Made by a program: the position numbers and the translations under genes
Source of the DNA: a virus
Reading direction: 5' to 3' (one strand)
IMG/VR virus record: IMGVR_UViG_3300005573_000005
DNA: 64,000 nucleotides
The notes under the pieces: model-generated
Seen by the model: the letters and a program-made list of their open reading frames with translations, nothing else
Told to the model about the DNA's origin: nothing
The model's database searches: none
In this document: in pieces, positions 1-64,000 of the stretch
How positions within the stretch are numbered: the stretch's first letter is position 1
Layout of the letters: every line of letters starts with the position of its first letter

Positions 1-1
1 G

Positions 2-301
2 GTTAACGCATATGAGAACCTGAAGATCTGGAAAACTCTTAGTAAAATCAAATGGACTCCCAAAGAATGGGAGGTAGTAGAATGGTCGCTTGGGCATCTC
101 GATAGTCTTTTGGGTGCTGAAGACTTTTTGGAGGACAATCCGGGCTATGCAGAAAATGAAGAAATGCAATGGGAAGATTTCTACGATGATCTTGAGCGAT
201 ATATAGATATGTCTGACTACGAAAGCAAACAGCTTGGTAGATCAGCGAAAACGATTATCAGTAATATAAGAAAGAAATTACAAGCTGTACGTAACGAATA
301 G
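2..301 (+). CDS. hypothetical protein, 5' end lies upstream of the window
   Basis: The frame of the listed 110..301 ORF stays open back to nt 2 (VNAYENLKIWKTLSKIKWTPKEW...), so the TTG at 110 is probably not the start. Acidic C-terminal half; no recognisable motif. Confidence 0.45.
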   Translation, partial: VNAYENLKIWKTLSKIKWTPKEWEVVEWSLGHLDSLLGAEDFLEDNPGYAENEEMQWEDFYDDLERYIDMSDYESKQLGRSAKTIISNIRKKLQAVRNE

Positions 302-462
302 AAAAGGAGGTGCACAATAAAAGCATATATCCGTTTGGATGTGTCGCAGGGTCTTGCTGAATAGCAAAGTGTTTGGTGGCTACTTTCGGCGGAACGTTTT
401 ATGAATGAACGTAAGATACGCAATTTTATAACGAAGAGATAGCAAAACATAATAAAGAGAAT

Positions 463-882
463 TTGATTAAAACTATGAGAGAACCTTACTATACAGACGG
501 CAAACAGACGATATATTTAGGGGATTGTTTGGAGATTTTGCCGGAATTTGAGGATAAGAGTTTTGATTTAATTATAACGAGTCTGCCTTACAATGTGGGA
601 ATGCCATACGGAACTAATGACAGAAAAAATTATCAAGAGTATTTGAAATTTATTAAAAAAGTTTTATTTGAATGTTATCGTGTTTTAATTGATGGAGGAA
701 GAATGGCGATAAATTTACCTTCATCTATTTTACAATGTTCTCGTAGTAGGATGTTATATCTTTCTTTAGATTATGTTTTGATAATGGCTAAAATGCTTGG
801 CAGAAAAGCGGTAGGTATTGAAATCACCGAAAAGTATTGCGAGATAGCAAAGAGAAGGTTGGCACAGGGAGTATTTTTTTAG
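463..882 (+). CDS. beta-class N4/N6 DNA methyltransferase remnant, internally deleted (no AdoMet-binding FxGxG motif)
   Basis: Motif IV-like DLIITSLPYNVG sits near the N terminus. The C-terminal ..LGRKAVGIEITEKYCEIAKRRL is the segment that normally follows DPFxGSGTT. The ORF is only 139 aa, with neither the FxGxG motif nor a target-recognition region in between. Compare the intact gene at 2363..3055. The ATG at 475 is an alternative start (463 is TTG). Confidence 0.6.
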   Translation: MIKTMREPYYTDGKQTIYLGDCLEILPEFEDKSFDLIITSLPYNVGMPYGTNDRKNYQEYLKFIKKVLFECYRVLIDGGRMAINLPSSILQCSRSRMLYLSLDYVLIMAKMLGRKAVGIEITEKYCEIAKRRLAQGVFF

Positions 883-935
883 AATCTAATTAAGTTAAAG
901 AGATAAATTAAAACTATAAGTGAAAGATTTTTAAG

Positions 936-1256
936 ATGAGTAAAAAAGAGAAAGTTGTAATAGAATATTTAGCTTGTGATCAAACTTCAGTTATTAATCA
1001 AATAAGTCAGGAGCTACAAAAAGTAGCAGAGGAGATTAAAAATATTTACCAAAAGCGAGGTTTTGAATATGCTGTTGATTTTATTCAGGATAATATTAAA
1101 ATAGATTTACCTGAAGGTTTTGACATATGGATAGATGGGTATTATAGAAGTATTTCAATTGTGAGAAGAAACTTGCGGGCTTTTGAAAAAGCTGTTGTAA
1201 AGGTTTCATATGCTTTTGAAGATTTAAAAAAAGCTAAGAAAGCTATTTTGGAATGA
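936..1256 (+). CDS. hypothetical protein
   Basis: 106-aa ORF, co-oriented with no competing frame. No motif recognised. Confidence 0.4.
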   Translation: MSKKEKVVIEYLACDQTSVINQISQELQKVAEEIKNIYQKRGFEYAVDFIQDNIKIDLPEGFDIWIDGYYRSISIVRRNLRAFEKAVVKVSYAFEDLKKAKKAILE

Positions 1257-1334
1257 CTTAAAGAGAACTCTGTTTATTTTGTTGTAGAGTTAGAAGCAAG
1301 AGATTTTGCGATAGGAAATGTTTGTAAAAATAAG

Positions 1335-1667
1335 GTGGCGGCAGGAGATTACTTGGAAGGTTCGCTTGTGAAAGAAATTTTTTTACAGATATTGTCTTAT
1401 CTATGTGAAGATTTTAAAACACAAGGAATGCCTGAAGAACGTTTGCGACATGTTTTTAGAGTTGAGAACGCTTTTGCGGTTGATCAGCCTGGTTTTGGGT
1501 ATTCTTTTCAAAAGAACTGTTTAATTTTCTCTACGAAATATCAAGCTTTAGTTGAAGATTTTTATTGCAATTTTACTGAAAAACTTGTAATTAAGAGGAG
1601 TAAAAGACATAGAAAAATTAAAAATTTAATAAAAACAAAAGAAATATTAGACAAAACTATTAACTGA
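1335..1667 (+). CDS. hypothetical protein (GTG start)
   Basis: 110-aa ORF with a basic C-terminal tail (KRSKRHRKIKNLIK). Start codon uncertain. Confidence 0.35.
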   Translation: MAAGDYLEGSLVKEIFLQILSYLCEDFKTQGMPEERLRHVFRVENAFAVDQPGFGYSFQKNCLIFSTKYQALVEDFYCNFTEKLVIKRSKRHRKIKNLIKTKEILDKTIN

Positions 1668-1695
1668 CTAAAACTAAAAAGGAGGAGATACAGGT

Positions 1696-2334
1696 ATGAA
1701 AAGAAATTCACAAATAAATAACAATCAACTAAATAACAATCAACAACGTGTTTCAGAAGAAGTTTTTAAAAAATATCTTCCTACGGTTAGAAATATTGCC
1801 AGGAAGTATGCCAATCCTCTTGAGGAGGAAGATCTTTACCAGGAAGGTTGTTTGGTTTTGTACAAACTTCTACTTGAAGCTGGGGATTCTGAAGATTTTT
1901 GTTATAAGCTTATTGCGTGTTTGCGATGGCGTTTTACAGATATTTTAGATCATTTTTATGCAGAGAAGCGAGGTTTTGCAAAGACTTTTTCGGGGGATTC
2001 TATTATTTCTGAGAGCGAAGATGGGGATATTTTAACCTTCTGGGATACCATTCCTTGCGAAGATTACTTTAGAAAGGAGCGTGATTTTGCGGAACTTACT
2101 TATGAAGTTCGTAATAAATTATCTGATACAGAAAAACGAATTTTGGACGTATTTGTAGGAGAAGACGAAGATTTTTATTCTGTAGTAGAGGAATACAAAA
2201 AAAGACGAAATATAGATGTTTTAAATAAGATACCTCAGAAACTTGTGCGAGAATATTTGAATATGTCCCGGCGTGAGTTTGAGAGAGCTTTTGAACATAT
2301 ACAAGAAGTTTGTACTAAAGTTATTTTTGATTAA
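1696..2334 (+). CDS. phage-encoded sigma-70 family RNA polymerase sigma factor (region 2 plus region 4-like)
   Basis: AGGAGG RBS at 1680-1686. Region 2.1/2.2-like RNIARKYANPLEEEDLYQEGCLVLYKLL. C-terminal LSDTEKRILDVFVGE.. resembles region 4 HTH proteins. Confidence 0.6.
   Translation: MKRNSQINNNQLNNNQQRVSEEVFKKYLPTVRNIARKYANPLEEEDLYQEGCLVLYKLLLEAGDSEDFCYKLIACLRWRFTDILDHFYAEKRGFAKTFSGDSIISESEDGDILTFWDTIPCEDYFRKERDFAELTYEVRNKLSDTEKRILDVFVGEDEDFYSVVEEYKKRRNIDVLNKIPQKLVREYLNMSRREFERAFEHIQEVCTKVIFD
2221..2334 (+). repeat. direct repeat copy A (functional 3' end of the sigma gene)
   Basis: Hand alignment gives roughly 80-85% identity to 3071..3183, with one 1-nt indel. Both copies end in ..aaagttatttttgattaa. 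Confidence 0.85.
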
Positions 2335-2362
2335 CAAGTATGATAAGATTAAGTATGATAAT

Positions 2363-3055
2363 ATGAATAGTAATTTGAAAGATTTTATAAACACAATAGT
2401 TTGTGGTGATTGCTTGGAGGTAATGAAGGCATTGCCGGATAGTTCGGTAGATTTGATAATATCTGATTATCCCTTTAAGTTTAAGTATTTCAAGGAGACT
2501 GCGGAGGAGTATTATAGGCTTTTAAAGCCCGTTGGCAATTTGGTAGTTGTTAATAATCCGCACAATATGTTTGTGTTAATTCCCTATTTTCAAAAATTTT
2601 ATTTGCGAAATTCTATTGCTTTAATTAGACTTCGTTCTTTTTATTATGCGTGGCATTATGGATTTAAGCATAATTATTGTTTGATATTATCAAAAATTAA
2701 CAACATGAAGTTGAAATGGAACGGCACTAAAACAAATCATGATCATAGTTTTCAAACGGATGTTAGGGAGTATAAAAACGGATACAAACTGGGTAAGCAT
2801 TTTCATCCGGAAGCCTTGCCTGAGGATTTAGTGAAGGAGTGGATTGAGCATTTGTCAAATTCCGGGGATATAGTATTAGATCCATTTATGGGTAGTGAAA
2901 CTACGGCGGTAGTGTGTAAAGAGTTGGGACGGAACTTTATAGGAATTGAAAAGAACTTTGAGTATGTAGAAATGGCTAAAAAACGACTTTCTGCGATATC
3001 TGAAAGTTTATTCAAAAGACAAAGTGTTTTATTTAGTGAAGGAGGTGTGTTATGA
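2363..3055 (+). CDS. DNA methyltransferase, beta-class N4-cytosine/N6-adenine type (intact)
   Basis: Motif IV variant VDLIISDYPFKF, then the AdoMet motif VLDPFMGSETTAVVCKELGRNFIGIEKNFEYVEMAKKRL. The listed ORF starts at 2273 inside the sigma gene; ATG 2363 downstream of the sigma stop is the more likely start. Confidence 0.8.
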   Translation: MNSNLKDFINTIVCGDCLEVMKALPDSSVDLIISDYPFKFKYFKETAEEYYRLLKPVGNLVVVNNPHNMFVLIPYFQKFYLRNSIALIRLRSFYYAWHYGFKHNYCLILSKINNMKLKWNGTKTNHDHSFQTDVREYKNGYKLGKHFHPEALPEDLVKEWIEHLSNSGDIVLDPFMGSETTAVVCKELGRNFIGIEKNFEYVEMAKKRLSAISESLFKRQSVLFSEGGVL

Positions 3056-3070
3056 GATATTATTCAGGTT

Positions 3071-3183
3071 TTAAATAGGATACTTTAGAAACTTATGTGA
3101 GAATATTTGAATGTGTTTAAACGTAAGTTTGAGAAAGCTTTTGAGCGTATACAAGAGATTGCACTAAAGTTATTTTTGATTAA
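3071..3183 (+). pseudogene. decayed duplicate of the last ~113 nt of the sigma gene (direct repeat copy B)
   Basis: Aligns to 2221..2334 but carries in-frame stops (tta aat agg ata ctt TAG). It lies immediately after the methyltransferase stop. Confidence 0.85.
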
Positions 3184-3197
3184 TAAGGAGTCTATTT

Positions 3198-4226
3198 ATG
3201 AAAGGATTAGGAATGAAAATAATTGAAGATTATGTACGGCGTTATAAAGATTTACCTACGCAAACAATAGCAAAAAAGTTTCTTGTTGACTATCCAGGTG
3301 TGTTTAAAAGTTTAAATTCAGCCAGGATGGCGGTTCGCCGTTTGCGTGGCGAAGCAGGAAAGGCTGAAGAGGAAAAAAAGTATATACGAGAAGATTTACG
3401 ACGGAGCAAGTCGGAGCGTCATAAAGCTTATTCATATTGTCCTGATGAATTTGAAGAGCCGGAGGGTTTTAGGATAGTGGAACTGAATACAAAAGGGGTT
3501 AATCAGTTTTTAGTTATTGCGGATATGCATATAAAATTTCATCATCGCAAAGCGATTGAAGCAACTGTAGAATATGCACAGAGTGAGAAGTGTGATGGTA
3601 TTTTAATTTTGGGTGATTTTGTAGATTTTTATTTACTTTCTTCTTTCTTACATGATCCAAGATTTCCAGGTGTAATTGAAGAAGTTAATGCAGCAAAGCA
3701 AATGTTAGATTGGTTAACAGAACGTCTTAATCCTGTGAGAATTGTGTGGAAGTTGTCAAATCATGAAAAGCGGTTGCACTCATATCTATGTCGTTCTTCT
3801 CCTGAGATTGCTGAACTTGCAATGCAGTTTATCCCATTTGATACTTTATTTGAAACCTGGCGATGGAATGTTGAGATTGTTTATCCAGCTCAGATATTAC
3901 GTCATGAAGAACTTTTAATTTTACACGGTGATGAATATGCTTCAGGTTTGAATACAGCTCTTGCGAGTCCTGCTCGCTGGATGATACAGAAAGCGAAGTC
4001 TTGTGTTTTGTTCGCTCATTTCCATCAGCCTTCGGAGCATACAGAGACGACAGCAGGAGGAGTAGATTTGACAGCCTGGAGTTTGGGATGTTTATGTAAT
4101 TTACATCCTGCTTATAAACCGCTAAACAAATGGCAGCATGGTTTTGGTGTTTTAAAAGTTGCAAAGAAGCGACAAGTTTGGCGTTTTGAAAACAAAAGAA
4201 TTTTAAAAAATTTGAAAATAGTATAA
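3198..4226 (+). CDS. calcineurin-like metallophosphoesterase with an N-terminal helical (possibly HTH) extension
   Basis: Motifs LVIADMHIKFHH, ILILGDFVDF, SNHEKR, ILHGDE and FAHFHQP match the DxH / GDxxD / GNH(D/E) / H / GH pattern. RBS taaggag upstream. Confidence 0.7.
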   Translation: MKGLGMKIIEDYVRRYKDLPTQTIAKKFLVDYPGVFKSLNSARMAVRRLRGEAGKAEEEKKYIREDLRRSKSERHKAYSYCPDEFEEPEGFRIVELNTKGVNQFLVIADMHIKFHHRKAIEATVEYAQSEKCDGILILGDFVDFYLLSSFLHDPRFPGVIEEVNAAKQMLDWLTERLNPVRIVWKLSNHEKRLHSYLCRSSPEIAELAMQFIPFDTLFETWRWNVEIVYPAQILRHEELLILHGDEYASGLNTALASPARWMIQKAKSCVLFAHFHQPSEHTETTAGGVDLTAWSLGCLCNLHPAYKPLNKWQHGFGVLKVAKKRQVWRFENKRILKNLKIV

Positions 4227-4282
4227 AGGATTTAAAAAATAAGAGATACCTACCTGATAGTTCTATAGCCAGGCTTTTTTAA

Positions 4283-7200
4283 GTGAATGTGATATATTTT
4301 AATAGAAATCTGACTTTTTCGTGTTCAGAATCCTCTTTTAATTTTGGTATGAATGAAGTAGTTTGTAAAAAGTGTTCAATTAGATCTACACCTGTTTTGG
4401 GAAGTGGTCCTGGCGATTTTGTTGTATTCGTAGGTGAAGCACCGGGGATAGTAGAAGTAAATCAAAAAAAGCCTTTTGTAGGACCGGCAGGGCAGTTTTT
4501 GGATGAATGTCTTGCAAAAGTTTCTTCTGTTTCACTGCCTGTACCAGGAGCGGATATAAGGCGTAAATCTGTTAGGTTTGAGAATATTGTTAAATGTCCT
4601 CCTTTTAATTCTGATGGTACTATAGGGACTCCTCCGGCGGAATGTGTTAGACTTTGCAAATATCATTTATTTAGTTCATTAGAAGAGCTAAATCCTAAGT
4701 TGATTGTTACTCTTGGTAGTGTTGCTACAGGAGCTTTTCTTAGTGACGACAACGTTACTAATATTAGAGGTTATTTATTTGATTTTGAATGGAACGGTAG
4801 ACATTATCCGGTACTTCCGACCTATCATCCTGATTTTATTTTACGGAATAAGACAGAAGAGATTGTAGCGAGTTTCATGCTTGATTTAGTTCAAGCAAGA
4901 ATAATTGCGGATTTACCTTATCGCTGGGAGAAGCCTGGTTTTACGATTGTTAAGAATTTAAAAGAAGCTCAAGAATTGGCGAATGAGTTGCTCAATTATG
5001 AGGGACTTGTAGCTTGTGATTTAGAGACAAAGGGAAGAAATGAAAGTGCTTTTTACGATACTGATTCTAAAATTATTGGAATAGGTTTTCATTTCAATAA
5101 TAAGACTGTTTTTCTTCCCTGGTTGCACAAGCAGTCACCTTTTTATGATGATAACTTTGTAATTATTGAACTTATTAAACTTTATAGAGAAGTCTTTTCG
5201 AAGATAAGAATAATTGCTCATAATGCTGTTTTTGACAGTGCCTGGATTTATTCTAAGATAGGTGCTACGGTTAATGTTGCATGGGATACAATGTGTGCTA
5301 ACCATCATATTTACTATGGGGATTGTCCTTCCACTCTTGAATATGTTGCTGCAAGATATTTGAAAGTTCCTGTTTGGAAGAGTATGTTAACGAAGGATGA
5401 CCTTGACGAAGAGGATTTAACCACAATAGCTCAGTATTGTTCTTGCGATGTAACATACACTTATGAAATTTATCTTAAGCAGAAAGAGATTTTAGAACGG
5501 ACAGGTTTTCTTGAATCTTATTATTATCATTTCATTAGAGTACTTCCAGTTATAATTGGGTGGAAGATTAGAGGAGTTTGTATAGATGAACAACTCCGGC
5601 AGAACTTAGCAAAAGATTTTTCTCATTACTATAATGAGCTAATGAAGCCTGTTTACGAGTCAGTTTACTTTAAGAAGTATCAGGAATATTGCTACCAGAA
5701 ACAAGTAAAGGTCCTGGAAGAGATTTTTGATAGTAGAAAGTCTTCCTGGAAGGACAAGGTTGTTAATTCTTTAGGGATTACTGTTACAAACGATGATTAT
5801 TCACTCGTTAGGAGGAAGTATGCAGAAACTACAGCAAAGGTTCCGGAGGAACTAAACGTTCGTTCTGTCAACGATATGGTAGATTTTGTTGTTAATGTTC
5901 TTAAGTTGCCTGTTGTCGAAAAAGGTAAAAAATATCCTTCTTTTGGTAAGAATTCTTGGGAAACATATATTAATCTTTTCCAGGACAAGAAGCTTTACGA
6001 TAATGATGGTAAACTTGTTGAAGATCCTGTAATTTATCAAATTCTTATTTCTCTTAGAGATGCTCGTCATCTTAGTTATCTTAAATCTGGTTTTCTCGAT
6101 AATTTACCTGAGCATTATCCAGTACTTGATGTTAGTAAAGAGAAAATTTGGCAAAGCTTATTACCTAAGCCGGAAGGTCCTACTTTTGTTTATCCAGATG
6201 TAAATATTAGTGGTACTGCAACAGGACGGTATTCTGTTTCTAATCCTCCTTTGCATGGTTTTGCAGATGAAGAGAATTTACCTATAAAACGGTTAGTAGT
6301 TTCGAGATATCGGGATGTAGGTGGATTAGTTTTCAATTACGATATTGACCAAACAGAATATAGGGTTATTGCTTGTCTCGCTGAAGATCAGCGTATGCTT
6401 GAGATTTATCGTTCGGGAAGCGGTGATTTACATTTATTTATTTCAGCTAAATTTTGCAATTTACCTGAGAGTGAAATTCATCCTGCGATAAGAAGACTAA
6501 TGAAACGAGCTTCTTTTTGTGTTTGCTTTGGTGGTGGAGACGAGACTTTGAAAGAGACCTTGCAATCGCTTTTAGCAGCAGCGAGTCAGATTCAAGATCC
6601 ATCTGTACAATCTTTCTTACGTCGTCTTGAGACTGTTCGTTCAGATATAAGTGTTGCAGCTTCTTTTATTAAAGAAGAATTTTTCAAGAACTTTCCGGGA
6701 ATATCTGCTTATCATGAAAACATTTACAAGTATGCAATATCACATTCTTACGTAGTTTCACCGACTGGTAGGAGAAGATGGTTGCTTCCGATATTCTTTA
6801 ATGACCATGAGATTAGGACAAGAGCTATAAACAGTAGGGTTCAAACTGCTGCAAGTGATTTGGTAAATTCTTGCTTTGCTGTAGATACTCAATTGACTTT
6901 TGAAGAGTTAGGTTTGAAGTCTTTTGTGTATTTGACGAGGCACGATTCTGTTTGTATTGACCTTTATCCTTCTGAAATTAATTTAGCAATTAATATTGCT
7001 TATGGAACTGTTAAAGGGAGCAAGAATTTTGCTAATTGTAAGATACCGGATAAAAGTATAACACCTTATATTAAAAAATATTTTGAGAAGTGGCCTTATA
7101 CTTGGGTAAAAGTTCCTATAACCTGTAAGATGAAAATAGGCGCTTCCGAGGGTGATGTTCTTTCACTTAAGATTTGTGAAGGTTTTTATGAAGTTTCAGG

Positions 7201-7339
7201 GAAACAGGATAGATATGTCTTGTTTATTAAACAACTTATGCTGGCTAAAGAGAGAGGTTTAATAGATTTTGAAGTTTTTGATAAAGAAATTAAAGAAGAT
7301 AATGAAATAAAAGCTTGTGTTAACATTTTGATACCTTGA
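4283..7339 (+). CDS. family A DNA polymerase fused to an N-terminal family-4 uracil-DNA-glycosylase domain and a 3'-5' exonuclease domain
   Basis: UDG4 signature: CKKCS.., FVGEAPGIVEVNQKKPFVGPAGQFL, ECVRLCKYHL, TYHPDFILRN. Exonuclease motifs: ACDLETKG, AHNAVFDSAW, YCSCDVTYTYEIY. Polymerase motifs: A FNYDIDQTEYRV, B RRLMKRASFCVCFGGG, C LTRHDSVCID. GTG 4283 or ATG 4349 as start. Confidence 0.9.
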   Translation: MNVIYFNRNLTFSCSESSFNFGMNEVVCKKCSIRSTPVLGSGPGDFVVFVGEAPGIVEVNQKKPFVGPAGQFLDECLAKVSSVSLPVPGADIRRKSVRFENIVKCPPFNSDGTIGTPPAECVRLCKYHLFSSLEELNPKLIVTLGSVATGAFLSDDNVTNIRGYLFDFEWNGRHYPVLPTYHPDFILRNKTEEIVASFMLDLVQARIIADLPYRWEKPGFTIVKNLKEAQELANELLNYEGLVACDLETKGRNESAFYDTDSKIIGIGFHFNNKTVFLPWLHKQSPFYDDNFVIIELIKLYREVFSKIRIIAHNAVFDSAWIYSKIGATVNVAWDTMCANHHIYYGDCPSTLEYVAARYLKVPVWKSMLTKDDLDEEDLTTIAQYCSCDVTYTYEIYLKQKEILERTGFLESYYYHFIRVLPVIIGWKIRGVCIDEQLRQNLAKDFSHYYNELMKPVYESVYFKKYQEYCYQKQVKVLEEIFDSRKSSWKDKVVNSLGITVTNDDYSLVRRKYAETTAKVPEELNVRSVNDMVDFVVNVLKLPVVEKGKKYPSFGKNSWETYINLFQDKKLYDNDGKLVEDPVIYQILISLRDARHLSYLKSGFLDNLPEHYPVLDVSKEKIWQSLLPKPEGPTFVYPDVNISGTATGRYSVSNPPLHGFADEENLPIKRLVVSRYRDVGGLVFNYDIDQTEYRVIACLAEDQRMLEIYRSGSGDLHLFISAKFCNLPESEIHPAIRRLMKRASFCVCFGGGDETLKETLQSLLAAASQIQDPSVQSFLRRLETVRSDISVAASFIKEEFFKNFPGISAYHENIYKYAISHSYVVSPTGRRRWLLPIFFNDHEIRTRAINSRVQTAASDLVNSCFAVDTQLTFEELGLKSFVYLTRHDSVCIDLYPSEINLAINIAYGTVKGSKNFANCKIPDKSITPYIKKYFEKWPYTWVKVPITCKMKIGASEGDVLSLKICEGFYEVSGKQDRYVLFIKQLMLAKERGLIDFEVFDKEIKEDNEIKACVNILIP

Positions 7340-7399
7340 ATTTTATGATTTTTATGACTTTTTTGTTTTTGTTTTCCTTTTTAGATAATGGAGGTTGCT

Positions 7400-7852
7400 A
7401 TGCAAATTTGTTTAGATTCTACAAAAAAACGTTTTCAGTCACTTGTTGAGAAAGGTTTTTTAGAAAGAGATGTTTTTGGGAATATTGCAAACGCTTTAGA
7501 TTTTATATCTGAAGATTCGGACCATTTAAGCTGGATAAGTAATTTTACTAAGATAAGGACTGCACTTGCACAAGGAATATGTTCTTTGAATCTTGCTATT
7601 TCTGAAAAAGAGAACGAAATTTTGACAACTAAAGCACAGATAGCAAGAAACAGCTCTGTTCAACCTTTTAAGTCTTTTGATAAAGGTTTTTTGTATAATG
7701 AAATAGAGAGTGATCCTGAAATACTTAAATTATTGTTTCAGAAAGCGGAGCTTGTTTCTTTGAAATCTTTTTTGTTAGATGTTTTTAATTCTATAAGTGA
7801 ACAAATATTAGTACAATACAGTATAAATCAAAGAAAGGAGGTATTAGAATGA
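7400..7852 (+). CDS. hypothetical protein
   Basis: The ORF is listed from 7388. ATG 7400 is preceded by GGAGG at the right spacing. Its stop overlaps the next start (ATGA). Confidence 0.45.
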   Translation: MQICLDSTKKRFQSLVEKGFLERDVFGNIANALDFISEDSDHLSWISNFTKIRTALAQGICSLNLAISEKENEILTTKAQIARNSSVQPFKSFDKGFLYNEIESDPEILKLLFQKAELVSLKSFLLDVFNSISEQILVQYSINQRKEVLE

Positions 7853-8874
7853 AAATTAATCCTATAGACATAGACTTCTACAGGAAAGATATGGAAGTAG
7901 ATGAAGAGGGGCGACCTTCTTTATTTTATGCGTTAGTGCCTGGCGATAATGTGATAAGAATTCTACCCCCTTGGGCTCCTCATGGGCGGTTTTCATTTTC
8001 TGTTTTTCGGCATTTTTCGCTTCCGCCTGAAGGAAAAAATTTATATTGCATGGAAACATGGAATAAACTTTGTCCTGTTTGTGAAGTTTTGAAGAAATAC
8101 CGTCCTTTGCTGGAAGAAGCCAGGACGTATAGTTCCAGGGTGCGTGTTTATGTGAATGCTCTTATACCTGCATTAGGGATAGAGCCGAAAATTGTAGGTT
8201 TACCGTGGAGCGTTTATACATGGATTAGAAATGAAATTGTGAAAGTAGGAGATATAACTAATCCTTTAACAGGAGCTAATATTTTAATTCAAAAGACAGG
8301 GAAAGGTTTTGGAACTAGATATGAATGTGTCAGGCTGAAAGATTCGCCATTAGCTTCGTCAAATGAAGAGATTGTTTTTATTTTATCTAAGTTGCACAAT
8401 CTCGACGAAATCTTTAAAGAAAACCCTGATACAATTAAACTTCTTTTTAAAGCTTCGGAAGAATTAGTAAAAGCTTTTGAAGTTCTTTTACAGAAACAAA
8501 AAACAAAACTTCCAGAGGAAGCTACTGTAGATAACAAAGTTCAAACAAGCGAATCTAAAAGCAGTCAGGTATTAAATAACGTTGCACCACAGTCACAGGC
8601 AAGCGTACCTCCTGCTCCTGCACCTGTATCTCCTCATTTGCCTTCTGTGGTGCAATCTTCAATTTCTGCTCAAGCTACTGTTAATCAGTTACACTCTGAA
8701 GTTGCTTCACAAAGTAATACTCAAACACAAGTGGAGCAAAATCAGAAACAAGTTTTAGTTAAGCCGAAAGATGCACCAGATTGTTGGGGTAGATATAAAA
8801 ATGTTTTTACTGAATGTGTACTTTGTGTGCATGAATCTACTTGTATAGCTGCAACAAATACAACAGGTAAATAA
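7849..8874 (+). CDS. T4 gp32-like single-stranded DNA-binding protein with an atypical C-terminal extension
   Basis: Matches T4 gp32 as I recall it: VIRILP (T4 VIRFLP); a His...Cys...CPVC zinc site (FRHF..YCMETWNKLCPVCEVL); YVNALI (T4 WANILV); GANILIQKTGKGFGTRYE (T4 GANFVLKVKQVSGFSNYDE). Confidence 0.75.
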   Translation: MKINPIDIDFYRKDMEVDEEGRPSLFYALVPGDNVIRILPPWAPHGRFSFSVFRHFSLPPEGKNLYCMETWNKLCPVCEVLKKYRPLLEEARTYSSRVRVYVNALIPALGIEPKIVGLPWSVYTWIRNEIVKVGDITNPLTGANILIQKTGKGFGTRYECVRLKDSPLASSNEEIVFILSKLHNLDEIFKENPDTIKLLFKASEELVKAFEVLLQKQKTKLPEEATVDNKVQTSESKSSQVLNNVAPQSQASVPPAPAPVSPHLPSVVQSSISAQATVNQLHSEVASQSNTQTQVEQNQKQVLVKPKDAPDCWGRYKNVFTECVLCVHESTCIAATNTTGK

Positions 8875-8879
8875 GTTTT

Positions 8880-9947
8880 ATGAAGAAGTTATTAGAAAAA
8901 CTTGTGCAGTCTGTTAATAAGAACTTTCCAGGTGTTGCCAGTTTAGGAACAGATGTTATTTATGCTGATATAATAGATTCTGTTTCTACTGGTTGTACTC
9001 CATTGGATTGTGCTTTAATAGGTTCTGCAAATCCTAAAGGAGGGTTACCTTATGGACGCATGATAGAAATATTTGGTGATTCTTCTGAAGGGAAATCTAC
9101 ACTTGCAGAATCTGTTCTTGCACAGAATTCTAAGAAAGGTGGTATAGGAATACTTTTACTTACTGAAGGTTGTATAGATAAGAAGAGATTAGAGAAATTA
9201 GGTGTGGACCTTTCCAGTCTTGTAACACTTGAAGTATCTACGATAGAAGATGGTTTTGACAGTGCCGCTTTATTAGTTAAGCAGATTAAAGGTTTTACGT
9301 TAGAAGAGAAAAATAGAGATTCAGCTTTAGAGAAACTCAAAGACTTACCTATAGTAATTGTTTGGGATTCTATAAGCCAGTGTACTACAAGAGCAAGTTT
9401 TAAGTCTGATGATCCATCAAGATGGTCAGGGGGGATGGCAGATGTAGCAAGAGCTATAAGAGAAAAGCTTAGGGTTCACAGTTCAACTTTCTCTCGAGGA
9501 CGTGTTTGTTTTATTTTTGTTAGCCAAACAATTAAGCAGTTAGGTATGTGGGGTGGTTCTACTACTCCAGGTGGAAGCGGGATAAAATTTGCATCTTCTA
9601 TTCGTATGGAGATTTCAAGAACTGACTGGATTGATGGTAAATCGGGCAGGGAAGGAATAATTTCAGAAGTAAATATAGTTAAGTCTAAAGTATCAGTTCC
9701 TTTCAGGAAAGTTATTGTTCCTATAAGATTTGAAACAGGTATAGATAATGATTTATCACTATGGTATGCTCTTAAGGATACAGGGATTTTTAAATCTTCT
9801 GGTGGTTGGAATTATGTGACGTTGCCTGATGGGACCACTAAAAATTTTAGATGGGCTGATTACTACAAGATTTTGGATACTTCAATTGGTGAAAACAAAA
9901 CTATCAGGGATTATTTGCTTGAGAAAGTTAGTGAGCTTTACAAATGA
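8880..9947 (+). CDS. RecA-family recombinase (UvsX/RecA/RadA-like)
   Basis: Walker A IEIFGDSSEGKSTLA and Walker B-like PIVIVWDSIS. Sits next to the SSB, as in T4-type recombination modules. Confidence 0.7.
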   Translation: MKKLLEKLVQSVNKNFPGVASLGTDVIYADIIDSVSTGCTPLDCALIGSANPKGGLPYGRMIEIFGDSSEGKSTLAESVLAQNSKKGGIGILLLTEGCIDKKRLEKLGVDLSSLVTLEVSTIEDGFDSAALLVKQIKGFTLEEKNRDSALEKLKDLPIVIVWDSISQCTTRASFKSDDPSRWSGGMADVARAIREKLRVHSSTFSRGRVCFIFVSQTIKQLGMWGGSTTPGGSGIKFASSIRMEISRTDWIDGKSGREGIISEVNIVKSKVSVPFRKVIVPIRFETGIDNDLSLWYALKDTGIFKSSGGWNYVTLPDGTTKNFRWADYYKILDTSIGENKTIRDYLLEKVSELYK

Positions 9948-10168
9948 GTAAGACTAAGAAAAAGATTTTTGGAGTACATCCTGTTCAGAAAAAGCAAATA
10001 CGTAAGTATTGTTTGAAATGTGGTTCTCTTGTACTTGACCGCTATCAAGATAAGTTTTTGGGTATAATGTATCCATGTTTGGAAGAGCATTGTAAATATG
10101 AAGAAGACCGTGCTTTGATTGGTAAGTACTACAATAAAGAATTCTGGGCGCGGAGTCTTAGAGAGTAG
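9944..10168 (+). CDS. small Cys-rich (zinc-ribbon-like) protein
   Basis: CLKCGS ... CLEEHC. Overlaps the upstream stop (ATGA). Confidence 0.4.
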   Translation: MSKTKKKIFGVHPVQKKQIRKYCLKCGSLVLDRYQDKFLGIMYPCLEEHCKYEEDRALIGKYYNKEFWARSLRE

Positions 10169-10211
10169 AAGTCGTAAACACTAAAACTCCTTTGTTGCTT
10201 CAAAGACTTCT

Positions 10212-11189
10212 ATGAACAAGGTTATTTTTGATGCTAATTATCTTCTCAATAGAGTTCTTCATCTCGAAGGTTTTTTTAATTTGACTACTTCTACTTCTGT
10301 TTTTACTGGAGGTGTATTGGGGACTTTAAAAAGTCTTGTTAAGGTTCTTGAAGATATTCCAGCGGAAGAAGTTATTTTTTGTTGGGATGGAGGTTGGAGT
10401 AAGAGAAGACTTTTATTATATCCTGATTATAAGCGGGACCGCTTAGAAAAAGAAAGAACAGAAGAAGATTTTATTAGGGCAGAGAAATTTCTTTTTTCTA
10501 AAGGACTTTTGATTAAGCTACTCCCTAATTTTGGAGTTAGAAGCCTTGCTATTAAAGGTAAAGAAGGCGATGACCTTTGTGCTTTTATAAAATCTCTTTT
10601 TGAAAAAGAAGGAGCTAGCATTGTAATTGTTTCAGATGACTGGGATTTTGCAACGCTTGTATCAGATAGGTGTTCTGTTTATCGTGTTATGTCAGGAAAA
10701 CTTATTACGAATGAGAATTTTTCTTCTGAGACTGGTTTTGAAACTCCTTATGAGTTTCTTCTTTGTGCATCTATAGTAGGTGGTCATGACAATTTGAAAA
10801 CCATTCCTGGTATTGGAGAAGGCACTGTAAAGAAACTATTTAAGGAGTTTAAGTTTCGTACTAAATCAAAGATAGTGCCTGAGACACTTGAAGATTTGTT
10901 TAAGTATTGTCTTCTTAGTAAAAGAAAACGTTTTGTAGACATTGCAAATGCAAGAGAGCAGATTTTACTCAATATAGAACTTGTAGACATGTCTAAAGAG
11001 CAGTTTACTTTAGAGGAAGTTAAGTATGTTCTTGAGGCTTTAACTAAGCCTGTTTGTTTTAATGAGATAGAAGTAATTAAGATTCTTTCTGCTATGGAGT
11101 TTAAGGCTTTGGAGGAAACTTATAGGTATTGGTCTGGTAAATTTACAAGTCTTGGTAGAGGCATTTTGCTTAAGCAGAATGAAGAATAA
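10212..11189 (+). CDS. 5'-3' exonuclease / flap endonuclease (T4 RNase H / Pol I 5'-nuclease family)
   Basis: FCWDGGWSKRRLLLYPDYKRDR, GKEGDDLCAF, IVSDDWDFATL, and an H3TH-like IPGIGEGTVKKL. Confidence 0.8.
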   Translation: MNKVIFDANYLLNRVLHLEGFFNLTTSTSVFTGGVLGTLKSLVKVLEDIPAEEVIFCWDGGWSKRRLLLYPDYKRDRLEKERTEEDFIRAEKFLFSKGLLIKLLPNFGVRSLAIKGKEGDDLCAFIKSLFEKEGASIVIVSDDWDFATLVSDRCSVYRVMSGKLITNENFSSETGFETPYEFLLCASIVGGHDNLKTIPGIGEGTVKKLFKEFKFRTKSKIVPETLEDLFKYCLLSKRKRFVDIANAREQILLNIELVDMSKEQFTLEEVKYVLEALTKPVCFNEIEVIKILSAMEFKALEETYRYWSGKFTSLGRGILLKQNEE

Positions 11190-11239
11190 AAACAATTTTA
11201 ACTGACTGTTTCGTTTTTAAAAACCTCTTTAAGATTTGG

Positions 11240-11334
11240 GAAGGAGATGTAGGTTGGTTATGTTAGTCGTAGTAACAAATAAACTGACCTCCTCGTGTTT
11301 TATGTTGAACGGCTGACATAACCAACTTTCCTTC
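11240..11334 (+). promoter_or_regulatory. structured leader: long-range inverted repeat upstream of the sbcDC-like gene
   Basis: gaagga (11240-11245) pairs with tccttc (11329-11334). gttggttatgt (11253-11263) pairs with acataaccaac (11316-11326). The enclosed loop contains gacctcctc, which is complementary to SD-like GGAGG. Confidence 0.3.
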
Positions 11335-11347
11335 AGGAGTTTTAATT

Positions 11348-14212
11348 ATGAAATTTATAGTTTTCAGTGATTTACATGCTTCGGGTTTTAACTACTACAA
11401 GGCTTTAAACTATTCGCATCAGTTGTCTTGTGTGTATCATACTCTTATTTGGATAGCTGAATTGTGTAAAAAGAATAAACCAGATTTTGTAGTTTGTTGT
11501 GGCGATATTGTTAGTTCGAATTCTTATGTGGAAATACCTGTAAATAATGCTATTTTTGAAGGATTTTCTCAAATTGCTAAAGAAGTACCTGTTCATGTTG
11601 TGATGGGTAATCACGATTTAGATACTCGTACTAATGCTTCTTCTTATATAGAAGCTTTGAAAGAGATAAATAACGTTACTGTTTATACAGGAGTAAAAAG
11701 GGTTAGTATTAACAATAAAAATTTAATATTTGTTCCTTATACAGACGATTTTTCTATTATTCCTGAAGATTTGTTTAAGACTGCTTTTGATTATGCTTTT
11801 ATACATCTTCCTATACAAGGTGTTACTCTCGCTCCTGGTATTTTGGATGAAGGAATAGATCCTAAAAAATTTCTACTCTGGAATAGAGTCTTTGCTGGAC
11901 ATTATCATACTCCTCAAGATAACGCTTTAGGTTATAGTAATTTGTACTTTGTAGGGTCCGTTTTGTTCAGTAACTTTACTGAGAATTGTTTAACGGCTTT
12001 TGATAGAGGAGTAATTATTTGTGATAATGATTCTGTTATAAGATTGCCTAATCCTTTTACGCCGTTTTATACTACAGTTAGAAATAAAGAGGAACTTCTT
12101 TCTTATAAAAGAGATAAGAAGAGAACATTTCTCAGGATAAGTTTTGAGCCTGATGGCTTAGATTTATCCGAGTTTCTTAGGGTTTATACTATTAAGGCAG
12201 GGAAGGTAGAAAATGTGGCACGTACTAATTTATCTGTAAATACTGACCCTGCTGTTGCTGTAAAAGAGTATGGTAAGTTTAAGAATTTTTCAGATGATGT
12301 TATAGAATCAGGAATTCAAATATTAGATTCTGTAAAAGAAGATTTTAAAGTAAAGACTGTTCCTGTTTTTCATCGTTTTAATAAATTATATGTCCGTAAT
12401 TTTTTGTGTGTTTCTGAGATAACTCTTGATTTGAGTAATTTAGGTTCTGTTTTGGTAGAAGGTATTAACAAAGATGAGACCTGTTCTATTTCCTCAGGTG
12501 CAGGCAAATCAGCTTCTTTTGTTGAACCTATTTTATGGTGTCTTTTTGACAGGACTGTAAGAGGTGTTAAAAAAGATGCTGTAATTAATGAAAAAGCTGG
12601 TAAGGATTGTATTGTGCATCTGCAATTTACTTCGGGGAATAAAATTTATGATGTGGTAAGGTATAGGAAGCTGGATGGTTATAAAGTCTATGACAGGCTT
12701 TTAACAGATACAGGTATAAATATTTTTGAGAATGGTGTAGATATTTCTAAGAAAAAAGCATTAGATACGGATGCTTTAATTAGTTCTATAATAGGTTTAT
12801 CCTGGGAAGCTTTTGTTTCTCTTATTCTTATAGGAAGTGCGTCGCAGGGAAATTTTGTAACGTTTTCCAGTTTAGGACCGTTTGATAGAATCCTCTTTCT
12901 TGAGAGTTTTTTGCCTTGGCTTGAGATTTATGCTAAAGCTTATCAAAAAGCCTTGGATTTGTCTAACGATTTATCGAGTGAAGAAAATTCTTTAAATAGC
13001 AGTCTTGCTGTTTTAGATGAGAGAATTAAAGAGAAACAGAGTAAAATTTCTTCTTTTGAGCAAGAATCGAAAACATTTGAACTTTCAAGAGCTTCTAAGC
13101 TATCTGAAATAGACCAGAAGATTACAGCTTTAAAATCTAAGTTAGAAACGGTTGTCCTTGCTTTGAAGGAGAATAGAGAGAAGCTTTCTATTGTAGAATC
13201 TAAGGTGGAAGAACCTACAGATAAGTCTGCTGAAATTTCGGAACTTAATTCAATTATCAATATCAATGAAATAGAAAAGTCTAAACTGAAGAAAATGATT
13301 TCTAATGTAGCTAACGTTGTTTGTGATAAGTGTGGGCAACCTATTTCAGATGATTATAGAAATAAAGTGGTTGAAGAAAGCAAGTTAAAGATTTTAGAAC
13401 TCGATAATAGTATACTTATTGCTAAAAAGTCTCTTGAAGAAATTCTTAAGAAGAAGTCTGAGGAAGAAACAAGGTATAGGCAATGTCAGTCGCTTCTTAA
13501 TGAATTACAACATAAAATTTCTTCTTTAGATACAGATGAAAAACTTCTGAAGAGAGAATTAGAAATTCTACAGAGTTCTAAAATTGAAGTAGAGCAAAGT
13601 GAGAACCGTTATCTCTCTTTGATTGAGAAAGAGAAGACTGAACTCTTAAAGGCTGAGAAAGATTTTCAAGAATTGCAGAAGAAGCTTCAAGATTGTCTGA
13701 CAAGGAAGGAAAAGGTTTCGTTATGGGTACAAGGATTTTCACCTTCTGGTGTTCGTTCTTACATTCTTGACAGTGTATTGAATTTTATTAACGAACGTCT
13801 TAGTTTTTATTCTTCTCAGATTTTTGAGGATAATGTACTGGTTAAGTTTGTACCTTCTATTATTGGTAATAAAACTTCTATAGAAATCTTTTTAAGTTCT
13901 GCTAATTTCAAGAATCGTGTGTATTCTAATTGTTCTGGAGGAGAGAAACGTAGAGCAGATATTTCTATTGCATTAGCTATTCGTGATTTTGTGCAATCTT
14001 ATACAAATTCTAACTGTAATATTTTAATTGCTGATGAAATAATAGATTCGTTAGATAAGCGTTCAAGTTCTTTTGTTCTTACTTGTTTGAAAAGTGTTGC
14101 AGATAATGTATTTGTCATTTCTCATTCTCCAGATGTGAAAGGTCTACTCGATTCTGTAATAACTGTAGTTAAACAGAATGGTCAAACTACAATAGCTAAA
14201 GGAGGAATGTAA
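11348..14212 (+). CDS. fused SbcD/Mre11-like nuclease and SbcC/Rad50-like ATPase (T4 gp47+gp46 equivalents in one polypeptide)
   Basis: N-terminal phosphoesterase motifs: FSDLHAS, CCGDIVS, MGNHD, GHYH. Then Walker A SSGAGKSAS, a long coiled coil with a CxxC hook (VCDKCGQP), the ABC signature CSGGEKRRADISIALA, Walker B ILIADEIIDSLD and VFVISH. Confidence 0.8.
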   Translation: MKFIVFSDLHASGFNYYKALNYSHQLSCVYHTLIWIAELCKKNKPDFVVCCGDIVSSNSYVEIPVNNAIFEGFSQIAKEVPVHVVMGNHDLDTRTNASSYIEALKEINNVTVYTGVKRVSINNKNLIFVPYTDDFSIIPEDLFKTAFDYAFIHLPIQGVTLAPGILDEGIDPKKFLLWNRVFAGHYHTPQDNALGYSNLYFVGSVLFSNFTENCLTAFDRGVIICDNDSVIRLPNPFTPFYTTVRNKEELLSYKRDKKRTFLRISFEPDGLDLSEFLRVYTIKAGKVENVARTNLSVNTDPAVAVKEYGKFKNFSDDVIESGIQILDSVKEDFKVKTVPVFHRFNKLYVRNFLCVSEITLDLSNLGSVLVEGINKDETCSISSGAGKSASFVEPILWCLFDRTVRGVKKDAVINEKAGKDCIVHLQFTSGNKIYDVVRYRKLDGYKVYDRLLTDTGINIFENGVDISKKKALDTDALISSIIGLSWEAFVSLILIGSASQGNFVTFSSLGPFDRILFLESFLPWLEIYAKAYQKALDLSNDLSSEENSLNSSLAVLDERIKEKQSKISSFEQESKTFELSRASKLSEIDQKITALKSKLETVVLALKENREKLSIVESKVEEPTDKSAEISELNSIININEIEKSKLKKMISNVANVVCDKCGQPISDDYRNKVVEESKLKILELDNSILIAKKSLEEILKKKSEEETRYRQCQSLLNELQHKISSLDTDEKLLKRELEILQSSKIEVEQSENRYLSLIEKEKTELLKAEKDFQELQKKLQDCLTRKEKVSLWVQGFSPSGVRSYILDSVLNFINERLSFYSSQIFEDNVLVKFVPSIIGNKTSIEIFLSSANFKNRVYSNCSGGEKRRADISIALAIRDFVQSYTNSNCNILIADEIIDSLDKRSSSFVLTCLKSVADNVFVISHSPDVKGLLDSVITVVKQNGQTTIAKGGM

Positions 14213-14213
14213 A

Positions 14214-14657
14214 ATGTTTAAGTTTAAAACAGTAAAAGGTTCAGTAGCGCCTGTTAGGCAAACATTAACTTCAGCTATTTTTAATATTTGTGTCAATTTA
14301 AAGAGGACAGCAAAAAATTTAAAAAAGAATTCCAGTGATTTTGAAATATCAGGTGAGAAGATGTTTATAAAACCTTCGGGTTATGCAGAAATTCTTACAG
14401 GAATTTTTCTGGAAACAGATTCAGAGTGTGTAGGGTTATTATGTCCTGTAGATTTTTTATATTCTCGTTATGGTTTAATTATACCAAATTCTCCTAAAGT
14501 TTTTGATTGCAATTTTAAAGGGGAAATTTTTATTCCTGTTTTGAACATATCAGATTCTTTGTCAATTATACCAAATAAGGCGGTTTTGGCTCAATTTATT
14601 GCACAACTCAATATTATTTCTGAAGTGTGCAGGGAAAAGAATTCGTTTGGATCGTAA
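14214..14657 (+). CDS. dUTPase-like protein (divergent motifs)
   Basis: YSRYGLIIPNSPKVFDCNFKGEIFIPVLNIS resembles dUTPase motifs 2-3 (RSS..G..idsdYrGEi.v.l.N), but several conserved residues are substituted. Confidence 0.4.
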   Translation: MFKFKTVKGSVAPVRQTLTSAIFNICVNLKRTAKNLKKNSSDFEISGEKMFIKPSGYAEILTGIFLETDSECVGLLCPVDFLYSRYGLIIPNSPKVFDCNFKGEIFIPVLNISDSLSIIPNKAVLAQFIAQLNIISEVCREKNSFGS

Positions 14658-15151
14658 TGAAAGACTACGAAGCGAGGATTATAAAGTCTTTTCGTTCTTG
14701 TTGCATGGTTATCAGGCTTTATGATAGTTTTACCGCTAGAGGTAAAATTGTTCCGCCTCAAGGATGTGATATTTTACTTTTGTTAGAAGATTCAATTGTG
14801 ATACCTGTAGAATTGAAAAAATGTTCTAGTAAAAAATTTTCTGTTTTGTCCAGGATTCGCAGGAAGCAACTTCAGTTTCTTGAGTTATGTGCGGACAAAA
14901 AAATTTTTGCATTTGTGCTTGTAGAATTTAAGGATGTAATTATTTCCTTACCTTGTGTAGCTCTTATTGAATTTCTTAAGGAAAGGGATTTACGTCCTCG
15001 CAGAAGTTGTTTGCTGGATTTATCTACAATTAAGCCTCATACAGGTATTACAGGTACGGAAATTTTGTATAGTTTTGGATGTTATAAATCTATAAAAGAT
15101 TGGTTTTCAAGTTTAAAAAAAGCCTTAAGTTGCCTGGTTATAAAGGAGTAG
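14657..15151 (+). CDS. PD-(D/E)xK nuclease, possibly a Holliday-junction resolvase (Hjc-like)
   Basis: GCDILLLLEDSIVIPVELKK gives a D...E-x-K arrangement. ATG 14657 overlaps the upstream stop (TAATGA). Sits in the recombination module. Confidence 0.35.
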   Translation: MKDYEARIIKSFRSCCMVIRLYDSFTARGKIVPPQGCDILLLLEDSIVIPVELKKCSSKKFSVLSRIRRKQLQFLELCADKKIFAFVLVEFKDVIISLPCVALIEFLKERDLRPRRSCLLDLSTIKPHTGITGTEILYSFGCYKSIKDWFSSLKKALSCLVIKE

Positions 15152-15160
15152 GAGGAGGAT

Positions 15161-16150
15161 ATGAAAAAACTTAGCCAAAAATCTTTTCAAGAGCTTTTTC
15201 AAAGTCCTTGTGATTTGTATCAAGGTTGTGGAGAACAAATTGTTTTGAGAAATAAAGGTAAAACATCGGAACCTGATTTTGAGCAATTGCTTGAATTAGA
15301 AAATTCAGGCAAGTATGCGGCTGAACCTAAGTTTGATGGTGTTTGGGTAGCAATCTTTTATGACGGCAAAAGCCTTTTTGTTTTTTCTAGAAATGGCAAA
15401 GTTGAACATGTAAAACTTCCCTCTGAATATTTGGCGCCTCAATCTATTCTTATAGGCGAGCTCTGTAAGGGGGGGTATACTTTGGTAAATATTTTTGATG
15501 TGCTGATGTGGGATGGCGCATCTTTTTTTGATTATCCTTATGTTATCAGGACGGCTGTTCTTACAGATATATTTACTTCAGAACTTTCTTTTTGTAATAG
15601 TTTTTTCAGGAAAGTTCAATCTTTTTTGTCAGGTTGGGTAGATTTATATAAAAAACAGCCCGAAGGAATAATTCTTAAGAAGCTAAGTTCTAAGTATGTA
15701 GGGGGATATACTAAAGATTTTATTAAAGTTAAGAAATGGTTTACAGAAGATTTAGTTTGTATGGGTTGGTATCCTATTCAAGGTAAGGAAAAAATATCTC
15801 TTATTGTAGGTGTTTATAAAAAATGTTCTAAGGAAGAACAATTAGCAAAAATAGAAGAATTTAAGAAATTGGGTAATACTTATATAACAAAAAAGGAGGA
15901 TATACTGATGCAGGAAATAAAAGGTAAGAAGTATTATCTTGTTCCTGTTTGTAGTGTTGGGGGTATGTCCAGGAAGAATTGCAAAAGGCTTTCTGAGAAC
16001 TTTGCTTTATATGAAGGTCGTGTTGTAGAAGTACAGCATTGGGGTTATTTAGATGAGGGGTTATTGGCGCATCCATCTGTTTTTGAGTCTGCAGGCGATT
16101 TAGGTTTTCGTTTAGATAAAGACAGAAGAGATTGCTTACAGTGTATATAA
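15161..16150 (+). CDS. ATP-dependent DNA ligase
   Basis: Strong RBS (aggaggagga). Adenylation motif I AEPKFDGVW, motif III FDVLMWDG, motif IV EGIILKK, motif V IKVKK. Confidence 0.85.
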   Translation: MKKLSQKSFQELFQSPCDLYQGCGEQIVLRNKGKTSEPDFEQLLELENSGKYAAEPKFDGVWVAIFYDGKSLFVFSRNGKVEHVKLPSEYLAPQSILIGELCKGGYTLVNIFDVLMWDGASFFDYPYVIRTAVLTDIFTSELSFCNSFFRKVQSFLSGWVDLYKKQPEGIILKKLSSKYVGGYTKDFIKVKKWFTEDLVCMGWYPIQGKEKISLIVGVYKKCSKEEQLAKIEEFKKLGNTYITKKEDILMQEIKGKKYYLVPVCSVGGMSRKNCKRLSENFALYEGRVVEVQHWGYLDEGLLAHPSVFESAGDLGFRLDKDRRDCLQCI

Positions 16151-16271
16151 CCTTTATATATTTTATTATTTGAGATATAAAAGGTTTTTATGCCTATCCT
16201 AAGGAAAAGTTTAAAAGGCTTATGGAAAAGGCTTATAAAAGATATATAAAATTATTTGAGGAAACATAGTT

Positions 16272-17171
16272 ATGAATAAGCAGTCAGAAATAGAAAAACT
16301 AAAAGCGGAAATCGAGCGGTTGAAAAAGGAGTTGAAGAAAAGGAAGAAATACGGGCTTGTTTGGGAAGACAAAACAGAAGAAGTGGTTGAGATGTGTAAA
16401 GAAAAATTACCGGTGCTTAAAGAAGTAAAAGATAAAGAAATAATCACTGATAAAAACAAGCCGGTAAATTTATTGATTGAAGGTGATAATTACCACGCTC
16501 TTTCGGTTTTAAATTATACCTACGCCGGCAAAGTTGATGTTATTTATATTGACCCGCCGTATAACACGGGCAACAAAGATTTTATTTTCAACGACCATTA
16601 TGTTGACCGCGAAGATGCCTACCGTCACTCAAAATGGCTTTCTTTTATGGAGAAAAGATTAAAATTAGCAAAGAATTTATTAAAAGATACCGGAGTAATT
16701 TTTATTTCAATTGATGACAACGAAGTAGCGCAACTGAAATTATTGATGGATAATCCAGATTTGTTTGGGGAAGGTAATTTTATTGCTAATATAATTTGGC
16801 GAAAGAAAAGAACGTTCGGGCGAGGTGATGCGTTAATAATTCCTCAGACTGAATATATATTAAATTACGCGAAAGTTAAAAGAAATTTAAGAGGATATTT
16901 TTTACCTTTTTCTAAAAAAAAGATTAAGGATTATAAATTTAGAGATAATAGGGGGTATTATAGAAGAGTTCCTTTAGAACATCCTTTTCCAAAAGGTGCA
17001 TATATACGGAAAACATTTTACAAGTACTTGAACAGATATAATAAGAGCAATAAAGACCCAAACAGTTTATTGCCACCAAAAATATTGTTGACAAAAGAAG
17101 GAAATTATGATGATATATCTTCTCAAACAACAAAAGAAAGAAAAAATTTCAGCATACAAAATAGGGATTGA
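16272..17171 (+). pseudogene. N-terminal fragment of a type III Mod / type IIG-like N6-adenine DNA methyltransferase
   Basis: LLIEGDNYHALSVLNY.., VDVIYIDPPYNTGNKDFIFNDHYV, HSKWLSFMEKRLKLAKNLLKDTGVIFISIDDNE and NFIANIIWRKK are typical of this family. The C-terminal AdoMet-binding FxGxG half is absent and the tail degenerates into a K/N-rich sequence. Confidence 0.65.
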
Positions 17172-18363
17172 TGTTTGGATTGAAAAAAGTTATAAGGCAA
17201 AAAGACAAAAGATAAAAATGAAGCTAAACCAATCTCAAATAGAACTTCAGGAACGAATCATTCGAGTCTTAGAAGAACAGGGATTTAAAATAGATTCTCA
17301 TGTGAGACCCAGGGGATGTAGTAAAACAACTTATCGCAGAATCCAACAAAAGGCAAAGTTCGAACAATTATTTTTGCACAAAAATTTTTTAATAGATTCT
17401 TTTGAGAAAGTGAAAAATTATTGCAGAAATGGTTTTGAAATTATTCCTGAGAAGATTTCTTTAGAATTAAAAGAGGTTCAGTCAGGTTCTTTTGAAGAGG
17501 TTTTATTTAAATGGTGGAATTTAATCTGGTGGAGTATTCCATATCAACGTCCATGTGGTCGCCAGATGAGGTTTTTATTATGGGATATAACACATGATAC
17601 ACCGTTTGGGTTAATTAGCTTACAAAGTCCTGTACTTAAAATGTCTGTTCGTGATAATTACTTGGGTATACCTAAGGATGACTTAGACATATGGGTAAAT
17701 AAATCAATGAACGCGCATAGAGTTGGAGCTTTGCCGCCGTATAATGAATTATTGGGCGGAAAAATGGTTGCTCTTACCCTGTCTTGCAATGAAATCAGAG
17801 AAGCATATAGAAGAAAATATAAGAATTACACAACAATCATTAAAGGAAGAAAGTTAGAACCTGAGCTCTTATTTATTACTACTACAAGTGCTTTTGGGAA
17901 AAGCAGTTTATACAATCGTTTAAGATATAATGGAGAAGTCGTGGCACAAAGTTTAGGTTATACTCAAGGTTCTGGGACATTTCATATCCCTGAGGATTTA
18001 TATGAAGAACTCCTTGAATTTTTAAAAAGTCAGGGAGTTGATGTGGCAAGAGGTTGTGGACACGGACCTTCAAGAAAACTAAAACTAATAAGTCTTGGTC
18101 TAAAATATCTTGGGTTATCAAAATATGAATATCACGGGATTAAACGAGAGTTTTATTTGTTTCCACTTGTTAAAAATTTAAAAAAGGTTATTCAAGATGG
18201 GGAGGAACCAATATGGGTAGATCGTCCTTTTGATAAATTGGTTGATTATTGGAAAGAAAGATGGGCAATACCAAGGGCAGAGAGAATTTCTGAATGGAAA
18301 AATTTTGATAGCAATAAATTTTTCAAAAAGGTAGAAAAATTTTTAAATGCAGACAGTGTGTGA
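17107..18363 (+). CDS. DUF4338 (Druantia DruA-like) domain protein
   Basis: WWNLIWWSIPYQRPCGRQMRFLLWD..PFGLISLQSPVLKMSVRDNYLGI fits my recollection of the DUF4338 core (W..HHYLG...G..lRYlv...g..vallgf.saa.k...RD.wIGW). It overlaps the methyltransferase fragment by 65 nt across an A-rich tract. ATG 17218 is an alternative start. Confidence 0.5.
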   Translation: MMIYLLKQQKKEKISAYKIGIDVWIEKSYKAKRQKIKMKLNQSQIELQERIIRVLEEQGFKIDSHVRPRGCSKTTYRRIQQKAKFEQLFLHKNFLIDSFEKVKNYCRNGFEIIPEKISLELKEVQSGSFEEVLFKWWNLIWWSIPYQRPCGRQMRFLLWDITHDTPFGLISLQSPVLKMSVRDNYLGIPKDDLDIWVNKSMNAHRVGALPPYNELLGGKMVALTLSCNEIREAYRRKYKNYTTIIKGRKLEPELLFITTTSAFGKSSLYNRLRYNGEVVAQSLGYTQGSGTFHIPEDLYEELLEFLKSQGVDVARGCGHGPSRKLKLISLGLKYLGLSKYEYHGIKREFYLFPLVKNLKKVIQDGEEPIWVDRPFDKLVDYWKERWAIPRAERISEWKNFDSNKFFKKVEKFLNADSV

Positions 18364-19051
18364 CAAAGAATGTCTTTACAAAGCCTTTTTAGGTTTTGTA
18401 AAAAATACAGAAAATAAAGACAACTGTAATAAACTTTTAAAAGAATTGAAGAGAGTTTGTGAGTATTTATTGCCTGTATATGTAAATTGTCCCCAAGGTT
18501 ATGAAGAGGATTTTTTGATGGAAGCTGTTGAGAAATGCTGGGTTGTTTGTAACAATTTAGCCAGTAGAGATTGTTACAAGAAAGTTTGTCCTGATTCAAC
18601 TAAATTTAGAAATTTTCTTTTCAGATGTATAGAAAATTCTTTTCATGACACATGGAGAAAATTTAATTTTTCTGCTTTTACAGATTTAGATTTACCTTTT
18701 GTTTGTTCCAGAATATTGTCTCCACGTAGTATTGTAGATTTTAATTTATTTATGTCGGAATATAAAGGCATTGTTTTGAAATTTTTAAAAGAAAATAATA
18801 GATATGAAGAATTGTCAGATAGTGTCATTGAATATTTTGTTGAAAAATTTTTTGCAGGGGATAGCAGAGAAGAGATAGTTAATAGTCTTTACAATGTTTT
18901 TTTTGTAAGGAATCCTTATTTCTTTTATCAATATTTGACTGTTTTGTGCAGGATTGCTTTAAAGAAGCTTGCTGATTCTTTTAAAATGGAGGAAATAGAT
19001 ATTTATATAGAACCTTTTTTGGAGTATAACGAAGATGAAGAGACAGAATAA
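18347..19051 (+). CDS. hypothetical protein, possibly a second divergent sigma-like factor
   Basis: EEDFLMEAVEKCW and FRNFLFRCIENSFHDTWRK loosely resemble sigma region 2 (F..yl...i.N...D..Rk). Weak. Confidence 0.3.
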   Translation: MQTVCDKECLYKAFLGFVKNTENKDNCNKLLKELKRVCEYLLPVYVNCPQGYEEDFLMEAVEKCWVVCNNLASRDCYKKVCPDSTKFRNFLFRCIENSFHDTWRKFNFSAFTDLDLPFVCSRILSPRSIVDFNLFMSEYKGIVLKFLKENNRYEELSDSVIEYFVEKFFAGDSREEIVNSLYNVFFVRNPYFFYQYLTVLCRIALKKLADSFKMEEIDIYIEPFLEYNEDEETE

Positions 19052-19442
19052 TTTGTTAGATATTTTTGAGAATAATGAATTTTTCCGTAGAAATGCTTCA
19101 ATATTAGTTTTGCTTCTTCTTATAGACCAGAGATTTTCTTTATTGCCGGAACTTTATAGAGTTTTCGGTGCAAAAAAATTATTGCTTTTTCTTGAGATTT
19201 TTTCTGGAATGACTTTTAATGTTATTTCAAGGAAGAAATTATTAGAACTTTATAGAGATGTGCATATTTACACAGCAATTAGCAATGCAGGACCGTCAAA
19301 GAGAAATGTTATAAATGATTTAGCCAGACAATACTCTTTAGATAGTGATGTTGTAAGAAAGATTTACAAAAGAGTTGCTGAGTGCGTTCAAAAAGATTTT
19401 GCTACTCTGGCAAAAATTAAAAAGGAGATAGAAATATGGTAA
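19035..19442 (+). CDS. Mor-like transcriptional activator (candidate late regulator)
   Basis: LYRVFGAKKLLLFLEIFSGMTFNVISRKKLLELYRDVHIY...NDLARQYSLDSDVVRKIYKRV follows the Mor-family layout (fGG..i.iP....l.r..Rd..I....g.....LA..Y.ls...v..I). Confidence 0.4.
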   Translation: MKRQNNLLDIFENNEFFRRNASILVLLLLIDQRFSLLPELYRVFGAKKLLLFLEIFSGMTFNVISRKKLLELYRDVHIYTAISNAGPSKRNVINDLARQYSLDSDVVRKIYKRVAECVQKDFATLAKIKKEIEIW

Positions 19443-20056
19443 AATGTAAAGTTTGTGGTAAAGAGTTTGCGAAATTAACCTGGAAACATTTACGTACGCA
19501 TAAGATGACTGTTGAAGAATATCGTAAATTTTATGGTGGTCCTGCACCTGTTTCTGTTACTCCGAACACTATTTTAGATGGTTTAGCTAAGTGGGCACAG
19601 GAAGGTACTATTCCTGATTCTGTTAGAAATCTTGTAGATAGATTATATGAAGATCCGCAAACCAGACTAAAGATGATATTGATGGCAGTAGCTATTCAAT
19701 CTTTAACACGGTTAGCAAGTTTGCAGGGTATAGTTGATTTAGTTTCTTCAAAGATTTTTTCTGCTGAACGTATAAATGACCCACGAACTTCTTTGAATGA
19801 TTTGATAAAAATATTTAATGCTGCATCTACAGAAATAAAGAATATTACAGATTTGTTTAAAGATATTTCTCTTGAACCTGTAAAAAGTGGTACTGCTTAT
19901 ATAGATGAAGTTAATTTAAATTTTTCTGAGCTTCCGCAAGATCCTAAGAAGAGAGCTGAGATTTATGAAGTAATTACCAATGTTTTGAACGCATTGGAAG
20001 GCAAAGTTAATAAAGACAAGCAATTATCTTCTCCTGAAAAGGAGCAAAAGAAATGA
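19436..20056 (+). CDS. C2H2-type zinc-finger protein, possible small terminase subunit (by position)
   Basis: CKVCGKEFAKLTWKHLRTH at the N terminus. Lies immediately upstream of, and overlaps, the large terminase gene. Confidence 0.3.
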   Translation: MVKCKVCGKEFAKLTWKHLRTHKMTVEEYRKFYGGPAPVSVTPNTILDGLAKWAQEGTIPDSVRNLVDRLYEDPQTRLKMILMAVAIQSLTRLASLQGIVDLVSSKIFSAERINDPRTSLNDLIKIFNAASTEIKNITDLFKDISLEPVKSGTAYIDEVNLNFSELPQDPKKRAEIYEVITNVLNALEGKVNKDKQLSSPEKEQKK

Positions 20057-21981
20057 GTATTTTTGATGTAAGACCTGAATTAGCAGAGAAATTATTAATG
20101 CTTAAAGAATCTCCGGAGAGATTGTCTGAATTTCTGGATTCTTTGACTTCAGAAGAACGTTATTGGTTACTCAGAGTTTTGAAAGAGATTAAAGAGTATG
20201 GAAGGTCAGATACCTTAAGGATGATTCGTAGTGTTGATTTTATAAGAGAACCTGTTTCAGTAAGAGAATTTCTTACACCTAAGTATTTAGGTAAATTTGG
20301 TTACGGCATTTATAAAGTTTGGTTGGATACACTTGAGTTAATAGAACGAAACAGGGTTTTTGAATGGATTATTACAGGAGCTATAGGTTGTGGAAAGACG
20401 AGTGCTGCAAGATTTATGGAATTATATAAACTTTATTTACTTTCCTGTCTCAGAGACCCATCTAAATATTTTGGACATTTATCTGGAGTTCCTGTTGTAA
20501 TAGGTTTTTATAGCAGGACAAGAGAGAAGGCGGATGTTTATTATTCTGTTTTTGAGTCTATTGTTAGGGAAGCTCCTTACTTTAAAGAATGTTATTCACC
20601 TCTGGGTAAGCATGGTTTAGATTTTCCTAATCGTGTGTCTGTTATGACTGGTTCATCTGAGTTGCATGGGTTAGGGGATGATTTAATTTTATTACATATA
20701 GATGAAATGAACTTTATGCATGGTGAAGGAGAATTGTCGCAAGCTCATAAGCTATATTCCTCTTTAAGAATTAGGATGCTAAGTCGTTTTTTGGATAAAG
20801 GCATTAATCCAGGTTTACTTATTTTAATTTCTTCAAGGCGGTCTGAGTCGGATTTTCTTGAAAAGCATATTGAAGAAGTGAAAGAAGAAATTAGAGTCAG
20901 GGAAAGTATGAATTTGCCAGCTGGAGTGCATATTTCTGATTTTAGTTTGTGGGAAGTTACACCAGAGCGATTTTCTACTAAGAAATTTTATGTTTTTGTA
21001 GGTAGCAAAACAGAGTCGCCTAAGGTTATAAATAATCTTGAGGATTTTCTTAAGAGTGTTCCTGAGGGTGATAGAGATGATTACAAGAGGAGAATAATAG
21101 AAGTACCAGAAGATTTTCGTGCGGATTTTGAGCGTGATTGCGAACGAGCATTGCGGGATTTAGCAGGTAAAGCTACTGTTGCTGTTTCTGGTTTGATAAA
21201 AGATAAAGAAGCTTTATTAAGTTGTTTTGATGGACAAGACCCATTTAAAAAGAATCCCATTACTATATCTACAAAAGACCGTAAGACAAGGATAGTAGAT
21301 TTTTTAGATGTAAATAAACTTTGTAAGGTTACATTAGGATCTTATGTTCCACGTGTAAATAGCAATATTCCTCGTTGTTTGCATGTAGATTTAGGACTTG
21401 TTGGAGATAGGGCAGGTATATGTATGGGGCATGCAGTTCCATTAGAGAAAGGAGATTATCGTTATTCAACTACTAATGCAGTTGTAGTACCTTTTATAAT
21501 AATAGATTTTATTCTTGCTATTTCTCCGCCACCTTTAGGGGAAATAGATTTTCAAGAGATTGTTAATTTTATATGTACTTTACGTGATCTTGGTTTTACT
21601 TTTGATGCTATAACATACGATGGATGGCAATCAGTACATTCAAGACAATTACTTTTAAATTCTGGTTTTAAAAATGTTAGTGTTTTATCGGTAGATAGAG
21701 ATGATACACCTTACAGATTTGCAAGACAGGCTTTAATGGAGAAACGTGTATTTGCTCCTTATCATAAGATTTGCATAGAAGAATTACTTTCTCTTGAGCA
21801 TGATATTGTTAAGAAGAAAGTAGACCATCCTCCAGGAGGAAGTAAGGACTGTGCTGATGCTTTAGCAGCGGTTATTTATAATTGTTCGTTGAATGTTAAG
21901 GTAGCTCCAGCTACAAGCAGAGATTCTAATATTTCTACTGCGATAGATTCATTAATTTCTTCTAACAAACCAATAATATAA
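20053..21981 (+). CDS. terL: terminase large subunit
   Basis: Walker A ITGAIGCGKTSAA and Walker B ILLHIDEMNF. C-terminal RNase H-like nuclease acidic residues (HVDLGLVGDRAG, DCADAL). Confidence 0.85.
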   Translation: MSIFDVRPELAEKLLMLKESPERLSEFLDSLTSEERYWLLRVLKEIKEYGRSDTLRMIRSVDFIREPVSVREFLTPKYLGKFGYGIYKVWLDTLELIERNRVFEWIITGAIGCGKTSAARFMELYKLYLLSCLRDPSKYFGHLSGVPVVIGFYSRTREKADVYYSVFESIVREAPYFKECYSPLGKHGLDFPNRVSVMTGSSELHGLGDDLILLHIDEMNFMHGEGELSQAHKLYSSLRIRMLSRFLDKGINPGLLILISSRRSESDFLEKHIEEVKEEIRVRESMNLPAGVHISDFSLWEVTPERFSTKKFYVFVGSKTESPKVINNLEDFLKSVPEGDRDDYKRRIIEVPEDFRADFERDCERALRDLAGKATVAVSGLIKDKEALLSCFDGQDPFKKNPITISTKDRKTRIVDFLDVNKLCKVTLGSYVPRVNSNIPRCLHVDLGLVGDRAGICMGHAVPLEKGDYRYSTTNAVVVPFIIIDFILAISPPPLGEIDFQEIVNFICTLRDLGFTFDAITYDGWQSVHSRQLLLNSGFKNVSVLSVDRDDTPYRFARQALMEKRVFAPYHKICIEELLSLEHDIVKKKVDHPPGGSKDCADALAAVIYNCSLNVKVAPATSRDSNISTAIDSLISSNKPII

Positions 21982-21995
21982 AAAAGGAGGGTAAT

Positions 21996-23612
21996 ATGGA
22001 CATTTTATCTTTATTCAGAAAAATTTTCAGAGCTCCTGTACAGCCTGCGGAAGTACCAACTATTCCTGATGTTCCTCCAGGTGATTTAGGAGCAACTTCT
22101 ATTATTGATATGTACAGGAAAGAAGTAGATGTTACAGAAGACCGTCATTATCTTATACAGCTATATACAGATATGGAGAAAGATGAAATTATAGGAGCAG
22201 TACTTGATGCTTATGCGGAAGAAGCTACGCAAAGGTCTTATGAGAATGATAAAATTGTTTGGATACACTCGGACTCTGAGGATATTAAAAACTTTGGTGA
22301 AGAGTTCTTAGACAAGATTAAGTGTGATTACAATGTTTTTTCTTTAGTACGAACAATTGCCTGGTATGGTTATGATTTTGAATTAGTTGTAGGCGATTTT
22401 GGTAAAGGAATATTAGAATTAAAACCTCTTGATTTATCCAAGATAGAAAGAGTAGAAGAGAGCGGTATTCTAAAAGGTTTTCAATTTACAGGGGGTTCTG
22501 GTTCAATTACTTATCAGCCCTGGGATATAATCCATTTTCGTAATCTTTCAAGGAAGCGAACAAATATTTACGGGGATTCTATTCTTTATTCAGCGAGAAA
22601 GATATGGAAGAAATTACAGATGATAGAAGATGCTGTTATTATATACAGGCTTCGTAGACATCCAGATAGATTAGTTTTTTATATAGATACAGGAAAAGCT
22701 TCTCCTGTAGAACAATTGAAGATTATAAACAGATGGAAACAAGCTCTTCGCAAATCTTTTTATGTAAAAGATTCAACTATAAGGCAAGAAATACGTATAT
22801 TTGCTGCTGACGAAGATTTATTCTTCCCTAAGGCGGAAGGTAATAACAGTAGCATAGATGTATTGAAAGGATCATCTAATGTTGGTGATATTTATGATTT
22901 GGAGTATTTTCTTAATAAATTGTTTGGTGCTCTTAAAGTACCTAAAGCTTACTTTGGATTTGAAGGTGAGATAAATGCAAAAGCTTCGCTTGTTCAGCAA
23001 GATATTAGATTTGCACGTTCTGTTGCTAAGTTACAGACTTTTGTGATGGAAGGACTGGCTACTGCGTTTCAGATAGATTTAATTTATCGTGGTATAGACC
23101 CTACTGACCCTGCTCATTCTTTTAAATTTCGTATGGTTCCTGTGTCTTATCTTGAAGAGATGGCCAGGCAGGAAATTTATGATACACGTATAAAAGCAAT
23201 GCAAGATTTTTCAAGTTTATTTAATAGTCTTGAGATTACAAAGGAGAAATGGGTATCCTGGGTATTTAGAAATCTTGGTGGTTTTACTGAGGAAGAAACA
23301 GCTTTCTTACTTTCAGGTGTAGAGAAAGAAGAAGTTTCTGCTGAAGAGGTTGCAGGTGAGTCTTTGTCTGCTGAAGATTCCAGGAGACTTAAGAAAGCTT
23401 TGAGCTCTACTCCGAAAGGACGTTCTATCATTAGTGAGCTTAACGAGATTTTAGCTAAGGCAGGTTCTTTCTCAAGTGATAAGCTTCTCAGGAGAGAACA
23501 TTTAGGACTTATGAAGGTTAACAAAGAAGAGAAGCCATTAGTTGAAAAAACTAATGGTAATAGTGAAATACAAAGAAGATTAAAGTACAGAAAGGAGGAG
23601 TTATTACGATGA
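21996..23612 (+). CDS. portal protein (by size and position)
   Basis: 538-aa ORF directly after terL with a strong RBS (aaggaggg). The size and acidic C-terminal tail are typical of portals. No diagnostic motif checked. Confidence 0.55.
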   Translation: MDILSLFRKIFRAPVQPAEVPTIPDVPPGDLGATSIIDMYRKEVDVTEDRHYLIQLYTDMEKDEIIGAVLDAYAEEATQRSYENDKIVWIHSDSEDIKNFGEEFLDKIKCDYNVFSLVRTIAWYGYDFELVVGDFGKGILELKPLDLSKIERVEESGILKGFQFTGGSGSITYQPWDIIHFRNLSRKRTNIYGDSILYSARKIWKKLQMIEDAVIIYRLRRHPDRLVFYIDTGKASPVEQLKIINRWKQALRKSFYVKDSTIRQEIRIFAADEDLFFPKAEGNNSSIDVLKGSSNVGDIYDLEYFLNKLFGALKVPKAYFGFEGEINAKASLVQQDIRFARSVAKLQTFVMEGLATAFQIDLIYRGIDPTDPAHSFKFRMVPVSYLEEMARQEIYDTRIKAMQDFSSLFNSLEITKEKWVSWVFRNLGGFTEEETAFLLSGVEKEEVSAEEVAGESLSAEDSRRLKKALSSTPKGRSIISELNEILAKAGSFSSDKLLRREHLGLMKVNKEEKPLVEKTNGNSEIQRRLKYRKEELLR

Positions 23613-23962
23613 GAGTTCAGTCTTTTTCTCGCTTAGTTGCGGATAAGCTTGGTATGCAAGCTAAAGATGTTACACCTATACTTGTAAGTTTCTTTGATAC
23701 GCTTAATGAATTACTGTCTAAAGGTTGTGTTGTATCTTTTCCAGGTATAGGTAAATTTACACCTTCCCTTCGGGGAGGTTATACCAAGCCTAATTATTTT
23801 AAAAAAGGTGAAGATATGTATGTAGCTCCTTATGTTAATGTCAGATTTACACAGTTTGAATCTTCTAAAAGGAAGTTATATGAAATGAATAAAACTCTAT
23901 GGGATATTGTTTTAAAGAGTAAAAATACTACGACAAAAGGAGGAAAAACTAATGAAAAATGA
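23609..23962 (+). CDS. HU/IHF-family DNA-binding protein
   Basis: LVADKLGMQAKDVTPILVSFFDTLNELLSKGCVVSFPGIGKFTPSLRGGYTKPN...VRFTQ matches the HU fold pattern (v.l.gfG.F.....R.grNP......i....v.F). Confidence 0.7.
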   Translation: MRVQSFSRLVADKLGMQAKDVTPILVSFFDTLNELLSKGCVVSFPGIGKFTPSLRGGYTKPNYFKKGEDMYVAPYVNVRFTQFESSKRKLYEMNKTLWDIVLKSKNTTTKGGKTNEK

Positions 23963-24722
23963 AAATAGCAATATAGATATTTCTGTTCTTAGAGAAGGAG
24001 ATTGGATGGAAGTTCAGAGTTTTGGTTTACTTGGTAAGCTTATAAGATTTCGTTGTGGTAGTTATACTAATCATGGACAACCTATTCATGTAGAGAATGG
24101 TAAATTGTATGTATTAAATGCTACTGTACCACGTTTAAAAGTAGACCCAATAGAGAGCTGGATAGAAGATGCGAAGAAGAAGAGTTGTAATTTTATTATA
24201 ATGCGTCAAACTTATTTACCTGTTGAGATTTATAGTAAAGCAGCGTTACAGTTTGAAGCGGATATTGCAAAAAAGAGACCTTTCTATGATGTTATATCAT
24301 TTGTTAAATTTATCTGGGAATTACCGATTCTGGCGATTAAATACAATAAGATTATGAAAATGCTGGAAAAGGATATTTATTTTGTTTCTTTAGCTTCTGA
24401 GCCTCATTTACGTATGATAGAATTTAGTAAATTTGCCAGAAAACTTCCAGAAGAGAGTCTTAAGAAGACAGAAGTCCTTATGGAGTATAAAAAGTTTGCA
24501 GAAAGGTTTGACAGGATATCAGAGAGTTTATGGTATTGTACTGAATTGCTAAAAGGTATTTATGTAACTGCAGGGGATAATCCTTTTAAGAAACTTTATA
24601 ATGTTGACTATTGCACTCCTAAGGAAGTAGAGAGATTTACAAAAGATAAATATATGATATTTTTGTGTGGTTATTATAATGGAACTGTTTCTGACGAACT
24701 TTATAAAAAGATTGTGATCTGA
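23952..24722 (+). CDS. hypothetical protein (possible permuted papain-like / YiiX-like fold)
   Basis: GDWMEVQS..LGKLIRFRCGSYTNHGQPIHVENGKLYVLNAT is reminiscent of YiiX/NlpC-like enzymes. Weak. Confidence 0.25.
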   Translation: MKNENSNIDISVLREGDWMEVQSFGLLGKLIRFRCGSYTNHGQPIHVENGKLYVLNATVPRLKVDPIESWIEDAKKKSCNFIIMRQTYLPVEIYSKAALQFEADIAKKRPFYDVISFVKFIWELPILAIKYNKIMKMLEKDIYFVSLASEPHLRMIEFSKFARKLPEESLKKTEVLMEYKKFAERFDRISESLWYCTELLKGIYVTAGDNPFKKLYNVDYCTPKEVERFTKDKYMIFLCGYYNGTVSDELYKKIVI

Positions 24723-24726
24723 TAAG

Positions 24727-25317
24727 ATGTACTCGCAGAGTGAAGAAGAAAAATATATTTTAGAATATTTTGGTGACTACACAGGCAAGTTTTTAGATAT
24801 AGGGGCAGGAGATGGTATAACTTTTTCTAACACTTTTGCTTTATTAGAGCGTGGTTGGTCAGGTATTCTTGTAGAACCAGAACCAAGATTATTTTTAGAG
24901 CTGTTAACTCACCTTAAAGATAATCCTAAAGTAATTTTATTTAATGTAGCTGTTAGCAGAAGAGGTCAGATTTGTCAGTTTTTTAGGACTAATGATTTTT
25001 TAAGTACAGTAAATAGAAATTTTGCTAAAGCGTTGGAAGAGAAGTTTTCTTTTGCAACTTACTTTATTCGTACAATTTCGATAGAAGAACTTCTTAATTT
25101 TACAGGTTTTGTAGATTTTATTTCTATAGATACAGAAGGTACTTCCGTAGAACTTACTTTAAGTCTTCCAGAAGAGTTTTTAAAGAATCTAAAACTTATT
25201 TGTGTTGAGTATAATTCTGTAGTTTCAGATTTTAATCTTGTTTGTGATTTTTTGAGAAAGGCGAGTTTTACTAAATTACTTTATAAAAGTGCTGAGAACG
25301 TTTTACTGGGGAAATGA
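24727..25317 (+). CDS. class I SAM-dependent methyltransferase (FkbM-like)
   Basis: SAM motif I KFLDIGAGDGITFSNT. Size and layout resemble FkbM-family methyltransferases. Confidence 0.55.
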   Translation: MYSQSEEEKYILEYFGDYTGKFLDIGAGDGITFSNTFALLERGWSGILVEPEPRLFLELLTHLKDNPKVILFNVAVSRRGQICQFFRTNDFLSTVNRNFAKALEEKFSFATYFIRTISIEELLNFTGFVDFISIDTEGTSVELTLSLPEEFLKNLKLICVEYNSVVSDFNLVCDFLRKASFTKLLYKSAENVLLGK

Positions 25318-25404
25318 TAATGACGGTTTTAGTTGTAGATGCAAGTTATTTTTCACAGAGAAGTAAATTTTCCTCTTTAGGTATTAGAGCAAGCAAACTT
25401 ATGC

Positions 25405-25504
25405 GAAAACTTTTTATAATGCGATATAAACGGTTTTTGCGAACAGGCATAGAGTTTTGCTTTAGTGCGGTTAGAAAACTTTTTATATGCTAATACAAAA
25501 AGAA
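25405..25504 (+). promoter_or_regulatory. two tandem sigma70-like promoter-like units upstream of the glycosyltransferase cassette
   Basis: GAAAACTTTTTATAATGCGATATAAA (25405-25430, perfect TATAAT) and GAAAACTTTTTATATGCTAATACAAAAAGAA (25474-25504, TGn-TAATAC extended -10). The second unit recurs almost verbatim at 44331..44363. Confidence 0.35.
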
Positions 25505-25547
25505 ACTCAGGCATTTTATTTGTGGAAGGAGACTTTAAAATTTCAAA

Positions 25548-26843
25548 ATGAAGAAATTAAGTTTAATACATCCTACAAGAGGTAGACCTGCAATGTCTAC
25601 AGTTTGTATGCAGAATTGGATTTTATCAGCTTCGGGCAAAAATCCTATAGAGTATATATTGAGTTTAGATGAGTCAGATGCTTTTAATTACGAAGAAGCT
25701 ATAAAAACCTGGAGGAAATTTTTTGAGAAATATCCTTTTGTTACTTTTATTGTAAATATTGATAGAACATATTCCGTAACATCTTCACTTAACAGTGGGG
25801 CTAAATGTGCAACTGGAGATATTTTAATATCTGTTTTTGATGACATGGTACCTCCGAAGGATTGGGATGAGACTATAATAAAGCTAACAGAGGGTCGGGA
25901 GGATTGGGTATTATTTCCATTTGACGGGAATCGTAAGGATGATTTAATTACTATTTGTATTCTTGATAGAAAGTATTACGAACGGTTTGGTTATATTTAT
26001 TATCCTGGATATTTCAGTATGTGGAATGATAATGATTATTCTCAAACGGCTTTTTTACTAAACAAGGTTATAGATGTTCGCAAAGTTTTTACTATTGAAC
26101 ATAGACACTGGGCAATAAATAAAAGAGAGAAAGATAATACAGATATGAGACACGACAATGCAAAAACGTTTTCAGAAGGAAAGCGTTTATACGATAGACG
26201 TAAAAAGGACTTATTTGGTGTAGATGCTTTTTTAGATCCTATTAAACATCCTTTTGTACCTATAAATAAAGACATTTATTTGACAATAATGATACCTACT
26301 CTTGAAGAACGGAAGATTTTATTTGAGAGCTTAGTAGAATCACTTAAAAGACAGATAGTTACAAATAATTTGGAGAAAAAGGTGGAAATAATTTATTTAA
26401 GAGATAAAGGAGAAGAGAAAATAGGGAGAAAACGAAATAGACTACTACGTATGGCGTCAGGTTTGTTTTCAGTTTTTATAGATGACGATGATTTAGTTCC
26501 AGACGATTATGTAAAGACTTTTGTAGAAGTCATAGAGAAGTATGGCGATTCTATAGATTGTATAGGATTTGAAGGACTAACATTGAGACCTAATGGTAAG
26601 AAAGAAAGATTTGTTCATTCATTAGCATTTGGACCTGCCTGGTATACGAATAATTTAGGGACAGCATGTCGTCCACCTAACCATTTGAATCCTATTAGAA
26701 CGGAAATATCACGTTCTGTAAGCTTTCCACATGTAAGATGGGGCGAAGACCATGCATGGTCATTACAGATTTACGACAAATTGTCAAAAGAATATTTTAT
26801 AAAAAGAATAATGTATTACTACAGGTGCAAATATAATGCCTAA
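25548..26843 (+). CDS. two-domain glycosyltransferase (C-terminal GT2-like domain, N-terminal GT-A-like domain)
   Basis: C-terminal half: IYLTIMIPTLEERKILFESLVESLKRQ and FSVFIDDDDLVPDDY (DxD). N-terminal half: LSLIHPTRGRP... and ISVFDDMVPPKDWDE. Confidence 0.6.
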   Translation: MKKLSLIHPTRGRPAMSTVCMQNWILSASGKNPIEYILSLDESDAFNYEEAIKTWRKFFEKYPFVTFIVNIDRTYSVTSSLNSGAKCATGDILISVFDDMVPPKDWDETIIKLTEGREDWVLFPFDGNRKDDLITICILDRKYYERFGYIYYPGYFSMWNDNDYSQTAFLLNKVIDVRKVFTIEHRHWAINKREKDNTDMRHDNAKTFSEGKRLYDRRKKDLFGVDAFLDPIKHPFVPINKDIYLTIMIPTLEERKILFESLVESLKRQIVTNNLEKKVEIIYLRDKGEEKIGRKRNRLLRMASGLFSVFIDDDDLVPDDYVKTFVEVIEKYGDSIDCIGFEGLTLRPNGKKERFVHSLAFGPAWYTNNLGTACRPPNHLNPIRTEISRSVSFPHVRWGEDHAWSLQIYDKLSKEYFIKRIMYYYRCKYNA

Positions 26844-27813
26844 AATAGGGATATTAGTTACGACATTTTTACGACCTTTGTCAATACAAACGTTTTTAAA
26901 GACATTGTATAACTACGTACCGAATGATATATTTAGTGTATATGTGGCAGATCAGAGTAGCATGTATTACAATGTTGCAAGTATTTGGAATACATTGAAT
27001 TTTAATGCTATTAATACGTATGATATATATAATACATACACTAGTAAAACATATAATATATATAATAATATATATACTAGTACTTATAGTATATATACTA
27101 GTGACAAAGAAAGTAAAATAAATAATAAAGATTTATATACTAGTGACAAAGAAGACAAAATAAGTAATAAAGATTTATATAAAAATAATAAAGAAAGGTG
27201 TAATAAACTAGATAAATCAATTTTTTTCCATTATTTTGACATAGGTTTCGATAAAGGTACGAGTTATGCTCGCAATTTTCTTACTGAAGTAGTAAAAGAA
27301 CCTATTTGTCTTATAGTAGATGACGATTTTATGTTTGATGAAAACACAAACTTTGAAATCTTTTTAGATTTTTTAGAAGATTATCCGGATTTTGATATTG
27401 TGGGTGGACAATTACTTAAATCTGAGCCTTATATATATAATCTACGTTTTGAAGAAAATACTTTGTATTATTCTAAAGATTTAGAAGTTTTTGAGTATAA
27501 AGGTAAAAAAGTTTTAGTAGCTAATATAGTTCCTCAGTGTATGTTTTGCAGAACATCTATTTTCTCTGATTATCACTGGGATGAAATTTTTCATGTTTTT
27601 GACCATGATGACTTCTTTTTGAATTATCTTTCTTCAGGTAAAAAAGTAGCTTATTTAGATAGTTTTATTTGTATTCATAATAAATCAAGACCAAGTTCTG
27701 CATATAACACTTATAGAAATAGAGCCTGGATGGAAATACCTAAATTTCTTAACAAGTGGAATATTAAAGAAGTTGTAGGTCATCCTTATTTATACAAATT
27801 TTGTAAAGGATAA
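26836..27813 (+). CDS. GT-A/GT2-like glycosyltransferase interrupted by a low-complexity Y/N/T/K-rich insert
   Basis: IGILVTTFLRPLSIQTFLKTLYNY, then a ~75-aa low-complexity insert, then ARNFLTEVVKEPICLIVDDDFMFDE (DxD). Confidence 0.55.
   Translation: MPKIGILVTTFLRPLSIQTFLKTLYNYVPNDIFSVYVADQSSMYYNVASIWNTLNFNAINTYDIYNTYTSKTYNIYNNIYTSTYSIYTSDKESKINNKDLYTSDKEDKISNKDLYKNNKERCNKLDKSIFFHYFDIGFDKGTSYARNFLTEVVKEPICLIVDDDFMFDENTNFEIFLDFLEDYPDFDIVGGQLLKSEPYIYNLRFEENTLYYSKDLEVFEYKGKKVLVANIVPQCMFCRTSIFSDYHWDEIFHVFDHDDFFLNYLSSGKKVAYLDSFICIHNKSRPSSAYNTYRNRAWMEIPKFLNKWNIKEVVGHPYLYKFCKG
27097..27180 (+). repeat. 2 x 42-bp in-frame tandem repeat inside the glycosyltransferase insert
   Basis: actagtgacaaagaaagtaaaataaataataaagatttatat / actagtgacaaagaagacaaaataagtaataaagatttatat, encoding TSDKESKINNKDLY / TSDKEDKISNKDLY. 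Confidence 0.9.
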
Positions 27814-27827
27814 TAACTTTTTCAAAA

Positions 27828-27850
27828 GTTTTTTCCTCTTTTAGTTCTGG
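27828..27850 (+). promoter_or_regulatory. conserved intergenic motif GTTTTTTCCTCTTTTAGTTCTGG
   Basis: Near-identical to 43038..43061 (ACTTTTTTCCTCTTTTAGTCTTGG). Both copies sit in intergenic DNA just after a long ORF and before the next gene. Confidence 0.3.
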
Positions 27851-27901
27851 AGGTTCTAATTAAACTTTTTAATAAAAATAAAAAAATAAGGAGATTTATA
27901 C

Positions 27902-28873
27902 ATGAATAGTCAAGTAAGTCTAAGTAATAGTCAAGTTAATCGGAATGTTTCAGAACTTCCTACTATAAAGACTTTTTATTCGGATATTTATCCGGCTTAT
28001 GGAATTGGTTATAAAGAATTAGATTTTAAAGATTTTCAGATTTCTTGTGGAGATAATGCAATAAATTTAGCTATAGATGATAAGAAAAAGAAACTTTCCA
28101 AGAGTGCTATAAGAACAATCAGGTCTGTTATAGGCTTTAATCTCTATGATTTAATCACTTATGCAGATGATCCAGACTTAGTAGAAAGAATTTTTACTTA
28201 TCACAGGAAAAAATTTGGTAATTTAAAATTTAGTATTTCTTATGATGATGAGCAAGTACTTACGATTAAACGAGAAGCTTTTCTTCCTGTAGAAGAAGTA
28301 ATAAAAACCCTTATAGAGATTGTGCCTGCTTCTCGTGTTGTAGATTTTTACAGATCCCGTAATTCTTATGTTCTTAAGATTATTACTGAGATTGCCAGGA
28401 ATCCGGCTACACGTCCAGGGGATCTATCTCATTCTGGGTTATTTTTAAGTGTAAATGGTTGTGTTCACGTCTCTCCGTTTGTTTACAGACTGGTATGTTC
28501 GAATGGGTTGATTACAGAGAACTGTCTGGGAAATGCTGAAGTTAATTTGTCAGACAATCTAAAGTCGGTTCTTTCGGATTCTGTTCATGCGTTGTCAGAT
28601 TTTGTAGAACTTGTAAATATAAAAGTAGATTCACCTGCTGAGTTTGTAGCAAGGATTGCAAATGAAAAGCGTATACCGTTCAGGTATATAGAAAAGATTT
28701 TACGCAATCTTGCAAGTATGGAAGGGGATACTGCTTATGATCTTGTTAACAGTATTTCGTTTATTAGTAGTGCTTCAGGTCAAAGAAGCTATGAACATAT
28801 AGCAGGTTTGTTTATGTCTTCTGTTGTTTTGCCTCGTTGTTCACAGTGTAAGAGTGTTCTTATAGAAGCTTAA
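27902..28873 (+). CDS. hypothetical protein (possibly DUF932-like)
   Basis: RBS taaggag. The central FVYRLVCSNGLI resembles the R.vC.NG motif I associate with DUF932 phage/plasmid proteins. Unverified. Confidence 0.3.
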   Translation: MNSQVSLSNSQVNRNVSELPTIKTFYSDIYPAYGIGYKELDFKDFQISCGDNAINLAIDDKKKKLSKSAIRTIRSVIGFNLYDLITYADDPDLVERIFTYHRKKFGNLKFSISYDDEQVLTIKREAFLPVEEVIKTLIEIVPASRVVDFYRSRNSYVLKIITEIARNPATRPGDLSHSGLFLSVNGCVHVSPFVYRLVCSNGLITENCLGNAEVNLSDNLKSVLSDSVHALSDFVELVNIKVDSPAEFVARIANEKRIPFRYIEKILRNLASMEGDTAYDLVNSISFISSASGQRSYEHIAGLFMSSVVLPRCSQCKSVLIEA

Positions 28874-28906
28874 GTAGCTTTCTTTTGAGAAAAATAAGAG
28901 GTTTTT

Positions 28907-29068
28907 ATGCGACAAAAAATTTATCAACAAAACGCAATAGATGAGTTATTAGCAAAATCCAGGAAGCTTTTGAATTTATCAGGTGGTAAAAAATTTGTTT
29001 TTAAATCACCGACTGGTTCCGGAAAAATAATAATGATGGCGGAGTTTTTGAAGCAATTCTCCTATTAG
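28907..29068 (+). pseudogene. 53-codon remnant of a superfamily-2 helicase / type III restriction Res-like gene (N terminus only)
   Basis: Not in the ORF track (<60 aa). Translates to MRQKIYQQNAIDELLAKSRKLLNLSGGKKFVFKSPTGSGKIIMMAEFLKQFSY*. That is a Q-motif-like region plus Walker A (SPTGSGK), then a stop with no helicase motifs II-VI downstream. Confidence 0.55.
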
Positions 29069-29082
29069 TTATCAGGTAAGCA

Positions 29083-29505
29083 ATGAAGATACAGAAACAA
29101 ACATCTGATACTAAACATTTTTTGAAATTTTTTGGTTCTCCCGTGATATTGATATTAAAGTTTAGTAAACCTTTAAGTAAAGAAACTTTTGATTGTTGGA
29201 TTAAATCAATTTTTGAGTGTTTGAACAATTGTTCTGAATTATGGGGAAATCCTATATTTTTAGACCCTAAAAAGGTTCATGTGTATGGTGTAGATAGACA
29301 TTTATGGAAACCTTTTTTTATTGAATTTACAGATAAATATTTGGTTGCTTTTGTGTATAAGAAAACTTGTAAGAATACTATTCGTAGACTTGTATGTAAT
29401 ATTCAAAGATTTGTTGATACTGAAGTAAAAGCTTTTATCGGAGAGATAAACGTCAAGACCTGGAATGATTTTGAATGTCTAGCTAAGTCCCAAAAAAGAA
29501 AGTAA
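29083..29505 (+). CDS. hypothetical protein
   Basis: 140-aa ORF following the helicase remnant. No motif recognised. Could itself be a fragment. Confidence 0.3.
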   Translation: MKIQKQTSDTKHFLKFFGSPVILILKFSKPLSKETFDCWIKSIFECLNNCSELWGNPIFLDPKKVHVYGVDRHLWKPFFIEFTDKYLVAFVYKKTCKNTIRRLVCNIQRFVDTEVKAFIGEINVKTWNDFECLAKSQKRK

Positions 29506-29622
29506 TTTGAAAAAAGGGTATGTAATGAGTTTGAAGTATAAAAAGCTTTTGAGTAATTCTAAAACTAAAAATTCTTATAGAACGTATTTTGCATTTTACG
29601 AATGGTTATTTTAGCATTTTTT

Positions 29623-29642
29623 AGCGTTTTAACGCTTTTTTT
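29623..29642 (+). terminator. short hairpin plus T-run (weak intrinsic terminator candidate)
   Basis: agcgtt-tt-aacgct followed by tttttt, inside the 240-nt gap 29506..29743. Confidence 0.3.
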
Positions 29643-29743
29643 ACGTTGATTCTTATGAATATCTGTGATAGATTGCTTTTTAAAGACGGTTTTAAAATTT
29701 CTATGTTTTAAGTAGCTAAACGTAGATTAGGAAGTGACTTTCT

Positions 29744-30382
29744 ATGTCTATTGTAGATAGTGTTTTTTTAGAGCAAATCCTTTTAGGGGAGCGTCTGGAT
29801 GTACAACAAATAAGAAATTTAGCTATGCGAGGCTTGTCTATAGCATTAATTGCATCTTTGCTTGGCATACCTGAAACTGAAGTTAAAGCAGCACTTAATA
29901 TACCTTCTAAGATACAGCATAAAATTTCTTCTATTTGGAAGAATAAAAAATTTTTACGCGATTTTATTTTTTCTTTGTGGAAGATGGAGACTGCTTTAGC
30001 TTCTTCAGCGGTTGGGGATAAAGGTAAATCTATAGGACCTTTACAGATACAGAAGAGTGTAGTAGATGACGTAAATAGAGTTTATGGTACAAAATATTCT
30101 TATGACGATAGAAAAGATTTGACAAAATCTATAGAAATTGCTATAAGATATCTTTCGCATTATTCAAAAGGTAGAAATCTTACTCCTGAAACGTTATACA
30201 GGATTTGGAATGGTGGTCCAAATCTTGGAGGAGAAAAGACAGCAATGCGAACAAAAAAATTTATGAACATTTATAACGATGTTTCTAAAGGTTTTTTGAG
30301 TTTGTCAGATGCGGATAAGTATATTGAGTTAGCGAAAGTATTGGATTCTGTAATTTTAGAAAGAAAAGGAGTTGTCGCATGA
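29744..30382 (+). CDS. lytic transglycosylase (SLT-like) domain protein, candidate lysin
   Basis: WKMETALASS..GDKGKSIGPLQIQKSVVDDVN..IEIAIRYLSHY follows the SLT pattern (E-S/T ... G.mQi ... a..yL). Confidence 0.45.
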   Translation: MSIVDSVFLEQILLGERLDVQQIRNLAMRGLSIALIASLLGIPETEVKAALNIPSKIQHKISSIWKNKKFLRDFIFSLWKMETALASSAVGDKGKSIGPLQIQKSVVDDVNRVYGTKYSYDDRKDLTKSIEIAIRYLSHYSKGRNLTPETLYRIWNGGPNLGGEKTAMRTKKFMNIYNDVSKGFLSLSDADKYIELAKVLDSVILERKGVVA

Positions 30383-31209
30383 ATCTAATGAATGTTTATT
30401 ATGTAGGGATGTTTGGTTATCTTTCAGAAGAAGAAAAGAAAGAAGATTTGAAGAATATAGATAAACGAAAATTCAAAGTTTTGAAACCAGAGAGTACTTC
30501 AGGCTTGTTTATTTATATTTATTTAGGTTCAGATCCTATGGCAGCAAGGGATAAATTTGATGAACTAAAACGTTTATTGACAGGAGCTATTTCGGCAGAT
30601 TTACTTGTGCGTCCCTCTTTATTTCCTGTGAAGGATTCTAAGAAGCTTGGTGGTGTTTTCTATCAGGATAGGATAGAGGATATTTCAAATTTTGAACAAA
30701 CAAAAATGGAAATGATGGAAAATGTGGAAGACATAGAAGAGGTAGTCAAAAAGATAGAGGATGTGCTTACCTATTACAAAAAAGATGTGGGGCATTCTAT
30801 CAATATCACACGGAAAGAAATCATCAAAATTCTCACTTCTTCTCCAACAAAATGGGAAGAGTTTGTAGAGAAAGAAATGTGGGGTTTTGAAAAAGAATGC
30901 GACGAAGAAGATTTGAAATATGTCAGTCCTTCACGCAAAACTGGAGTATATGTGCTAGATGGAAGGGACATTTTTTGGCACGTCATTTCACCAGATGTGG
31001 GAATGGTGATAGAAGAGCTTTCCGATGGTATCGTCATCTATATTAATGAAAAACTCTACAAGGTTGACGACTATGGATGGATATACTGGGTGATGAAAAA
31101 AGACAAAAATAAGGAGTTCTATTGGGCTGTCCGAGGATACGGTACATTTGAAAGGGCGAAACGAGAAGCTCTTCGGATAGAAAGAAGTTTTGTAAAAGCT
31201 AAAGATTAG
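30379..31209 (+). CDS. hypothetical protein
   Basis: 276-aa ORF that overlaps the upstream stop. Acidic. Confidence 0.45.
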   Translation: MNLMNVYYVGMFGYLSEEEKKEDLKNIDKRKFKVLKPESTSGLFIYIYLGSDPMAARDKFDELKRLLTGAISADLLVRPSLFPVKDSKKLGGVFYQDRIEDISNFEQTKMEMMENVEDIEEVVKKIEDVLTYYKKDVGHSINITRKEIIKILTSSPTKWEEFVEKEMWGFEKECDEEDLKYVSPSRKTGVYVLDGRDIFWHVISPDVGMVIEELSDGIVIYINEKLYKVDDYGWIYWVMKKDKNKEFYWAVRGYGTFERAKREALRIERSFVKAKD

Positions 31210-31266
31210 TATTAAGATTACAAAAAGTTGATGTTATAATAGTACTTAACAAGTAAGGAGGTTATT

Positions 31267-31785
31267 ATGATAACAGAAAATCAAAAGAAAGAATTGTTAA
31301 AGCATATACAAGATAAAGTTTATTCTCGATATTCCGATTGGGAACTTTATATGAAAGCCTGGAAAGAACATAATGATAATTTTCGTACAGAGGTATGGTT
31401 TGATTTTGATGCTGATGATATAGTGATCATACCAGGGCTTTCTACAGGTACGTATTCAAAAAGAAATGGTGTGATTTTGTTCACAATTGAGCAGAATACT
31501 ATGGCAAATTCTACATGGAAGGAGGAAGATGTACTATGGGATTATGAAATAGAAGAGCTAGAAAAAATGCGTGAAGAGGATTATGTAGATCTGGATGATT
31601 TTTGTAAAATGAAAGGTATAAATTTGAAGCGTCGTATAGGGGAATTTGAGGCTGATTTCTTTAAAATAGATTGGGACAAAGTGGAATATCAATTATCTGA
31701 GGAGGGTTTAACAGAGTCAGAACAAGTTTCGGTTAAACGTTTTATTATAGATAAACTTTTTGAAAAATGTGCGAAAAGAAAGTAA
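31267..31785 (+). CDS. hypothetical protein ending in the KRFIIDKLFE tag
   Basis: Strong RBS (aaggagg). The C terminus is ..EQVSVKRFIIDKLFEKCAKRK. Confidence 0.5.
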   Translation: MITENQKKELLKHIQDKVYSRYSDWELYMKAWKEHNDNFRTEVWFDFDADDIVIIPGLSTGTYSKRNGVILFTIEQNTMANSTWKEEDVLWDYEIEELEKMREEDYVDLDDFCKMKGINLKRRIGEFEADFFKIDWDKVEYQLSEEGLTESEQVSVKRFIIDKLFEKCAKRK

Positions 31786-31809
31786 AGAGATAGAAAGGAT
31801 TTGTATAAC

Positions 31810-32826
31810 ATGTCTGAAAAGTGTACTATATTAGATAAGTCGTTTGAAGTTGTAAGAGGAGTTCCTGGTTCTCGTGAATTTCCCACAATAGTGTCTTACG
31901 TAGATTTTTTAAACAGTGTAGGAGCAAAAGCTACTTTACGTAACGGTAAAATTGATGTAGAAAGGAGTATTTTGCCTGCGTTTGTTTATATTCAGAATGG
32001 TAAGATAGCTTATCCGTTTGGTTGTGTAAAGGGTGCTTTTGTATTGGATTACATTTCTTCTCTTCGCTCTTTGGAGAACTGTCCTGAATATGTAGGTGGT
32101 TTTTTCTCTTGTACAGATACGCAAATTACTTCTCTTCAAGGCGCTCCTGAGCATGTAGGTGAGGATTTCGATTGTTCTTATTGTAAAAATCTGAAATCTC
32201 TAAAAGGTGCTCCGAAGTACGTAGGCAGAGATTTTAATTGTTTACGTTGTGAGAATCTTACATCTCTTGAAGGAGCTCCTGAGTATGTAGGCAGAAATTT
32301 TAACTGTTTTCGTTGTGAGAATCTTTTATCCCTGAAAGGAGCTCCAAAATGTGTAGGTGGATCTTTTTATATTTTGGCTTGTTTTCAGTTGATATTTTTG
32401 GAAGGAGCTCCCGACTATGTAAGTGGAGATTTTAATTGTTCTTATTGCTATAATCTTACATCTTTGGCGGGTGCTCCGAAGTATGTAGGCAGAAATTTCA
32501 ACTGTTTTCGTTGCGAGAATCTTAAATCTCTCGAAGGAGCTCCCGAATATGTAGGCAGAGATTTTAATTGTTTACGTTGTGAGAATCTTAAATCTCTTGA
32601 AGGTGCTCCTGAGCATGTGGGCAGAAATTTCGATTGTTCGGAGTGTGTAAAGTTGATTTCTCTGGAGGGCGTTCCTGAGTATATAGGCGGAGATTTTGAT
32701 TGTTCTAAATGTGAAAAGTTAACATCTTTGGAAGGCTTAAATATTGTGAAAGGTAAAATTTATGCTAAGGAAATACCTATAAAAGATTTAGCTGGTTTTC
32801 CAGAAAATAAAGTTGTTTTAAAGTAG
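31810..32826 (+). CDS. Cys-containing 22-residue LRR-like repeat protein, paralog 1 (degenerate N-terminal tag MSEKCTILDKSFE)
   Basis: Pre-repeat module (SREFPTIVSYVDFLNSVGAKATLRNGKIDVE..). About 11 units of L.GAPEYVG.DF.C..C.NL.S. Conserved cap LNIVKGKIYAKEIPIKDLAGFPENKVVLK. Confidence 0.7.
   Translation: MSEKCTILDKSFEVVRGVPGSREFPTIVSYVDFLNSVGAKATLRNGKIDVERSILPAFVYIQNGKIAYPFGCVKGAFVLDYISSLRSLENCPEYVGGFFSCTDTQITSLQGAPEHVGEDFDCSYCKNLKSLKGAPKYVGRDFNCLRCENLTSLEGAPEYVGRNFNCFRCENLLSLKGAPKCVGGSFYILACFQLIFLEGAPDYVSGDFNCSYCYNLTSLAGAPKYVGRNFNCFRCENLKSLEGAPEYVGRDFNCLRCENLKSLEGAPEHVGRNFDCSECVKLISLEGVPEYIGGDFDCSKCEKLTSLEGLNIVKGKIYAKEIPIKDLAGFPENKVVLK
32401..32524 (+). repeat. 124-bp tract identical, bar 1 mismatch, to 41425..41548 in paralog 3
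   Basis: Base-by-base comparison shows the only difference is aaatttCa versus aaatttTa. The flanking repeat units are clearly more diverged by eye. Confidence 0.9.
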
Positions 32827-32850
32827 GTCTTTTCAATAAAAGGAGTTAAT

Positions 32851-33783
32851 ATGAAACCTGATGCTGAAATTTTGCTTGGTAAAGATTATCCTATAATACC
32901 TCGTTACAAGAAAACAATTATTTTATGTTTACCTGTTTATTTAGATACTTCTATAGCTAACAATATCTGGATGAAGAAACTGGAGAAAAAAGGTCAGATA
33001 AAAGTTGACCGTAGTAAAATGTTTTTACAATTTCTTGAGTTTTATTCTTATATAGCCTCTCTTGCTATAGTTTATCTTCAGCCACCTAAGAAGGGTTTAC
33101 AGGATCAAGTTTATATAACAAATGCAGCAGTTCGTTTGCCTCATTTGCCAGATGTTTTTGTTTTATCTAAGTTTAAGGCAGAAGGACGTCAAGGTGAAGA
33201 ACAGGAAGTTAAACCTTTATTAAACGCTTTAGGTTATAGAACTATACAATGTCCTTATTTCTTTGAAGGAGAAGCTGAATTAAAATGGATTGATAAGAAT
33301 GTTTATATAGGAGGTTATGGAATACGTACTTCTTTGGAAGCTCTTAAATGGATAGCTAAGAATTTTGATGCTGTTATTATTCCTTTAAAAGAACAAGATG
33401 AATTTCTTTATCATCTTGATTGCCATGTTTTTCCTATAACTAACGATCATGTTCTTGTTTATACAGGAGATAAACCAGATACTTCCATAAAGGCTATAGA
33501 AAAATATGCTAATGTGATACCTGTAAACAAAGCGTGTGCTTATGCAGGTATTACAAATAGTGTCAGGGTTGGTACAATTGTATTTAATGCAACTAATATA
33601 AATGAGCTTAAACGGGATGATGAAGACTTTGCGAAAGAGAAAGAGAAGAATGAAACTCTTGAGAAGATTTGTAGGGAGCTTGGTCTTGAATTGGTATTTT
33701 TCAATATGAGTGAATTTCTTAAATCTGGTGCTTTATTGTCATGTTGCGTACTTCATGTTGTTCATGATAAAATCTATACATAA
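32851..33783 (+). CDS. guanidino-group-modifying enzyme superfamily protein (DDAH / amidinotransferase / deiminase fold)
   Basis: GGYGIRTSLEALKWIAKNF, LYHLDCHVFPI (His-Leu-Asp) and a C-terminal SGALLSCCVLHV. The last resembles the catalytic-Cys segment of DDAH as I recall it (DGLLTCCSVLI). Confidence 0.5.
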   Translation: MKPDAEILLGKDYPIIPRYKKTIILCLPVYLDTSIANNIWMKKLEKKGQIKVDRSKMFLQFLEFYSYIASLAIVYLQPPKKGLQDQVYITNAAVRLPHLPDVFVLSKFKAEGRQGEEQEVKPLLNALGYRTIQCPYFFEGEAELKWIDKNVYIGGYGIRTSLEALKWIAKNFDAVIIPLKEQDEFLYHLDCHVFPITNDHVLVYTGDKPDTSIKAIEKYANVIPVNKACAYAGITNSVRVGTIVFNATNINELKRDDEDFAKEKEKNETLEKICRELGLELVFFNMSEFLKSGALLSCCVLHVVHDKIYT

Positions 33784-33803
33784 AAGAGAAAGGAGATATT
33801 CAA

Positions 33804-34013
33804 ATGCCTCCACCTAACTTAAAGCATTGTGTTCAAAAAGTTATGAGAAAAGGTTGGTCAAAACCAAGAGCGTATGCAATTTGTGTTTCTTCTACTGGCT
33901 GGAGACGAGCTCCTGGTAAGAAATGGGTAAAAGATGGTAAAGTCTGGAAGAAGCCTACAAGTGAATCTGTGAAGACTTTTATTATTGATAAATTATTTGA
34001 ATCTGTGTTATGA
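33804..34013 (+). CDS. small basic protein ending in the KTFIIDKLFE tag
   Basis: Strong RBS (aaaggag). MPPPNLKHCVQKVMRKGWSKPRAYAIC... The C terminus is ..SESVKTFIIDKLFESVL. Confidence 0.5.
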   Translation: MPPPNLKHCVQKVMRKGWSKPRAYAICVSSTGWRRAPGKKWVKDGKVWKKPTSESVKTFIIDKLFESVL

Positions 34014-34729
34014 TGCATGTTTATAAATGGTTAGAAACACCTGAGATAAAGAAGTTGCGAGAAGGTTCTCTATCGGACTTGCTGTATAAAGAGTTCTTTA
34101 GAGATCCTATGCGACCTGTTTATTTTAGCAGTTCTTGTTTTCTTTCACCTGCTGATGGTACAATTCTTTATGCAGGTGTATATAAGCCTGACGAAGAAGT
34201 TTTATCTGTTAAAGGTACAAAGCTTTCAGCCAAGAAATTATTACAGGATGACTCTTATGATAAAACCAGTATAATTATAGGTATTTTTATGTGTGCTCTT
34301 GATGTTCATATAAATCGTGTACCTTTGAGTGGTATGCTCCGATTCAGGAAAGCTGAGTCTATTCAAGCTACGAATAGAACTATGATAGGAGTGGAAAAAG
34401 ATATTCTTTTAAAGTTAGGTGTTAATCCTAAAAATTTGCTTTATGCTGCTACTAATGAAAGGGTAATAAACGAATTTGTAAGTCCTTATTATGGTAAGTA
34501 TTTTGTTGTACAGATTGCGGATACGGATGTTAAAGTTATTTCTCATTTTGTTGATAATGGTAGTTTTGTTCAGCAAGGAGACAGATTTTCTTTTGTACGG
34601 TGGGGAAGTCAAGTAGATCTTATAATACCAGTACGAGAAGAGTGCGTTTATGTTTTACATACAAAACCCTATCTACACGTTGAAGGCGGAAAAGATAAAT
34701 TATTATCTTTTTCTTTTAAGGAGGATTAA
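34010..34729 (+). CDS. phosphatidylserine decarboxylase-like pyruvoyl-dependent decarboxylase
   Basis: FLSPADGTILYAG, DVHINRVPLSGML, NERV, and FSFVRWGSQVDLIIP (a G-S self-cleavage site in the position of the LGST motif). Confidence 0.6.
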   Translation: MMHVYKWLETPEIKKLREGSLSDLLYKEFFRDPMRPVYFSSSCFLSPADGTILYAGVYKPDEEVLSVKGTKLSAKKLLQDDSYDKTSIIIGIFMCALDVHINRVPLSGMLRFRKAESIQATNRTMIGVEKDILLKLGVNPKNLLYAATNERVINEFVSPYYGKYFVVQIADTDVKVISHFVDNGSFVQQGDRFSFVRWGSQVDLIIPVREECVYVLHTKPYLHVEGGKDKLLSFSFKED

Positions 34730-34731
34730 AA

Positions 34732-35172
34732 ATGCACGATAGTTTCGTAGACAAATTATTTACAACTTTTGCGAGAGTAAAGGAGCTTAAGGAAGAAAGT
34801 GAAAAAGAAAAAAAAGATGTTGAAAAAGAAGTTCCTGTAGAGATTACTAAAGATACAGCAGAACTTCCTTCTCCTGAAATACCTACTGAAATTGAGCATA
34901 CTTGTCCTGATTGTGGTGAAGAAATGGAGTTAATTCCAGATTATAAATATGTTTGTCCTTCTTGCGGTTATGCTGTTCCTTATGAGGATGCAGAAGAAGA
35001 AATTCCTGAGGAACCTTCAGTAGCTCCTGCTGTAGCTGATAAAAAAACTACGGACGAAGAGGAACCTGAAGGTGCTGAAAAGCCTGAGAAAGTTTCACTG
35101 AAGGTTGATATTAAGACAGATGACGAGGAAGAAGGAGAACCTGTTAAAGTGACCGTTTCAGGAGAGAAGTAA
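34732..35172 (+). CDS. acidic protein with a zinc ribbon
   Basis: CPDCGEEMELIPDYKYVCPSCGY flanked by E/K/P-rich low-complexity sequence. Confidence 0.45.
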   Translation: MHDSFVDKLFTTFARVKELKEESEKEKKDVEKEVPVEITKDTAELPSPEIPTEIEHTCPDCGEEMELIPDYKYVCPSCGYAVPYEDAEEEIPEEPSVAPAVADKKTTDEEEPEGAEKPEKVSLKVDIKTDDEEEGEPVKVTVSGEK

Positions 35173-35175
35173 ATA

Positions 35176-35718
35176 ATGCTTATTTTTGTGAAACAGTTAG
35201 AGAAGGACTCTGTTGTTCTGCATATTATTTTAGGGAAAGAGTCCTATTTTATGTTTGAGTGTTTTGGTTTTATAGCGGAGGAAATTACTTCGCTAATTAG
35301 TGATTTGGTTAAAGAAGGTAAAAGGATTTACTTACATATTGTTAATAACGATGTAAGCGAGTACGAGTTATGGAAAAAGCTTACTATGCTTGGAATTCCT
35401 GTATTGGTACATAATATTGTCAAAGTGGAAAAAAGGGAAACAGGCGAAACTCGTGAAGTTTTTCCTGTAGAAGATGTTAGTTCGGTCTTGCAAGAAGATA
35501 TTAAAGAGAAGAGTACAAAAGAAGCAAAAGAAGTGCAGAAGGAGCTTCAGAAAATGCACAACAAGTCTGCTACTGAGTGTTTTTATTGTGGTGGTACAGC
35601 TGATATTATACCTGGAACGTTTCCAGTTATGTGTAAGAGTTGTTTTGAGTTAAACATAGGGCTTTCTGCGGGTATGAGAAAGACTAAGAGAAAGAAAGCT
35701 TCCCATGATAAAGACTGA
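35176..35718 (+). CDS. hypothetical protein with a C-terminal zinc ribbon
   Basis: CFYCGGTADIIPGTFPVMCKSC followed by a basic tail. Confidence 0.45.
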   Translation: MLIFVKQLEKDSVVLHIILGKESYFMFECFGFIAEEITSLISDLVKEGKRIYLHIVNNDVSEYELWKKLTMLGIPVLVHNIVKVEKRETGETREVFPVEDVSSVLQEDIKEKSTKEAKEVQKELQKMHNKSATECFYCGGTADIIPGTFPVMCKSCFELNIGLSAGMRKTKRKKASHDKD

Positions 35719-36085
35719 TAATTCAGATAACAATGAAATTCTTATCTTATTAGGTTCTTTAAAAGCTTCTGTACAAGACGTACAGAAGATGGTGAAGGAG
35801 CAGTCCGATTTATTAAGAGAAGTCCGAGAGACAGGCTGTCCTTTTGGACGTCAGACAAGAGAGTTAGTTTCTCATCTTCGAGGTAATAATTATGAGAATG
35901 GGAATTCTATTATTGTTTCAAGGACATTTTTGAAAAAATATGGATGGCATATTTTTATTTTGTGCGTTTTAGGCTTAATTTATTTACGTGATTTAGTTAT
36001 TTCTCGTTATAATGTTGATATTTTAGTAGATAAAGTTTGTGAGCGAGTACTACAGAATGAGAATATTAGAAGTGTCCCTAAATGA
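35705..36085 (+). CDS. hypothetical membrane protein (one predicted TM helix)
   Basis: Hydrophobic span WHIFILCVLGLIYLRDLVI near the C terminus. Confidence 0.4.
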   Translation: MIKTDNSDNNEILILLGSLKASVQDVQKMVKEQSDLLREVRETGCPFGRQTRELVSHLRGNNYENGNSIIVSRTFLKKYGWHIFILCVLGLIYLRDLVISRYNVDILVDKVCERVLQNENIRSVPK

Positions 36086-36440
36086 TTTTGTTAATTTTTT
36101 GTTAGAAGGATATGCTATAGGACCTTCAGCAAGAGTTTGGAAGACTTTGTCTAAGCAAGATAGAGAGTTTTTGAGTAATCTTGCTCAAGTTGCAGCAGAC
36201 TATAATGTCATACGGTTGAATTATGGTCCGAAACTTACTACAGGACGTTACGTTTCACGTACTATTGAGCCATATTCGCTTCGGTTTCGTAAGTTACGGA
36301 TAGGTAAGGTTCCAGTTTTATTCGGGTTTGACGTTGTAAAAGGGCATATAAAGATGTTTCCTATTTATCGTATTCATTCTTTTGAATATAGAGGCAGGAA
36401 GTTCGAGCCACGTTGGCCAGTTGAATTTAAGAAGGATTAA
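36039..36440 (+). CDS. hypothetical protein (weak WYL-like resemblance)
   Basis: EPYSLRFRKLRIGKVPVLFGFDVVKGHIKMFPIYRIHSFE. GTG 36039 or ATG 36057 as start. Confidence 0.3.
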   Translation: MSEYYRMRILEVSLNDFVNFLLEGYAIGPSARVWKTLSKQDREFLSNLAQVAADYNVIRLNYGPKLTTGRYVSRTIEPYSLRFRKLRIGKVPVLFGFDVVKGHIKMFPIYRIHSFEYRGRKFEPRWPVEFKKD

Positions 36441-36445
36441 TTTTT

Positions 36446-39004
36446 ATGAGTATTATAAACTACCCAAGACCAACATTATCGCTTACTGTTTGGAAGCTTG
36501 AAGGTGATACTTATGTTTTGTCTGATGAAGCACGAGAAGTTATTCTGTCTGCACTTCGTAGTTTTCCTTACGTGGATTTGTTAGATATTGCTAAAGAAAT
36601 ACACATAGTAGGTTCTATAACTACAAATACTTATGAAGACACTTGCGATGTGGATGTTCATATAATTCCTGATGAAGATAAACTTAAAAAATATCTTAAC
36701 TCTGCTAATTTATCGTTTGAAGATTTTAATGAGAGAGTAAAGAAATTTTATAAGAAAGAGATTTTTAAAATAGGTACTCATCCTGTTGAAATTTATATAC
36801 AAGCTAATCCTGCACAGGACTTATTATCTGATGGCGTATATTCTTTTACAAAAGATGTTTGGAAGAAAGGACCTTTGTTACGTGGTGAAACTTATAATCC
36901 GAGAAAAGTTTTTGCACACATTTACGAACTTTTGAAGAAGAAAATTAAGAATGTAGATGTTTTGTTAGGACAAGTTAAGCGTGATGCTATTGATTATTCG
37001 GCTATAAAAAAGGTTATAGATAAACTTTCTCCTGAAGCACGTAAAGTTCTTGAGAATGAATTGGAAGAAATTGTTGATAATTTGTTCAAGAATATTGACG
37101 AACTTTTAAAAGTTAAAAAAGAATGGGTAGAATTACGCAGAAAATCTTCTGCTCCTTCTTCCCCAGAGGAGGCGTTGAATTCTGTTAAACTGGTCAGAAA
37201 ATGGACAGATGCGAATGCTTTATTTAAGCTTCTTGATTTATACGAATACTTGTATATAATTTCTGAGTTAGAAAAAGCTGTTTCTGATGATGTTTTAACT
37301 CCTTATGAAATTGAAGATATAAGGAAGAAATTGTCATATAGGAAGGATGAATCTGTTAGGATGCTCTATGATATTAGTTTATTAGAATCAATTCTCGACG
37401 GTCATTATCTTTTAGAGGACCGTGAGACTCGTAGACAGGACTTAAAGAAGAAACGTGATTTAGGTTACTTAAAAGTAACTGATGCGGATATAGAAACTGC
37501 TCTGGATATAAGTGAGCCTTATGCTTACTGGATACTTATCCAGGTAACAAAAGGTACAATTAAGCTTCCTCAAGATAAAGACCTTATAGCAAAATTAATA
37601 AAAGATTTTGATTTTGTGAAAAAGTCTTCTCGTTTTACAGGTTCTAAAGATATCTATGCGTATAAAACTCTTCAAGACTTGAAAGCTCAAGTAGAAAAAT
37701 CTAAGACCTTTGAAATTTCTAAGGGAGAGCAGAAACGCAGAGCAACTAAAGAAGGTCAAAGGATAGTAGCTGAGGACCCTCCTTACACAGTAATAGAGAT
37801 AACAACTCCTGAGGCTTCTGCTAAACTTCTTAGAGATACAAAATGGTGTGTAAAAGACCCTGATTATTTCGCTAAATATATTAAATACGGACCTATTTAT
37901 TTAGTCTTAAAGAACGGTAAGAAATTTTTATGCTACAGTGACTATGATGGGTTTAGTGATGTGGAGAATCATCCTGTTAGGGAAGTTGATAAAAAATTGT
38001 TTGATATTTTTGTAAGATTAAAAACTAAAGTAGCTAGGTTTGCGTCTCCGGTTTCAGAGCTTTCTTTGGGCCAATATGTAAGTTTTTTAAGAGATAGCGG
38101 ATTAAAAGTTACTCTACGTAATGGTAAGATTGATGTAGAAGGAGATGTTTCTAAAAAGTTTGTTTATTGCAGAAACGGTAAAATAGTATATTCTTTTGGT
38201 AAAGTTAGTGGTAATTTTTTAGTTGAAGGACTACCACTTCGTACTCTTGAAGGAGCTCCTGAGTACGTAGGTGGTGACTTTGATTGTTCTGGATGTTATG
38301 AACTTACATATCTAAAAGGAGCTCCCAGACGTGTAGAAGGTGTTTTTCGTTGTATTGATTGTAAAGATCTTCTTTCCCTTGAAGGTGCTCCGGAGTATGT
38401 GGGAAAAGATTTTGATTGTCGTCATTGTTACAGTCTTACATCTCTAAAAGGAGCTCCAGAGCGTGTAGGTAGAGATTTTGATTGTTCTTATTGTCACGGT
38501 CTTACATCTCTAAAAGGAGCTCCTAGGCGTGTAGAAGGCAATTTTAATTGTTCAGAATGTGAAAATCTTAAATCTCTTGAAGGAGCACCAGAGTATGTAG
38601 GCGGAAATTTTTATTGTTGGGCTTGTAAAAATCTTACTTCTTTTGAAGGTGCTCCAGAGTATGTGGGCGGAAATTTATATTGTTTGGGTTGTGAAAATCT
38701 TAAATCTCTTCAAGGCGCTCCTGAGTATGTTGGTGGAGATTTTGATTGTTCTTATTGCCCTAGTCTTACATCTCTAAAAGGAGCTCCAGAGCGTGTAGAA
38801 GGTCATTTTGTTTGTTCTGGTTGTATAAACCTTACATCTCTTGAAGGAGCTTCTGAGTACGTAGGTGGCGACTTTTATTGTGCTTATTGTCCTAATTTAA
38901 CTTCTTTGAAAGGTTTAAAAGTAGTAAAGGGTAAAATTTATGCTAAAGGTACTCCTATAAAAGATTTAGCTGGTTTTCCAGAAGATAAAGTTGTTTTGAA
39001 GTAA
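36446..39004 (+). CDS. three-part protein: N-terminal minimal nucleotidyltransferase (Pol-beta fold), a central domain of unknown function, and a C-terminal Cys-LRR-like repeat array (paralog 2)
   Basis: NTase signature IHIVGSITTNTYEDTCDVDVHI plus a downstream HPVEIYIQ. The central domain is shared with 40141..41856. Then the pre-repeat module, about 12 x 22-aa units, and the cap LKVVKGKIYAKGTPIKDLAGFPEDKVVLK. Confidence 0.65.
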   Translation: MSIINYPRPTLSLTVWKLEGDTYVLSDEAREVILSALRSFPYVDLLDIAKEIHIVGSITTNTYEDTCDVDVHIIPDEDKLKKYLNSANLSFEDFNERVKKFYKKEIFKIGTHPVEIYIQANPAQDLLSDGVYSFTKDVWKKGPLLRGETYNPRKVFAHIYELLKKKIKNVDVLLGQVKRDAIDYSAIKKVIDKLSPEARKVLENELEEIVDNLFKNIDELLKVKKEWVELRRKSSAPSSPEEALNSVKLVRKWTDANALFKLLDLYEYLYIISELEKAVSDDVLTPYEIEDIRKKLSYRKDESVRMLYDISLLESILDGHYLLEDRETRRQDLKKKRDLGYLKVTDADIETALDISEPYAYWILIQVTKGTIKLPQDKDLIAKLIKDFDFVKKSSRFTGSKDIYAYKTLQDLKAQVEKSKTFEISKGEQKRRATKEGQRIVAEDPPYTVIEITTPEASAKLLRDTKWCVKDPDYFAKYIKYGPIYLVLKNGKKFLCYSDYDGFSDVENHPVREVDKKLFDIFVRLKTKVARFASPVSELSLGQYVSFLRDSGLKVTLRNGKIDVEGDVSKKFVYCRNGKIVYSFGKVSGNFLVEGLPLRTLEGAPEYVGGDFDCSGCYELTYLKGAPRRVEGVFRCIDCKDLLSLEGAPEYVGKDFDCRHCYSLTSLKGAPERVGRDFDCSYCHGLTSLKGAPRRVEGNFNCSECENLKSLEGAPEYVGGNFYCWACKNLTSFEGAPEYVGGNLYCLGCENLKSLQGAPEYVGGDFDCSYCPSLTSLKGAPERVEGHFVCSGCINLTSLEGASEYVGGDFYCAYCPNLTSLKGLKVVKGKIYAKGTPIKDLAGFPEDKVVLK
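37371..39004 (+). repeat. segmental duplication, copy A (partner 40141..41856)
   Basis: Long collinear DNA similarity. For example 37428-37600 versus 40198-40370 differs at only a few positions per 100 nt by eye. The copy starts at the internal Met codon of MLYDISLLE. Confidence 0.85.
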
Positions 39005-39051
39005 ATATTTAGTGTTTGAACGTAAAAGTTAAAAAACAAAAGGAGGTAATT

Positions 39052-39678
39052 ATGACAAAATTACAAGATTTAAGTAAAGTTCAATTAGTAGGTTTAACAA
39101 AAGAAGAGCAAGACGCAATTAGAAAATGGATAGAACTTAGAAGACAATATGATAAGATAGAAGAAATAGTTAAGACTCTTGCTGAAAAACTTCAGCCTAT
39201 TGAAAAAGAGGTTATGGATATTCTTTATAAAAAGAAAGATCAAATGGTTATTGTAGATAATTATATTGTGAAGTGGGCTGGTTATGAAAAGAAATCTACT
39301 GCTTACGGAAAAGTTTTTTCAGAAGCTCTTAAGAAAATTTGTGAACAAGATCAAAAAATTCTTATGGAACTCAAGGATTTGTTTACTACGATTTCAAGGG
39401 TGGATAAAGCTACTGTTGCTGAATTAGTTAAAGAAGCACCACAACAGTCTGGTAAAGTTACGGAAAGCGTGAAAGATAAAGTGATTAAGTTTTTGCAAAA
39501 GGTTCGTGAGAAACTTTCTAAGATTTTGACTTTATTACTTTCACAGGATACTAATATTAATCAATTTGTTAATTTAGTTACGCAAGCCGAATTTGCAGTT
39601 ATTGAATCTGTTGTTGAAGATTTATATGAAGGTAAACAAAAGCTTCAGCATGGAGGTTTTTATGCCTTATATTTGTAA
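39052..39678 (+). CDS. hypothetical coiled-coil protein
   Basis: ATG 39052 is preceded by aaaggagg. The listed ORF starts at TTG 39016. Confidence 0.45.
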   Translation: MTKLQDLSKVQLVGLTKEEQDAIRKWIELRRQYDKIEEIVKTLAEKLQPIEKEVMDILYKKKDQMVIVDNYIVKWAGYEKKSTAYGKVFSEALKKICEQDQKILMELKDLFTTISRVDKATVAELVKEAPQQSGKVTESVKDKVIKFLQKVREKLSKILTLLLSQDTNINQFVNLVTQAEFAVIESVVEDLYEGKQKLQHGGFYALYL

Positions 39679-40144
39679 AAGATATAAAGGTAAATGGGGC
39701 AGGTTCAGAAAAGACACAGGTGAATTAAAGTCTACTCATGATACTAAAGAAAAATGTCTTGCAGCTATTCGAGCTGTTTATTGGAGTATGGGTAAGAGAG
39801 GTGAAAAGCACGAAGGTGTTACTACTACAGCTTCTATAGCTACTTTACCTAAATCTTTTGGTTATTTAAGACCTTTCTATGTATGTAATACTTGTAGAGT
39901 AATTTTAGACCAACCTACTTGTCCTGTTTGTAAAGGGAAGGCGGTTAAGATTTCTTCGTTAGAGGATTTAGGTATTACTGTAAAAGAACTAACAGATTCT
40001 TTTTATGATGGTTTACTTACGGAAGATAAAAAGTCCTTGGCAGATCTTCTGAAGAAGATGAATTGGTTGATTGCAACTATTATAGGTGCAGGTGCTTTTG
40101 CTTTGAAAATAAAGCGTGATTTGTCTAAAGTGGACTTAAAATGA
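39662..40144 (+). CDS. hypothetical protein with a zinc ribbon and a C-terminal TM helix
   Basis: ATG 39662 follows ggagg. CNTCRVILDQPTCPVCKGK, and a hydrophobic WLIATIIGAGAFALKI. Confidence 0.4.
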   Translation: MPYICKRYKGKWGRFRKDTGELKSTHDTKEKCLAAIRAVYWSMGKRGEKHEGVTTTASIATLPKSFGYLRPFYVCNTCRVILDQPTCPVCKGKAVKISSLEDLGITVKELTDSFYDGLLTEDKKSLADLLKKMNWLIATIIGAGAFALKIKRDLSKVDLK

Positions 40145-41856
40145 CGATTTACGATACAAATTTGATTGAATTTGTTCTTGACGGCTATTATCTCTTAGAG
40201 GACCGTGAGACTCGCAGGCAGGACTTAAAGAAAAAACGTGATTTAGGTTACTTAAAAGTAACTGATGCGGATATAGAAACTGCTCTGGATATAAGCGAGC
40301 CTTACGCTCACTGGATACTTATTCAGGTAACAAAAGGTACAATTAAGTTTCCTCAGGATAAAGACTTTATAACTCAGTTATTAAAAGACTTTGATTTTGT
40401 GAAAAAGTCTTCTCGTTTTACGGGTTTTAAAGATATCTATGCGTATAAAACTCTTCAAGACCTTAAAGCTCAAGTAGAGAAATCTAAGACCCTTGAAATT
40501 TCTAAAGGTGAGCAGAAACGCAGAGCAACTAAAGAAGGTCAAAGGGTAGTAGCTAAAGACCCTTCTTACACGGTGATAGAGATAACAACTCCGGAGGCTT
40601 CTGCTGAACTCCTTAGAGGTACAGAATGGTGTGTAAAAGATCCTGATTATTTTGCTGATTATATTGAATATGGACCTGTTTATTTAGTTTTAAAGAACGA
40701 TAAGAAATTTTTATGCTACAGTGATTATGATGGGTTTAGCGATATGGAAGATCATCCTGTTAAGAGAGTAGATAAGAAATTGTTGGGTATCTTTATAAAA
40801 TTAGGAACTAAAGTACTCAGGTTTGTAAGTGCCTCAAGTTTAGATTTATCTTTAGAACAATATGTAAGTTTTTTAAAAGACAGAGGCGTGAAAGCTACTA
40901 TAAGGGACGGCAAGATTGATGTAGAAGGCGATATTTTTGCGGAGTATGTTTATTATAAAGGAAGCGAAATAGTTTATCCTTTTGGTAAAGTTAGTGGTAA
41001 TTTTTCAGTTGAAGGACTTCCACTTCGTACTTTAAAGAATTCTCCTGAGTACGTAGGAGACGACTTTAATTGTTCTGTATTTGATAAACTTATTACTCTT
41101 GAAGGAGCTCCAGAGCGTGTAGAAGGCACTTTTGATTGTTCGTATTGCGATGGTCTTACTTCCCTTGAAGGAGCACCAGAGTATGTGGGGCGGATGTTTA
41201 ATTGTTCTCAGTGTCACGGTCTGACATCTCTAAAAGGAGCTCCCAGGCGTGTAGAAGTGTTTTGGTGTTCTGGTTGTGAAAATCTTAAATCTCTTGAAGG
41301 AGCTCCGGAGCATGTTGGCAGAGATTTTGATTGTTCTTATTGCGATAGTCTTACATCACTAAAAGGAGCTCCCAGGCGTGTAGAAGTGTTTAAGTGTTAT
41401 TCCTGTAAAAATCTTATCTCCCTTGAAGGAGCTCCCGACTATGTAAGTGGAGATTTTAATTGTTCTTATTGCTATAATCTTACATCTTTGGCGGGTGCTC
41501 CGAAGTATGTAGGCAGAAATTTTAACTGTTTTCGTTGCGAGAATCTTACATCTCTAAAAGGAGTTCCTAAGCGTGTAGGTAGAGATTTTAAGTGTTTTTA
41601 TTGCCGTAGTCTTACATCTCTTGAAGGAGCTCCTGAGTATGTAGGTAAATTTTTTGATTGTTCTTATTGCGATAGTCTTACATCTCTAAAAGGAGCTCCA
41701 GAGTACGTAGGTGGCGATTTTTATTGTGCTTATTGTTCTAAGCTTACTTCCTTACAAGGTCTGAAAGAAGTGAAAGGTATAATTTATGCTGAAGGAACTC
41801 CTATAAAAGATTTAGCAGGTTTTCCAGAAGATAAAGTTTATTTTGGGACAAAATAA
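40141..41856 (+). CDS. Cys-LRR-like repeat protein, paralog 3: an N-terminally shortened duplicate of 36446..39004 that lacks the NTase domain
   Basis: MTIYDTNLIEFVLDGYYLLEDRETRRQDLKKKRDLGYLKVTDADIETALDISEPYAHW... aligns with residues about 309 onward of the 852-aa protein. About 12 repeat units and the cap LKEVKGIIYAEGTPIKDLAGFPEDKV. Confidence 0.7.
   Translation: MTIYDTNLIEFVLDGYYLLEDRETRRQDLKKKRDLGYLKVTDADIETALDISEPYAHWILIQVTKGTIKFPQDKDFITQLLKDFDFVKKSSRFTGFKDIYAYKTLQDLKAQVEKSKTLEISKGEQKRRATKEGQRVVAKDPSYTVIEITTPEASAELLRGTEWCVKDPDYFADYIEYGPVYLVLKNDKKFLCYSDYDGFSDMEDHPVKRVDKKLLGIFIKLGTKVLRFVSASSLDLSLEQYVSFLKDRGVKATIRDGKIDVEGDIFAEYVYYKGSEIVYPFGKVSGNFSVEGLPLRTLKNSPEYVGDDFNCSVFDKLITLEGAPERVEGTFDCSYCDGLTSLEGAPEYVGRMFNCSQCHGLTSLKGAPRRVEVFWCSGCENLKSLEGAPEHVGRDFDCSYCDSLTSLKGAPRRVEVFKCYSCKNLISLEGAPDYVSGDFNCSYCYNLTSLAGAPKYVGRNFNCFRCENLTSLKGVPKRVGRDFKCFYCRSLTSLEGAPEYVGKFFDCSYCDSLTSLKGAPEYVGGDFYCAYCSKLTSLQGLKEVKGIIYAEGTPIKDLAGFPEDKVYFGTK
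41425..41548 (+). repeat. 124-bp tract identical, bar 1 mismatch, to 32401..32524 in paralog 1
   Basis: See 32401..32524. Encodes LEGAPDYVSGDFNCSYCYNLTSLAGAPKYVGRNFNCFRCENL in both genes. Confidence 0.9.
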
Positions 41857-41913
41857 AAGATTTGCGTAGGGTTTAAGTTTTGCGAAAGATAAAATTTTGA
41901 ATCTGGTTTTATT

Positions 41914-41960
41914 CTTTTAAGTTTGTGGAGTAGAACTAACAATAACAAAAAAGTAGGAGG
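41914..41960 (+). promoter_or_regulatory. conserved leader/promoter-like element upstream of a tagged gene
   Basis: cTTTTAAGTTTGTGGAGTAGAACTAACAATAACAAAAAAGTAGGAGG. Related copies lie at 59731..59778 and 60331..60368. Confidence 0.4.
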
Positions 41961-41968
41961 TTAATAAA

Positions 41969-42991
41969 ATGTCTAAACGTTATATTATAGATAAGTTATT
42001 TGAAGCCGTAGATGCGGATAAAACGCCTGTAAGTTCTCGTGAGTTCCCCACAATAGAGTCTTATGTTGACTACTTGAACAGTAAGGGGATAAAAGCATCT
42101 TTACGTAATGGTAAGATTGATGTAGAAGGTGACATTTCTGCGAAGTATGTTTATTACAAAGGAGACGAAATAGTTTATCCTTTTGGCAAAGTTAATGGTA
42201 ATTTCTCAGTTGAAAAACTTCCGCTTCGTACTTTAAAGAACTCACCTGAGTGGGTAGGAGGTGGCTTTAATTGTTCTGCATGTGATAAACTTATTACTCT
42301 TGAAGGAGCTCCTGAGTATGTAAGTGGTAATTTTTATTGTCTTAATTGCGGTAGCCTTACATCTCTTGAAGGAGCTCCAGGGCGTGTAGGTGGAGACTTT
42401 AGTTGCTCTTATTGTGATAAGCTTACATCTCTTGAAGGAGCTCCTAGGCGTGTAGGTAGAGATTTTGATTGTTCTGCTTGTAAAAATCTTATTTCCTTAG
42501 AAAGTGCTCCATCGTATGTAGGTAGAGATTTTGATTGTTCTTATTGTCATGGTCTCACATCTCTAAAAGGATTTCTTGAGTATGTGGGTGGTAATTTTTA
42601 TTGTGACAAATGCGATAGCCTTACATCTCTTGAAGGGGTTCCAGAGTATGTAGGCGGAGATTTTGGTTGTTCTTATTGCGATAATCTTACATCTTTAAAA
42701 GGAGCTCCTAAGCGTGTAAATGGTGTTTTTGATTGTTCTCATTGTGGGGGGCTGACTTCCTTAGAAGGAGCTCCTAAGTATGTAGATAGATATTTTAATT
42801 GCTCTTCTTGTCATAACCTTACTTCTCTTGAAGGAGCTCCTGAGTATGTAGGAGGCGACTTTAATTGTTCTCGTTGTCCTAAGCTTACTTCCTTACAAGG
42901 TCTGAAAGAAGTGAATGGTAAAATTTATGCTTCAAAAACTCCTATAAAAGATTTAGCTGGTTTTCCAGAAGATAAAGTTATTTTGGAATAA
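41969..42991 (+). CDS. Cys-LRR-like repeat protein, paralog 4, with the N-terminal MSKRYIIDKLFE tag
   Basis: Strong RBS (aggagg). Tag, then the pre-repeat module (SREFPTIESYVDYLNSKGIKASLRNGKIDVEGD..), about 10 units, and the cap LKEVNGKIYASKTPIKDLAGFPEDKVILE. Confidence 0.7.
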   Translation: MSKRYIIDKLFEAVDADKTPVSSREFPTIESYVDYLNSKGIKASLRNGKIDVEGDISAKYVYYKGDEIVYPFGKVNGNFSVEKLPLRTLKNSPEWVGGGFNCSACDKLITLEGAPEYVSGNFYCLNCGSLTSLEGAPGRVGGDFSCSYCDKLTSLEGAPRRVGRDFDCSACKNLISLESAPSYVGRDFDCSYCHGLTSLKGFLEYVGGNFYCDKCDSLTSLEGVPEYVGGDFGCSYCDNLTSLKGAPKRVNGVFDCSHCGGLTSLEGAPKYVDRYFNCSSCHNLTSLEGAPEYVGGDFNCSRCPKLTSLQGLKEVNGKIYASKTPIKDLAGFPEDKVILE

Positions 42992-43037
42992 TTTTTTAAT
43001 GTTTGGGCGTAATTGCAATTGTTTTGACTTAATTGAA

Positions 43038-43061
43038 ACTTTTTTCCTCTTTTAGTCTTGG
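43038..43061 (+). promoter_or_regulatory. conserved intergenic motif ACTTTTTTCCTCTTTTAGTCTTGG
   Basis: Second copy of the motif at 27828..27850. Confidence 0.3.
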
Positions 43062-43093
43062 TAAAGAACTTCTTGAAAGAAAGGAGTAAAGTT

Positions 43094-43258
43094 GTGTTGC
43101 TTAATGAAACTAATACAATTAGTCAATTAAAAAACGTTCGTTTTGAGATTGAAAGCCAGGTTTTAGAAGTTCAGAAAGAACTTTCTAAGTTTAGAGAACC
43201 CGACTCAGGATTACGTTTTTGTATCAGAAAATTCATTGCCTTAGTTGATAAAGTATAA
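43094..43258 (+). CDS. small hypothetical protein
   Basis: GTG 43094 lies 7 nt after AAGGAG. The listed TTG 43058 start lies inside the conserved intergenic motif. Confidence 0.3.
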   Translation: MLLNETNTISQLKNVRFEIESQVLEVQKELSKFREPDSGLRFCIRKFIALVDKV

Positions 43259-43622
43259 CAGTTTTGTTCAGATTTTTAAGAGGACTATGTTCCGTTTTTT
43301 CTGGAAAACTAAACAGGTTAAAGAACATTTGAAAAATCATCCGCATTGTGCTGTTTGCGGATATTTACCTAAATTTGGTCATAATGAAGTTCATCATATA
43401 ATACCTGTTTCAGTTGACCCTTCTTTAAAGAATGATCCTGAAAATTTAGTGACACTTTGTCACCATTGTCATAAAAGGTTTGGGCATTTCTCTAATTGGA
43501 AATACTGGAATCCAGATTTACGAAAGATTACACGTAATTTTTCTATAGGTATGGAAATGCTTTCTGCAGAAATAGCTTTTAAGGTTAATTATGAAAAAAG
43601 AAAAAATACTAAAGATTCTTGA
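43245..43622 (+). CDS. HNH endonuclease
   Basis: HPHCAVCGY..NEVHHIIPVSVDPSLKNDPENLVTLCHHCHKRFGH (Cys4 plus the H-N-H core). ATG 43287 is an alternative start. Confidence 0.75.
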   Translation: MIKYNSFVQIFKRTMFRFFWKTKQVKEHLKNHPHCAVCGYLPKFGHNEVHHIIPVSVDPSLKNDPENLVTLCHHCHKRFGHFSNWKYWNPDLRKITRNFSIGMEMLSAEIAFKVNYEKRKNTKDS

Positions 43623-44076
43623 AGATATTGATAGTTTTTCTACGCTTTGTAATTGTCCTTATAGGAAGAGTGTTCTAAAGAGATTGTCTTTCTTTGCTTA
43701 CGACAATCTTAGTAACATTGTTTCTTTTAGAAACGTTTTATCTTTTTCTTCTGATTTTGCTATTAATGTTTTTCTTTTTCTTATTTCTGATTCCTTTACT
43801 GCTTTGATAAAGAAAGACTTTAATGCAGAAATTATTCCTTATTGTTCTGGTTTTTTACGCTTTGTTAATGTTTCAGGGGAGAAATTCGGTATTCTTAAGT
43901 TTGAAGAAAGGGATGCTGTTCTTAAGGATGTTGAATTTTCTTTTGTTTTTTCTGATACAGATTGGCGTCCTCCTTTCTTCAGTATGTTAGTTTCTACTTC
44001 TAGATTTAAAATACAAGACGGTTTTAAATATAATAAGTTTACTGTAGTTCTAAAGAGGTTTAAGCAAAATGAATAA
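43591..44076 (+). CDS. hypothetical protein
   Basis: 161-aa ORF overlapping both neighbours. No motif recognised. Confidence 0.4.
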   Translation: MKKEKILKILEDIDSFSTLCNCPYRKSVLKRLSFFAYDNLSNIVSFRNVLSFSSDFAINVFLFLISDSFTALIKKDFNAEIIPYCSGFLRFVNVSGEKFGILKFEERDAVLKDVEFSFVFSDTDWRPPFFSMLVSTSRFKIQDGFKYNKFTVVLKRFKQNE

Positions 44077-44269
44077 AAAAGTTAGGATTCTTAAAGCTCC
44101 TTGTCCTGCTTGTGGTGCTTTGATATCGATTAAAGAAGGGTTGACTGTTTATTCTTGCGAATCCTGCGGTACAGCTCTTAGATTAGTTCTTTTAGAAACA
44201 CCACAACAACTTTTGCTTGTTAGAGATTTTGACAGGGAGGGCGATAATTTTGAAAAATCTTGTAGTTAA
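44069..44269 (+). CDS. small zinc-ribbon protein
   Basis: CPACGALISIKEGLTVYSCESCGT. Confidence 0.4.
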   Translation: MNKKVRILKAPCPACGALISIKEGLTVYSCESCGTALRLVLLETPQQLLLVRDFDREGDNFEKSCS

Positions 44270-44330
44270 GCTTTTTTGCATTATAAAAGCTTTTCTGCGA
44301 GGTATGTATTTATGTAATTTCTTTGTAGCG

Positions 44331-44363
44331 GAAAACGTTTTATATGCTAATATACAAAAAGAA
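44331..44363 (+). promoter_or_regulatory. sigma70-like promoter-like motif (copy of the 25474..25504 element)
   Basis: GAAAACGTTTTATATGCTAATATACAAAAAGAA contains TGn-TAATAT (extended -10-like). Confidence 0.35.
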
Positions 44364-44461
44364 TTTAAGGGGTTTTATTAGTGAATTCTGAGTAGTTAGA
44401 TAGAGCATTTTTGACAGTATTTGGACTTTTAAAGAGAATTGCTTGGATATTAGATATAATT

Positions 44462-44824
44462 ATGTTTGATAAAATGAAAAACTACGAGAATTTAAGGAAG
44501 AAGGGATTGAATGAAAGGCAGATAAAAGCAGTGATGTATGTGAAGGAAAAAGGGAGAATCACGAATAGAGAATACAGGAGTATGTTTGGCATTACAGATA
44601 GAATGGCACTTATTGACATTACTAAACTTTGCTTAAAAGGTATATTTGAAAAAGTTGGTGTTACTGGACGAAAAGCAGAATATATTTTGACAAGTAAAAC
44701 CCGAAATAAACCCGAAACAAACCCGAAAGTTTTTGAAGAAAAGAAAAAAATGAGGTGGCTGAGAAGAAATTCGTTGCTTAAAATGCGGGGATTTGTTCCC
44801 TATTTTCTATCGGTAATCAGATAA
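44462..44824 (+). CDS. stand-alone winged-helix DNA-binding protein resembling the C-terminal HTH of Fic / RecG-like (AAA-4) regulators
   Basis: LNERQIKAVMYVKEKGRITNREYRSMFGITDRMALIDITKLCLKGIFEKVGVTGRKAEYIL. The listed ORF begins at TTG 44411. Confidence 0.45.
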   Translation: MFDKMKNYENLRKKGLNERQIKAVMYVKEKGRITNREYRSMFGITDRMALIDITKLCLKGIFEKVGVTGRKAEYILTSKTRNKPETNPKVFEEKKKMRWLRRNSLLKMRGFVPYFLSVIR

Positions 44825-44927
44825 AATGAAATTTTTAGCGATTTTGTTTTGTTGCTTAAAAATATAATTTTTTGTTTATAAATTGCTCTTTTTTTGTTGA
44901 ATTTTTAGAGAAGAGAGGTTTTGTAAA

Positions 44928-45788
44928 GTGAAGAAGTTACTTTTAGCTATAAATGCATTTAATCGTCCTTATACGTTAAAATTATTGCTAACTTATTTAG
45001 AGTATGTTGGGTTTAGTTATCCTTTTATTGTGTTAGATCACGGTTCAACTGATTCTGAACAGATAGCTCTTTTAAAATCTTTACAGAGTAACAAAAAGCC
45101 TGGAAATTGCTTAGACATTATTAAATTTGATGTTAATCAATATAAAGGCAATTTTGCTTGTGGATTTGCTCGTAAAAATTGTATAGATTTTTTACTTGAC
45201 AAATATAGTAACTATGATTACTTTTTTGTGATAGATTGTGATATTCTTATAAACAACAAGACTATAGAGATTTGTTTGGAGGATTTTCAGAAATTGCGAG
45301 ATTGTAATTATAAAGTTGCTACTTATTCGCCTTATTCTTTTGTAGATGGGAATAATTTTGTTATTGACAATGTTATTTATTCTAATGCTGTTATAGGTGG
45401 AGATGCTTCTGTTTTTTACGATAGAAAAGCACTCATAGATATTGGTAATAACTTTGGAGCTTTTCCTGGAGGTTTTGGAGATTATCAATGGTATTGTGGC
45501 AGGAGGAAAGGTTATTTACATATTACAAGATTATCTCCAGTTTCAGAAATTCAACATTTAGGCATTTTAGATGGTTGCGTTTGTGAAAGACCGTATAGAC
45601 CATTCTGGTTAAATGATTTATTAAGAGATTGCAAGACAGGACAATATGTATCTATAAAAGATTTTAATCCTTTTGAGTTTTATCTTTTAGCTAAAAGATT
45701 TGGTTGTAAGGTTGCTTGTGACAAGTTTTTAGAGAAGTTTGAGCAAGAATTTCTTTCAACTACCGTGGAGAGAGATTGTCTAACGTGA
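44928..45788 (+). CDS. family 2 glycosyltransferase
   Basis: GTG start. LLLAINAFNRPYTLKLLLTYLEYV and YDYFFVIDCDILINNK (DxD). Confidence 0.6.
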   Translation: MKKLLLAINAFNRPYTLKLLLTYLEYVGFSYPFIVLDHGSTDSEQIALLKSLQSNKKPGNCLDIIKFDVNQYKGNFACGFARKNCIDFLLDKYSNYDYFFVIDCDILINNKTIEICLEDFQKLRDCNYKVATYSPYSFVDGNNFVIDNVIYSNAVIGGDASVFYDRKALIDIGNNFGAFPGGFGDYQWYCGRRKGYLHITRLSPVSEIQHLGILDGCVCERPYRPFWLNDLLRDCKTGQYVSIKDFNPFEFYLLAKRFGCKVACDKFLEKFEQEFLSTTVERDCLT

Positions 45789-46183
45789 AACAGAAACCTG
45801 TTATATTAAATTATGGAGGGTTAGTAAAAGCTTTAGGAAGAAAACCTGTTTTGTTATCTTTAAGGAAGGACCAACTTATAGGGAGGCTTACAGATCAGTC
45901 TTTACATGAATTGCGTAGTTTTGTTTCAAAAGGGAAAGATTTCTGGTTTAGTTTACCTGTTGTTAAGAGCAGTACGTTTGAAGAGTTGCTTGAAGAGTTC
46001 CTGACAAGTTCAGTTTCATGTCGTAATACTGTTTACAGATATGGTAAAAATTCCGATTATATGTTTCTTTTAGTAGAGAAAAATGGTTCAGCAGAATTGT
46101 ACATAGATGATGAACAAATGCGGAATTATTTAGCAAATTTGTTAGATTTTACTTTGATGGAGGAGAATAAAGATGCAAATTAG
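45776..46183 (+). CDS. hypothetical protein
   Basis: 135-aa ORF overlapping both neighbours. Start uncertain (TTG 45776 or GTG 45785). Confidence 0.4.
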   Translation: MSNVKQKPVILNYGGLVKALGRKPVLLSLRKDQLIGRLTDQSLHELRSFVSKGKDFWFSLPVVKSSTFEELLEEFLTSSVSCRNTVYRYGKNSDYMFLLVEKNGSAELYIDDEQMRNYLANLLDFTLMEENKDAN

Positions 46184-46616
46184 ACAAAGTGTTGTAGGTG
46201 TATCTACAAGTCCTGTAGTTGCAATGCTGGTTGAAAATTCTTCAACTATGGTAGTTGCTCTAAGAGTGACTAATTTGAGTAATGTTCAAGTTTCTGTTGA
46301 TGTAGAGGATTACGACGGTTCAAGCTGGACTTCTGTTCTTACAGCTTCTGCTACTGTTGAAGCGAAGGGTGTAAAAGACATAGTAGCTAATCTTAAAAGA
46401 AGTTCTACTTATCGTGTTCTTGTTACTGCGAATGCTAAAGGACAGGGACTTGTTAAAGTAGAACAAATTGTTTCTGAATATGACGTATCGGCTACAATAG
46501 CTGCGGATGATCGTCAACAGGTTCCTGGTGCTTGTTCTTCAATGTGTCAGACAGCTTGTCAGTTGTCTTGCGAACAGAATTGTCAGTCAGTTTGTGAACT
46601 TGCAAATCAAGCATAA
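46173..46616 (+). CDS. beta-rich protein with a C-terminal (C-x3)5-C cysteine-ladder tail
   Basis: About 110 aa of alternating beta-strand-like sequence, then GACSSMCQTACQLSCEQNCQSVCELANQA. Followed by a clean hairpin terminator. Confidence 0.5.
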   Translation: MQIRQSVVGVSTSPVVAMLVENSSTMVVALRVTNLSNVQVSVDVEDYDGSSWTSVLTASATVEAKGVKDIVANLKRSSTYRVLVTANAKGQGLVKVEQIVSEYDVSATIAADDRQQVPGACSSMCQTACQLSCEQNCQSVCELANQA

Positions 46617-46654
46617 TTGCTTGAACACACCTACCTGTGTTGTAAGATTTGTAT

Positions 46655-46684
46655 GGGCAAGTATGGTAGGATGCTTGCCCTTTT
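46655..46684 (+). terminator. rho-independent terminator
   Basis: gggcaag (46655-46661), a 12-nt loop, cttgccc (46674-46680), then tttt. Confidence 0.6.
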
Positions 46685-46712
46685 ACAAAAAATTTAAGGA
46701 GGTTTAGTTACA

Positions 46713-47714
46713 ATGCAGATAGTAGACCCTTACGATTTTGTTAATCAGCATGTTCAGGGTGGTAATGTTTGTTTTCTTGGTCATGGTGATTTACGTAATG
46801 ATTATATTGACCAGATTTCTTATAGAATTGCGTATTTAATGTTATCTCGGAAGTTTAAAAAGATAGTTACTGAAGGTAATGTAAAAAGATTTCGTGTAGG
46901 AGGGACTGTTGGGGTTATTAACATAGATAAAGAGTATCTTCATAGCATAATTTCACTTGAAGACATACCAGAAGGGGATTCTTATGATTATTTCAAAAAA
47001 CTTGTTGCAGACAGGCTTAAAAATGTTCTAGATACTGATGTTGATTGTTTTATTTCTGTGGGCGGTGGAGTTTTTCATGATAGCTATGACTCAATAGCTT
47101 TACATAGATTAGCTGAAATGCAATTTTATCTTGATAAAAATGTTCCTGTAGGTGTTTTTCCTATAAGTGCTTATTTCTCCAATAAGAAACTACTTACAAT
47201 CTTTACAAATGTTATAAGACAATGTAAGTTTGTTATGGTAAGAGATGCTTTTACTTATAAATGGCTTCTGTCTATAGGTGTAGATAATGTTGTTCTTAGC
47301 TGGGATTTACCTTTACTTGAGACACCTCATAAACCTCTTCAAGAATACTCTGGTAGAATTGGTGTTATTCTTACAATTGATAGAATTTCATCTAAAGGTT
47401 TTGAGAATTTACTTGAAAAGAATAATAAAAAGATGATGTTCTTTTCTACTTCTCCGAGGAAAGATGAACGAAGATTGAGATATGCTGCTTCTGAATGTGG
47501 TGGAGAACATGTGTATGCGTCTTCTCCTGATCATCTTATGGATTTAATTTCTTCTTGCAGTGCTATTGTTTCTGACAAGTACGGTGGCATTATACTTTCT
47601 GTTCTTCATGGTATTCCAGTAATACCACTTTGTGGTAAAGACCATTCTTCCAGAGGTTTTCTGGAAATGTTATCTGAGTTTAATTTTCTATCACCTCTTG
47701 AAATCCGAAAATAG
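46713..47714 (+). CDS. polysaccharide pyruvyl transferase-like protein
   Basis: ISVGGGVFHDSYDS and a C-terminal IVSDKYGGIILSVLHGIPVIPL resemble the GGG.l and RlHg.I.a...g.P.i motifs of the CsaB/WcaK family. From memory only. Confidence 0.4.
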   Translation: MQIVDPYDFVNQHVQGGNVCFLGHGDLRNDYIDQISYRIAYLMLSRKFKKIVTEGNVKRFRVGGTVGVINIDKEYLHSIISLEDIPEGDSYDYFKKLVADRLKNVLDTDVDCFISVGGGVFHDSYDSIALHRLAEMQFYLDKNVPVGVFPISAYFSNKKLLTIFTNVIRQCKFVMVRDAFTYKWLLSIGVDNVVLSWDLPLLETPHKPLQEYSGRIGVILTIDRISSKGFENLLEKNNKKMMFFSTSPRKDERRLRYAASECGGEHVYASSPDHLMDLISSCSAIVSDKYGGIILSVLHGIPVIPLCGKDHSSRGFLEMLSEFNFLSPLEIRK

Positions 47715-47723
47715 GAGTTTACT

Positions 47724-48053
47724 ATGATACAGGCAAATATAAATTATTATGATGTTCCTGCTACTCTTGGAACTATTTGCAATATAGTGGATGCTACGCA
47801 GGATACGAGATTTTTCTATTTTACTAATTTAGATAAAGTTAACACAATAACTTTGAAATTTCAGCAATCTACTGATGGAGGTAATACCTGGAATGATATT
47901 CAGGGAGCTGAAATTGTATTAGACCCTGAAGAAACAAAGTCTTTTTCTATTACAAATGCTAATTTACTACGTATAGTTGGTTCGGGAAATGCTCAATTAC
48001 TGGTAGTTCTGGTAAGAAACTTTGCTCCTAATGCTGTAACAATTGTTTTGTGA
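47724..48053 (+). CDS. small beta-rich protein (same style as the N-terminal parts of 46173 and 49961, no Cys tail)
   Basis: 109 aa with a beta-sandwich-like alternation (TITLKFQQSTDGGNTWNDIQGAEIVLDPEETKSFSITNANLLRIVGSGNAQLLVVLV). Confidence 0.45.
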   Translation: MIQANINYYDVPATLGTICNIVDATQDTRFFYFTNLDKVNTITLKFQQSTDGGNTWNDIQGAEIVLDPEETKSFSITNANLLRIVGSGNAQLLVVLVRNFAPNAVTIVL

Positions 48054-48062
48054 GAGACTTTT

Positions 48063-48944
48063 ATGAAGATCTTTATAGAAGATAAAGTTTTATTTATTGA
48101 AACAGAAAATTCTTGTTTTGGGTTTACTCCACTTGATTGTCCTGTTGAAGAAGCTTTATCTATTGTGGAAAATTTGTCTAAAGAAGATACAGAGAAAATG
48201 ATTAAATGGCTTAAGTCCCATTGTTCGGTTGTATATGCTCCTGTTTCACTTGTAGAGTCTTTGATAACTTTTCCACATTCTGGTAAAGGTTATGCTTACT
48301 TTGACGGGCAATCCTGGATACCTGTAGTTTCTTATACAAACAAACGTGAGTTATATCCTGCATTCTGTGGGGATGTTTGTTTAGGAGTAGACCTTGGTAA
48401 TAATTCCACTATTTTGATTTACGAAAGTTCGGATTTCTTTGTTGTACCTACTAATTGGGTTATTGAAGCCAGAAAGAGCTTATCTGTTCCTGATGTACTT
48501 GACAGAATAAACATGAAAAGAGGTAAAAAGAGGAAATTTTTTAAATTCTTGCGTCGTATTTCAGAAGAATACGAACCATCCAGGAATGTTCTTTATCCTT
48601 CCGTTCAGTTATTTAATTATATAAACAGAAAAATAGCTGAATTGCGTATTTATGACAAAATTGAGGATATAGAAGTTAAAGATGAGAATTTGTTTATAAT
48701 TCACTATCTTTATGGTGAGAAAGAAGAGAAAAGTTTTGAAGAAAAGTCTAAATATGAAAATTTTGTACGTTTATTAAGTGTTGTATTTCCGTATCTTGAA
48801 CAGTTTAGTTCTGATAACAAACGTATAATAGTTTGTTCTACAAGTCCTTTTGAAGCTAAATCTTCTGAGATAGTTTCTGTTAAGAAACTTGCAACTTCTT
48901 CTGCTGAACCTATTGGTTATGTAGATGAAAGAAAGGAGAATTGA
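48063..48944 (+). CDS. hypothetical protein
   Basis: 293-aa ORF. No motif recognised. Confidence 0.45.
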   Translation: MKIFIEDKVLFIETENSCFGFTPLDCPVEEALSIVENLSKEDTEKMIKWLKSHCSVVYAPVSLVESLITFPHSGKGYAYFDGQSWIPVVSYTNKRELYPAFCGDVCLGVDLGNNSTILIYESSDFFVVPTNWVIEARKSLSVPDVLDRINMKRGKKRKFFKFLRRISEEYEPSRNVLYPSVQLFNYINRKIAELRIYDKIEDIEVKDENLFIIHYLYGEKEEKSFEEKSKYENFVRLLSVVFPYLEQFSSDNKRIIVCSTSPFEAKSSEIVSVKKLATSSAEPIGYVDERKEN

Positions 48945-48945
48945 A

Positions 48946-49245
48946 ATGAAGAAATTTGGTCTTCTCTGTAGTTGCCCTATTTGTAATAGAACCTCTTTTG
49001 TAAAATGTAATGATGTTCTTACTGAAGCACTGAGAGTAAAATGTCCTTTTTGTGGTAAAGATTTTGATATTACTTTAAAGACTGAAGTTCCTCAGGAGAA
49101 GAAACCTGAGCCTGCACCTGAAAAGAAACCTTCTCCTCCGCCTGAGATGAAATCTGAAGTTGGTAAAGAAACTCCTGTTGAGAGAGAACCTGAGTCTGAA
49201 ATAGAAAGAGAGAGACCTGTATCAAGAGAGACGGAGAGAATGTAG
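48946..49245 (+). CDS. MJ0042-type zinc-finger protein with a Pro/Glu/Lys-rich tail
   Basis: RBS aaaggaga. CSCPICNRTSFVKCNDVLTEALRVKCPFCGKDF, then KKPEPAPEKKPSPPPEMK. Confidence 0.45.
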   Translation: MKKFGLLCSCPICNRTSFVKCNDVLTEALRVKCPFCGKDFDITLKTEVPQEKKPEPAPEKKPSPPPEMKSEVGKETPVEREPESEIERERPVSRETERM

Positions 49246-49247
49246 TT

Positions 49248-49526
49248 ATGGATAAAAACGGAATTTTAAAAATTTTATTCAGGAGATCTGAAGGTCTTCT
49301 TTCAGAAGATGTTACAGTTTTGTCTGATAGACCTGAGAAGGATGAAATTTTGCAAGATTTTGCTAAGAAGCATGGTGTAAAGTTTCGTAAAGATGGTAAA
49401 AAATTCCGTCTTAATGTACCTAAAGATAAATTGGGTAAAGTTTCTGCTACTCTTTCTTCTCTTGGTTTTGATGTTGCAATTGGGGATGAAAAACGATTAC
49501 AGAGAGGTTTAGCAGGACGGTTATGA
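49248..49526 (+). CDS. small hypothetical protein (weak tag-like N terminus MDKNGILKILFRRSE)
   Basis: 92-aa ORF overlapping the downstream start. Confidence 0.4.
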   Translation: MDKNGILKILFRRSEGLLSEDVTVLSDRPEKDEILQDFAKKHGVKFRKDGKKFRLNVPKDKLGKVSATLSSLGFDVAIGDEKRLQRGLAGRL

Positions 49527-49786
49527 ACAAGCATAAGATAATTGATATTTTATTTGAGAGTAAGAAGGATTTTGAACAGTTGTCAAGAGAAGGTCTTTTT
49601 GGTAAAACAAATAATTTGACTTACGATTCTTATACTAAAGTAAGAGATGCTTTTCAAAATCTTGAAAGAGTAATAGAACTTAGTTTTGGTGAGAATCAAG
49701 AGAAGATGAGAAAACTTCTCGGTTTATTACGGGAGGCTTTAGCTATTCTTGAACAAAATTATCCTGTCGAAGATAAAAAGGAATGA
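49523..49786 (+). CDS. small hypothetical protein with a tag-like N terminus MNKHKIIDILFE
   Basis: 87-aa ORF whose N terminus is a variant of MSKRYIIDKLFE. Confidence 0.45.
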   Translation: MNKHKIIDILFESKKDFEQLSREGLFGKTNNLTYDSYTKVRDAFQNLERVIELSFGENQEKMRKLLGLLREALAILEQNYPVEDKKE

Positions 49787-49790
49787 AGTT

Positions 49791-49949
49791 ATGAAGACTT
49801 TGTCCGATAAAGAGAATGTAAAAAGTTCTGATGAAGTACGGAGTGAAGTTTTAGCTGAAAAGGCTAAGAAGGTGCGTGAGATTCTTCAGGATTTGAAACG
49901 TAAAAAGATTTCTCCTGAAACTGCTGTTGAAAGACTTAAGAAATTATAA
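49791..49949 (+). CDS. small hypothetical protein
   Basis: ATG 49791 follows aaaagga. The listed ORF starts at 49749 inside the previous gene. Confidence 0.35.
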   Translation: MKTLSDKENVKSSDEVRSEVLAEKAKKVREILQDLKRKKISPETAVERLKKL

Positions 49950-49960
49950 GGAGATTTTCT

Positions 49961-50500
49961 ATGGCTAATGCATACGATTCAAAATATTTGGTTTTCAGAG
50001 ATGTTGTTAGAGATTATAAGAGATTTATTATTCCTTTTGCGAACGGTCTTACTTACAAACTACAAAATTTAGATGCGGTAAGTGTTGAGTGTTATGTATC
50101 TCTTGTTACTCTTCAAGGAGATTCTTACGGTATTATCGGAGATTTCGAATTAGCTCCTTTAGCAACATACACAGATGTGATTCCTTTTGAATGTGTTGCA
50201 GGAACAGAAGTTTCTGATCCTTTTCATCCTTATTTGTTTTTGGATTTACGTGTGGAACCTTTTGAAGGGAACGAGTGGAATACGTTGTTCAGGTATGGAC
50301 CTGTAGTTAAAGGCGTAGTAATTGAAGTTTGGCAAAATGCTCTTATGGATGTAAATAAAGAACATCCAGCACAAATACTGAGCGACCGAGAAAGATTTTT
50401 TGCTAGTTGTAGTGTTTCTTGTGAAACCTGGTGCGAATCTGGTTGCGAAACTGTTTGTCAATTTGATGTAATGTCTAAAAGTAATCCTGATGAACAGTAG
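49961..50500 (+). CDS. beta-rich protein with a C-terminal (C-x3)4-C cysteine-ladder tail
   Basis: ..FFASCSVSCETWCESGCETVCQFDVMSKSNPDEQ. Same architecture as 46173..46616. Confidence 0.5.
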   Translation: MANAYDSKYLVFRDVVRDYKRFIIPFANGLTYKLQNLDAVSVECYVSLVTLQGDSYGIIGDFELAPLATYTDVIPFECVAGTEVSDPFHPYLFLDLRVEPFEGNEWNTLFRYGPVVKGVVIEVWQNALMDVNKEHPAQILSDRERFFASCSVSCETWCESGCETVCQFDVMSKSNPDEQ

Positions 50501-50521
50501 AATTGGAAGGGGTAAATAAAA

Positions 50522-51379
50522 ATGAAGTTTATACTTAGATTCTTTTCTATTTTTCTTCTGTTTACATCTTACAGTTTGTCTGACGCTCCTTTTTCTATGG
50601 AAATTGGTACTAATTCAGTTAAAGTAAGTGCTGAAGCTATTTCTTCTCTTTTTAGTTTAGCTTCCTGGAGAGCTACTAATACATACACTCAAGGGAGTTT
50701 GGTAAAGTATGGCAGTAATGTGTATATGGCTGTAAATGGTGGTATTAGTGGTACTACTGCACCAACACATACTTATGGTGAGGTTTCAGATGGTAGTATA
50801 CTTTGGAGGTATTTAAATAAGCGGACCTCTAGAATAGTAGTATTATCTAATTTGTCTACTAATAATGTCTATTTGTCTGTAAACGGACCTGCGGAAGTAG
50901 AGAAAGGTATTTTATTGTTACCTTATGAAACAAAATTCTTTTTAGGTATTAGAGAACCTATCTTTGCTATATCTTCAGGAACAAGTAAAATACTTTTACA
51001 GGAACTTACTTCTGCAAGTTTCTTAGGTGGTAGCGGTGTTAATGTTAGTGTTAATGTTGAAGGTGGTTCTGGTGGTGGTACAGATGAACGTTATAGCACT
51101 ATTATTTGTGGTGTTAAAACTGTTAGTAATCCAAGTACTCCTGAGAAATTGGTTGCAAGTAGTACTCCTTGCAAGGCTGTTTGGGTTGGAGCAAGGTGTA
51201 ATGAAAATGGTGTTGCTTTAAATACAAAACCTTGTTTCTTAGGCGGTAGTTCAGCTCAATATATAACTCTTCGTACCGACAATTTTGAGGGTTTTACATT
51301 TAAAGTATCTGATGCTACTAATATCTATGTTAAGGTTGGTGCTTCTGGAGAAGGTGTGTTCTATGCTATCTTCCAATAG
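50522..51379 (+). CDS. secretion-signal-bearing protein with a CBM5/12-like carbohydrate-binding motif
   Basis: N terminus MKFILRFFSIFLLFTSYSLSDA (n-h-c signal-peptide layout). WRATNTYTQGSLVKYGSNVYMAVNGGISGTTAPTHTYGEVSDGSILWRYL matches the W..Y..G..V.Y.G..Y.a......P......W pattern of CBM5/12. Confidence 0.5.
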   Translation: MKFILRFFSIFLLFTSYSLSDAPFSMEIGTNSVKVSAEAISSLFSLASWRATNTYTQGSLVKYGSNVYMAVNGGISGTTAPTHTYGEVSDGSILWRYLNKRTSRIVVLSNLSTNNVYLSVNGPAEVEKGILLLPYETKFFLGIREPIFAISSGTSKILLQELTSASFLGGSGVNVSVNVEGGSGGGTDERYSTIICGVKTVSNPSTPEKLVASSTPCKAVWVGARCNENGVALNTKPCFLGGSSAQYITLRTDNFEGFTFKVSDATNIYVKVGASGEGVFYAIFQ

Positions 51380-51388
51380 GAGGTGATT

Positions 51389-52204
51389 ATGGCTACTGTT
51401 ACTTCTGTTAAAAGCGGTTATTGGCATGACTCAGATACATGGGATGTTGGTGTTCCTCAAGAGAGTGATGATGTCGTGGTTCAGCAAGGACATATAGTAA
51501 CTTTAAATCAACCTATGGATACAATTCTTAATTCTATTAGTAATTCTGGCTCGTTGTATTTGGCTGGTTCTGGTTATGCTACAACAGTTACGAACTCAGG
51601 TTATTTAGAAATTGAATTGGGGAGTGACAATTGGATAAACACAGCTTTTACTAATGCTGGTACTTTACGGTTTAGTGTACTGTATAATGATTCTTTTTTG
51701 CATGGACCCATTGCTAATTATGCTAATGTTGAAGGTTTTTCGTATAATTTCTATTCCTTGCTTATATTTGATGGTAGTTATTGTTATCACGGTTATTCGG
51801 ATAGTTTACTTGAAGTAGTTGGTGGATTGTTACTGCATGGCAACGGCTCAGTTATTATTTTGGACGGTGGTGCAAAGTTTGTTGTAGACAGTGATAGTTC
51901 TGTAGAAATTAACCAATTTGGGGATGCAATGATTTATGCAGATGATGGTTCTGAGCTCTATATTTATGGTTTGTTATTGTCGTCTTACGGATATCCTGAG
52001 GTTGTTTCTTTGTATTTAAACGGGAAAATGTATATCTGGGGGACTTTTAATAATTATAGAGGATGTAGTGTGTCAAGAGTTGGTGGACATGGTACGATTT
52101 ACTTAATGAGTCGTAGTAAAGTGTTAGAGTTTTCATCGAATTTTATATATGGTGAAGGTGTATCTATTGTACCATCTATCCCATATCAACCGCATGATAT
52201 TTAA
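51389..52204 (+). CDS. putative beta-helix / G8-like adhesin or fibre protein
   Basis: SGYWHDSDTWDVGVPQESDDVVVQQGHIVTLNQ is typical of the start of G8/parallel beta-helix domains. ATG 51389 follows aggagg. Confidence 0.35.
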   Translation: MATVTSVKSGYWHDSDTWDVGVPQESDDVVVQQGHIVTLNQPMDTILNSISNSGSLYLAGSGYATTVTNSGYLEIELGSDNWINTAFTNAGTLRFSVLYNDSFLHGPIANYANVEGFSYNFYSLLIFDGSYCYHGYSDSLLEVVGGLLLHGNGSVIILDGGAKFVVDSDSSVEINQFGDAMIYADDGSELYIYGLLLSSYGYPEVVSLYLNGKMYIWGTFNNYRGCSVSRVGGHGTIYLMSRSKVLEFSSNFIYGEGVSIVPSIPYQPHDI

Positions 52205-52222
52205 CAAAAAGGAGGGAAATAA

Positions 52223-52543
52223 ATGCTAATAGAAGTAACTGATCAAGAACTTCAAATTCTTAATAACATACGAAAAACGCCAGAGCAAAGAAAGCAAGAA
52301 GCAGAAGCTCGTCGTCAAGCATTGTTAAACCAATTACCTGAAGAGAAACGTGCTGAGATTTTACGCAGAGAACAAGAGTATGCAGCTCTTTCTGAGAAAG
52401 AGAAAGCACGATTGGTGTCTGTACGTTTGATTCTTATTGGTGTTTCTCGTCTTAAATCTTTAGGACCTATTGATAAGAAACTTTTATCTCAGTCTGAAAT
52501 TGCTACTTTACAAACCTTGAGAGGCAGTGATTTGTTGGTTTAA
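52223..52543 (+). CDS. hypothetical coiled-coil protein
   Basis: Strong RBS (aaggaggg). Charged helical sequence. Confidence 0.45.
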   Translation: MLIEVTDQELQILNNIRKTPEQRKQEAEARRQALLNQLPEEKRAEILRREQEYAALSEKEKARLVSVRLILIGVSRLKSLGPIDKKLLSQSEIATLQTLRGSDLLV

Positions 52544-52545
52544 CT

Positions 52546-54606
52546 GTGAAAAAACTTTCTGAAATACTTTTTCTATTTTTACTATCTTCGTTATCTTATG
52601 CTGAAGTAGTCATGATAGGTGTTGATACCAATACAGGTGTAATTTATCCACCTATAGGTGGTCTTACAAATAATTTTAATGATTTTGTAAAGAAAGATCA
52701 ATTATTCACTGGTGCTGGTACTACGGGATTAGTTACAAGCACTTCTGCTGATACTAGTAAGTTTTTACGAGGTGATGGTACCTGGGCGACTGTAAATGGC
52801 GGAGGTGGAAGTACAGGCTCGGGGCTTTCAATCTATACTCAAAGTCTTGGCAGTGTGACTCAAGTTCTCGTCAAAGTCATTTCTGACGAACAAAGATACA
52901 ATCGTGTATATTGCAAGTGGGCGACTTCAACAAATGATGTAGCACAGACTCCTGCAATCGTTCCGCATCAGCCAGGTGGAACTGAGTGGTATGGATTTTC
53001 TGACAGTACAGGATGCTATAGTTTTGTAGCGAGCTATACTGATAGTGAACCGCAGACATGGATTCTTGCAGCAGAGAGGCGTGGCGTGCTGGAATTTTCT
53101 GCACCTATCACATTGGGAATGTTTAATCCATATCCCTGGGACAAACAATTCAATCAGCTCTGGTCTTGTTATGCATACTCGCAGGCATACGATTCAGATG
53201 GACATATAGTTGATACTGGTTGCTATCGTACAAACTGGGCGACAAACGGAATTGTATCTCCAACCTGGTGGGCGTCGACGAATGCAAGGAGTGCGTGCTA
53301 TGAATTTGCAAATCATGTGAACAATGAACCTGCGAAGCAAGTGGCGAGGCCTGAGTGGGGGACGTCATTGGGCTATGTGACGAACTGGACGTTGTCAATG
53401 TGGGTGAGCTGGTATACTGCAACCTGGGACAAGCCTGCATATGGTTTTTTTGCCACTATCGGAAATACGAATGGAGGCAATGCTGTAGTTCCATTTGGAT
53501 TGCATTATTTTGAAGCTCCTTACATGCGGTTATATGGTGCAGTGAATGGAAACTGGCTTTATTTTGGTACTGCGGGCTGGATAGGATTCTACAGCGGATT
53601 TTTGTATACACTCACAGCTACTACAAATCGAATAGTTCTGTATTCGAATATGACACCGCTCTTCACAAACACGACAGTAAACATAAACATCATCAATCTG
53701 AACACGAACAACTTGCATATTGGTTATTACACTGTCAATCAAAATTTAAGTTACACTGGCTTGCTTGACAGAGTAGCTTTCTACACGACAACGAAGTCAG
53801 TGAGTGACATTGAAGACATCTGGTGGAACACAGGGACGAACTGGGTTGTGTCTGAGTGGGATTATTACAATCGTGGCGACTGGTCAAACACGTGGACACA
53901 CAAATGTTTTCACTTTCTGACTCACGGGGGCGGAGGATATTACGACGCATATCGGCAAAATCATTCGGATATGAAACCGAATGGTGTGATACCAATTGGT
54001 ACAGACCGCCCTACACTGATTAATAGTACGAATGGAAATTCATATTTATATTTTGACGGAAATGATTATGTTCATCTGTCGTACTTCCAAGATTATGCCA
54101 GCACCGCTGGACTTGTTGGAAAAAGCAACTTGACAGTTTCAATCTGGATCAAGCCGACTGTATCTGCAGGTGCGTCAATCATAGATTACCGTTCGAAAGG
54201 CTTTGCAATATATCAGTCTGCAACGGATGTGTATTGTTACATCGGTTCTGGAAATTACGGTTATACGACAGATGGAAGTTTATCATTGAACACGTGGCAT
54301 CATCTTGTTATGATTTTTGATGGCACACAGGTTGACAATGCGAGTAGATTGAAATTGTATATTGACAATGCACAAAAGACATTGACGTTTACTGGAACTG
54401 TACCCACAACAATTCAGGATGGAGTACAACCACGCTTTTTTCTATGCAGACGTGCGGATTTAGAAGCTGGCGATTACTTTTATACAGGTTATCTTGATGA
54501 AGTTAGAATTTACGTAGGCAACGGTTCTCAATACTCGAAAGATGCTACGTGGATTAATTCATATTACACGTGGCACAAAAACACGAAAGGGTGGTTCAAT
54601 GATTAA
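52546..54606 (+). CDS. large receptor-binding/fibre-like protein with two LamG (concanavalin-A-like lectin) domains and a signal-peptide-like N terminus
   Basis: MKKLSEILFLFLLSSLSYAEV. A Gly-rich linker, NGGGGSTGSG. LamG signatures WTLSMWVSWYT...GLLDRVAFYT and LTVSIWIKPT..WHHLVMIFDG..LKLYIDN..YTGYLDEVRIY. Confidence 0.6.
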   Translation: MKKLSEILFLFLLSSLSYAEVVMIGVDTNTGVIYPPIGGLTNNFNDFVKKDQLFTGAGTTGLVTSTSADTSKFLRGDGTWATVNGGGGSTGSGLSIYTQSLGSVTQVLVKVISDEQRYNRVYCKWATSTNDVAQTPAIVPHQPGGTEWYGFSDSTGCYSFVASYTDSEPQTWILAAERRGVLEFSAPITLGMFNPYPWDKQFNQLWSCYAYSQAYDSDGHIVDTGCYRTNWATNGIVSPTWWASTNARSACYEFANHVNNEPAKQVARPEWGTSLGYVTNWTLSMWVSWYTATWDKPAYGFFATIGNTNGGNAVVPFGLHYFEAPYMRLYGAVNGNWLYFGTAGWIGFYSGFLYTLTATTNRIVLYSNMTPLFTNTTVNINIINLNTNNLHIGYYTVNQNLSYTGLLDRVAFYTTTKSVSDIEDIWWNTGTNWVVSEWDYYNRGDWSNTWTHKCFHFLTHGGGGYYDAYRQNHSDMKPNGVIPIGTDRPTLINSTNGNSYLYFDGNDYVHLSYFQDYASTAGLVGKSNLTVSIWIKPTVSAGASIIDYRSKGFAIYQSATDVYCYIGSGNYGYTTDGSLSLNTWHHLVMIFDGTQVDNASRLKLYIDNAQKTLTFTGTVPTTIQDGVQPRFFLCRRADLEAGDYFYTGYLDEVRIYVGNGSQYSKDATWINSYYTWHKNTKGWFND

Positions 54607-55009
54607 AAAAATTGTTTTGATATTATGCTTGTTTACATTCGTCATACAAGCAACAGAAATTGAGCATGTTGTCATTCTTGTAAATAACAATGTTTTTAAT
54701 ACAAAGCGAACGATATTGAAATATGTTGTGGAAAACATTTTGAGTCAAGGAATTGATAATAGAGTATTCAACGAAGGCTGGGTGTACATTGCAGAGAAAA
54801 CAAATACAAACAATCTCTGGCGTGCTTGCTGGGTCACACAGAATCAATTACCTGCACGGGTTACAACTGCAAAAATTAATACGTTGACAAATCTTGTGAA
54901 TGCCAGTAAAAACTTTAGAATTTTCATTACGACTGAACCTGTATGGACTGTTCTATTGCGTGATTTTGTGATAGTAAATCGAACAAATGAATTAAGTGTT
55001 ATACCTTGA
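54599..55009 (+). CDS. hypothetical protein with an N-terminal signal/anchor sequence
   Basis: MIKKIVLILCLFTFVIQATE. ATG 54599 overlaps the stop of the LamG gene. Confidence 0.4.
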   Translation: MIKKIVLILCLFTFVIQATEIEHVVILVNNNVFNTKRTILKYVVENILSQGIDNRVFNEGWVYIAEKTNTNNLWRACWVTQNQLPARVTTAKINTLTNLVNASKNFRIFITTEPVWTVLLRDFVIVNRTNELSVIP

Positions 55010-55021
55010 AAGGAGTTCGTT

Positions 55022-55201
55022 ATGAAAAAATTACATTCTGTATTACCACCTGCAGACGAGAATGAACGTTTAGAATTATTAGTAAAACAGATGAAAGAAC
55101 TTATACAAGAAGTTCACGAACTAAACGAGAAAATTTCTTGTTATCTTTCTGGCTTAAGAGTCGGTTGTTCTTCTTGTTGTAAGGAAGATAAGGAGCGTTA
55201 A
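55022..55201 (+). CDS. small unlisted ORF (59 aa): helical protein ending in a Cys cluster
   Basis: RBS gaaaggag 6 nt upstream. MKKLHSVLPPADENERLELLVKQMKELIQEVHELNEKISCYLSGLRVGCSSCCKEDKER. Exactly fills the gap between neighbouring genes. Confidence 0.5.
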   Translation: MKKLHSVLPPADENERLELLVKQMKELIQEVHELNEKISCYLSGLRVGCSSCCKEDKER

Positions 55202-55203
55202 TT

Positions 55204-56115
55204 ATGTTTTCGTCTTTATTAGACTTCTTTAAGAATTTATTTAAAAAGATTTTTGGAGGTAGTAATAGCAATAATTCTACTACACCTATTGTAATTTCTT
55301 ATCCTGATGATAAAGAACCTATTAAAGCTATTATGGCGACTGATATGGGTTGTATTCCTGATTTAGAGCGATTAAGAGATAACGATTTAAAGATACTACG
55401 TAACTATTACAATACTGTTTATTTTGTAGCAGACCTTCCTGATAAGTCTTATGGAGGAGAAGGGAAGGTACGTCCCTATATTGTTCCAGGTAGAACTACT
55501 ACTGCTGTTACAGATGTTCTTGTTAATAATATAAAACTTATTTGTAATAAATACAATTTCCGTGTTATGCTCACTCTTTGTAATGAACCAAGTGTCCGTA
55601 AAGGTTTATCCTGTTATATGAGTGGCTGGAATTATAAATTAGTACCTACTTCTTTGTGGTATGGTAGAGAACGTCTTGATTGCGATATTTCTGCTTACAA
55701 AGACCTTATATCTAAAGCAGGTAAATATATTTATGCTATTGTTCTTTATCTTGAACCATCTAAACGTGAAAGTATCAATTATTGTCGTGTTCTTGCTGAA
55801 ACTATTCGTAAAACTGGATGGAATGGCAGACTCTATTCTAACGGTATTGGAGAAGGTTACTGGAGTGGAGATGCTACTTTGAATGTAGGTAAAGCAAGCT
55901 CATTAAATAATCTTAAAGCCTGGTTGGGTAGTAAAGAAGATTTAAAGAATGGTGATGGTTTTTCTGAATTAAATGAAAAAACTGCTTCTGATTTAATTCC
56001 TAAACTTGTAAATTCTCCAGGTAAAGATGGTTTTATTCTCTGGTTTGATGAATATCGTGGTAGTCCAGATGGTCCAGGTAAATTACGAGAATATATGTAT
56101 AAATACGTTAAATGA
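55204..56115 (+). CDS. hypothetical protein, possibly a TIM-barrel glycoside hydrolase (GH5-like NEP motif)
   Basis: MLTLCNEPSV and VLYLEPSK could be the two catalytic-Glu strands. Weak. Confidence 0.25.
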   Translation: MFSSLLDFFKNLFKKIFGGSNSNNSTTPIVISYPDDKEPIKAIMATDMGCIPDLERLRDNDLKILRNYYNTVYFVADLPDKSYGGEGKVRPYIVPGRTTTAVTDVLVNNIKLICNKYNFRVMLTLCNEPSVRKGLSCYMSGWNYKLVPTSLWYGRERLDCDISAYKDLISKAGKYIYAIVLYLEPSKRESINYCRVLAETIRKTGWNGRLYSNGIGEGYWSGDATLNVGKASSLNNLKAWLGSKEDLKNGDGFSELNEKTASDLIPKLVNSPGKDGFILWFDEYRGSPDGPGKLREYMYKYVK

Positions 56116-56378
56116 TTGTTATGTTATTACCACCTACAACTGTAAAATATTGGCGTGTTCAACTTGAAGACCCTTATTCGGATTCTTCAGATATCCTAAT
56201 TCTATTAGATAATGGAGATAGTTATAAAGTCTCCCTGGAACTTTTTGAACATTTGCTTAAAAGAATGGATTTTAGTTGTTCAGATGTTATTCTTAATCAT
56301 TTGTGGAATGCTAAAGCTGTACGTTTAGATTTAGAAAATAAGGTTTCTCATTCTGTTTGTTATTTAACAGGATTATAA
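56112..56378 (+). CDS. small hypothetical protein
   Basis: 88-aa ORF overlapping the upstream stop. Confidence 0.4.
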   Translation: MIVMLLPPTTVKYWRVQLEDPYSDSSDILILLDNGDSYKVSLELFEHLLKRMDFSCSDVILNHLWNAKAVRLDLENKVSHSVCYLTGL

Positions 56379-56395
56379 AGAAAGGAGTTCTGACT

Positions 56396-58156
56396 ATGGC
56401 TACTATACCGCTCTATGTTTATGGACGTGCTGATACTGATTTTCTTATAACGGAAAAGTATGAGCAAAAACAATCTGATGGTTCAAGTAGAATTGTTCTT
56501 GTAGGAAAGATCCAAGAAGCAGATAAAGCTAATAGAAATGGTCGTATTTATCCAAGAAAGCTCTGGGAGAAAGTACTCTCTGAGAATTCTTCTTTTAAAA
56601 CCCTTCTTAAGGAACGTAAAGTACTTGGACAATTAGAGCATCCCGAGAAAGGAATATCCTCCTTAAAAGAGGTCTCTCATCTCGTTGAAGATGTATGGAT
56701 GGACCCTGCGACTGGAGCTGTCTATGGCAGGTTTCTTGTCTTAGACACTCCCAGCGGGAAGATTGTAAAAGAGCTCGTATCTGCTGGGATACCTGTAGGG
56801 GTTTCCAGTAGAGCTATGGGCTCTGTAAAAAGAAGTCCTGATGGCTACGATATTGTACAAGAAGATGGTTTTGAATTAAAGACTTTTGACTTTGTATGTG
56901 AGCCATCTGTAGTTGATGCTTATCCGTCTTATATAAAAGAAGCACTGGAAAATCTGTGTAAACAAAAGGAGACTAATATGAGTGATATAAAGAACGATAT
57001 TAAACTAATTTCAGAATGTGAGAGGTTTCTTGATTCCGTAGGGAGTGATTTTGCTTCTTCTAAGGAGATTTTAGAGAAGCTTGATATTGTTGACTCTTAT
57101 ATTTCTAAGCTTGCTTCTGTTGACCAGAGCCTTCGTTCAGATGCTGATATTTGTATAGGTAAATTGCTTGCTGTGAAGTCTATGCTCAAGAAATCTTTGA
57201 TAGAGTCAAGTACAGAGAGTAATGTACCTGTTGTGGAAGCAAAACCAGTAAGTAACAAAGAAGGAGATGCAAAAGTTGTGTCTAAGGTTGTTGAAGAATT
57301 ACTTACGGAGCTTCGTAGGGAGAAAAAAGAAGCTGAATCGAAAGAATCTAAGGTTGCAAAAGAAGAATCTGAGAAAGAAAGCGAAGTGAAAGAACCTGAG
57401 GTTGCAAAGGAAGAGCCTGGAAAAGAAGACGAAGTGAAAGAACCTGAGGTTGCGAAAGAAGAGTCTAGAAAAGAAGATGAAGTGAAAGAACCTGAGGTTG
57501 CGAAAGAAGAGCCTGGAAAAGAAGACGAAGTGAAAGAACCTGAGGTTGCGAAAGAAGAACCTAAAAAAGAAGACGAATTATCTTCAGATGAGAAGGAAGA
57601 AGTTCCTGTTGTTAAGGATAAATTTGAAGAACCTATAGAATTTAGAAGACGTCTTCTTAGACATAGAAGAATTAGACCAAGAAGGTTCTATAGACTTCCT
57701 TATTCTTCTGAAGACCGTTCTGATGGCGAAACTGCAGACGTATTTGACAAATCTGCGGAAATAATTGATGTTGCAGCTGAAGCTATAGATAAAGCTGCTG
57801 ATGTGATTGATAATTCAGCAGAACGTATTGCTAATCTCAGTGAGCTTGCTTCTTATCAAAGGGATTGTTTGAGAAGTGCAAATCAGTTTATATGTGCTCT
57901 TGTAGAACGTGGTCGTGAGATAAAGAAAGAATTATTTGTTTATAAGTTTTTAGAAGCTCGTCCAGATCTTAAAGGTCTTCGTGAGGAACTTAATAATTGT
58001 CGTACTGTTGTAGAATGTAAAGATTTGTTACACAATAAATACAAGATACCTTTGAATGAAATGGAGTTTGATTCAAAGAAGAAAGAAAAAGAGATATTAG
58101 AATCCAGTACAGAAAGTCGGAAAGGGTTTGTACACTTTCTGGCTAAACGATTGTAA
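56396..58156 (+). CDS. T4 gp21-like prohead core protease fused to an acidic repeat, scaffold-like C-terminal region
   Basis: ADKANRNGRIYPRKLWEKVL...VLGQLEHPEKG...VEDVWMD...GIPVGVSSRAMGS parallels T4 gp21 as I recall it (VNRNKRLYPKRILEKAV..ALGELNHP..IEDMWW..GWIPGVSSRGLGS). An E/K-rich repeat and helical region follow. Confidence 0.75.
   Translation: MATIPLYVYGRADTDFLITEKYEQKQSDGSSRIVLVGKIQEADKANRNGRIYPRKLWEKVLSENSSFKTLLKERKVLGQLEHPEKGISSLKEVSHLVEDVWMDPATGAVYGRFLVLDTPSGKIVKELVSAGIPVGVSSRAMGSVKRSPDGYDIVQEDGFELKTFDFVCEPSVVDAYPSYIKEALENLCKQKETNMSDIKNDIKLISECERFLDSVGSDFASSKEILEKLDIVDSYISKLASVDQSLRSDADICIGKLLAVKSMLKKSLIESSTESNVPVVEAKPVSNKEGDAKVVSKVVEELLTELRREKKEAESKESKVAKEESEKESEVKEPEVAKEEPGKEDEVKEPEVAKEESRKEDEVKEPEVAKEEPGKEDEVKEPEVAKEEPKKEDELSSDEKEEVPVVKDKFEEPIEFRRRLLRHRRIRPRRFYRLPYSSEDRSDGETADVFDKSAEIIDVAAEAIDKAADVIDNSAERIANLSELASYQRDCLRSANQFICALVERGREIKKELFVYKFLEARPDLKGLREELNNCRTVVECKDLLHNKYKIPLNEMEFDSKKKEKEILESSTESRKGFVHFLAKRL
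57383..57574 (+). repeat. 4 x 48-bp in-frame tandem repeat (EVKEPEVAKEEPGKED units), with a degenerate partial unit upstream from 57347
   Basis: The unit gaagtgaaagaacctgaggttgc(a/g)aa(g/a)gaagagcctggaaaagaagac repeats at 57383, 57431, 57479 and 57527. Confidence 0.9.
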
Positions 58157-58241
58157 TGTGTGTCTGCAAGCGAATGTATTTTCGCTCTGTCAGACAGTGA
58201 GTGCTTAGCTGTTTACTGCCTATCCGAAAGGAGTTGATACC

Positions 58242-59648
58242 ATGGCGAATGCACAGAATCTATATGAAGATATCCGCAAGGTTGGAGAAATGCTTGCGGA
58301 GAAGTGGTCAAATATGCCTAAGGATCAACTACCTTGCTTTGAGGACTATCCTGAGTCAAGGATAGACTTTCTGGAAGGTATTGAAGATCCTTGGAAGCGT
58401 AACCTGATTGCCATCCTTTGTGAGAACTATAGAAAACTTACAGAGGATGTGACAACTACAGGTCAATTGGCCACTTTCCCTCGCTATGTGTATCCACTGA
58501 TCCGTGCAGTGTATGCTAACATCATTACTGGCGAGCTATTTAGCGTTCAGCCTTTGACAGGTCCTACTGGATTGGTGTTCTACTGGGACATCATATACGG
58601 ATCTACAAAAGGCAACGTTACAGCTGGCAGTAAGATGTATGATGCTCTTGCAGGACCGATGACGAATGAGACAGATTATATCAGTGAAAAGATTAATAGT
58701 GAAGTACTGGCCAATGGGGATGGTAGTGCAAATCGTTTCACTGGTAATTTGTCCTGGATTCCTGTTAGAGCTGGATCTGTTATAATCACTGACGGAACTG
58801 AGACCTTTACGGATAACGGTAACGGGAATCTGACTGGCAGTGCAGGTGGTTCTGGAACGATTGACTATGTAACTGGTGCTTATGATATTACATTTAATGA
58901 AGCTCCTCCTTCTGGAGCTACTGTTGTGGCAGATTATTCCTACAATATGGAACAATCTGACCAGGTTCCAGAAGTAGAATTCCTGCTAACTTCATCACCA
59001 GTAGTAGCTCAACCGTTCAGACTACGTTCACGCTGGTCACAGGATGCCGAGTTTGACCTGAAGGCGGTGCATGGTATAGTTGCTGAAACAGAAATTGTAG
59101 GTTTCTTAGGGAATGAAATCCAGAAAGAGATCTACAATAAAATGATTCGGCAAGCTCGGGCAATTGCTCCTGGTGGTTATGTAGAGTGGGATCACACTCC
59201 GCCACTGGCAGTGCCTGAAGTCCTGCATCGTCAGACACTTGCATTGAAAGTTGTTCATGCAAGTAATGAAATCTTCAGACGTACGCAGAGATTCGGTGCA
59301 GACTGGATAGTCTGTGGTGTGGATTTTGCTGCGTACATTGAAGCTCTTCCAGACGGGTTCTTTACTCGGACTCCTGTAGCTCCTGGTACCGCAGGTGTCC
59401 ATAAGATTGGGACACTCCGTTCTGGTCAAGTGGTTTATAAGGATCCTGCATATCCAAGCAATGAGGCACTGCTGGGTCATAAGGGTACATCATTGCTCGA
59501 TGCGGGTATCATCCAGGCAGTTTACATTGGTCTTTATACAACTGATACTATCAGGCTGGATGACTTCCGTGTAAGGAAGGGGCTTGCTAACAAGTCCGCC
59601 ATAAAGGTAGTCAATCCACGGTATTATCAGAAGATGAGGATCGTGTAA
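58242..59648 (+). CDS. major capsid protein (T4 gp23-like HK97-fold family)
   Basis: Lies directly after the protease/scaffold. LIAILCENYRKL..TTTGQLATFPRYVYPLIRAVYANIITGELFSVQPLTGPTGLVFYW matches the conserved gp23-family N-terminal block (..dlvsvQPm.gP.g.vfy). Followed by a strong terminator. Confidence 0.7.
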   Translation: MANAQNLYEDIRKVGEMLAEKWSNMPKDQLPCFEDYPESRIDFLEGIEDPWKRNLIAILCENYRKLTEDVTTTGQLATFPRYVYPLIRAVYANIITGELFSVQPLTGPTGLVFYWDIIYGSTKGNVTAGSKMYDALAGPMTNETDYISEKINSEVLANGDGSANRFTGNLSWIPVRAGSVIITDGTETFTDNGNGNLTGSAGGSGTIDYVTGAYDITFNEAPPSGATVVADYSYNMEQSDQVPEVEFLLTSSPVVAQPFRLRSRWSQDAEFDLKAVHGIVAETEIVGFLGNEIQKEIYNKMIRQARAIAPGGYVEWDHTPPLAVPEVLHRQTLALKVVHASNEIFRRTQRFGADWIVCGVDFAAYIEALPDGFFTRTPVAPGTAGVHKIGTLRSGQVVYKDPAYPSNEALLGHKGTSLLDAGIIQAVYIGLYTTDTIRLDDFRVRKGLANKSAIKVVNPRYYQKMRIV

Positions 59649-59663
59649 ACTGTGAAGGATTTG

Positions 59664-59705
59664 GAGCCTGTCGGTTCTATCCCGGCAGGCTCTTTATTCT
59701 TCTTT
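59664..59705 (+). terminator. rho-independent terminator after the capsid gene
   Basis: gagcctgtcgg (59664-59674), loop ttctatc, ccggcaggctc (59682-59692; one G-U pair), then tttattcttcttt. Confidence 0.75.
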
Positions 59706-59730
59706 GCGATTTTTTGGAAGCTGTTTTACT

Positions 59731-59778
59731 TTTTTAAGTTTGTGGAGTAAAACTAGCAAAAACAAACAAAATAGGAGG
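59731..59778 (+). promoter_or_regulatory. conserved leader/promoter-like element upstream of a tagged gene
   Basis: TTTTTAAGTTTGTGGAGTAAAACTAGCAAAAACAAACAAAATAGGAGG. Compare 41914..41960. Confidence 0.4.
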
Positions 59779-59784
59779 TGAAAA

Positions 59785-60336
59785 ATGTCTAAACGTTATA
59801 TTATAGACAAATTGTTTGAGGCTGCCGGTGTGGTTTTTGAAATAAAGTTTCCTACAATAGAGTCTTATGTTGGTTTCTTAAACAGTAAAGGACTAAAAGC
59901 TACTCTACGAGATGGTAAGATTGATGTGGTAGGAGATGTTTGGTCAAGATTTATTTATATTGAGGATGAAAAGATAGTTTATCCTTTTGGTAAAATTAAC
60001 GGTGGTTTTTCAGTTTCAGGGCTTCCTCTTCATACTCTTGAAGGAGCTCCTAAGTATGTAGGTGGATTTTTTGATTGTTCTTCTTGCCGTAATCTTACAA
60101 CTCTAAAAGGAGCTCCCAGGCATGTAGAAGGCCATTTTGATTGTTCTAATTGTATAAACCTTACATCCCTTGAAGGCGCTCCTGAGTACGTAGGGGATAA
60201 CTTTTATTGTGCTTATTGTCCTAATTTAACTTCTTTGAAGGGTTTAAAGGTAGTAAAGGGTAAAATTTATGTTAGAGGAACTCCTATAAAAGACTTTTCA
60301 GGTTTTTCAAAAGATAAAGTTAAATTGTCTTTTTAA
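59785..60336 (+). CDS. short Cys-LRR-like repeat protein, paralog 5, with the N-terminal MSKRYIIDKLFE tag
   Basis: Tag, pre-repeat module (FPTIESYVGFLNSKGLKATLRDGKIDVVGD..), about 4 units, and the cap LKVVKGKIYVRGTPIKDFSGFSKDKVKLSF. Confidence 0.7.
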   Translation: MSKRYIIDKLFEAAGVVFEIKFPTIESYVGFLNSKGLKATLRDGKIDVVGDVWSRFIYIEDEKIVYPFGKINGGFSVSGLPLHTLEGAPKYVGGFFDCSSCRNLTTLKGAPRHVEGHFDCSNCINLTSLEGAPEYVGDNFYCAYCPNLTSLKGLKVVKGKIYVRGTPIKDFSGFSKDKVKLSF

Positions 60337-60368
60337 GTTTGCGGGTAAGAACGAACAGAAATAGAGGA
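60331..60368 (+). promoter_or_regulatory. third, more diverged copy of the leader element
   Basis: TTTTAAGTTTGCGGGTAAGAACGAACAGAAATAGAGGA. Overlaps the last codons of 59785..60336. Confidence 0.3.
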
Positions 60369-60374
60369 TATAAC

Positions 60375-61499
60375 ATGTCTAAGCGTTATATTATAGACAA
60401 ATTGTTTGAAGTTGTAAAAGCCAGGGAGAGTACAGATAGCAGAACATTAGGTGGCAAAACTCTGGAACAATTTAAAGAAGCTGTTGAGGGGCTTGAAGAT
60501 TTTTATCCTTATGCTGTAGAAGTTGGTTTAGAGTTTCTTTCCGGGCGACAGAAACAAAGTTGGGATTTTATCGATACTGCGAGATTGGCACAGCAATACC
60601 AGAAGCTTCTTAAAGATGAGCCGTTAGATACGGACTTTTTAGATGAAACTATTTTTATTTTAAGAAATAATATAGGGAAAATTTTGGCTAATTCTATGTA
60701 TATTTATTATCCAACAGGTGTTTTTCAACTTATGGATGAAGAGTTAGATGCTTTTAGTGATTTTATTGCAGATGAGTATGGTAATTGCAGAGCAACAGAA
60801 GCTCCAGAAAAGTTTGAAAAAGCTTTAAGAGAACTAACTATTGCAAAGACAGATCGTCAGAAGCTTGTAGCAATAAATAATACTCTTGATATTGTGCATG
60901 GGATAGGCGAAGTTGCATATTGGTTTGTTAAAGGTGGAAAAATTACTCTGGATAAGTTATCGGGTAAGCTTCAGGAGAGTAATTTAGAAGATAAAGCAAG
61001 AATTCCGCCGGGATTTGAATTTTTGGTGAAAGAAGCGAAGAAATATAAGAGTGCTGAGGAATTTGTAGAAGCGCAGGCAAAGAAGATAACAGAAAAGATG
61101 GTAGCTAAAATTTGTGATATTTATGATGTTCCTAAAATAGATGTTGAGTTTTTAGATACAGATTTAACATCTGGGGGTGGATTGGGGAGTTTTAAGGTTT
61201 TTCGTGGTAAATATCCGTTTATAGAAATTGCGAAAGAGGGGTTGTTAGATAATCATTCGCTTTATCATGAGTTGGCTCATTATATTTTATGGACAAGGAA
61301 AAGAGAAAACGTTTTTCATCCGGTATTAGCACATGGAGAAGAACATGACAGAATAATGTGCAGAATAGCTCATTTTTTAAAACCAGATTATATTTCAAGG
61401 TCTCAACTTATTGACATTTATAATTATGCTACAAAAAAATTAAATAAAACAGAACGACCTGAAGCTAAGGCGAGTGAAGCTGTAGCAAAAGAAGAATAG
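60375..61499 (+). CDS. MSKRYIIDKLFE-tagged protein with a C-terminal HExxH (zinc metallopeptidase-like) motif
   Basis: ATG 60375 (the listed ORF starts at TTG 60339). N terminus MSKRYIIDKLFEVVKA. NHSLYHELAHYILW contains H-E-L-A-H. Confidence 0.5.
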   Translation: MSKRYIIDKLFEVVKARESTDSRTLGGKTLEQFKEAVEGLEDFYPYAVEVGLEFLSGRQKQSWDFIDTARLAQQYQKLLKDEPLDTDFLDETIFILRNNIGKILANSMYIYYPTGVFQLMDEELDAFSDFIADEYGNCRATEAPEKFEKALRELTIAKTDRQKLVAINNTLDIVHGIGEVAYWFVKGGKITLDKLSGKLQESNLEDKARIPPGFEFLVKEAKKYKSAEEFVEAQAKKITEKMVAKICDIYDVPKIDVEFLDTDLTSGGGLGSFKVFRGKYPFIEIAKEGLLDNHSLYHELAHYILWTRKRENVFHPVLAHGEEHDRIMCRIAHFLKPDYISRSQLIDIYNYATKKLNKTERPEAKASEAVAKEE

Positions 61500-61577
61500 T
61501 TAAATGTACAGTTAGTATTTGTTCAGTATTTTCTTTTCTGAGTATTTTGTCAAAATAGAGTATATAGGAGACTAAAA

Positions 61578-62189
61578 ATGAAAATTAGCAGATATATTAA
61601 TCGTACTAATCACACTCTTTCTTTGTCTTCGCCTACTGGTGGTATTAGACTTTTTCGTCCTGGAGAGTTTTCTTATGATTCTTATTATGCACGTTTTGTA
61701 GGACCAGATTCTTTGACGAAGGAAGATGTGGAAGTAGATAAACTATCTTCTCAAGAGAAGGTAGTTCTTGAGAAAGATTTAGCTTTTCAAAAGCAACGTG
61801 AGCAATTTGCTCATATGCTTTCCAATACTTTTTCTAAGACAGGTGTAGATATAGGTGTTGTTGAACGAGTTGTTATAGAAACTTCTAAAGAAGCTAAAAC
61901 TCCTTCTATTGAAACTAAACCTGTCTCTCAATCTGAGAATATAGAACAAAAAACTAAATCTACTGAACAAACCAAGAAAGAAGAGAAACCTTCTCAGAAA
62001 GAGCAGACTGCAGATGTAGCTTCTGAGCTTCTATCTGCTTTTAAGTATGAAGATGGTAAATTTATTTTTGTAGTTACAAATCCTAACTTTGAAACTACGA
62101 GCAAGAGAGCTTTTACGAGATTTATAAATACTAACTTTCCTCAGTATTCTGAGGCTTTAAGGAAATTTTATGAACTGAAATCTTTATAA
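61578..62189 (+). CDS. hypothetical protein (possible virion protein by position)
   Basis: RBS taggaga. Central K/E/Q/T-rich low-complexity region. Confidence 0.4.
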   Translation: MKISRYINRTNHTLSLSSPTGGIRLFRPGEFSYDSYYARFVGPDSLTKEDVEVDKLSSQEKVVLEKDLAFQKQREQFAHMLSNTFSKTGVDIGVVERVVIETSKEAKTPSIETKPVSQSENIEQKTKSTEQTKKEEKPSQKEQTADVASELLSAFKYEDGKFIFVVTNPNFETTSKRAFTRFINTNFPQYSEALRKFYELKSL

Positions 62190-62198
62190 GGAGCTTTT

Positions 62199-62906
62199 AT
62201 GGATCGTTGGGAACAATCTATAGAATATCCCTTAACGCAACAGGGTGTAATAGATAGGACTAAACGTTCTTTAGGTTATCCTGTTCGTTCACTTGAATTG
62301 ACAGATGAACAGATAGCTGATGCTATTTCTGATGCCATCTATCTATTTAATCGCTACAAGCCACGACTTTACTATGGCACTCTTGAGAACGTTGCTGATA
62401 GGACTGTTATTCAGATAGATAATGATATAGATGATATAATTGAAGTTCAGTTTGTTCGGGAAGGTGTTGGTATTTACAATTATGATATGAATATTTTTAC
62501 ATTAGATAAAATGCTTTCCTGGCGACGTTTAGGTGCTGGAGACTATTATGAGTGGCAACATTGGGTAGAGATGGCTAAGCGTTCTTTCAGTGCGGATCCT
62601 GATTGGTTTTATGACCAGGAGAATCGCAGGTTATATATTTATATAACAGGTGGACCTTATCATGTTATGTTTACAGGTATAAAGAATCATACATTAGCTA
62701 CTATACCTAAACGACTTGTACCAGAATTTCTTATGGCTGTAGAAGCCTATTGTAGGTTACGTATAGCAGAAATACGCAGTCGTACACCTTTGATATTGCC
62801 TACAGGTAATGTTGATGTAGGACCACGTGATGAAGATAAAGCTAAAGAGATGCTTGATAATTTGATTGCTAAGTTGAGTGAACCAGTACCGCCATTGATG
62901 GGATAA
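62199..62906 (+). CDS. neck/head-completion protein, T4 gp13-like
   Basis: IDRTKRSLGYPVRSLELTDEQIADAISDAIYLFNRY parallels the N terminus I recall for T4 gp13 ([33 protein letters not shown]). Both proteins also end in ..PP..(L/M).G. From memory only. Confidence 0.4.
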   Translation: MDRWEQSIEYPLTQQGVIDRTKRSLGYPVRSLELTDEQIADAISDAIYLFNRYKPRLYYGTLENVADRTVIQIDNDIDDIIEVQFVREGVGIYNYDMNIFTLDKMLSWRRLGAGDYYEWQHWVEMAKRSFSADPDWFYDQENRRLYIYITGGPYHVMFTGIKNHTLATIPKRLVPEFLMAVEAYCRLRIAEIRSRTPLILPTGNVDVGPRDEDKAKEMLDNLIAKLSEPVPPLMG

Positions 62907-62911
62907 TTGTT

Positions 62912-63529
62912 ATGGATAGAGTAATGACAAATTTTTATGGTTTACGTTTTACTCAATTCCCTGAGATAGGGTATGAGTTATGGCGTATACTTGAAGCTCA
63001 TGTAGGTTCTGGAGGAGCTTTAGGAGCTTACAGATTACATCCTGTTAAGTATTGGTGTATTGACAGAGAGGCCTCTGAAACTTTTGTTGACAAACTTCAT
63101 AATGAAATTGAACGAGAGTTACTTGTTTTTAAAGACCCTATTTGTTTTCCTTGTTATTATGATGTTCAAAAAGAGTCTTATGATTTAACAAAATTTGGAC
63201 TGGACGAAGTCCGAGCTACAGGGAAACTGGTAGTGCCTTTATCTATTTTAGCTGTATTTAATTTGGTAAAACAATCTGAACCAGATGCTATTCCTGTACC
63301 TTTGATAGGTCCAGGAGATAGATTTCAATACTGGAACAGGATTTATAAAGTTTATTATGTTGCTTATGAAGTGTATTATATGAATAGTGGCATACCTCTA
63401 TATTTTGGTTGTTATGCCAATTTAGAGCGAGATGTTTCTTTAGATTTACCTAAGAAGGTAATTACACTTCCTTCTGTTCTTAAATATGAAAATTTATCTT
63501 TAGAAGTACCTAATCTTATTTTGAGGTGA
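62912..63529 (+). CDS. hypothetical protein (possible neck/structural protein by position)
   Basis: 205-aa ORF directly after the gp13-like gene. Confidence 0.4.
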   Translation: MDRVMTNFYGLRFTQFPEIGYELWRILEAHVGSGGALGAYRLHPVKYWCIDREASETFVDKLHNEIERELLVFKDPICFPCYYDVQKESYDLTKFGLDEVRATGKLVVPLSILAVFNLVKQSEPDAIPVPLIGPGDRFQYWNRIYKVYYVAYEVYYMNSGIPLYFGCYANLERDVSLDLPKKVITLPSVLKYENLSLEVPNLILR

Positions 63530-63535
63530 TTAATT

Positions 63536-63871
63536 ATGGTAGCCATAGTAGATAGAGAAAAAATGTTTGAAGTTATTGATTCAGTTTTGGAGAATTCTTT
63601 ATATAGAGTTTTACCGGATGCAAGAATGGCTATTCGGAAATTTTTGAAAGTTACGTTTACTAATGATGGTGTTACAATAGGTATTTCAGATAAAGAGTTT
63701 GCGAAGACATTAAGGCTTTATAATTATGGTTCAAGTGAGCAGAATATAACTCCGATGTACTTTTTACCGAAGCTAACTTCTGCTTTACAAGATTTTTTTG
63801 AAGCAGAATTTAACAATTATTTTAGTAAGAACAATGCTAATATCAGATTAGATTTTAAGGAGATTAAGTAA
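63536..63871 (+). CDS. hypothetical protein
   Basis: 111-aa ORF. TAATG overlap with the next gene. Confidence 0.4.
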   Translation: MVAIVDREKMFEVIDSVLENSLYRVLPDARMAIRKFLKVTFTNDGVTIGISDKEFAKTLRLYNYGSSEQNITPMYFLPKLTSALQDFFEAEFNNYFSKNNANIRLDFKEIK

Positions 63872-64000
63872 TGCCAGGTAACGAAGAAATTATTAGTGAA
63901 GTAGAAAAATCTAAGATAGTTCAGATTTACGACAATTATGACCATGCTTTTGCGGATTGGGCATCTTTTTATTCTTATAGACCGGATGACCCTAAAGATA
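63871..64000 (+). CDS. hypothetical protein, 3' end beyond the window
   Basis: The ATG at 63871 overlaps the previous stop. The open frame MPGNEEIISEVEKSKIVQIYDNYDHAFADWASFYSYRPDDPKD.. runs to the window edge. Confidence 0.4.
   Translation, partial: MPGNEEIISEVEKSKIVQIYDNYDHAFADWASFYSYRPDDPKD

What the first reader, a model, noticed from the sequence alone, without database searches (positions are those of the whole stretch)
16151..18363. Accessory islet between ligase and late genes: truncated Mod-like methyltransferase plus a DruA-like (DUF4338) ORF
Directly after the ligase there is a 120-nt spacer. It contains short direct repeats (aaaggcttat x2, attatttgag x2).

Next comes an ORF with a very typical type III Mod / type IIG N-terminal half (IDPPYNTG, HSKWLSFM..RL, FISIDDNE, IIWRKK). 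It stops before any FxGxG domain.

A 418-aa ORF overlaps it by 65 nt, across an A-rich tract (..acaacaaaagaaagaaaaaatttc..). Its core (GRQMRFLLWD..FGLISLQSPVLKMSVRDNYLGI) matches my recollection of DUF4338, the domain that defines DruA of the Druantia defence system.

None of the other Druantia genes (DruB-E helicase) is present. The possibilities are:
- a defence remnant;
- a phage-borne stand-alone DUF4338 function (superinfection exclusion or anti-defence);
- a methyltransferase-N::DUF4338 fusion reached through a frameshift in the A-tract.
Basis: partly seen in the sequence, partly recalled or inferred. Interest (0 to 1): 0.65.

Follow-up and report, generated by a model that had tools for sequence, protein, structure and literature searches.

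The report
Phage-borne orphan DruA with methylase relic
A phage carries an intact lone copy of a bacterial immune-system gene (DruA) beside a broken DNA-methylase gene; lone copies on five unrelated mobile elements share one amino-acid change, which hints that the gene has been re-purposed, perhaps to block host immunity.

Summary
A 5' half of a type III mod gene (16272-17171, no AdoMet motif) is followed by a strong DruA/DUF4338 gene (Pfam 6e-71).

The 65-nt overlap is an artefact. DruA starts at ATG 17218 (381 aa). The 37-codon extension is a decayed relic of a small HTH_17 regulator gene that precedes druA in cellular loci. A frameshift fusion is not supported.

The parent system is not Druantia. 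In about 120 bacterial, archaeal and CPR loci this DruA clade heads a DruA-NurA-HerA operon, often with an HTH_17 gene upstream and other defence genes inserted. I found no description of this module.

The phage took only druA. The gene is intact and shows purifying selection (dN/dS 0.15-0.2). Lone copies also sit in a related phage at another locus, in an inovirus-like contig and in a PolB element.

All these lone copies have His at residue 167. All 121 NurA/HerA-linked copies have Gln. The change arose 4-6 times.

Best reading: a mosaic islet whose working part is an orphan DruA, a GNAT-like protein (weak fold evidence), most likely interfering with host DruA-NurA-HerA immunity. The biochemistry is unknown.

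The parts
16151..16271 (+). Spacer after the ligase gene. From about 16203 onwards it is the 5' leader that travels with the mod cassette. It contains a 13-bp tandem duplication (16213-16225 and 16226-16238).
   Evidence: blastn and alignment to the region upstream of mod in L088. L088 has one copy of the 13-mer. The repeat pattern is at chance frequency elsewhere in the window.
16272..17171 (+). 5' half of a type III-like mod (beta-class N6_N4 DNA methyltransferase) gene. It has a coiled-coil N-terminus, motif IV (DPPY) and the start of the target-recognition domain. Motif I (FxGxG) and the C-terminal domain are missing.
   Evidence: Pfam and PADLOC hits cover only the first half of the profiles. 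Alignment A2 with 515-521 aa homologs. Nucleotide homology of 85-87% to other mod loci ends at about 16795, and protein similarity ends at about 17018. The closest full-length homolog lies in an HTH_17-Mod-279aa-Res cassette (L089).
17140..17217 (+). Pseudogene relic of the small HTH_17 (mad1-like) regulator gene that precedes druA in cellular loci. It is truncated at the 5' end and has 27-nt and 5-nt internal deletions. It keeps the native A-rich leader of druA. It creates the artefactual 37-codon extension of the 418-aa ORF.
   Evidence: Nucleotide homology to L002 starts at 17167, and peptide similarity KISAYKIG..IDVWIEK starts at about 17143. The L002 small protein hits Pfam HTH_17 and PADLOC mad1 at 9e-7.
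17218..18363 (+). Intact orphan druA (381 aa, PF14236). The model shows an N-terminal helical/hairpin domain and a GNAT-like core. The last codons overlap the start (18347) of the next phage gene.
   Evidence: Pfam 6e-71 and PADLOC 2e-86. 70-87% identical to about 150 homologs and keeps every family-invariant residue. dN/dS 0.15-0.21. AF2 model with pLDDT 95.6. The top PDB and BFVD fold matches are GNAT acetyltransferases, but weak.
17716..17718 (+). Codon CAT = His167, in strand beta-4 just before the conserved RVGALPPYN loop. This is the convergent substitution specific to orphan copies on mobile elements; linked copies have Gln.
   Evidence: His in 6 of 6 virus/MGE orphan copies. Gln in 144 of 144 other close homologs and in 121 of 121 NurA/HerA-linked loci. 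4-6 independent changes on neighbour-joining trees. CAT and CAC codons with different synonymous flanks.

Best explanation
The islet is a recombination mosaic built from two cellular defence cassettes.

On the left is the leader and 5' half of a type III mod gene. It cannot methylate, because the AdoMet-binding half is missing. This part is shown.

It is joined, somewhere in 17022-17140, to the 3' stump of an HTH_17 regulator gene plus the complete first gene (druA) of a DruA-NurA-HerA operon. The nuclease (NurA) and motor (HerA) genes were not taken. This part is also shown.

The working part is the orphan DruA. Its fold is GNAT-like, though the fold evidence is weak. It has kept all family-invariant residues. 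At a subfamily-defining position of strand beta-4 it has changed Gln167 to His.

Inferred mechanism: during infection the phage makes a near-copy of the head subunit of the host's DruA-NurA-HerA system. That copy either occupies the partner or trigger site without licensing NurA-HerA (subunit poisoning), or carries out the protective or regulatory acyl-transfer reaction on its own. Either way the nuclease-motor effector is disarmed.

The logic is the same as for phage orphan methyltransferases or phage-borne antitoxin mimics. The Mod fragment and the HTH_17 stump are scars. The stump is kept because it carries the native translation-initiation region of druA.
For: Anatomy:
- Homology breakpoints and deletions.
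- No NurA, HerA, DruB-E or full Res anywhere in the window.

Parent system:
- 51 of 63 informative loci from GTDB species genomes have NurA/HerA next to DruA.
- So do 62 metagenome loci.
- HTH_17 lies upstream in several of them.

Function rather than junk:
- The ORF is intact and every invariant residue is kept.
- dN/dS is 0.205 against L002 and 0.154 against L003.
- The same islet is 99.98-100% identical in three assemblies.
- Orphan copies lie in a related tailed phage at a different locus (L003), in an inovirus-like UViG with Zot and minor-coat genes (L001), in a PolB/DUF927 element (L093) and in a further element (L148 = L096).

Specialisation:
- His167 is found only in orphans and Gln167 in all 121 linked copies.
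- The change happened 4-6 times, with different codons, and no other column behaves this way.
- In canonical Druantia DruA the position is Tyr, so it tracks the partner system.

GNAT assignment:
- Nearly all of the top 50 PDB matches are GNAT-fold acetyltransferases, none significant.
- Aravind-lab assignment of DUF4338 as a GNAT domain (PMC10853773).
Against: - No biochemical or genetic data exist for any DruA. The direction of the effect, anti-defence or defence, is inferred from gene content only.
- Fold matches to GNATs are weak (best E 0.05), and the canonical Q/RxxGxG/A acetyl-CoA motif is not clearly present.
- Several orphan copies keep Gln167: L028, L049 and L121. L126, L147 and L170 also keep it, and there DruA is followed by an SMC/ABC-type ATPase.
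- The host of this phage is unknown, and so is whether it carries DruA-NurA-HerA.
- The gene sits at the end of the replication module, not in an obvious early anti-defence region.
- His is a possible catalytic residue, so Q167H could create an activity rather than disable one.
Confidence: 0.45

Rival explanations
1. The orphan DruA(H167) works for the mobile element on its own. It could be a stand-alone exclusion or defence gene against competing phages, or a host-takeover enzyme that acylates a host protein, RNA or nucleotide. Under this reading Q167H adapts it to act without NurA-HerA.
For: - The same facts that show selection and convergence.
- DruA is modular and heads several different effector sets: NurA-HerA, STK-AAA plus CARF-like genes, an SMC/ABC-type ATPase, DruB-E, and fusions to DUF488, a transposase HTH domain or ParB-MTase.
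- Chronic or integrative elements such as the inovirus-like and PolB elements often carry exclusion genes.
- Aravind and colleagues proposed the GNAT domain as a co-effector acting on proteins.
Against: - The window phage shows no lysogeny genes in the 64 kb seen, and every gene of 120 aa or more around the islet is on one strand in a lytic-style layout.
- The orphans remain 77-87% identical to linked cellular copies. That fits mimicry of a partner interface better than a new stand-alone activity.
- No effector domain other than the GNAT-like core is present.
Confidence: 0.28
2. The whole islet is neutral debris. It would be a recent illegitimate capture of defence-island DNA, with druA intact only because too little time has passed for decay.
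For: - Two of the three pieces are plainly broken: the Mod half and the HTH_17 stump.
- A further 53-aa Res fragment lies elsewhere in the phage.
- N-terminal Mod fragments are common debris in other contigs (L088 and L091).
- Divergence from the closest cellular copy is modest (dS 0.35).
Against: - The adjacent HTH_17 stump has accumulated two deletions, while the 1146-nt druA has no lesion.
- dN/dS is 0.15-0.2.
- Independent orphan copies exist on five kinds of element.
- The convergent Q167H, with different codons, is very hard to explain without selection.
- The gene is packed with translational overlap into the next phage gene.
Confidence: 0.1
3. One reading: a Mod-N::DruA fusion protein produced by ribosomal frameshifting or transcriptional slippage in the A-tract 17130-17146.
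For: The two ORFs overlap by 65 nt across an A-rich stretch that contains an A6 run. One database protein fuses DruA with ParB and an N6_N4 MTase, but there the MTase is C-terminal (P0271).
Against: - The overlap region is a decayed HTH_17 gene, not a designed linker.
- Homologs start at the internal ATG.
- The required shift is +1 or -2. The A AAA AAT heptamer would shift -1 into a stop at 17160.
- An A6 run is short for slippage.
- None of the ten N- or C-terminally extended DruA proteins scanned has an N-terminal MTase domain.
- Three assemblies show no length variation.
Confidence: 0.02

Closest known systems
DruA of Druantia type I (Pfam PF14236 / DUF4338; Doron et al. 2018), e.g. P. putida pKF715A DruA-DruB-DruC-DruD-DruE
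   Same: Same Pfam family with full-length homology (PADLOC DruA1 2e-86). It is likewise the first gene of a multi-gene defence operon. It shares the conserved LGA-PPYN-LLGGK core.
   Different: Only 32% identical. The partners are DruB-E with a helicase of about 1840 aa, not NurA-HerA. Residue 167 is Tyr. The window gene has no partner at all.
DruA-NurA-HerA operons of thermophilic and other bacteria, CPR and archaea (e.g. Thermodesulfovibrio sp. 3462-1, CP144374). I found no description of this module in the searchable literature.
   Same: This is the direct source clade, 70-87% identical. Nucleotide homology extends into the upstream HTH_17 gene.
   Different: Cellular copies have Gln167 and are followed by NurA and HerA. 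Tiamat-like TmtA, STK-AAA/CARF-like, GmrSD or R-M genes are often inserted between them. The phage copy is alone and has His167.
HerA-scaffolded defence systems (Sir2-HerA, DUF4297-HerA) and archaeal HerA-NurA end-resection complexes
   Same: The parent module contains a HerA-type hexameric ATPase and a NurA nuclease. It is therefore probably a DNA-threading nuclease effector (PADLOC HerA hits; papers listed).
   Different: None of these genes is in the phage. Published HerA systems have no DruA/GNAT-like head gene.
Phage orphan DNA methyltransferases, phage antitoxin mimics, and the GNAT anti-CRISPR AcrVA5 (from my own knowledge: Dong et al. 2019)
   Same: Works-like analogy. A mobile element carries only the non-destructive component, or an acetyltransferase, and uses it to disarm a host nuclease system.
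   Different: There is no sequence relationship. The activity of DruA has not been demonstrated.
Type III restriction-modification Mod subunits (beta-class N6_N4 MTases), e.g. the HTH_17-Mod-279aa-Res cassette in L089
   Same: The N-terminal 175 residues are 85-92% identical to those of full-length homologs, and the catalytic DPPY motif is present.
   Different: Truncated before motif I. There is no adjacent res gene. A separate 53-aa Res stump lies 12 kb away.
Distant structural DruA-likes in Synechococcus phages (Phold preprint, 10.1101/2025.08.05.668817) and in giant viruses (BFVD hits)
   Same: These are precedents for a DruA fold in viruses.
   Different: They are 12-21% identical and detectable only by structure. 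The window gene is a close, recent capture at 87% identity to a cellular copy. tblastn finds no relative in 50,697 GenBank phage records.

Membership tests
Pfam PF14236 DruA / DUF4338 protein family | Sequence match to the family profile above the gathering score, over the full domain | tested here: met
   239 bits against a cut-off of 27, profile positions 4-296 of 297. PADLOC DruA1 2e-86.
Druantia type I defence system | DruA encoded together with DruB, DruC, DruD and the large DUF1998 helicase DruE | tested here: not met
   tblastn with P. putida DruB-E finds nothing in the window. The largest ORF in the window is 1018 aa. Close cellular homologs also lack DruB-E.
DruA-NurA-HerA module (defined here from neighbourhoods) | DruA directly followed, or preceded, by NurA nuclease and HerA/DUF87 ATPase genes | tested here: not met
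   No NurA or HerA similarity anywhere in the 64-kb window. Only druA and a stump of the upstream HTH_17 gene are present. The gene derives from this module but is an orphan.
DruA-NurA-HerA module (defined here from neighbourhoods) | Gln at position 167 (SMNAQRVGALPPYN) | tested here: not met
   The window has His (CAT, 17716-17718). All 121 linked loci have Gln.
GNAT (GCN5-related N-acetyltransferase) superfamily | GNAT fold (beta1-alpha1-alpha2-beta2-4-alpha3-beta5-alpha4-beta6) | tested here: inconclusive
   High-confidence model (pLDDT 95.6). Nearly all of the top 50 PDB matches are GNAT-fold acetyltransferases, but the best E-value is 0.05 and TM-scores are 0.2-0.5. Profile search of PDB sequences found nothing. 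hhalign against RimI found nothing. A published assignment as GNAT exists.
GNAT (GCN5-related N-acetyltransferase) superfamily | Acetyl-CoA pyrophosphate-binding motif Q/R-x-x-G-x-G/A after beta-4, and acyl-transfer activity | not testable with these tools
   The sequence after beta-4 reads (Q/H)RVGALPPYNELLGGK. This matches the motif only in part. No coordinates or assay were available.
Type III R-M Mod / beta-class N6_N4 DNA methyltransferase | Catalytic motif IV (D/N-P-P-Y/F) | tested here: met
   IDPPYNTG at residues 93-100. Pfam N6_N4_Mtase 9e-23.
Type III R-M Mod / beta-class N6_N4 DNA methyltransferase | AdoMet-binding motif I (FxGxG) and a complete target-recognition domain | tested here: not met
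   The ORF ends before the VLDFFAGSGTTG column of alignment A2. tblastn with full-length homologs finds no second half in the window.
Type III R-M system | Adjacent res (SF2 helicase-nuclease) gene | tested here: not met
   Only a 53-aa N-terminal Res stump exists, at 28907-29068 and not adjacent.
Programmed frameshift fusion | Slippery site giving the correct frame, conservation of the fusion in relatives, and length heterogeneity | tested here: not met
   The frame needed is +1, and the heptamer present would give -1 into a stop. The linker is a pseudogene. Homologs start at the internal ATG. Three assemblies are identical. Raw reads were not available.

The most novel reading that the evidence does not exclude
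Orphan DruA(H167) proteins are a new class of counter-defence gene shared by tailed phages, filamentous phages and PolB-type elements. They are near-copies of the head subunit of a widespread and so far undescribed DruA-NurA-HerA immune module. A single, repeatedly selected Gln167-to-His change at a partner- or substrate-specifying position of the GNAT-like core has converted them into inhibitors or hijackers of that module. A corollary is that the 5' stumps of mod and res in the same phage could also act as subunit poisons of a host type III R-M enzyme; this corollary is much less likely.
Probability: 0.35. Interest if true: 0.8.

Novelty: new variant of a known kind. Interest (0 to 1): 0.62.

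Why it matters
DruA has had no assigned role since Druantia was described in 2018.

This locus shows three things:
- The family is not tied to Druantia. It most often heads a highly mobile NurA-HerA nuclease-motor module, found in bacteria, CPR and archaea at 70-85% identity across domains.
- Viruses and other mobile elements repeatedly steal only this head gene.
- Each time, the stolen copy acquires the same single substitution.

That gives a simple, directly testable handle: swap Q167H and H167Q, with and without NurA-HerA. The test bears both on what DruA does and on a possible new anti-defence strategy based on mimicry of a subunit.

The finding also warns that database labels such as 'Druantia anti-phage system protein DruA' mis-assign these loci.

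Tried and rejected
- Relatives of the phage that lack the islet. Scans with the 234-aa downstream protein (IMG/VR) and with TerL (IMG/VR and JGI metagenomes) found none. Whether the islet is an insertion between ligase and late genes could therefore not be shown directly.
- First AF2 run with a shallow alignment of 71-87% identical sequences. It gave pLDDT 52 and was unusable. It was repeated with 61 diverse sequences.
- The third homolog search, made with the diverse profile, returned the same close clade.
- Base composition. There is no GC anomaly in the islet.
- Promoter and terminator scan. Counts do not differ from shuffled sequence.
- Spacer repeats as target-site duplications. Rejected: there is no copy at the right end, and one repeat is a local tandem duplication.
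- The idea that Mod-HTH_17-DruA adjacency pre-existed in a donor. No other locus among about 200 has this Mod family within 3 kb upstream of DruA. Some distant loci (L106, L109) do have a Mod-like MTase about 4 kb upstream.
- Literature searches for DruA, DUF4338, NurA+HerA+anti-phage and HerA+NurA+GNAT found no description of a DruA-NurA-HerA system.
Full report
**1. What is in the sequence**

The ligase gene ends at 16150 and a 121-nt spacer follows. A 299-aa ORF (16272-17171) carries the IDPPYNTG, HSKWLSFMEKRL, FISIDDNE and IIWRKK motifs. A 418-aa ORF (17107-18363) overlaps it by 65 nt.

Profile searches confirm both identifications.
- The first ORF matches Pfam N6_N4_Mtase (9e-23), but only profile positions 1-158 of 221. 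It matches PADLOC type III MTase models (1e-63), but only positions 35-246 of 528.
- The second ORF matches PF14236 DruA at 6e-71 (239 bits; cut-off 27) and PADLOC DruA1 at 2e-86 over the whole profile.

**2. The methylase is a 5' half**

Full-length relatives are 515-521 aa. The window protein is 82-92% identical to them up to about residue 175. It then enters the variable target-recognition region and stops before the VLDFFAGSGTTG AdoMet motif.

No second half exists elsewhere in the window. Nucleotide homology to other mod loci (85-87%) runs from about 16203, in the leader, to about 16795. Weaker protein similarity continues to about 17018.

The closest full-length homolog lies in a resolvase / HTH_17 / Mod / 279-aa / Res cassette, which is a type III R-M unit (L089). 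N-terminal stumps of this mod family are common in other contigs (L088 with 195 aa, L091 with 178 aa). Such stumps therefore look like ordinary debris of cassette turnover.

Of the spacer repeats, one is a 13-bp tandem duplication inside the mod leader relative to L088. Neither repeat exceeds chance elsewhere in the window.

**3. The overlap is an artefact and the frameshift idea fails**

About 150 close homologs are 375-381 aa and begin MKLNQSQ.., which corresponds to ATG 17218. Upstream of that ATG, homology to the cellular locus L002 continues to 17167 at the nucleotide level and to about 17143 at the peptide level.

The window reads ..KISAYKIG/IDVWIEK.. The 47-aa HTH_17 protein of L002 reads ..GKIPAYKIGRQWRFKKEEIDAWIEKRKVIRQKDKK. 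The window copy lacks the first 13 or so codons and has a 27-nt and a 5-nt deletion. The 5-nt deletion shifts the frame past the old stop codon and so opens the 37-codon 'extension'.

The intergenic A-rich tract is therefore the junction between a Mod stump and an HTH_17 stump.

A fusion would need a +1 shift. The only slippery-looking heptamer (A AAA AAT, 17141-17147) would give a -1 shift into a stop at 17160. Three independent assemblies of this phage (L008, L009 and the window) are identical, without gaps, across the tract.

**4. The parent system is not Druantia**

Neighbourhoods of close homologs show a conserved operon. An HTH_17 gene often comes first, then DruA, NurA and HerA (DUF87). 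Other defence genes are frequently inserted between these genes:
- a Tiamat-like TmtA (SACS+NOV_C);
- an STK-AAA kinase plus a CARF-like protein;
- GmrSD;
- a ThaI R-M pair.

Among the loci from 74 GTDB species genomes, 63 had enough flanking sequence to judge. Of these, 51 had NurA/HerA next to DruA, 6 had only the kinase/CARF pair, and 6 had neither. In an independent set of 80 metagenome loci, 62 were NurA/HerA-linked.

The clade spans Nitrospirota, Caldisericota, Ignavibacteriota, Zixibacteria, CPR, Methanosarcinales, Archaeoglobi and others. Identity reaches 70-83% across domains of life, so it is extremely mobile.

Canonical Druantia type I (P. putida pKF715A: DruA, then proteins of 558, 625 and 260 aa, then a helicase of 1841 aa) has a DruA only 32% identical to the window protein. 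The window has no DruB-E, NurA or HerA.

I found no paper describing a DruA-NurA-HerA module. The small HTH_17 gene resembles mad1, described as a widespread regulator at the head of the MADS operon.

**5. The phage copy is a maintained orphan**

The window druA is intact and keeps every invariant and near-invariant residue of both the close and the diverse alignments. Its dN/dS is 0.205 against the closest cellular copy (L002, dS 0.35) and 0.154 against L003.

Its 3' end overlaps the start of the next phage gene. The native A-rich leader is retained inside the HTH_17 stump.

Lone copies occur on other mobile elements:
- L003 is a related tailed phage. It shares a metallophosphatase at up to 78% identity and a repeat-protein family with the window. 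Its DruA sits between a repeat protein and a DUF5906 primase-helicase, with no Mod beside it.
- L001 is an IMG/VR contig with Zot-like and minor-coat genes, so it is inovirus-like.
- In L093, DruA follows an HTH_17 gene and a 1592-aa DUF927/PolB protein.
- L148 (= L096) and L095 are further small-ORF contexts.

GenBank phages contain no sequence-level relative. Only distant structural DruA-likes are known in viruses.

**6. A convergent substitution marks the orphans**

Residue 167 lies in the motif SMNA-X-RVGALPPYN, in strand beta-4 of the model.
- It is Gln in 144 of 144 other close homologs, and in all 121 loci where DruA is next to NurA/HerA. Those loci range from 41% to 87% identity.
- It is His in every one of the virus/MGE orphan copies listed above.

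On neighbour-joining trees the Q/H state needs 5 changes, and 4-6 in 100 bootstraps. The His codons are CAT or CAC, and the synonymous flanking sites differ, so a shared recombination patch is excluded. No other alignment column behaves this way.

Across the wider family the position is Tyr or Phe in Druantia-type and other distant DruAs. It therefore looks like a site that tracks the partner or the substrate.

Not all orphans have His. L028 is chromosomal, lying between a rhomboid gene and dnaE, and has Gln. L126, L147 and L170 have Gln and are followed by an SMC/ABC-type ATPase.

**7. Fold**

With a diverse 61-sequence alignment, AF2 gives a confident model (pLDDT 95.6, pTM 0.92). It shows an N-terminal helix-hairpin-helices region, a mixed alpha/beta core and a C-terminal helical bundle.

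Foldseek finds no significant PDB match. Nearly all of the top 50 are GNAT acetyltransferases, including KKT23, TmcA, a tandem GNAT, Naa60 and GCN5. This agrees with the published assignment of DUF4338 as a GNAT domain (PMC10853773).

Membership of the GNAT superfamily is thus plausible but not established here. Catalysis is untested.

**8. Interpretation**

Shown:
- The islet is a mosaic of a mod stump, an HTH_17 stump and an intact druA taken from a DruA-NurA-HerA cassette.
- The druA is under selection and belongs to a set of orphans on mobile elements that carry the convergent Q167H.

Inferred:
- The orphan acts on, or in place of, the host's DruA-headed system. The most likely role is counter-defence, by subunit mimicry or by supplying a protective activity (0.45).
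- It could instead have a stand-alone exclusion or takeover role (0.28).
- Neutral debris (0.10) and a frameshift fusion (0.02) are disfavoured.

**9. Verdict**

Novelty: a new variant of a known kind. It is a known protein family, placed in a new system context and in a new, convergently modified orphan form on mobile elements.

Noticed in passing
window 28907-29068 (+): A 53-aa ORF in the gap between two late-region genes is the N-terminal stump of a type III Res helicase, including the Walker A motif SPTGSGK. It is 70% identical in protein and 79% in DNA over 154 nt, starting exactly at the res start codon, to the Res of the L089 cassette, which also holds the closest full-length Mod. The phage therefore carries 5' stumps of both mod and res at separate loci. 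Whether these are scars or functional decoys is unknown.
   Followed up: partly
L002, L004, L010, L011 and about 120 further loci (e.g. L004 10001-18838): A conserved and very mobile operon, HTH_17-DruA-NurA-HerA, occurs in bacteria, CPR and archaea. Other defence genes are inserted between its own genes: TmtA/Tiamat-like, STK-AAA plus CARF-like, GmrSD and a ThaI R-M pair. It appears to be undescribed, and its DruA proteins carry the source name 'Druantia anti-phage system protein DruA'.
   Followed up: partly
window 31801-32826, 36446-39004, 40141-42991 and 59785-60336; L003 7430-7993: A family of paralogous proteins is built from a short repeat (..SLEGAPEYVGGNF.C..C..L.SL.G..), with many copies in the window phage and one just upstream of DruA in the related phage L003. 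They could be receptor-binding or tail-fibre-like repeat proteins. They were seen only as tblastx matches.
   Followed up: no
window 16203-16795 compared with L088, L089 and L091: The 5' 520 nt of this mod family, plus its leader, is 85-87% identical at the DNA level across unrelated contexts. Homology always ends at the start of the target-recognition domain. This suggests recombination-driven swapping of specificity domains or cassettes, and it would explain the frequent 5' stumps.
   Followed up: partly
P0241, P0275, P0308, P0271 (database proteins): DruA domains occur fused to DUF488-N3, to the DUF4096 HTH domain of IS4/5 transposases, and to ParB_N plus an N6_N4 methyltransferase.
   Followed up: no
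L106 and L109 (IMG/VR contigs), about 900-12100: Distant DruA-NurA-HerA loci (31-32% identity, Phe at position 167) have an HTH_17 gene and a Mod-like methyltransferase about 4-7 kb upstream in the same orientation. The layout is reminiscent of the MADS operon.
   Followed up: no
window 18347-20056: The three small genes after the islet include one with a weak sigma-70 region 2 resemblance (E 0.06) and one with a ROS/MucR zinc-finger domain (1e-6). They are candidate late-gene regulators placed just before the terminase.
   Followed up: no
window 11348-16150: The module before the islet encodes a 954-aa ORF (11348-14212) that reads like a fused Mre11/Rad50 (SbcCD-like) protein. That assignment comes from inspection of the sequence only; no profile search was run on it. 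A dUTPase-like protein, a RecU-like resolvase and an ATP-dependent ligase follow, each with a Pfam hit. Around the islet, all ORFs of 120 aa or more are on the + strand.
   Followed up: no

Follow-up and report, generated by a model that had tools for sequence, protein, structure and literature searches.

What does a virus gain from a guanidino-modifying enzyme (GME) encoded almost beside a protein that resembles phosphatidylserine decarboxylase (PSD)? The question is raised by positions 32,851 to 34,729 of the window, which is the whole 64,000-nucleotide stretch of the IMG/VR record IMGVR_UViG_3300005573_000005 that was analysed here, and which comes from a T4-like phage. A first-pass annotation had offered three uses for the two enzymes, namely polyamine synthesis along arginine -> agmatine -> carbamoylputrescine as in chloroviruses, phosphatidylethanolamine (PE) synthesis, or hypermodification of phage DNA. 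The three open reading frames that it had listed are all present, at its coordinates and on the + strand:

32851-33783, + strand: ArgZ/DDAH-fold GME, 310 aa, predicted arginine dihydrolase
33804-34013, + strand: ORF69, 69 aa, basic (pI 10.35, 16 K+R), with the end ..FIIDKLFESVL
34010-34729, + strand: PSD-like gene, 239 aa, predicted pyruvoyl proenzyme and amino-acid (ornithine) decarboxylase

The small ORF in the middle is basic and carries the IIDKLFE tag, as had been described; the motif stands at its C-terminal end and is a portable tag. One AGGAG-type ribosome-binding site is found in front of GME and another in front of ORF69, and the stop codon of ORF69 overlaps the start of the PSD-like gene (ATGA). 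ORF69 had no family match in Pfam, PHROGs or NCBIfam, and compared with 80 related viral loci its position between the two genes is particular to this phage. A promoter and terminator scan of the block gave sites no commoner than in shuffled sequence, and no terminator inside it, while a nucleotide search against phages returned no match.

The first enzyme does belong to the GME superfamily, as its motifs (Y-H188-L-D190 and the C-terminal SGALLSC298C) had suggested. In NCBIfam it matches, each time below equivalog level, the arginine dihydrolase model (Arg_dihydro, 9e-27, 93.9 bits, cut-off 450), the bifunctional ArgZ model (93.7 bits, cut-off 1025) and DDAH (4e-23, 82 bits, cut-off 300); in PHROGs it matches phrog_12759 at 3e-55. 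Pfam gave no match at E<=0.1, including the agmatine deiminase (PF04371) and amidinotransferase (PF02274) families, so that of the three profiles proposed as a check only PF02666, for the PSD-like protein, was recovered, and the family assignment of GME therefore leans on NCBIfam, the PDB match (ArgZ/AgrE at 1e-19, from which a residue-by-residue alignment was obtained) and the fold. The AF2 model (pLDDT 93.6) has the five-fold pseudo-symmetric GME/pentein fold, and Foldseek places it nearest to the N-terminal domain of ArgZ (E 2e-21, TM 0.78/0.89), followed by DDAH (TM 0.68, identity 14-16%), with far weaker matches to C. jejuni agmatine deiminase, AGAT, SxtG and HsvA (10-12% identity). It is a single domain, the two-domain architecture of the ArgZ type being absent.

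Residue by residue, GME N38, D85, N91, R113 and E139 stand opposite AgrE N22, D65, N71, R90 and E118, and R159, H188, D190 and C298 opposite R139, H168, D170 and C264, all nine GME positions being invariant or at least 90% conserved in the clade. The catalytic Cys264, His168 and Glu118 of AgrE, plus Asn71, are matched by C298, H188, E139 and N91; across the 64 aligned homologues H188, D190, C298 and E139 never vary, and N91 reaches at least 90% conservation. AgrE N22, D65, R90 and R139 (N38, D85, R113 and R159 in GME) are, we take it, the residues gripping the amino-acid end of L-arginine, and the ArgZ/DDAH equivalents of D85, R113 and R159 presumably bind the alpha-amino and alpha-carboxylate groups, which are absent from agmatine. 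The N71-equivalent Asn is marked as mechanistically important by the title of PDB 6JUZ, 'ArgZ(N71S) covalently bond to a reaction intermediate'. From sequence and model, GME is thus predicted to be an ArgZ-type arginine dihydrolase, active on free L-arginine. Its ArgZ-type character, the retention of the residues for a free amino acid and the missing PF04371/PF02274 matches all count against the arginine -> agmatine -> carbamoylputrescine scheme as the best fit.

The second protein is of the PSD type and has the G-S site that had been read in it. It matches PF02666 (E 6.7e-29, 101.4 bits, cut-off 22, residues 28-209) and phrog_12670, and its AF2 model (pLDDT 85) retrieves E. coli PSD (3e-6) and PsiD (3e-4) with Foldseek. 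The processing residues D49, D98, H100 and G199-S200 align with Asp90, Asp142-His144-Ser254 and the Gly-Ser of the E. coli enzyme; in the 64-sequence alignment D49, H100, G199 and S200 are invariant and D98 is at least 90% conserved, and self-cleavage is predicted between G199 and S200 of the motif VRWG199-S200-QVDL. Neither enzyme was assigned to an unrelated family, and the Cys/His and G-S residues named beforehand as decisive are conserved in the homologues. One match of 590 aa is a PSD-like gene with an intein-like insert.

If this were a true PSD, raising PE in the infected cell, GME would be an unrelated passenger. The PF02666 match and the intact processing site would agree with such a role, as would the nearest NCBIfam models (short-type PSD and archaetidylserine decarboxylases) and the best PDB match, E. 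coli PSD; however, all 15 PSD and archaetidylserine decarboxylase models of NCBIfam fall under their cut-offs (best 85.3 vs 183). Both GME and the PSD-like protein lie so far under the equivalog cut-offs (93.9/450 and 85/183) that they are therefore not orthologues of the characterised enzymes. E. coli PSD has an N-terminal amphipathic helical membrane-anchor domain and a hydrophobic acyl-chain surface, its Tyr137 contacts the phosphate and carboxyl groups of PS, and its substrate binding requires acyl chains (PMC7952604). By contrast, only ~25 residues precede the FFRD motif in the PSD-like protein, vs ~62 in E. coli, and they are polar (~32% charged), in place of the three-helix membrane anchor of E. 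coli; no 19-residue window in the clade reaches transmembrane level (median 1.19), and Tyr137 is replaced by F93, a Phe that is invariant in the clade. Moreover, all five of the module-bearing genomes tested encode a canonical PSD elsewhere as well (152-214 bits, vs 89-105 for the module copy). The module decarboxylase is paralogous to the housekeeping PSD and, judging by its sequence, belongs to a soluble clade without membrane anchor; it is predicted to work as a pyruvoyl enzyme, though not as a typical PSD. Considering also its near-obligate linkage to GME, the predicted complex and the operons with exporters and polyamine or arginine genes (see below), a role in PE synthesis appears very improbable.

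The linkage is evident in viruses and cells alike, and the pair co-occurs in hundreds of phages and bacteria, the genomes that carry the module numbering 365. The two genes are adjacent in 78 of 80 IMG/VR loci (gap 0-6 bp) and in 69 of 79 cellular loci, and 45 of the 48 GME-bearing records of isolated phages also contain the PSD-like gene. Both genes are present in every Campylobacter Fletchervirus and every Bacteroides DAC phage found. In the main viral (T4-like) lineage the order is prohead protease, scaffold, gp23, GME, PSD-like, PhoH; in Fletchervirus the two genes are ~43 kb apart, next to replication and tail genes. The phage copies of the module come without an exporter. In bacteria the conserved order is decarboxylase, dihydrolase, exporter, with a MatE or ABC exporter at <=2.5 kb from the module in 57 cellular loci.

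Other cellular neighbours point to polyamine and arginine metabolism. A spermidine synthase (SpeE-like) gene lies directly 3' of the module in three Hyphomicrobiales operons, together with ArgB; AguA-like genes are near it in nine cellular loci and an AR-fold decarboxylase in one. There are also copies in natural-product-like settings: in Saccharothrix the module is found with KS, a TPP enzyme, an AMP-ligase-reductase and a GNAT, and in Streptomyces stramineus it adjoins an NRPS. Genera rich in natural products, such as Xenorhabdus and those of the Pseudonocardiaceae, carry it too. Contexts in high-GC actinomycete loci were read via HMM and phmmer matches only, because ORF calling is unreliable there. 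A GenBank note (AF210249_12) hints at a possible link to the bleomycin cluster, which the papers searched did not confirm.

These neighbourhoods bear directly on the hypermodification of DNA, in which, for example, an amino acid appended to a base would be decarboxylated and its guanidino group trimmed. Thymidine hypermodification pathways do include decarboxylation steps, which counts in favour of this idea. The Fletchervirus phages, all with both genes, likewise have an unusual DNA, with dI in place of dG (PMC13091555). Nevertheless, bacteria have the same pair in ordinary operons, next to exporters and polyamine genes, the conserved neighbours in viral loci are gp23 and PhoH with no DNA kinase, glycosylase or transferase among them, and in Fletchervirus itself the two genes are far apart and beside replication and tail genes. 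We regard hypermodification as extremely improbable, the least credible of the readings considered.

The two proteins probably form a complex, according to structure prediction. The complex prediction for GME and the PSD-like protein scored 0.82, while the best of three controls scored 0.00; at least 94% of the contacts agree between runs and the partner pLDDT is at least 86. The prediction thus passed, at a mark that 58 of the 80 solved complexes attained, as against 2 of the 110 mismatched pairs; these counts hold only roughly because our own alignments were used. On GME the predicted interface is formed by a clade-specific helix-strand insert (~residues 250-288), and the predicted interface strand covers residues 281-285 of GME and 36-41 of the PSD-like protein. 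The predicted interface residues are no more conserved than the protein average, with core positions that stay hydrophobic. To our knowledge no complex that unites these two folds has been solved. Longer proteins were searched for fusions of GME with PSD, and none turned up, which is weak evidence. Beyond what the first-pass annotation had claimed, the pair is a module conserved across phages and bacteria whose two proteins probably associate physically, and ornithine may, with such a complex, pass directly from one enzyme to the other.

The reading that we favour, although we would put it slightly short of an even chance, is that the module converts L-arginine -> ornithine -> putrescine and so supplies polyamines. 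The ArgZ-type GME would act on free L-arginine and hydrolyse its guanidino group, so that L-ornithine, CO2 and 2 NH3 are formed; the PSD-fold protein would cut itself at G199/S200, generating the pyruvoyl cofactor, and the processed enzyme would decarboxylate ornithine, perhaps channelled to it from GME within the complex, to putrescine. What we infer is which substrates are used, which step precedes the other and what the phage gains. That gain would be more polyamine in the infected cell for DNA packaging and translation, and as the module sits in the late head-gene block of the main T4-like lineage, the supply would rise for these processes. In bacteria the module goes with an exporter and, at times, with a spermidine synthase. 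Polyamine synthesis was indeed the best of the three uses that had been proposed, although by a different route from that of the chloroviruses.

Decarboxylation may instead come first, as is suggested by the AguA-like genes beside the module in nine cellular loci, which point to agmatine. The PSD-fold protein would then be a pyruvoyl arginine decarboxylase making agmatine, and GME would take agmatine, N1-aminopropylagmatine or the product of a host or neighbouring agmatine deiminase and remove its amidino group, with putrescine or spermidine as the end product. C. jejuni and B. thetaiotaomicron, known hosts, make putrescine via agmatine, a PSD-fold arginine decarboxylase already exists (Ao-ADC1 of Aspergillus oryzae), and the SpeE-like gene 3' of the module in three loci would fit as well. 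Yet D85, R113 and R159 of GME are kept, and their presumed roles are to bind groups missing in agmatine; two enzymes both acting on arginine would compete, which agrees poorly with the predicted complex; and a PDB search with the clade profile misses both Ao-ADC1 and PsiD at E<=1, so that a shift to arginine would have to be an independent event. When AR-fold and AAT-fold decarboxylases, AguA and agmatinase were counted in five module genomes, the tallies did not tell 'ornithine first' from 'agmatine first'. On balance we consider this order of steps unlikely.

The exporters beside the module fit a secreted product, not necessarily putrescine, and this leads to another small amine or guanidino compound as the end product. 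The decarboxylase would make an amine from another amino acid, GME would either transfer the amidino group of arginine onto that amine or trim a guanidino amino acid other than arginine, and bacteria would secrete the product. Such a role would accommodate the exporters 3' of the pair in those 57 cellular loci, the copies of Saccharothrix and Streptomyces stramineus in or next to natural-product-like clusters, and one locus (L016) in which a remote GME of amidinotransferase size (c68) occupies the partner's position; arginine as amidino donor would account for the conserved amino-acid-binding residues too. On the other hand, GME is of hydrolase size (310 aa) and resembles ArgZ and DDAH, both hydrolases (TM 0.68-0.79 by query), much more closely than it does the amidinotransferases AGAT, SxtG and HsvA, and the neighbours are specifically polyamine and arginine genes (SpeE, ArgB, AguA-like). 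We therefore hold this to be quite unlikely, more so than decarboxylation of arginine as the first step.

The arginine -> ornithine -> putrescine reading can be extended, more tentatively, to a heteromeric channelling enzyme, an unrecognised route from arginine to putrescine that would be widespread in bacteria, coupled to export there, and taken up by several phage lineages, which would use it to fill the infected cell, and perhaps also the capsid, with polyamine; the auxiliary genes listed as viral 'psd' and 'amidinotransferase' would then be mis-assigned. Polyamines neutralise packaged DNA and support translation, and phage polyamine genes are already known. If true, this would be a compact putrescine route built from two folds not previously linked to putrescine synthesis, present in every Campylobacter Fletchervirus found, phages that are candidates for food-safety biocontrol, and also in hundreds of T4-like phages from the environment and in the gut phages of Bacteroides found here. 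The bacterial order decarboxylase-dihydrolase-exporter also suggests a secreted arginine-derived amine. Name-based annotations would need correction in genome records and AMG catalogues: an ocean AMG catalogue files the two genes apart, under PE synthesis and creatine synthesis, and GenBank also labels the decarboxylase gene as PSD.

Among known viral polyamine enzymes are the chlorovirus ADC/AIH/NCPAH/HSS and the phage SpeD-derived pyruvoyl ornithine and arginine decarboxylases (Li et al., PMC9992855, PMC10407285). The proposed purpose is the same, virus-made putrescine or agmatine, and another pyruvoyl family has been repurposed likewise; the module differs in combining the PSD and ArgZ folds and in a route that would go via ornithine, without agmatine deiminase or NCPAH. 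Those two papers make no mention of PSD, dihydrolase or amidinotransferase, a 2026 survey of ADC classes does not mention the pair, and our literature searches, which combined PSD with dihydrolase, polyamine or ornithine decarboxylase, turned up no account of it.

With the short-type PSD and archaetidylserine decarboxylases (PF02666; E. coli PSD 6L06, 7CNW) the PSD-like protein has in common the fold, the autoprocessing Asp/Asp-His-Ser and the Gly-Ser site, and the same pyruvoyl chemistry is predicted. Unlike them, it has GSQ instead of GST and Phe for Tyr137, lacks the amphipathic anchor and the hydrophobic acyl-binding surface, is a second copy in cells and is paired near-obligately with GME. 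Precedents for a PSD fold recruited to soluble free amino acids are PsiD (Psilocybe, PDB 8X4Q), acting on L-Trp and also a structural match here (E 3e-4), and Ao-ADC1 (Aspergillus oryzae, PDB 9JER), acting on L-Arg. These are fungal proteins of 439-483 aa with GGS(T/S) motifs and no GME partner, and they have no profile-detectable sequence relation to the PSD-like clade at E<=1; recruitment here would be independent and, if true, a third example.

The closest parallel for GME is provided by ArgZ (Synechocystis Sll1336) and AgrE (Anabaena Alr4995; PDB 6JUY-6JV1, 6LRF-6LRH), with the same fold (TM 0.78-0.79 by query, 0.89 by target, ~27% identity) and with the Cys, His, Glu, N71-equivalent Asn and the positions aligned with arginine-binding residues all kept. 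At 310 aa, GME is without the C-terminal ornithine-cyclodeaminase-like domain and has the clade-specific insert (~250-288), and its partner is a separate pyruvoyl decarboxylase. The arrangement is nevertheless reminiscent of AgrE, in which a single polypeptide joins the dihydrolase domain to a domain that consumes ornithine, as GME appears to be coupled to an ornithine-consuming partner.

The three ORFs of the module region were found at the coordinates, and with the motifs, that the first-pass annotation had reported, namely a guanidino-modifying enzyme (GME), a pyruvoyl decarboxylase resembling phosphatidylserine decarboxylase (PSD-like), and a small ORF between them (ORF69):

32851-33783, + strand: GME, 310 aa, with motifs YH188LD190 and SGALLSC298C
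33804-34013, + strand: ORF69, 69 aa, basic (pI 10.35), C-terminal end FIIDKLFESVL
34010-34729, + strand: PSD-like protein, 239 aa, with motif VRWG199S200QVDL

Ribosome-binding sites of the AGGAG type precede GME and ORF69, the ORF69 stop codon is overlapped by the ATG of the PSD-like gene, and a scan of the window detected no terminator-like sites inside the block 31000-35600. The window comes from a T4-like phage and encodes a DNA polymerase, a portal, a prohead protease (phrog_207), a gp23-like capsid protein (phrog_138), and a fused SbcD-SbcC nuclease. The latter is a single 954-aa ORF (11348-14212), with an SbcD-like nuclease (residues 1-320) and an SbcC-like ATPase (343-951), and represents the T4 gp47 and gp46 functions fused.

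GME had no Pfam match at E<=0.1, and its NCBIfam matches to arginine dihydrolase (9e-27) and DDAH (4e-23) were both far under the cut-offs. Among PDB sequences it matched the solved arginine dihydrolases ArgZ/AgrE at 1e-19. These were also the nearest structures to its AlphaFold model (pLDDT 93.6) in Foldseek (E 2e-21, 27% identity, TM 0.78-0.79 by query and 0.89 by target), followed by DDAH (TM ~0.68, 15% identity), with agmatine deiminase and the amidinotransferases far more distant. In the alignment, GME residues N38, D85, N91, R113, E139, R159, H188, D190, and C298 correspond to AgrE N22, D65, N71, R90, E118, R139, H168, D170, and C264, all nine being invariant or at least 90% conserved across homologues. 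The NCBIfam and ArgZ/AgrE matches, the fold, and these conserved catalytic residues thus uphold the guanidino-modifying family first proposed for this ORF. In ArgZ/DDAH structures, we take the two Arg of this set to hold the substrate alpha-carboxylate and its first Asp the alpha-amino group. N71 of ArgZ is needed to finish the reaction, according to the title of PDB 6JUZ.

The PSD-like protein matched PF02666 well over threshold (6.7e-29) and fell under all fifteen NCBIfam PSD/archaetidylserine decarboxylase equivalog cut-offs (best 85 bits vs 183); the PHROGs of both enzymes are of unknown function. In Foldseek, the first match to its AlphaFold model (pLDDT 85.1, with a disordered lid at residues 121-147) was E. 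coli PSD (3e-6), with the tryptophan decarboxylase PsiD next (3e-4). Residues D49, D98, H100, and S200, conserved in homologues, correspond to the D90/D142-H144-S254 autoprocessing system of E. coli PSD (PMC7952604), so that the PF02666 match and the Asp/His/Gly-Ser processing residues confirm a PSD-type protein. One 590-aa metagenomic homologue (P0241) contains an intein-like insert of ~345 aa, starting C-Y-S-D-D-T-E-V-F-T-D-N-G, ending S-S-N and followed by S-A-L-D-V-H, four residues ahead of the catalytic His, where the PSD-like protein of the window has C95.

Phosphatidylethanolamine (PE) synthesis, one option raised initially and the heading under which an ocean AMG catalogue places viral psd (amidinotransferase being listed under creatine synthesis, and both assignments following nothing but the name), is disfavoured. 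Whereas E. coli PSD has a three-helix membrane anchor, the PSD-like protein has ~25 polar residues, and a sequence scan found no hydrophobic segment in it. Tyr137, which in E. coli binds the phosphate and carboxyl groups of PS (PMC7952604), is replaced by an invariant Phe in the PSD-like clade. Moreover, a canonical, higher-scoring PSD is present elsewhere in 5/5 module-bearing genomes checked, and the module decarboxylase is therefore a diverged paralogue. DNA hypermodification, the other option raised, is likewise disfavoured by the evidence on the pair.

A pattern and tblastn scan using the PSD-like alignment yielded 226 relatives from IMG/VR and 365 from species-representative genomes, and a GME-clade HMM was used to look for the partner gene in 80 viral and 79 cellular loci. 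GME adjoins the PSD-like gene in 78 of the viral loci, where it comes first and 0-6 bp separate the two (the remaining two loci are truncated upstream), and in 69 of the cellular ones, mostly in the opposite order. A FastTree phylogeny of PSD-like proteins split into a phage and a cellular clade (97% local support), the former comprising the window, Fletchervirus, locus L002, IMG/VR contigs, and a few viral-looking MAG contigs; because the branch of the window is long, its exact neighbours are uncertain. Four nominally cellular MAG contigs inside the phage clade (L007, from Flavobacteriales, L010, L061, and L072) are probably phage contigs binned into MAGs; L007 is nearly identical to IMG/VR contig L139.

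The 227-bp intergenic gap containing ORF69 was seen only in the window; this ORF splits enzyme genes that abut in nearly all other phages. Small, very basic, translationally coupled to the PSD-like gene, and carrying at its C terminus the IIDKLFE tag (a portable motif recurring in window proteins), it is suggestive of a packaged DNA-binding protein beside a putative polyamine module. Upstream, an acidic 172-aa ORF (31267-31785) has FIIDKLFE near its C terminus, and just downstream an acidic 146-aa zinc-ribbon protein (34732-35172) begins with a tag-like MHDSFVDKLF, placing the enzyme pair within a run of tag-bearing genes.

Among isolated phages, relatives of both proteins share genomes in all Campylobacter Fletchervirus records found and in six Bacteroides DAC/SJC phages. 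The two genes are adjacent in DAC19 but, unlike in other phages, lie ~43 kb apart in Fletchervirus (e.g., NCTC12673), where a Hef-type homing endonuclease gene overlaps the PSD-like 3' end (L168:3932-6116). A GenBank note likens the NCTC12673 protein to AF210249_12, presumably from the bleomycin gene cluster.

The main viral lineage shows the order prohead protease, scaffold-sized gene, gp23 capsid, GME, PSD-like, PhoH. In cells, a MatE or ABC exporter follows the pair within 2.5 kb in 57 loci. Three Hyphomicrobiales operons run PSD-like, GME, SpeE-like aminopropyltransferase, ABC exporter, ArgB, and have an AguA-like gene nearby; AguA-like genes were found at nine loci altogether, whereas a single locus has an AR-fold PLP decarboxylase. 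In Xenorhabdus, a divergent operon encodes an aldehyde dehydrogenase and a class-III aminotransferase. In a KSB1 MAG, the usual partner's place is taken by a remote GME-fold protein (L016:1322-2431) of family c68 (also L053:9297-10415), ~370 aa long with H-I-D and C-terminal H-C motifs and no Pfam match. The surroundings of some actinomycete copies resemble natural-product gene clusters: the Streptomyces stramineus copy (L076:9866-19612) neighbours an NRPS of 2156 aa and has no detectable GME, and that of Saccharothrix coeruleofusca comes after genes for a GNAT, an AMP-ligase/aldehyde-dehydrogenase fusion, a TPP enzyme, and a ketosynthase (L004:1196-11679).

Structure prediction supports binding between GME and the PSD-like protein. 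The modelled complex scored 0.82 (best of three controls 0.00), a mark reached by 58/80 solved complexes and 2/110 mismatched pairs, counts that are rough because our own alignments were used. Runs agreed in at least 94% of contacts, with partner pLDDT of at least 86. The predicted interface sets a clade-specific helix and strand of GME (267-285, plus 59-70) against PSD-like residues 34-41; identity there is no higher than average, but hydrophobic core positions are kept. No GME-PSD fusion protein was found among homologues.

We found no description of the pair in the searchable literature; neither the virosphere polyamine papers nor a survey from September 2026 on classes of arginine decarboxylase mentions it. 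Known PSD-fold enzymes that use free amino acids are PsiD and the arginine decarboxylase Ao-ADC1. The main rival reading has decarboxylation first, via agmatine, and is supported by the AguA-like genes adjoining the module. A polyamine-gene census of five module-bearing genomes favoured neither order. We favour the ornithine route, with substrates and step order inferred, because the ArgZ constellation is complete in GME, down to the positions expected to hold an alpha-amino acid. GME would convert arginine to ornithine, which the PSD-like enzyme would then decarboxylate to putrescine. The pair would mirror the coupling seen in AgrE, a fusion of the dihydrolase with a domain that uses ornithine.

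Follow-up and report, generated by a model that had tools for sequence, protein, structure and literature searches.

The window analysed, 64,000 nt of the IMG/VR virus record IMGVR_UViG_3300005573_000005, comes from a distant relative of phage T4 and encodes five paralogous leucine-rich repeat (LRR) proteins (A–E; Table 1), which are, by structure prediction, solenoids of a 22-residue unit. What is new is that two of their genes and the gene of an unrelated HExxH protein carry a short tag and ~55 nt of upstream DNA as an identical cassette, alongside genes for a gp21-type protease and gp23. Because most paralogs have such a T4-like head-loading tag, they would probably accompany the injected DNA into the host.

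Table 1. Features of the window discussed in the text.
Feature	Position	Strand	Description
Tag-like peptide KRFIIDKLFE	31735..31764	+	C-terminus of ORF 31267..31785
LRR paralog A	31810..32826	+	338 aa; diverged tag MSEKCTILDKSFE, pre-repeat module, 10 units (32071-32727), cap (32728-32823)
Two-unit patch in paralog A	32398..32529	+	Matches 41422-41553 of paralog C at 128 of 132 nt
Tag-like peptide KTFIIDKLFE	33972..34001	+	C-terminus of very basic 69-aa ORF 33804..34013 (pI 10.4)
LRR paralog B	36446..39004	+	852 aa, four segments; no N-terminal tag
Paralog B N-domain	36446-37354	+	NTase-like; GS...DxD motif
Paralog B mid domain	37355-37999	+	'TxWCVKDP'; uncharacterised
Paralog B repeat region		+	Pre-repeat, then 10 units (38246-38905), then cap
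LRR paralog C	40141..41856	+	571 aa; mid domain (40141-40785), pre-repeat, 11 units (41032-41751), cap
5' cassette copy 1	41915..42004	+	TTTTAAGTTTGTGGAGTA, then RBS, then 12 tag codons
LRR paralog D	41969..42991	+	340 aa; tag MSKRYIIDKLFE (41969-42004), pre-repeat N-cap (~42038-42232), 10 units (42233-42892), cap
Small ORF	49523..49786	+	87 aa; related tag MNKHKIIDILFE, followed by S
Prohead core serine protease	56357..58156	+	Peptidase_S77 (T4 gp21 family), E 9e-22
T4 gp23-type major capsid protein	58242..59648	+	Gp23, E 9e-42
5' cassette copy 2	59732..59820	+	Upstream element, RBS and tag same as copy 1
LRR paralog E	59785..60336	+	183 aa; tag (59785-59820), 3 units (60037-60234), cap
5' cassette copy 3	60331..60410	+	Non-LRR gene
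Non-LRR protein	60375..61499	+	374 aa; identical tag; HELAH (HExxH) motif

Five paralogs with a predicted LRR fold

All five ORFs are present at the coordinates given in the earlier note and have the three-part design described there, namely a pre-repeat module, tandem units and a cap. The parsed translations contain 44 canonical units (10, 10, 11, 10 and 3 in A to E), 41 of 22 aa and three of 21 aa. The claim of tandem 22-aa units thus stands, with 3–11 per ORF, although the minimum is three rather than four (five in E once the degenerate capping units at both termini are counted) and the total is 44 rather than about 50. A repeat search of the DNA gives a clear 66-nt period, with in-register copies falling into families of 26 and 35, four copies of the pre-repeat module (70–82% identity) and five copies of the cap (72–85% identity). 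The mid domains of B and C are 88% identical in nucleotides over the reported 300-nt repeat copy. For A, a TTG start at 31801 is possible in the ORF list, and the ATG at 31810, used in the earlier note, yields the N-terminus given in Table 1.

Paralog D was modelled by AF2 with pLDDT of 93.1 and pTM of 0.87. Residues 1–19 (tag) are disordered in the model, while the repeats are β-rich, with two short strands per unit and a convex side without helix. Each predicted solenoid is closed at its ends by a helix/β-hairpin N-cap, corresponding to the pre-repeat module, and by the conserved C-cap. In a Foldseek search of the PDB with this model, 50 of the 50 matches listed are LRR proteins. Top of the list stands 4fs7 (E 4e-4, TM 0.36), from a BspA-like LRR protein of Bacteroides, and further matches include FBXL2 (number 4), InlA, SDS22 and YopM. 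Structural matches in BFVD are for the most part LRR proteins, and SspH2-like proteins are among the structural matches. Model and matches together bear out a true LRR solenoid where the repeats had been called LRR-like. At the sequence level, the PDB gives a single weak match, the InlA repeats (E 0.012), and Pfam LRR_4 is matched by some homologs. The paralogs themselves have no curated match in Pfam, NCBIfam, PHROGs or PADLOC, consistent with the earlier failure to recognise the family.

With its F12-x-C14-x-x-C17-x-x-L20, the unit conforms to LxxLxLxx(N/C)x(x)L, the canonical LRR core. The consensus proposed earlier is upheld, with entropy of ≤0.44 bits at L1, G3, P5, V8, F12, C14, C17 and L20, and variation is indeed concentrated at a few positions, namely 11, 13, 15, 16, 18 and 19 (1.9–3.3 bits). 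These variable residues are located in the loop that follows the LRR strand and, within the strand, at its x positions. Because they lie on the usual ligand-binding face of an LRR, each paralog would have a different predicted binding surface. Per-site pN/pS is at most ~1.3, which does not demonstrate positive selection. Around the two-unit patch that A has in common with C, the downstream flanks are in register at ~70% and the upstream flanks are out of register, indicating unit-level gene conversion between paralogs.

The tag and the head genes

Gene content shows that head building relies on a gp23 capsid protein and on a protease of the T4 gp21 type. The protease is fused to an acidic scaffold-like tail with 48-nt tandem repeats, and the capsid protein has an L-T-E at residues 66–68, three aligned positions C-terminal of the T4 L-T-E cleavage site. 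The genome also has portal and T4-like replication genes. In T4, gp21 cuts after L/I-X-E, and the first 10 aa of IPIII are enough for packaging (PMC9026906). N-termini in the T4 genome obey this rule (MKTYQEFIAE↓A, MLKEQLIAE↓A and MNEPQLLIE↓T).

The 'capsid-targeting-like tag' of the earlier note is real. The same 12 aa open D, E and the unrelated ORF 60375..61499, and the last residues (L-F-E) are the L-x-E cleavage motif of the gp21 protease family. Similarity of cassette copy 3 to copies 1 and 2 stops at about codon 12–14, just past the L-F-E of the tag. Related tags are found on four more ORFs, namely 49523..49786, paralog A (with Ser rather than Leu/Ile at P3) and two ORFs that have it at the C-terminus. 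By this distribution, the tag is shown to behave as a portable module on LRR and non-LRR proteins alike, and ORF 60375..61499 is a candidate for co-packaged cargo. Paralog C has generic L-I-E and L-L-E sites only (N-terminus MTIYDTNLIE↓F..YLLE↓D). Paralog B, which is untagged, begins exactly where the putative propeptide of stand-alone homologs ends and has internal L-L-E sites at residues 314 and 324, the domain junction. No T4-type late promoter signal was found.

The repeat family is large and unnamed, with >7,500 protein clusters, and also occurs in bacterial chromosomes, the cellular context of one relative being confirmed. The 120 IMG/VR loci compared contain 203 LRR ORFs, with as many as 11 in one tandem array, and in uncultivated phages up to 11 copies fit within 11 kb. 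Given these and the bacterial copies, the 'five copies in one phage' stressed earlier are not special. In five loci (L004, L055, L045, L030 and L095), the S77 and gp23 genes have LRR arrays beside them. Among the IMG/VR LRR N-termini are MKHLQSFSLFE↓A, MKNLKTYRQLFE↓S and MKLKQLFE↓S. An [LI]xE motif lies in the first 16 aa of 67% of LRR ORFs in viral loci, versus 22% of neighbouring non-LRR ORFs and 23% of homologous LRR ORFs on MAG-binned, largely bacterial-looking contigs, all percentages counting related, non-independent sequences. The locus-specific tag also stands on non-LRR proteins of the same loci; tags differ between phages, yet are common to unrelated proteins within one phage. Paralogs on a 596-kb phage contig (L068) lack [LI]xE. 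The single homolog found in a cultured phage (Vibrio phage VB_VaC_SRILMA) has no such tag and adjoins a DnaB-like helicase.

Proposed roles of the LRR proteins

The portable L-x-E tag, the presence of S77 and gp23 and the enrichment in viral loci strengthen the earlier idea of a tagged arsenal against host proteins. We give an even chance to the paralogs being LRR binders or effectors that, by analogy with the internal proteins of T4, are packaged in the capsid and ejected; every step (packaging, cleavage, ejection) is inferred from a short, low-information motif. Counting against this reading are the untagged paralog B, the Ser at P3 in A, the generic sites of C, the L068 paralogs without [LI]xE and the missing late promoter signal. 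Specifically, the tag would dock the LRR proteins into the prohead scaffolding core, and the gp21-type protease would then cut it off. The mature proteins would remain in the DNA-filled head and be ejected with the genome into the cell, where they may bind proteins of the host, with defence or early-response factors as the most plausible targets. In B and C, the LRR may be the targeting arm of an effector, with the TxWCVKDP domain in both and a nucleotidyltransferase-like domain in B.

T4 Ip1–3 are injected, and each specifically inhibits a different GmrSD nuclease (PMC12373910). Ip1, Ip2 and Ip3 (and Alt) have a capsid targeting sequence (CTS), which, like the tag here, is a short N-terminal propeptide ending in L/I-x-E and is common to otherwise unrelated proteins of one phage. 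The gp21-family protease, the gp23 capsid protein and multiple, fast-changing paralogous loci are further similarities, as would be the proposed role after ejection, namely to bind or inhibit particular host proteins. Unlike the Ips, which are small unrelated proteins of 95–193 aa, the putative cargo of this phage consists of LRR solenoids of 20–97 kDa; the tag is MSKRYIIDKLFE rather than MKTYQEFIAE, copies also occur at C-termini, and B has none. In phiKZ-like phages and SPN3US, a gp21-related protease cuts many head-internal proteins (ejection (E) and inner-body proteins) after Glu, and these are subsequently ejected, but the motif is S/A-x-E and the protein families differ, none having been found described as an LRR family. 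Yersinia YopM and Shigella/Salmonella IpaH/SspH/SlrP also use a short-period (20–22 aa) LRR, sometimes fused to an enzymatic domain, as a substrate-recognition arm delivered into the target cell. Their delivery is by type III secretion, whereas here it would be by the phage head, and the proteins here have a Cys-containing core and NTase-like and TxWCVKDP domains instead of a NEL ligase domain.

It is possible, but rather unlikely, that the LRR proteins are cytoplasmic host-takeover or anti-defence binders made after infection and never packaged. The N-terminus and upstream DNA would then be a duplicated promoter/RBS/leader cassette spread by recombination, consistent with the non-coding upstream DNA of the common cassette; however, no translation leader is possible at the C-termini of the two ORFs that have the tag there, and the tag ends in the motif of a protease family encoded by the same genome. 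Paralogs A–D are separated from the head module by 14–25 kb and have non-structural-looking genes around them, B has no tag, and the cultured Vibrio phage homolog is untagged in a replication-gene neighbourhood, all of which would suit cytoplasmic proteins. Packaging is instead favoured by tags that vary between phages while unrelated proteins of one phage agree, by the lower [LI]xE frequency in the MAG-binned, largely cellular-looking homologs, and by the S77 and gp23 genes that repeatedly adjoin LRR arrays.

A location on the virion surface, as capsid decoration, fibre tips or adhesins whose LRR binds host surface structures, is improbable. Paralog E directly follows the major capsid gene, the best PDB match is BspA-like, and host recognition has been proposed both for BspA-like surface proteins and for the LRR-bearing virion proteins of phage Goslar (DUF7941 fibres; bioRxiv 10.64898/2026.04.21.720040). 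Nevertheless, the sequences contain no fibre, baseplate or anchor domain, signal peptide or trimerisation module, with Pfam and PHROGs silent, and lectin-type tail-fibre candidates are already present at 50.5–54.6 kb of the window. The Cys content (20–24 in each of the four longer paralogs, 6 in E) and the fused NTase-like and other intracellular-looking domains also argue against an external location, and N-terminal L-x-E tags suit core proteins.

The cysteine pair and related LRR classes

Both Cys are kept in 40 of the 41 22-aa units of the window proteins. Judged from the core spacing, the first Cys is LRR core position 6 and the second is the classical Asn/Cys ladder position. Among 126 homologs, 724 units are of the type F.C..N.L and 273 of the type F.C..C..L, and no protein mixes the two. 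Because Asn replaces the second Cys in ~70% of homologous units, a metal site is unlikely, and the metal or disulfide stabilisation that the earlier note saw in an 'invariant' C-x2-C is not supported. Indeed, it is very improbable that C-x2-C pairs form disulfides or bind metal (e.g. Zn coordinated jointly by stacked units) in a metal-stabilised solenoid distinct from an ordinary LRR: the Cys retention in the window, the zinc-ribbon Pfam models matched below threshold (E 0.02–0.4) and the four thiolates that stacked CxxC pairs could in principle supply are set against Asn-type homologs with the same implied fold, a F-x-C-x-x-(C/N) spacing equal to LRR positions 4, 6 and 9, a ligand-free AF2 model that is already a confident ordinary LRR, and zinc-family models none of which reaches threshold.

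The BspA/TpLRR assignment made earlier (Pfam LRR_5; PDB 4fs7) has loose support. The best PDB match, the conserved Cys in the core segment and the β-rich repeats without convex-side helix agree with it, but the TM score is low at 0.36, LRR_5 is not matched in Pfam, and the period is 22 rather than 23 aa. BspA proteins also differ in having signal peptides and being secreted to the surface. The cysteine-containing (CC) LRR class of F-box proteins (Skp2/FBXL), reportedly LxxLxLxxCxxITDxxL according to Kobe and Kajava, has the same core spacing, Cys at the ladder position and then xxL-T-[SD], and FBXL2 is among the Foldseek matches; its period is ~26 rather than 22 aa, and the phage/bacterial repeats lack a convex-side helix. 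SDS22-like/internalin LRRs have the 22-aa period, and InlA is the only PDB sequence match, but their variable segment differs and the Ig-like inter-repeat domain is absent here; the window proteins have a Cys ladder, and the Asn ladder is found in their relatives only.

Repeat architecture and predicted fold

The five LRR paralogs (A–E) were all recovered by an ORF listing of the window; for paralog A, a TTG start at 31801 is possible, and the ATG at 31810 is likelier. Canonical units, anchored on L-x-G-A-P-x-x-V, number 10, 10, 11, 10 and 3 in A–E, and their length is 22 aa in 41 of the 44 and 21 aa in the other three. In the DNA, two direct-repeat families, one with 26 copies and the other with 35, show the 66-nt spacing. 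The pre-repeat module, 5' of the units, is present in four DNA-level copies (70–82% identity) and the cap, 3' of the units, in five (72–85%), while the region common to B and C shows 88% identity across the 300-nt repeat copy reported. The five-paralog design of tandem 22-aa units described in the earlier note is therefore real, with ORFs, consensus and 66-nt periodicity all recovered; its counts need adjustment, as the shortest paralog has three canonical units rather than four and the total is 44 rather than ~50.

Coordinates of features in the window (a slash follows the terminal Glu of a tag)
Feature	Coordinates	Strand	Remark
Tag-like C-terminus of ORF 31267..31785 (172 aa, acidic)	31735-31764	+	..SVKRFIIDKLFE/KCAKRK; end ..SVKRFIIDKLFEKCAKRK then stop
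Paralog A	31810-32826	+
A units 6-7	32398-32529	+
Tag-like C-terminus of ORF 33804..34013 (69 aa, very basic, pI 10.4)	33972-34001	+	..SVKTFIIDKLFE/SVL; end ..SVKTFIIDKLFESVL then stop
Paralog B	36446-39004	+
N-domain of B, NTase-like	36446-37354	+	VGS...DVDVH signature
Mid domain of B, TxWCVKDP	37355-37999	+
Paralog C	40141-41856	+
Mid domain of C, TxWCVKDP	40141-40785	+
C units 7-8	41422-41553	+
Paralog D	41969-42991	+
HNH endonuclease gene	43245-43622	+
Cys-x3-Cys ladder ORF 46173	46173-46616	+	..CQTACQLSCEQNCQSVCE..
ORF 47724	47724-48053
Cys-x3-Cys ladder ORF 49961	49961-50500	+	..CSVSCETWCESGCETVCQ..
Prohead protease gene	56357-58156
Tandem 48-nt repeats in protease gene	57325-57625	+
Major capsid gene	58242-59648
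Paralog E	59785-60336	+
Tagged non-LRR ORF 60375	60375-61499	+

No family was recognised for the window LRR proteins in Pfam, PHROGs, NCBIfam or PADLOC, and the sole PDB sequence match was a weak one to the internalin A repeats (E 0.012). The structure of paralog D was predicted with AlphaFold2 from a 20-sequence alignment, with pLDDT of 93.1 and pTM of 0.87. The model is a curved LRR solenoid in which each unit contributes two short strands and the repeats contain no helix. The pre-repeat module forms an N-cap consisting of a helix and a hairpin, and residues 1–19 are disordered. Foldseek comparison of the model with the PDB returned only LRR proteins among the matches listed, the top match being BspA-like BACOVA_04585 (4fs7; E 4e-4, TM 0.36), followed by NLR LRR domains, FBXL2, InlA, SDS22 and YopM. 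Matches in BFVD are mainly LRR proteins from phages and giant viruses. Given the confident model and the all-LRR matches, the solenoid predicted by the earlier note therefore holds.

The narrower likeness to BspA/TpLRR repeats fares less well. The best PDB match is indeed BspA-like, but its TM-score is only 0.36, the period is 22 rather than 23 aa, and LRR_5 (PF13306) is matched by none of the window proteins; membership was rejected on these grounds. FNIP/IP22 membership was also rejected, as PF05725 is unmatched among the window proteins; in BFVD, FNIP proteins come no higher than rank 42. With E allowed up to 1, the five window proteins still match no LRR model in Pfam; two homologous proteins, P0021 and P0043, match LRR_4 at E 3e-10 and 6e-9.

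Across the 41 units of 22 aa, the core F12-x-C14-x-x-C17-x-x-L20 is all but invariant and fits LxxLxLxx(N/C)x(x)L. Specifically, F12-x-C14-x-x-C17 has the spacing of L4-x-L6-x-x-(N/C)9 of the LRR core. Of 997 homologous units from 126 homologs, 724 are of the F.C..N.L type (21-aa units) and 273 of the F.C..C..L type (22-aa units). Because every homolog is wholly one type or the other, never mixed, the second Cys is assigned to the Asn/Cys ladder position, with the first buried in the core. In its C-x-x-L-T-S continuation the unit resembles the cysteine-containing LRR class. By comparison with homologs, computation shows the Cys pair as a predicted feature of the LRR core. Metal or disulfide stabilisation by C-x2-C, which the earlier note had considered, is unlikely, and a metal site is highly improbable, since its ligands are not conserved (Asn replaces the second Cys in most homologous units) and zinc-ribbon matches of the window proteins to zinc-module Pfam profiles are all sub-threshold (E 0.02 or weaker). 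In annotation, such a CxxC pair is to be read as LRR core and not labelled a zinc site.

Variation is concentrated at a few positions per unit, as had been proposed: L1, G3, P5, V8, F12, C14, C17 and L20 are near-invariant (entropy ≤0.44 bits), whereas positions 11, 13, 15, 16, 18 and 19 reach 1.9–3.3 bits. Positions 10, 11, 13, 15 and 16 correspond to x2, x3, x5, x7 and x8 of LxxLxLxxN, the canonical LRR binding positions; the variable positions 18 and 19 belong to the loop that follows the ladder residue. The mean nucleotide identity among units is 70%. Crude per-position pN/pS over unit pairs is ≤0.1 at scaffold positions and 0.6–0.9 at most variable positions; it is 1.1–1.4 at position 18, and at position 16 it exceeds 1 (1.1–1.3) in two of three pair sets and is 0.65 in the strictest. 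The contrast between scaffold and variable positions therefore places the variation at positions that include the canonical binding positions. The pattern is compatible with relaxed or diversifying selection and leaves positive selection unproven.

Units 6–7 of A and units 7–8 of C are identical at 128 of 132 nt, an interval of exactly two units. Downstream of the patch the flanks are in register at ~70% identity, and upstream they are out of register. The patch indicates recent gene conversion at the level of units, between genes 9 kb apart. The A unit just ahead of the patch is degenerate (LKGAPKCVGGSFYILACFQLIF), with its first Cys lost.

The terminal tag in this phage and in its relatives

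The phage is a distant T4-like myovirus with a contig of ~86–97 kb and a GC content of 28–42%, mostly ~33%. T4-type head machinery is present. Specifically, the window has genes for a gp23-type major capsid protein (Gp23 profile, E 9e-42), a portal, and a prohead protease in which a gp21-type Peptidase_S77 domain (E 9e-22; phrog_207) is fused to an acidic scaffold-like tail. The capsid protein has L-T-E at aa 66–68, three aligned positions C-terminal of the T4 L-T-E cleavage site. Family-B DNA polymerase, UvsX, SSB and an SbcCD-like nuclease are also encoded. The 7-kb LRR region has no DNA-level relative among 50,697 phage records. The T4 late-promoter box TATAAATA shows no enrichment in the window (6 observed vs 8.5 expected), and no upstream consensus emerged from k-mer analysis. 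Essentially all credible genes lie on the plus strand; GC skew is strongly positive across 1–64000, with the cumulative skew rising monotonically. The protease-scaffold gene also contains five tandem 48-nt repeats, encoding 16-aa acidic units EVKEPEVAKEE[PS][GR]KED.

The 12-aa peptide MSKRYIIDKLFE, hereinafter the tag, is the N-terminus of paralogs D and E and of the unrelated 374-aa ORF 60375. The three genes share a ~95-nt DNA cassette, which begins at TTTTAAGTTTGTGGAGTA, 55 nt upstream, and extends to the end of codon 12; the similarity of the non-LRR gene to D and E stops at about codon 12–14, just past L-F-E. Related tags are found at the start of the 87-aa ORF 49523 (MNKHKIIDILFE/S) and at the C-termini of ORFs 31267 and 33804, the latter position being unlike that of the classical T4 capsid targeting sequence (CTS). 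Among the paralogs, D and E carry L-F-E at position 12, A starts with a degenerate tag (MSEKCTILDKSFE; S-F-E), C has plausible but generic sites (L-I-E at 10, L-L-E at 20), and B has no N-terminal tag. The tag is thus common to unrelated proteins of one phage, and computation shows it as a portable module that ends in the putative motif of the protease. No [LI]xE site occurs inside the window LRR arrays; too few would be expected there to support a test of depletion. Neither the tagged ORFs nor the mid domain of B and C gave a usable family in Pfam, NCBIfam, PHROGs or PADLOC. ORF 60375 has a HELAH (HExxH) motif, which suggests a candidate zinc metallopeptidase; in locus L004, the LRR array likewise ends with a tagged HExxH protein (FAHEMLH, +11119).

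The family is very large. A protein search returned at least 7,584 clusters (90% identity) at E ≤1e-3 from 8,000 scored candidates, nearly all metagenomic, and the few source names listed say only "hypothetical protein". Relatives occur in only ~30 of 50,697 annotated phage records, including huge phages LR756501-3, Lak phages, two Vibrio phages and Ralstonia RsoM2USA, and all are "hypothetical" or unannotated. A degenerate DNA pattern for LTSLEGAPxxVGxxFxC matched at least 120 IMG/VR loci. The loci listed contain 203 LRR ORFs, often in tandem, the largest arrays having 11 (L068), 8 (L084, L094 and L056) and 6 (L009).

In GTDB genomes the same pattern is found only in MAGs. At least one relative, P0054 (L241 10001-10975), has an unmistakably cellular neighbourhood with L28, GroEL/ES, asd, MscS and NrdD, and the third gene upstream encodes a VirB8 domain; the family extends beyond phages. 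Many untagged paralogs occur in gut and rumen Alphaproteobacteria MAGs (e.g. Ca. Enterousia) and in Chlorobiaceae MAGs (loci L125-L240), and these may be secreted bacterial effectors. Contigs of a Ca. Muiribacterium halophilum MAG (L125, L150, L161, L165, L190, L209 and L217) have as many as nine tandem paralogs in 8 kb, each beginning with MKY(I/L)K.FNE(S/N), and resemble phage contigs that were binned with a bacterium.

Three controls bear on the tag. First, [LI]xE falls within the first 16 aa in 131 of 195 LRR ORFs (67%) among the IMG/VR matches listed and in 181 of 832 non-LRR ORFs (22%) of the same loci, a comparison that counts related sequences, so that Fisher p-values overstate independence; after de-duplication of N-termini the rates are 63% and 22%. 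Second, in MAG-binned contigs, a set in which one relative is confirmed in a cellular context, 39 of 170 LRR ORFs (23%) have [LI]xE, which is the background rate, and their starts differ (e.g. MAELNDKFEFEQDGKTYNLYDLPDGF). Third, tags vary between phages (MKHLQSFSLFE/A, MKNLKTYRQLFE/S, MKLKQLFE/S, MKSLESIYNSILLE/N, MKKLLESLLE/Q), and the tag of a locus is also found on non-LRR proteins: a 638-aa protein in L056, a 210-aa TxWCVKDP-domain protein in L044, a 144-aa protein in L019 (start MEIYKFEQFIAE/S) and the HExxH protein in L004. The three controls therefore argue for a tag that is probably a property of the phage rather than of the LRR family. By computation, such tags appear restricted to the phage copies.

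Possible packaging into the head and alternative readings

Paralog E is directly 3' of the capsid gene, and LRR genes likewise adjoin the S77 protease, scaffold and gp23 genes in L004, L055, L045, L030 and L095, as tandem arrays in the first two. The N-termini of T4 core and internal proteins (NC_000866) are MKTYQEFIAE/A (IPII and IPIII), MLKEQLIAE/A (gp22), MNEPQLLIE/T (gp21) and MEGLIE/A (gp67). The T4 protease gp21 cleaves after L/I-X-E, the first 10 residues of IPIII are enough for packaging, and tagged foreign proteins up to the size of beta-galactosidase are packaged and delivered (PMC9026906). By analogy, the tag would dock its cargo into the prohead core and then be cleaved off; the LRR proteins would stay in the head, be ejected with the DNA and bind host proteins once inside the cell. 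T4 Ip1-3, which inhibit a different GmrSD nuclease each (PMC12373910), provide the best precedent.

From sequence, packaging of the LRR proteins in the capsid and their ejection are our leading reading, with odds that we regard as about even. Several observations weigh against it: B is untagged, the tag of A is degenerate and that of C generic; paralogs A–D lie outside the head module; the homolog of a cultured Vibrio phage is untagged and beside a helicase gene; and the LRR paralogs of a 596-kb phage are without [LI]xE. That the proteins are intracellular binders made in the host and never packaged is unlikely, yet a serious alternative. A role on the virion surface or in host recognition, of the kind proposed for Goslar LRR-bearing proteins (bioRxiv 10.64898/2026.04.21.720040), is improbable.

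If the tag is a capsid-targeting propeptide, T4-style loading of arbitrary head cargo would be widespread in uncultivated phages, and the unannotated LRR family (>7,500 clusters at 90% identity) would be one main cargo class. An N-terminal, sometimes C-terminal, peptide ending in L-x-E and common to unrelated ORFs of one genome could serve as a search rule for ejected phage proteins; it would nominate hundreds of candidate anti-defence binders with their specificity on a well-understood scaffold. In a broader and doubtful extension, uncultivated T4-like and huge phages would hold a recombining library of LRR "warheads", with the 66-bp units of tandem paralogs shuffled by gene conversion, capsid loading through a genome-specific propeptide, and ejection, each paralog neutralising a different host immune protein and a fused LRR, as in B, steering an enzyme onto its target. 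Such a library would be a viral, capsid-delivered counterpart of LRR immune receptors and an LRR analogue of the arms race between T4 Ip1-3 and GmrSD.

No description of this LRR family was found in full-text searches, and the subfamily is absent from the curated protein-family libraries searched. Both LRR proteins and internal proteins directed by a CTS are familiar; their combination appears undescribed in the searched literature. It appears to constitute a very large unannotated LRR subfamily with genome-specific protease-site tags on the phage copies, tandem arrays and some enzyme-like fusions.

Domains of the long paralogs and neighbouring ORFs

Paralog B consists of an NTase-like N-domain, a mid domain, the LRR array and the cap, and C consists of the last three. 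The N-domain has the motif hG[GS]x9-13Dh[DE]h as VGSITTNTYEDTCDVDVHI, invariant in three homologs. Its Pfam matches are weak (NTP_transf_2 and MTPAP at E ~0.01–0.02; NTP_transf_2, at E 0.018, is below the cut-off), and profile and single-sequence searches gave no meaningful PDB match. Stand-alone homologs in other phages (L044 and L060; E 5e-71) have an extra propeptide-like N-extension of 25–31 aa ending ..V-x-E/S, and B starts exactly after that point.

The mid domain, in which W-C is invariant within T-x-W-C-V-K-D-P, has 1,576 representative relatives at E ≤1e-3 in proteins of 208–2,733 aa, some of which end in repeated YA..V(I/L)KGR(F/W)PE(G/A)E..I motifs. Its AlphaFold2 model is alpha+beta (pLDDT 90.6); no Pfam model matched, and Foldseek found nothing significant in the PDB (best E 0.18). 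A PcfJ-like assignment (PF14284) was rejected, with no match from the window domain or eight relatives; the profile is matched only by the different N-domain of P0021, and the resemblance is limited to a shared x-W/H-C-V motif.

In C and many mid-domain relatives, a (L/F)-L-x-E-(D/G) motif precedes the first confident helix. B has L-L-E sites at aa 314 and 324, at the domain junction, where polyprotein-like processing may speculatively occur. The three module types fused in B are each found elsewhere as separate tagged proteins.

The HNH endonuclease gene (PHROG HNH families, E 1e-15) lies ~250 nt past the LRR paralog cluster. Further downstream, ORFs 46173 and 49961 end in similar Cys-x3-Cys ladders, and ORF 47724 resembles the N-terminal part of ORF 46173. 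These ORFs may form a small family whose members would be beta-rich virion proteins ending in a Cys-rich tail.
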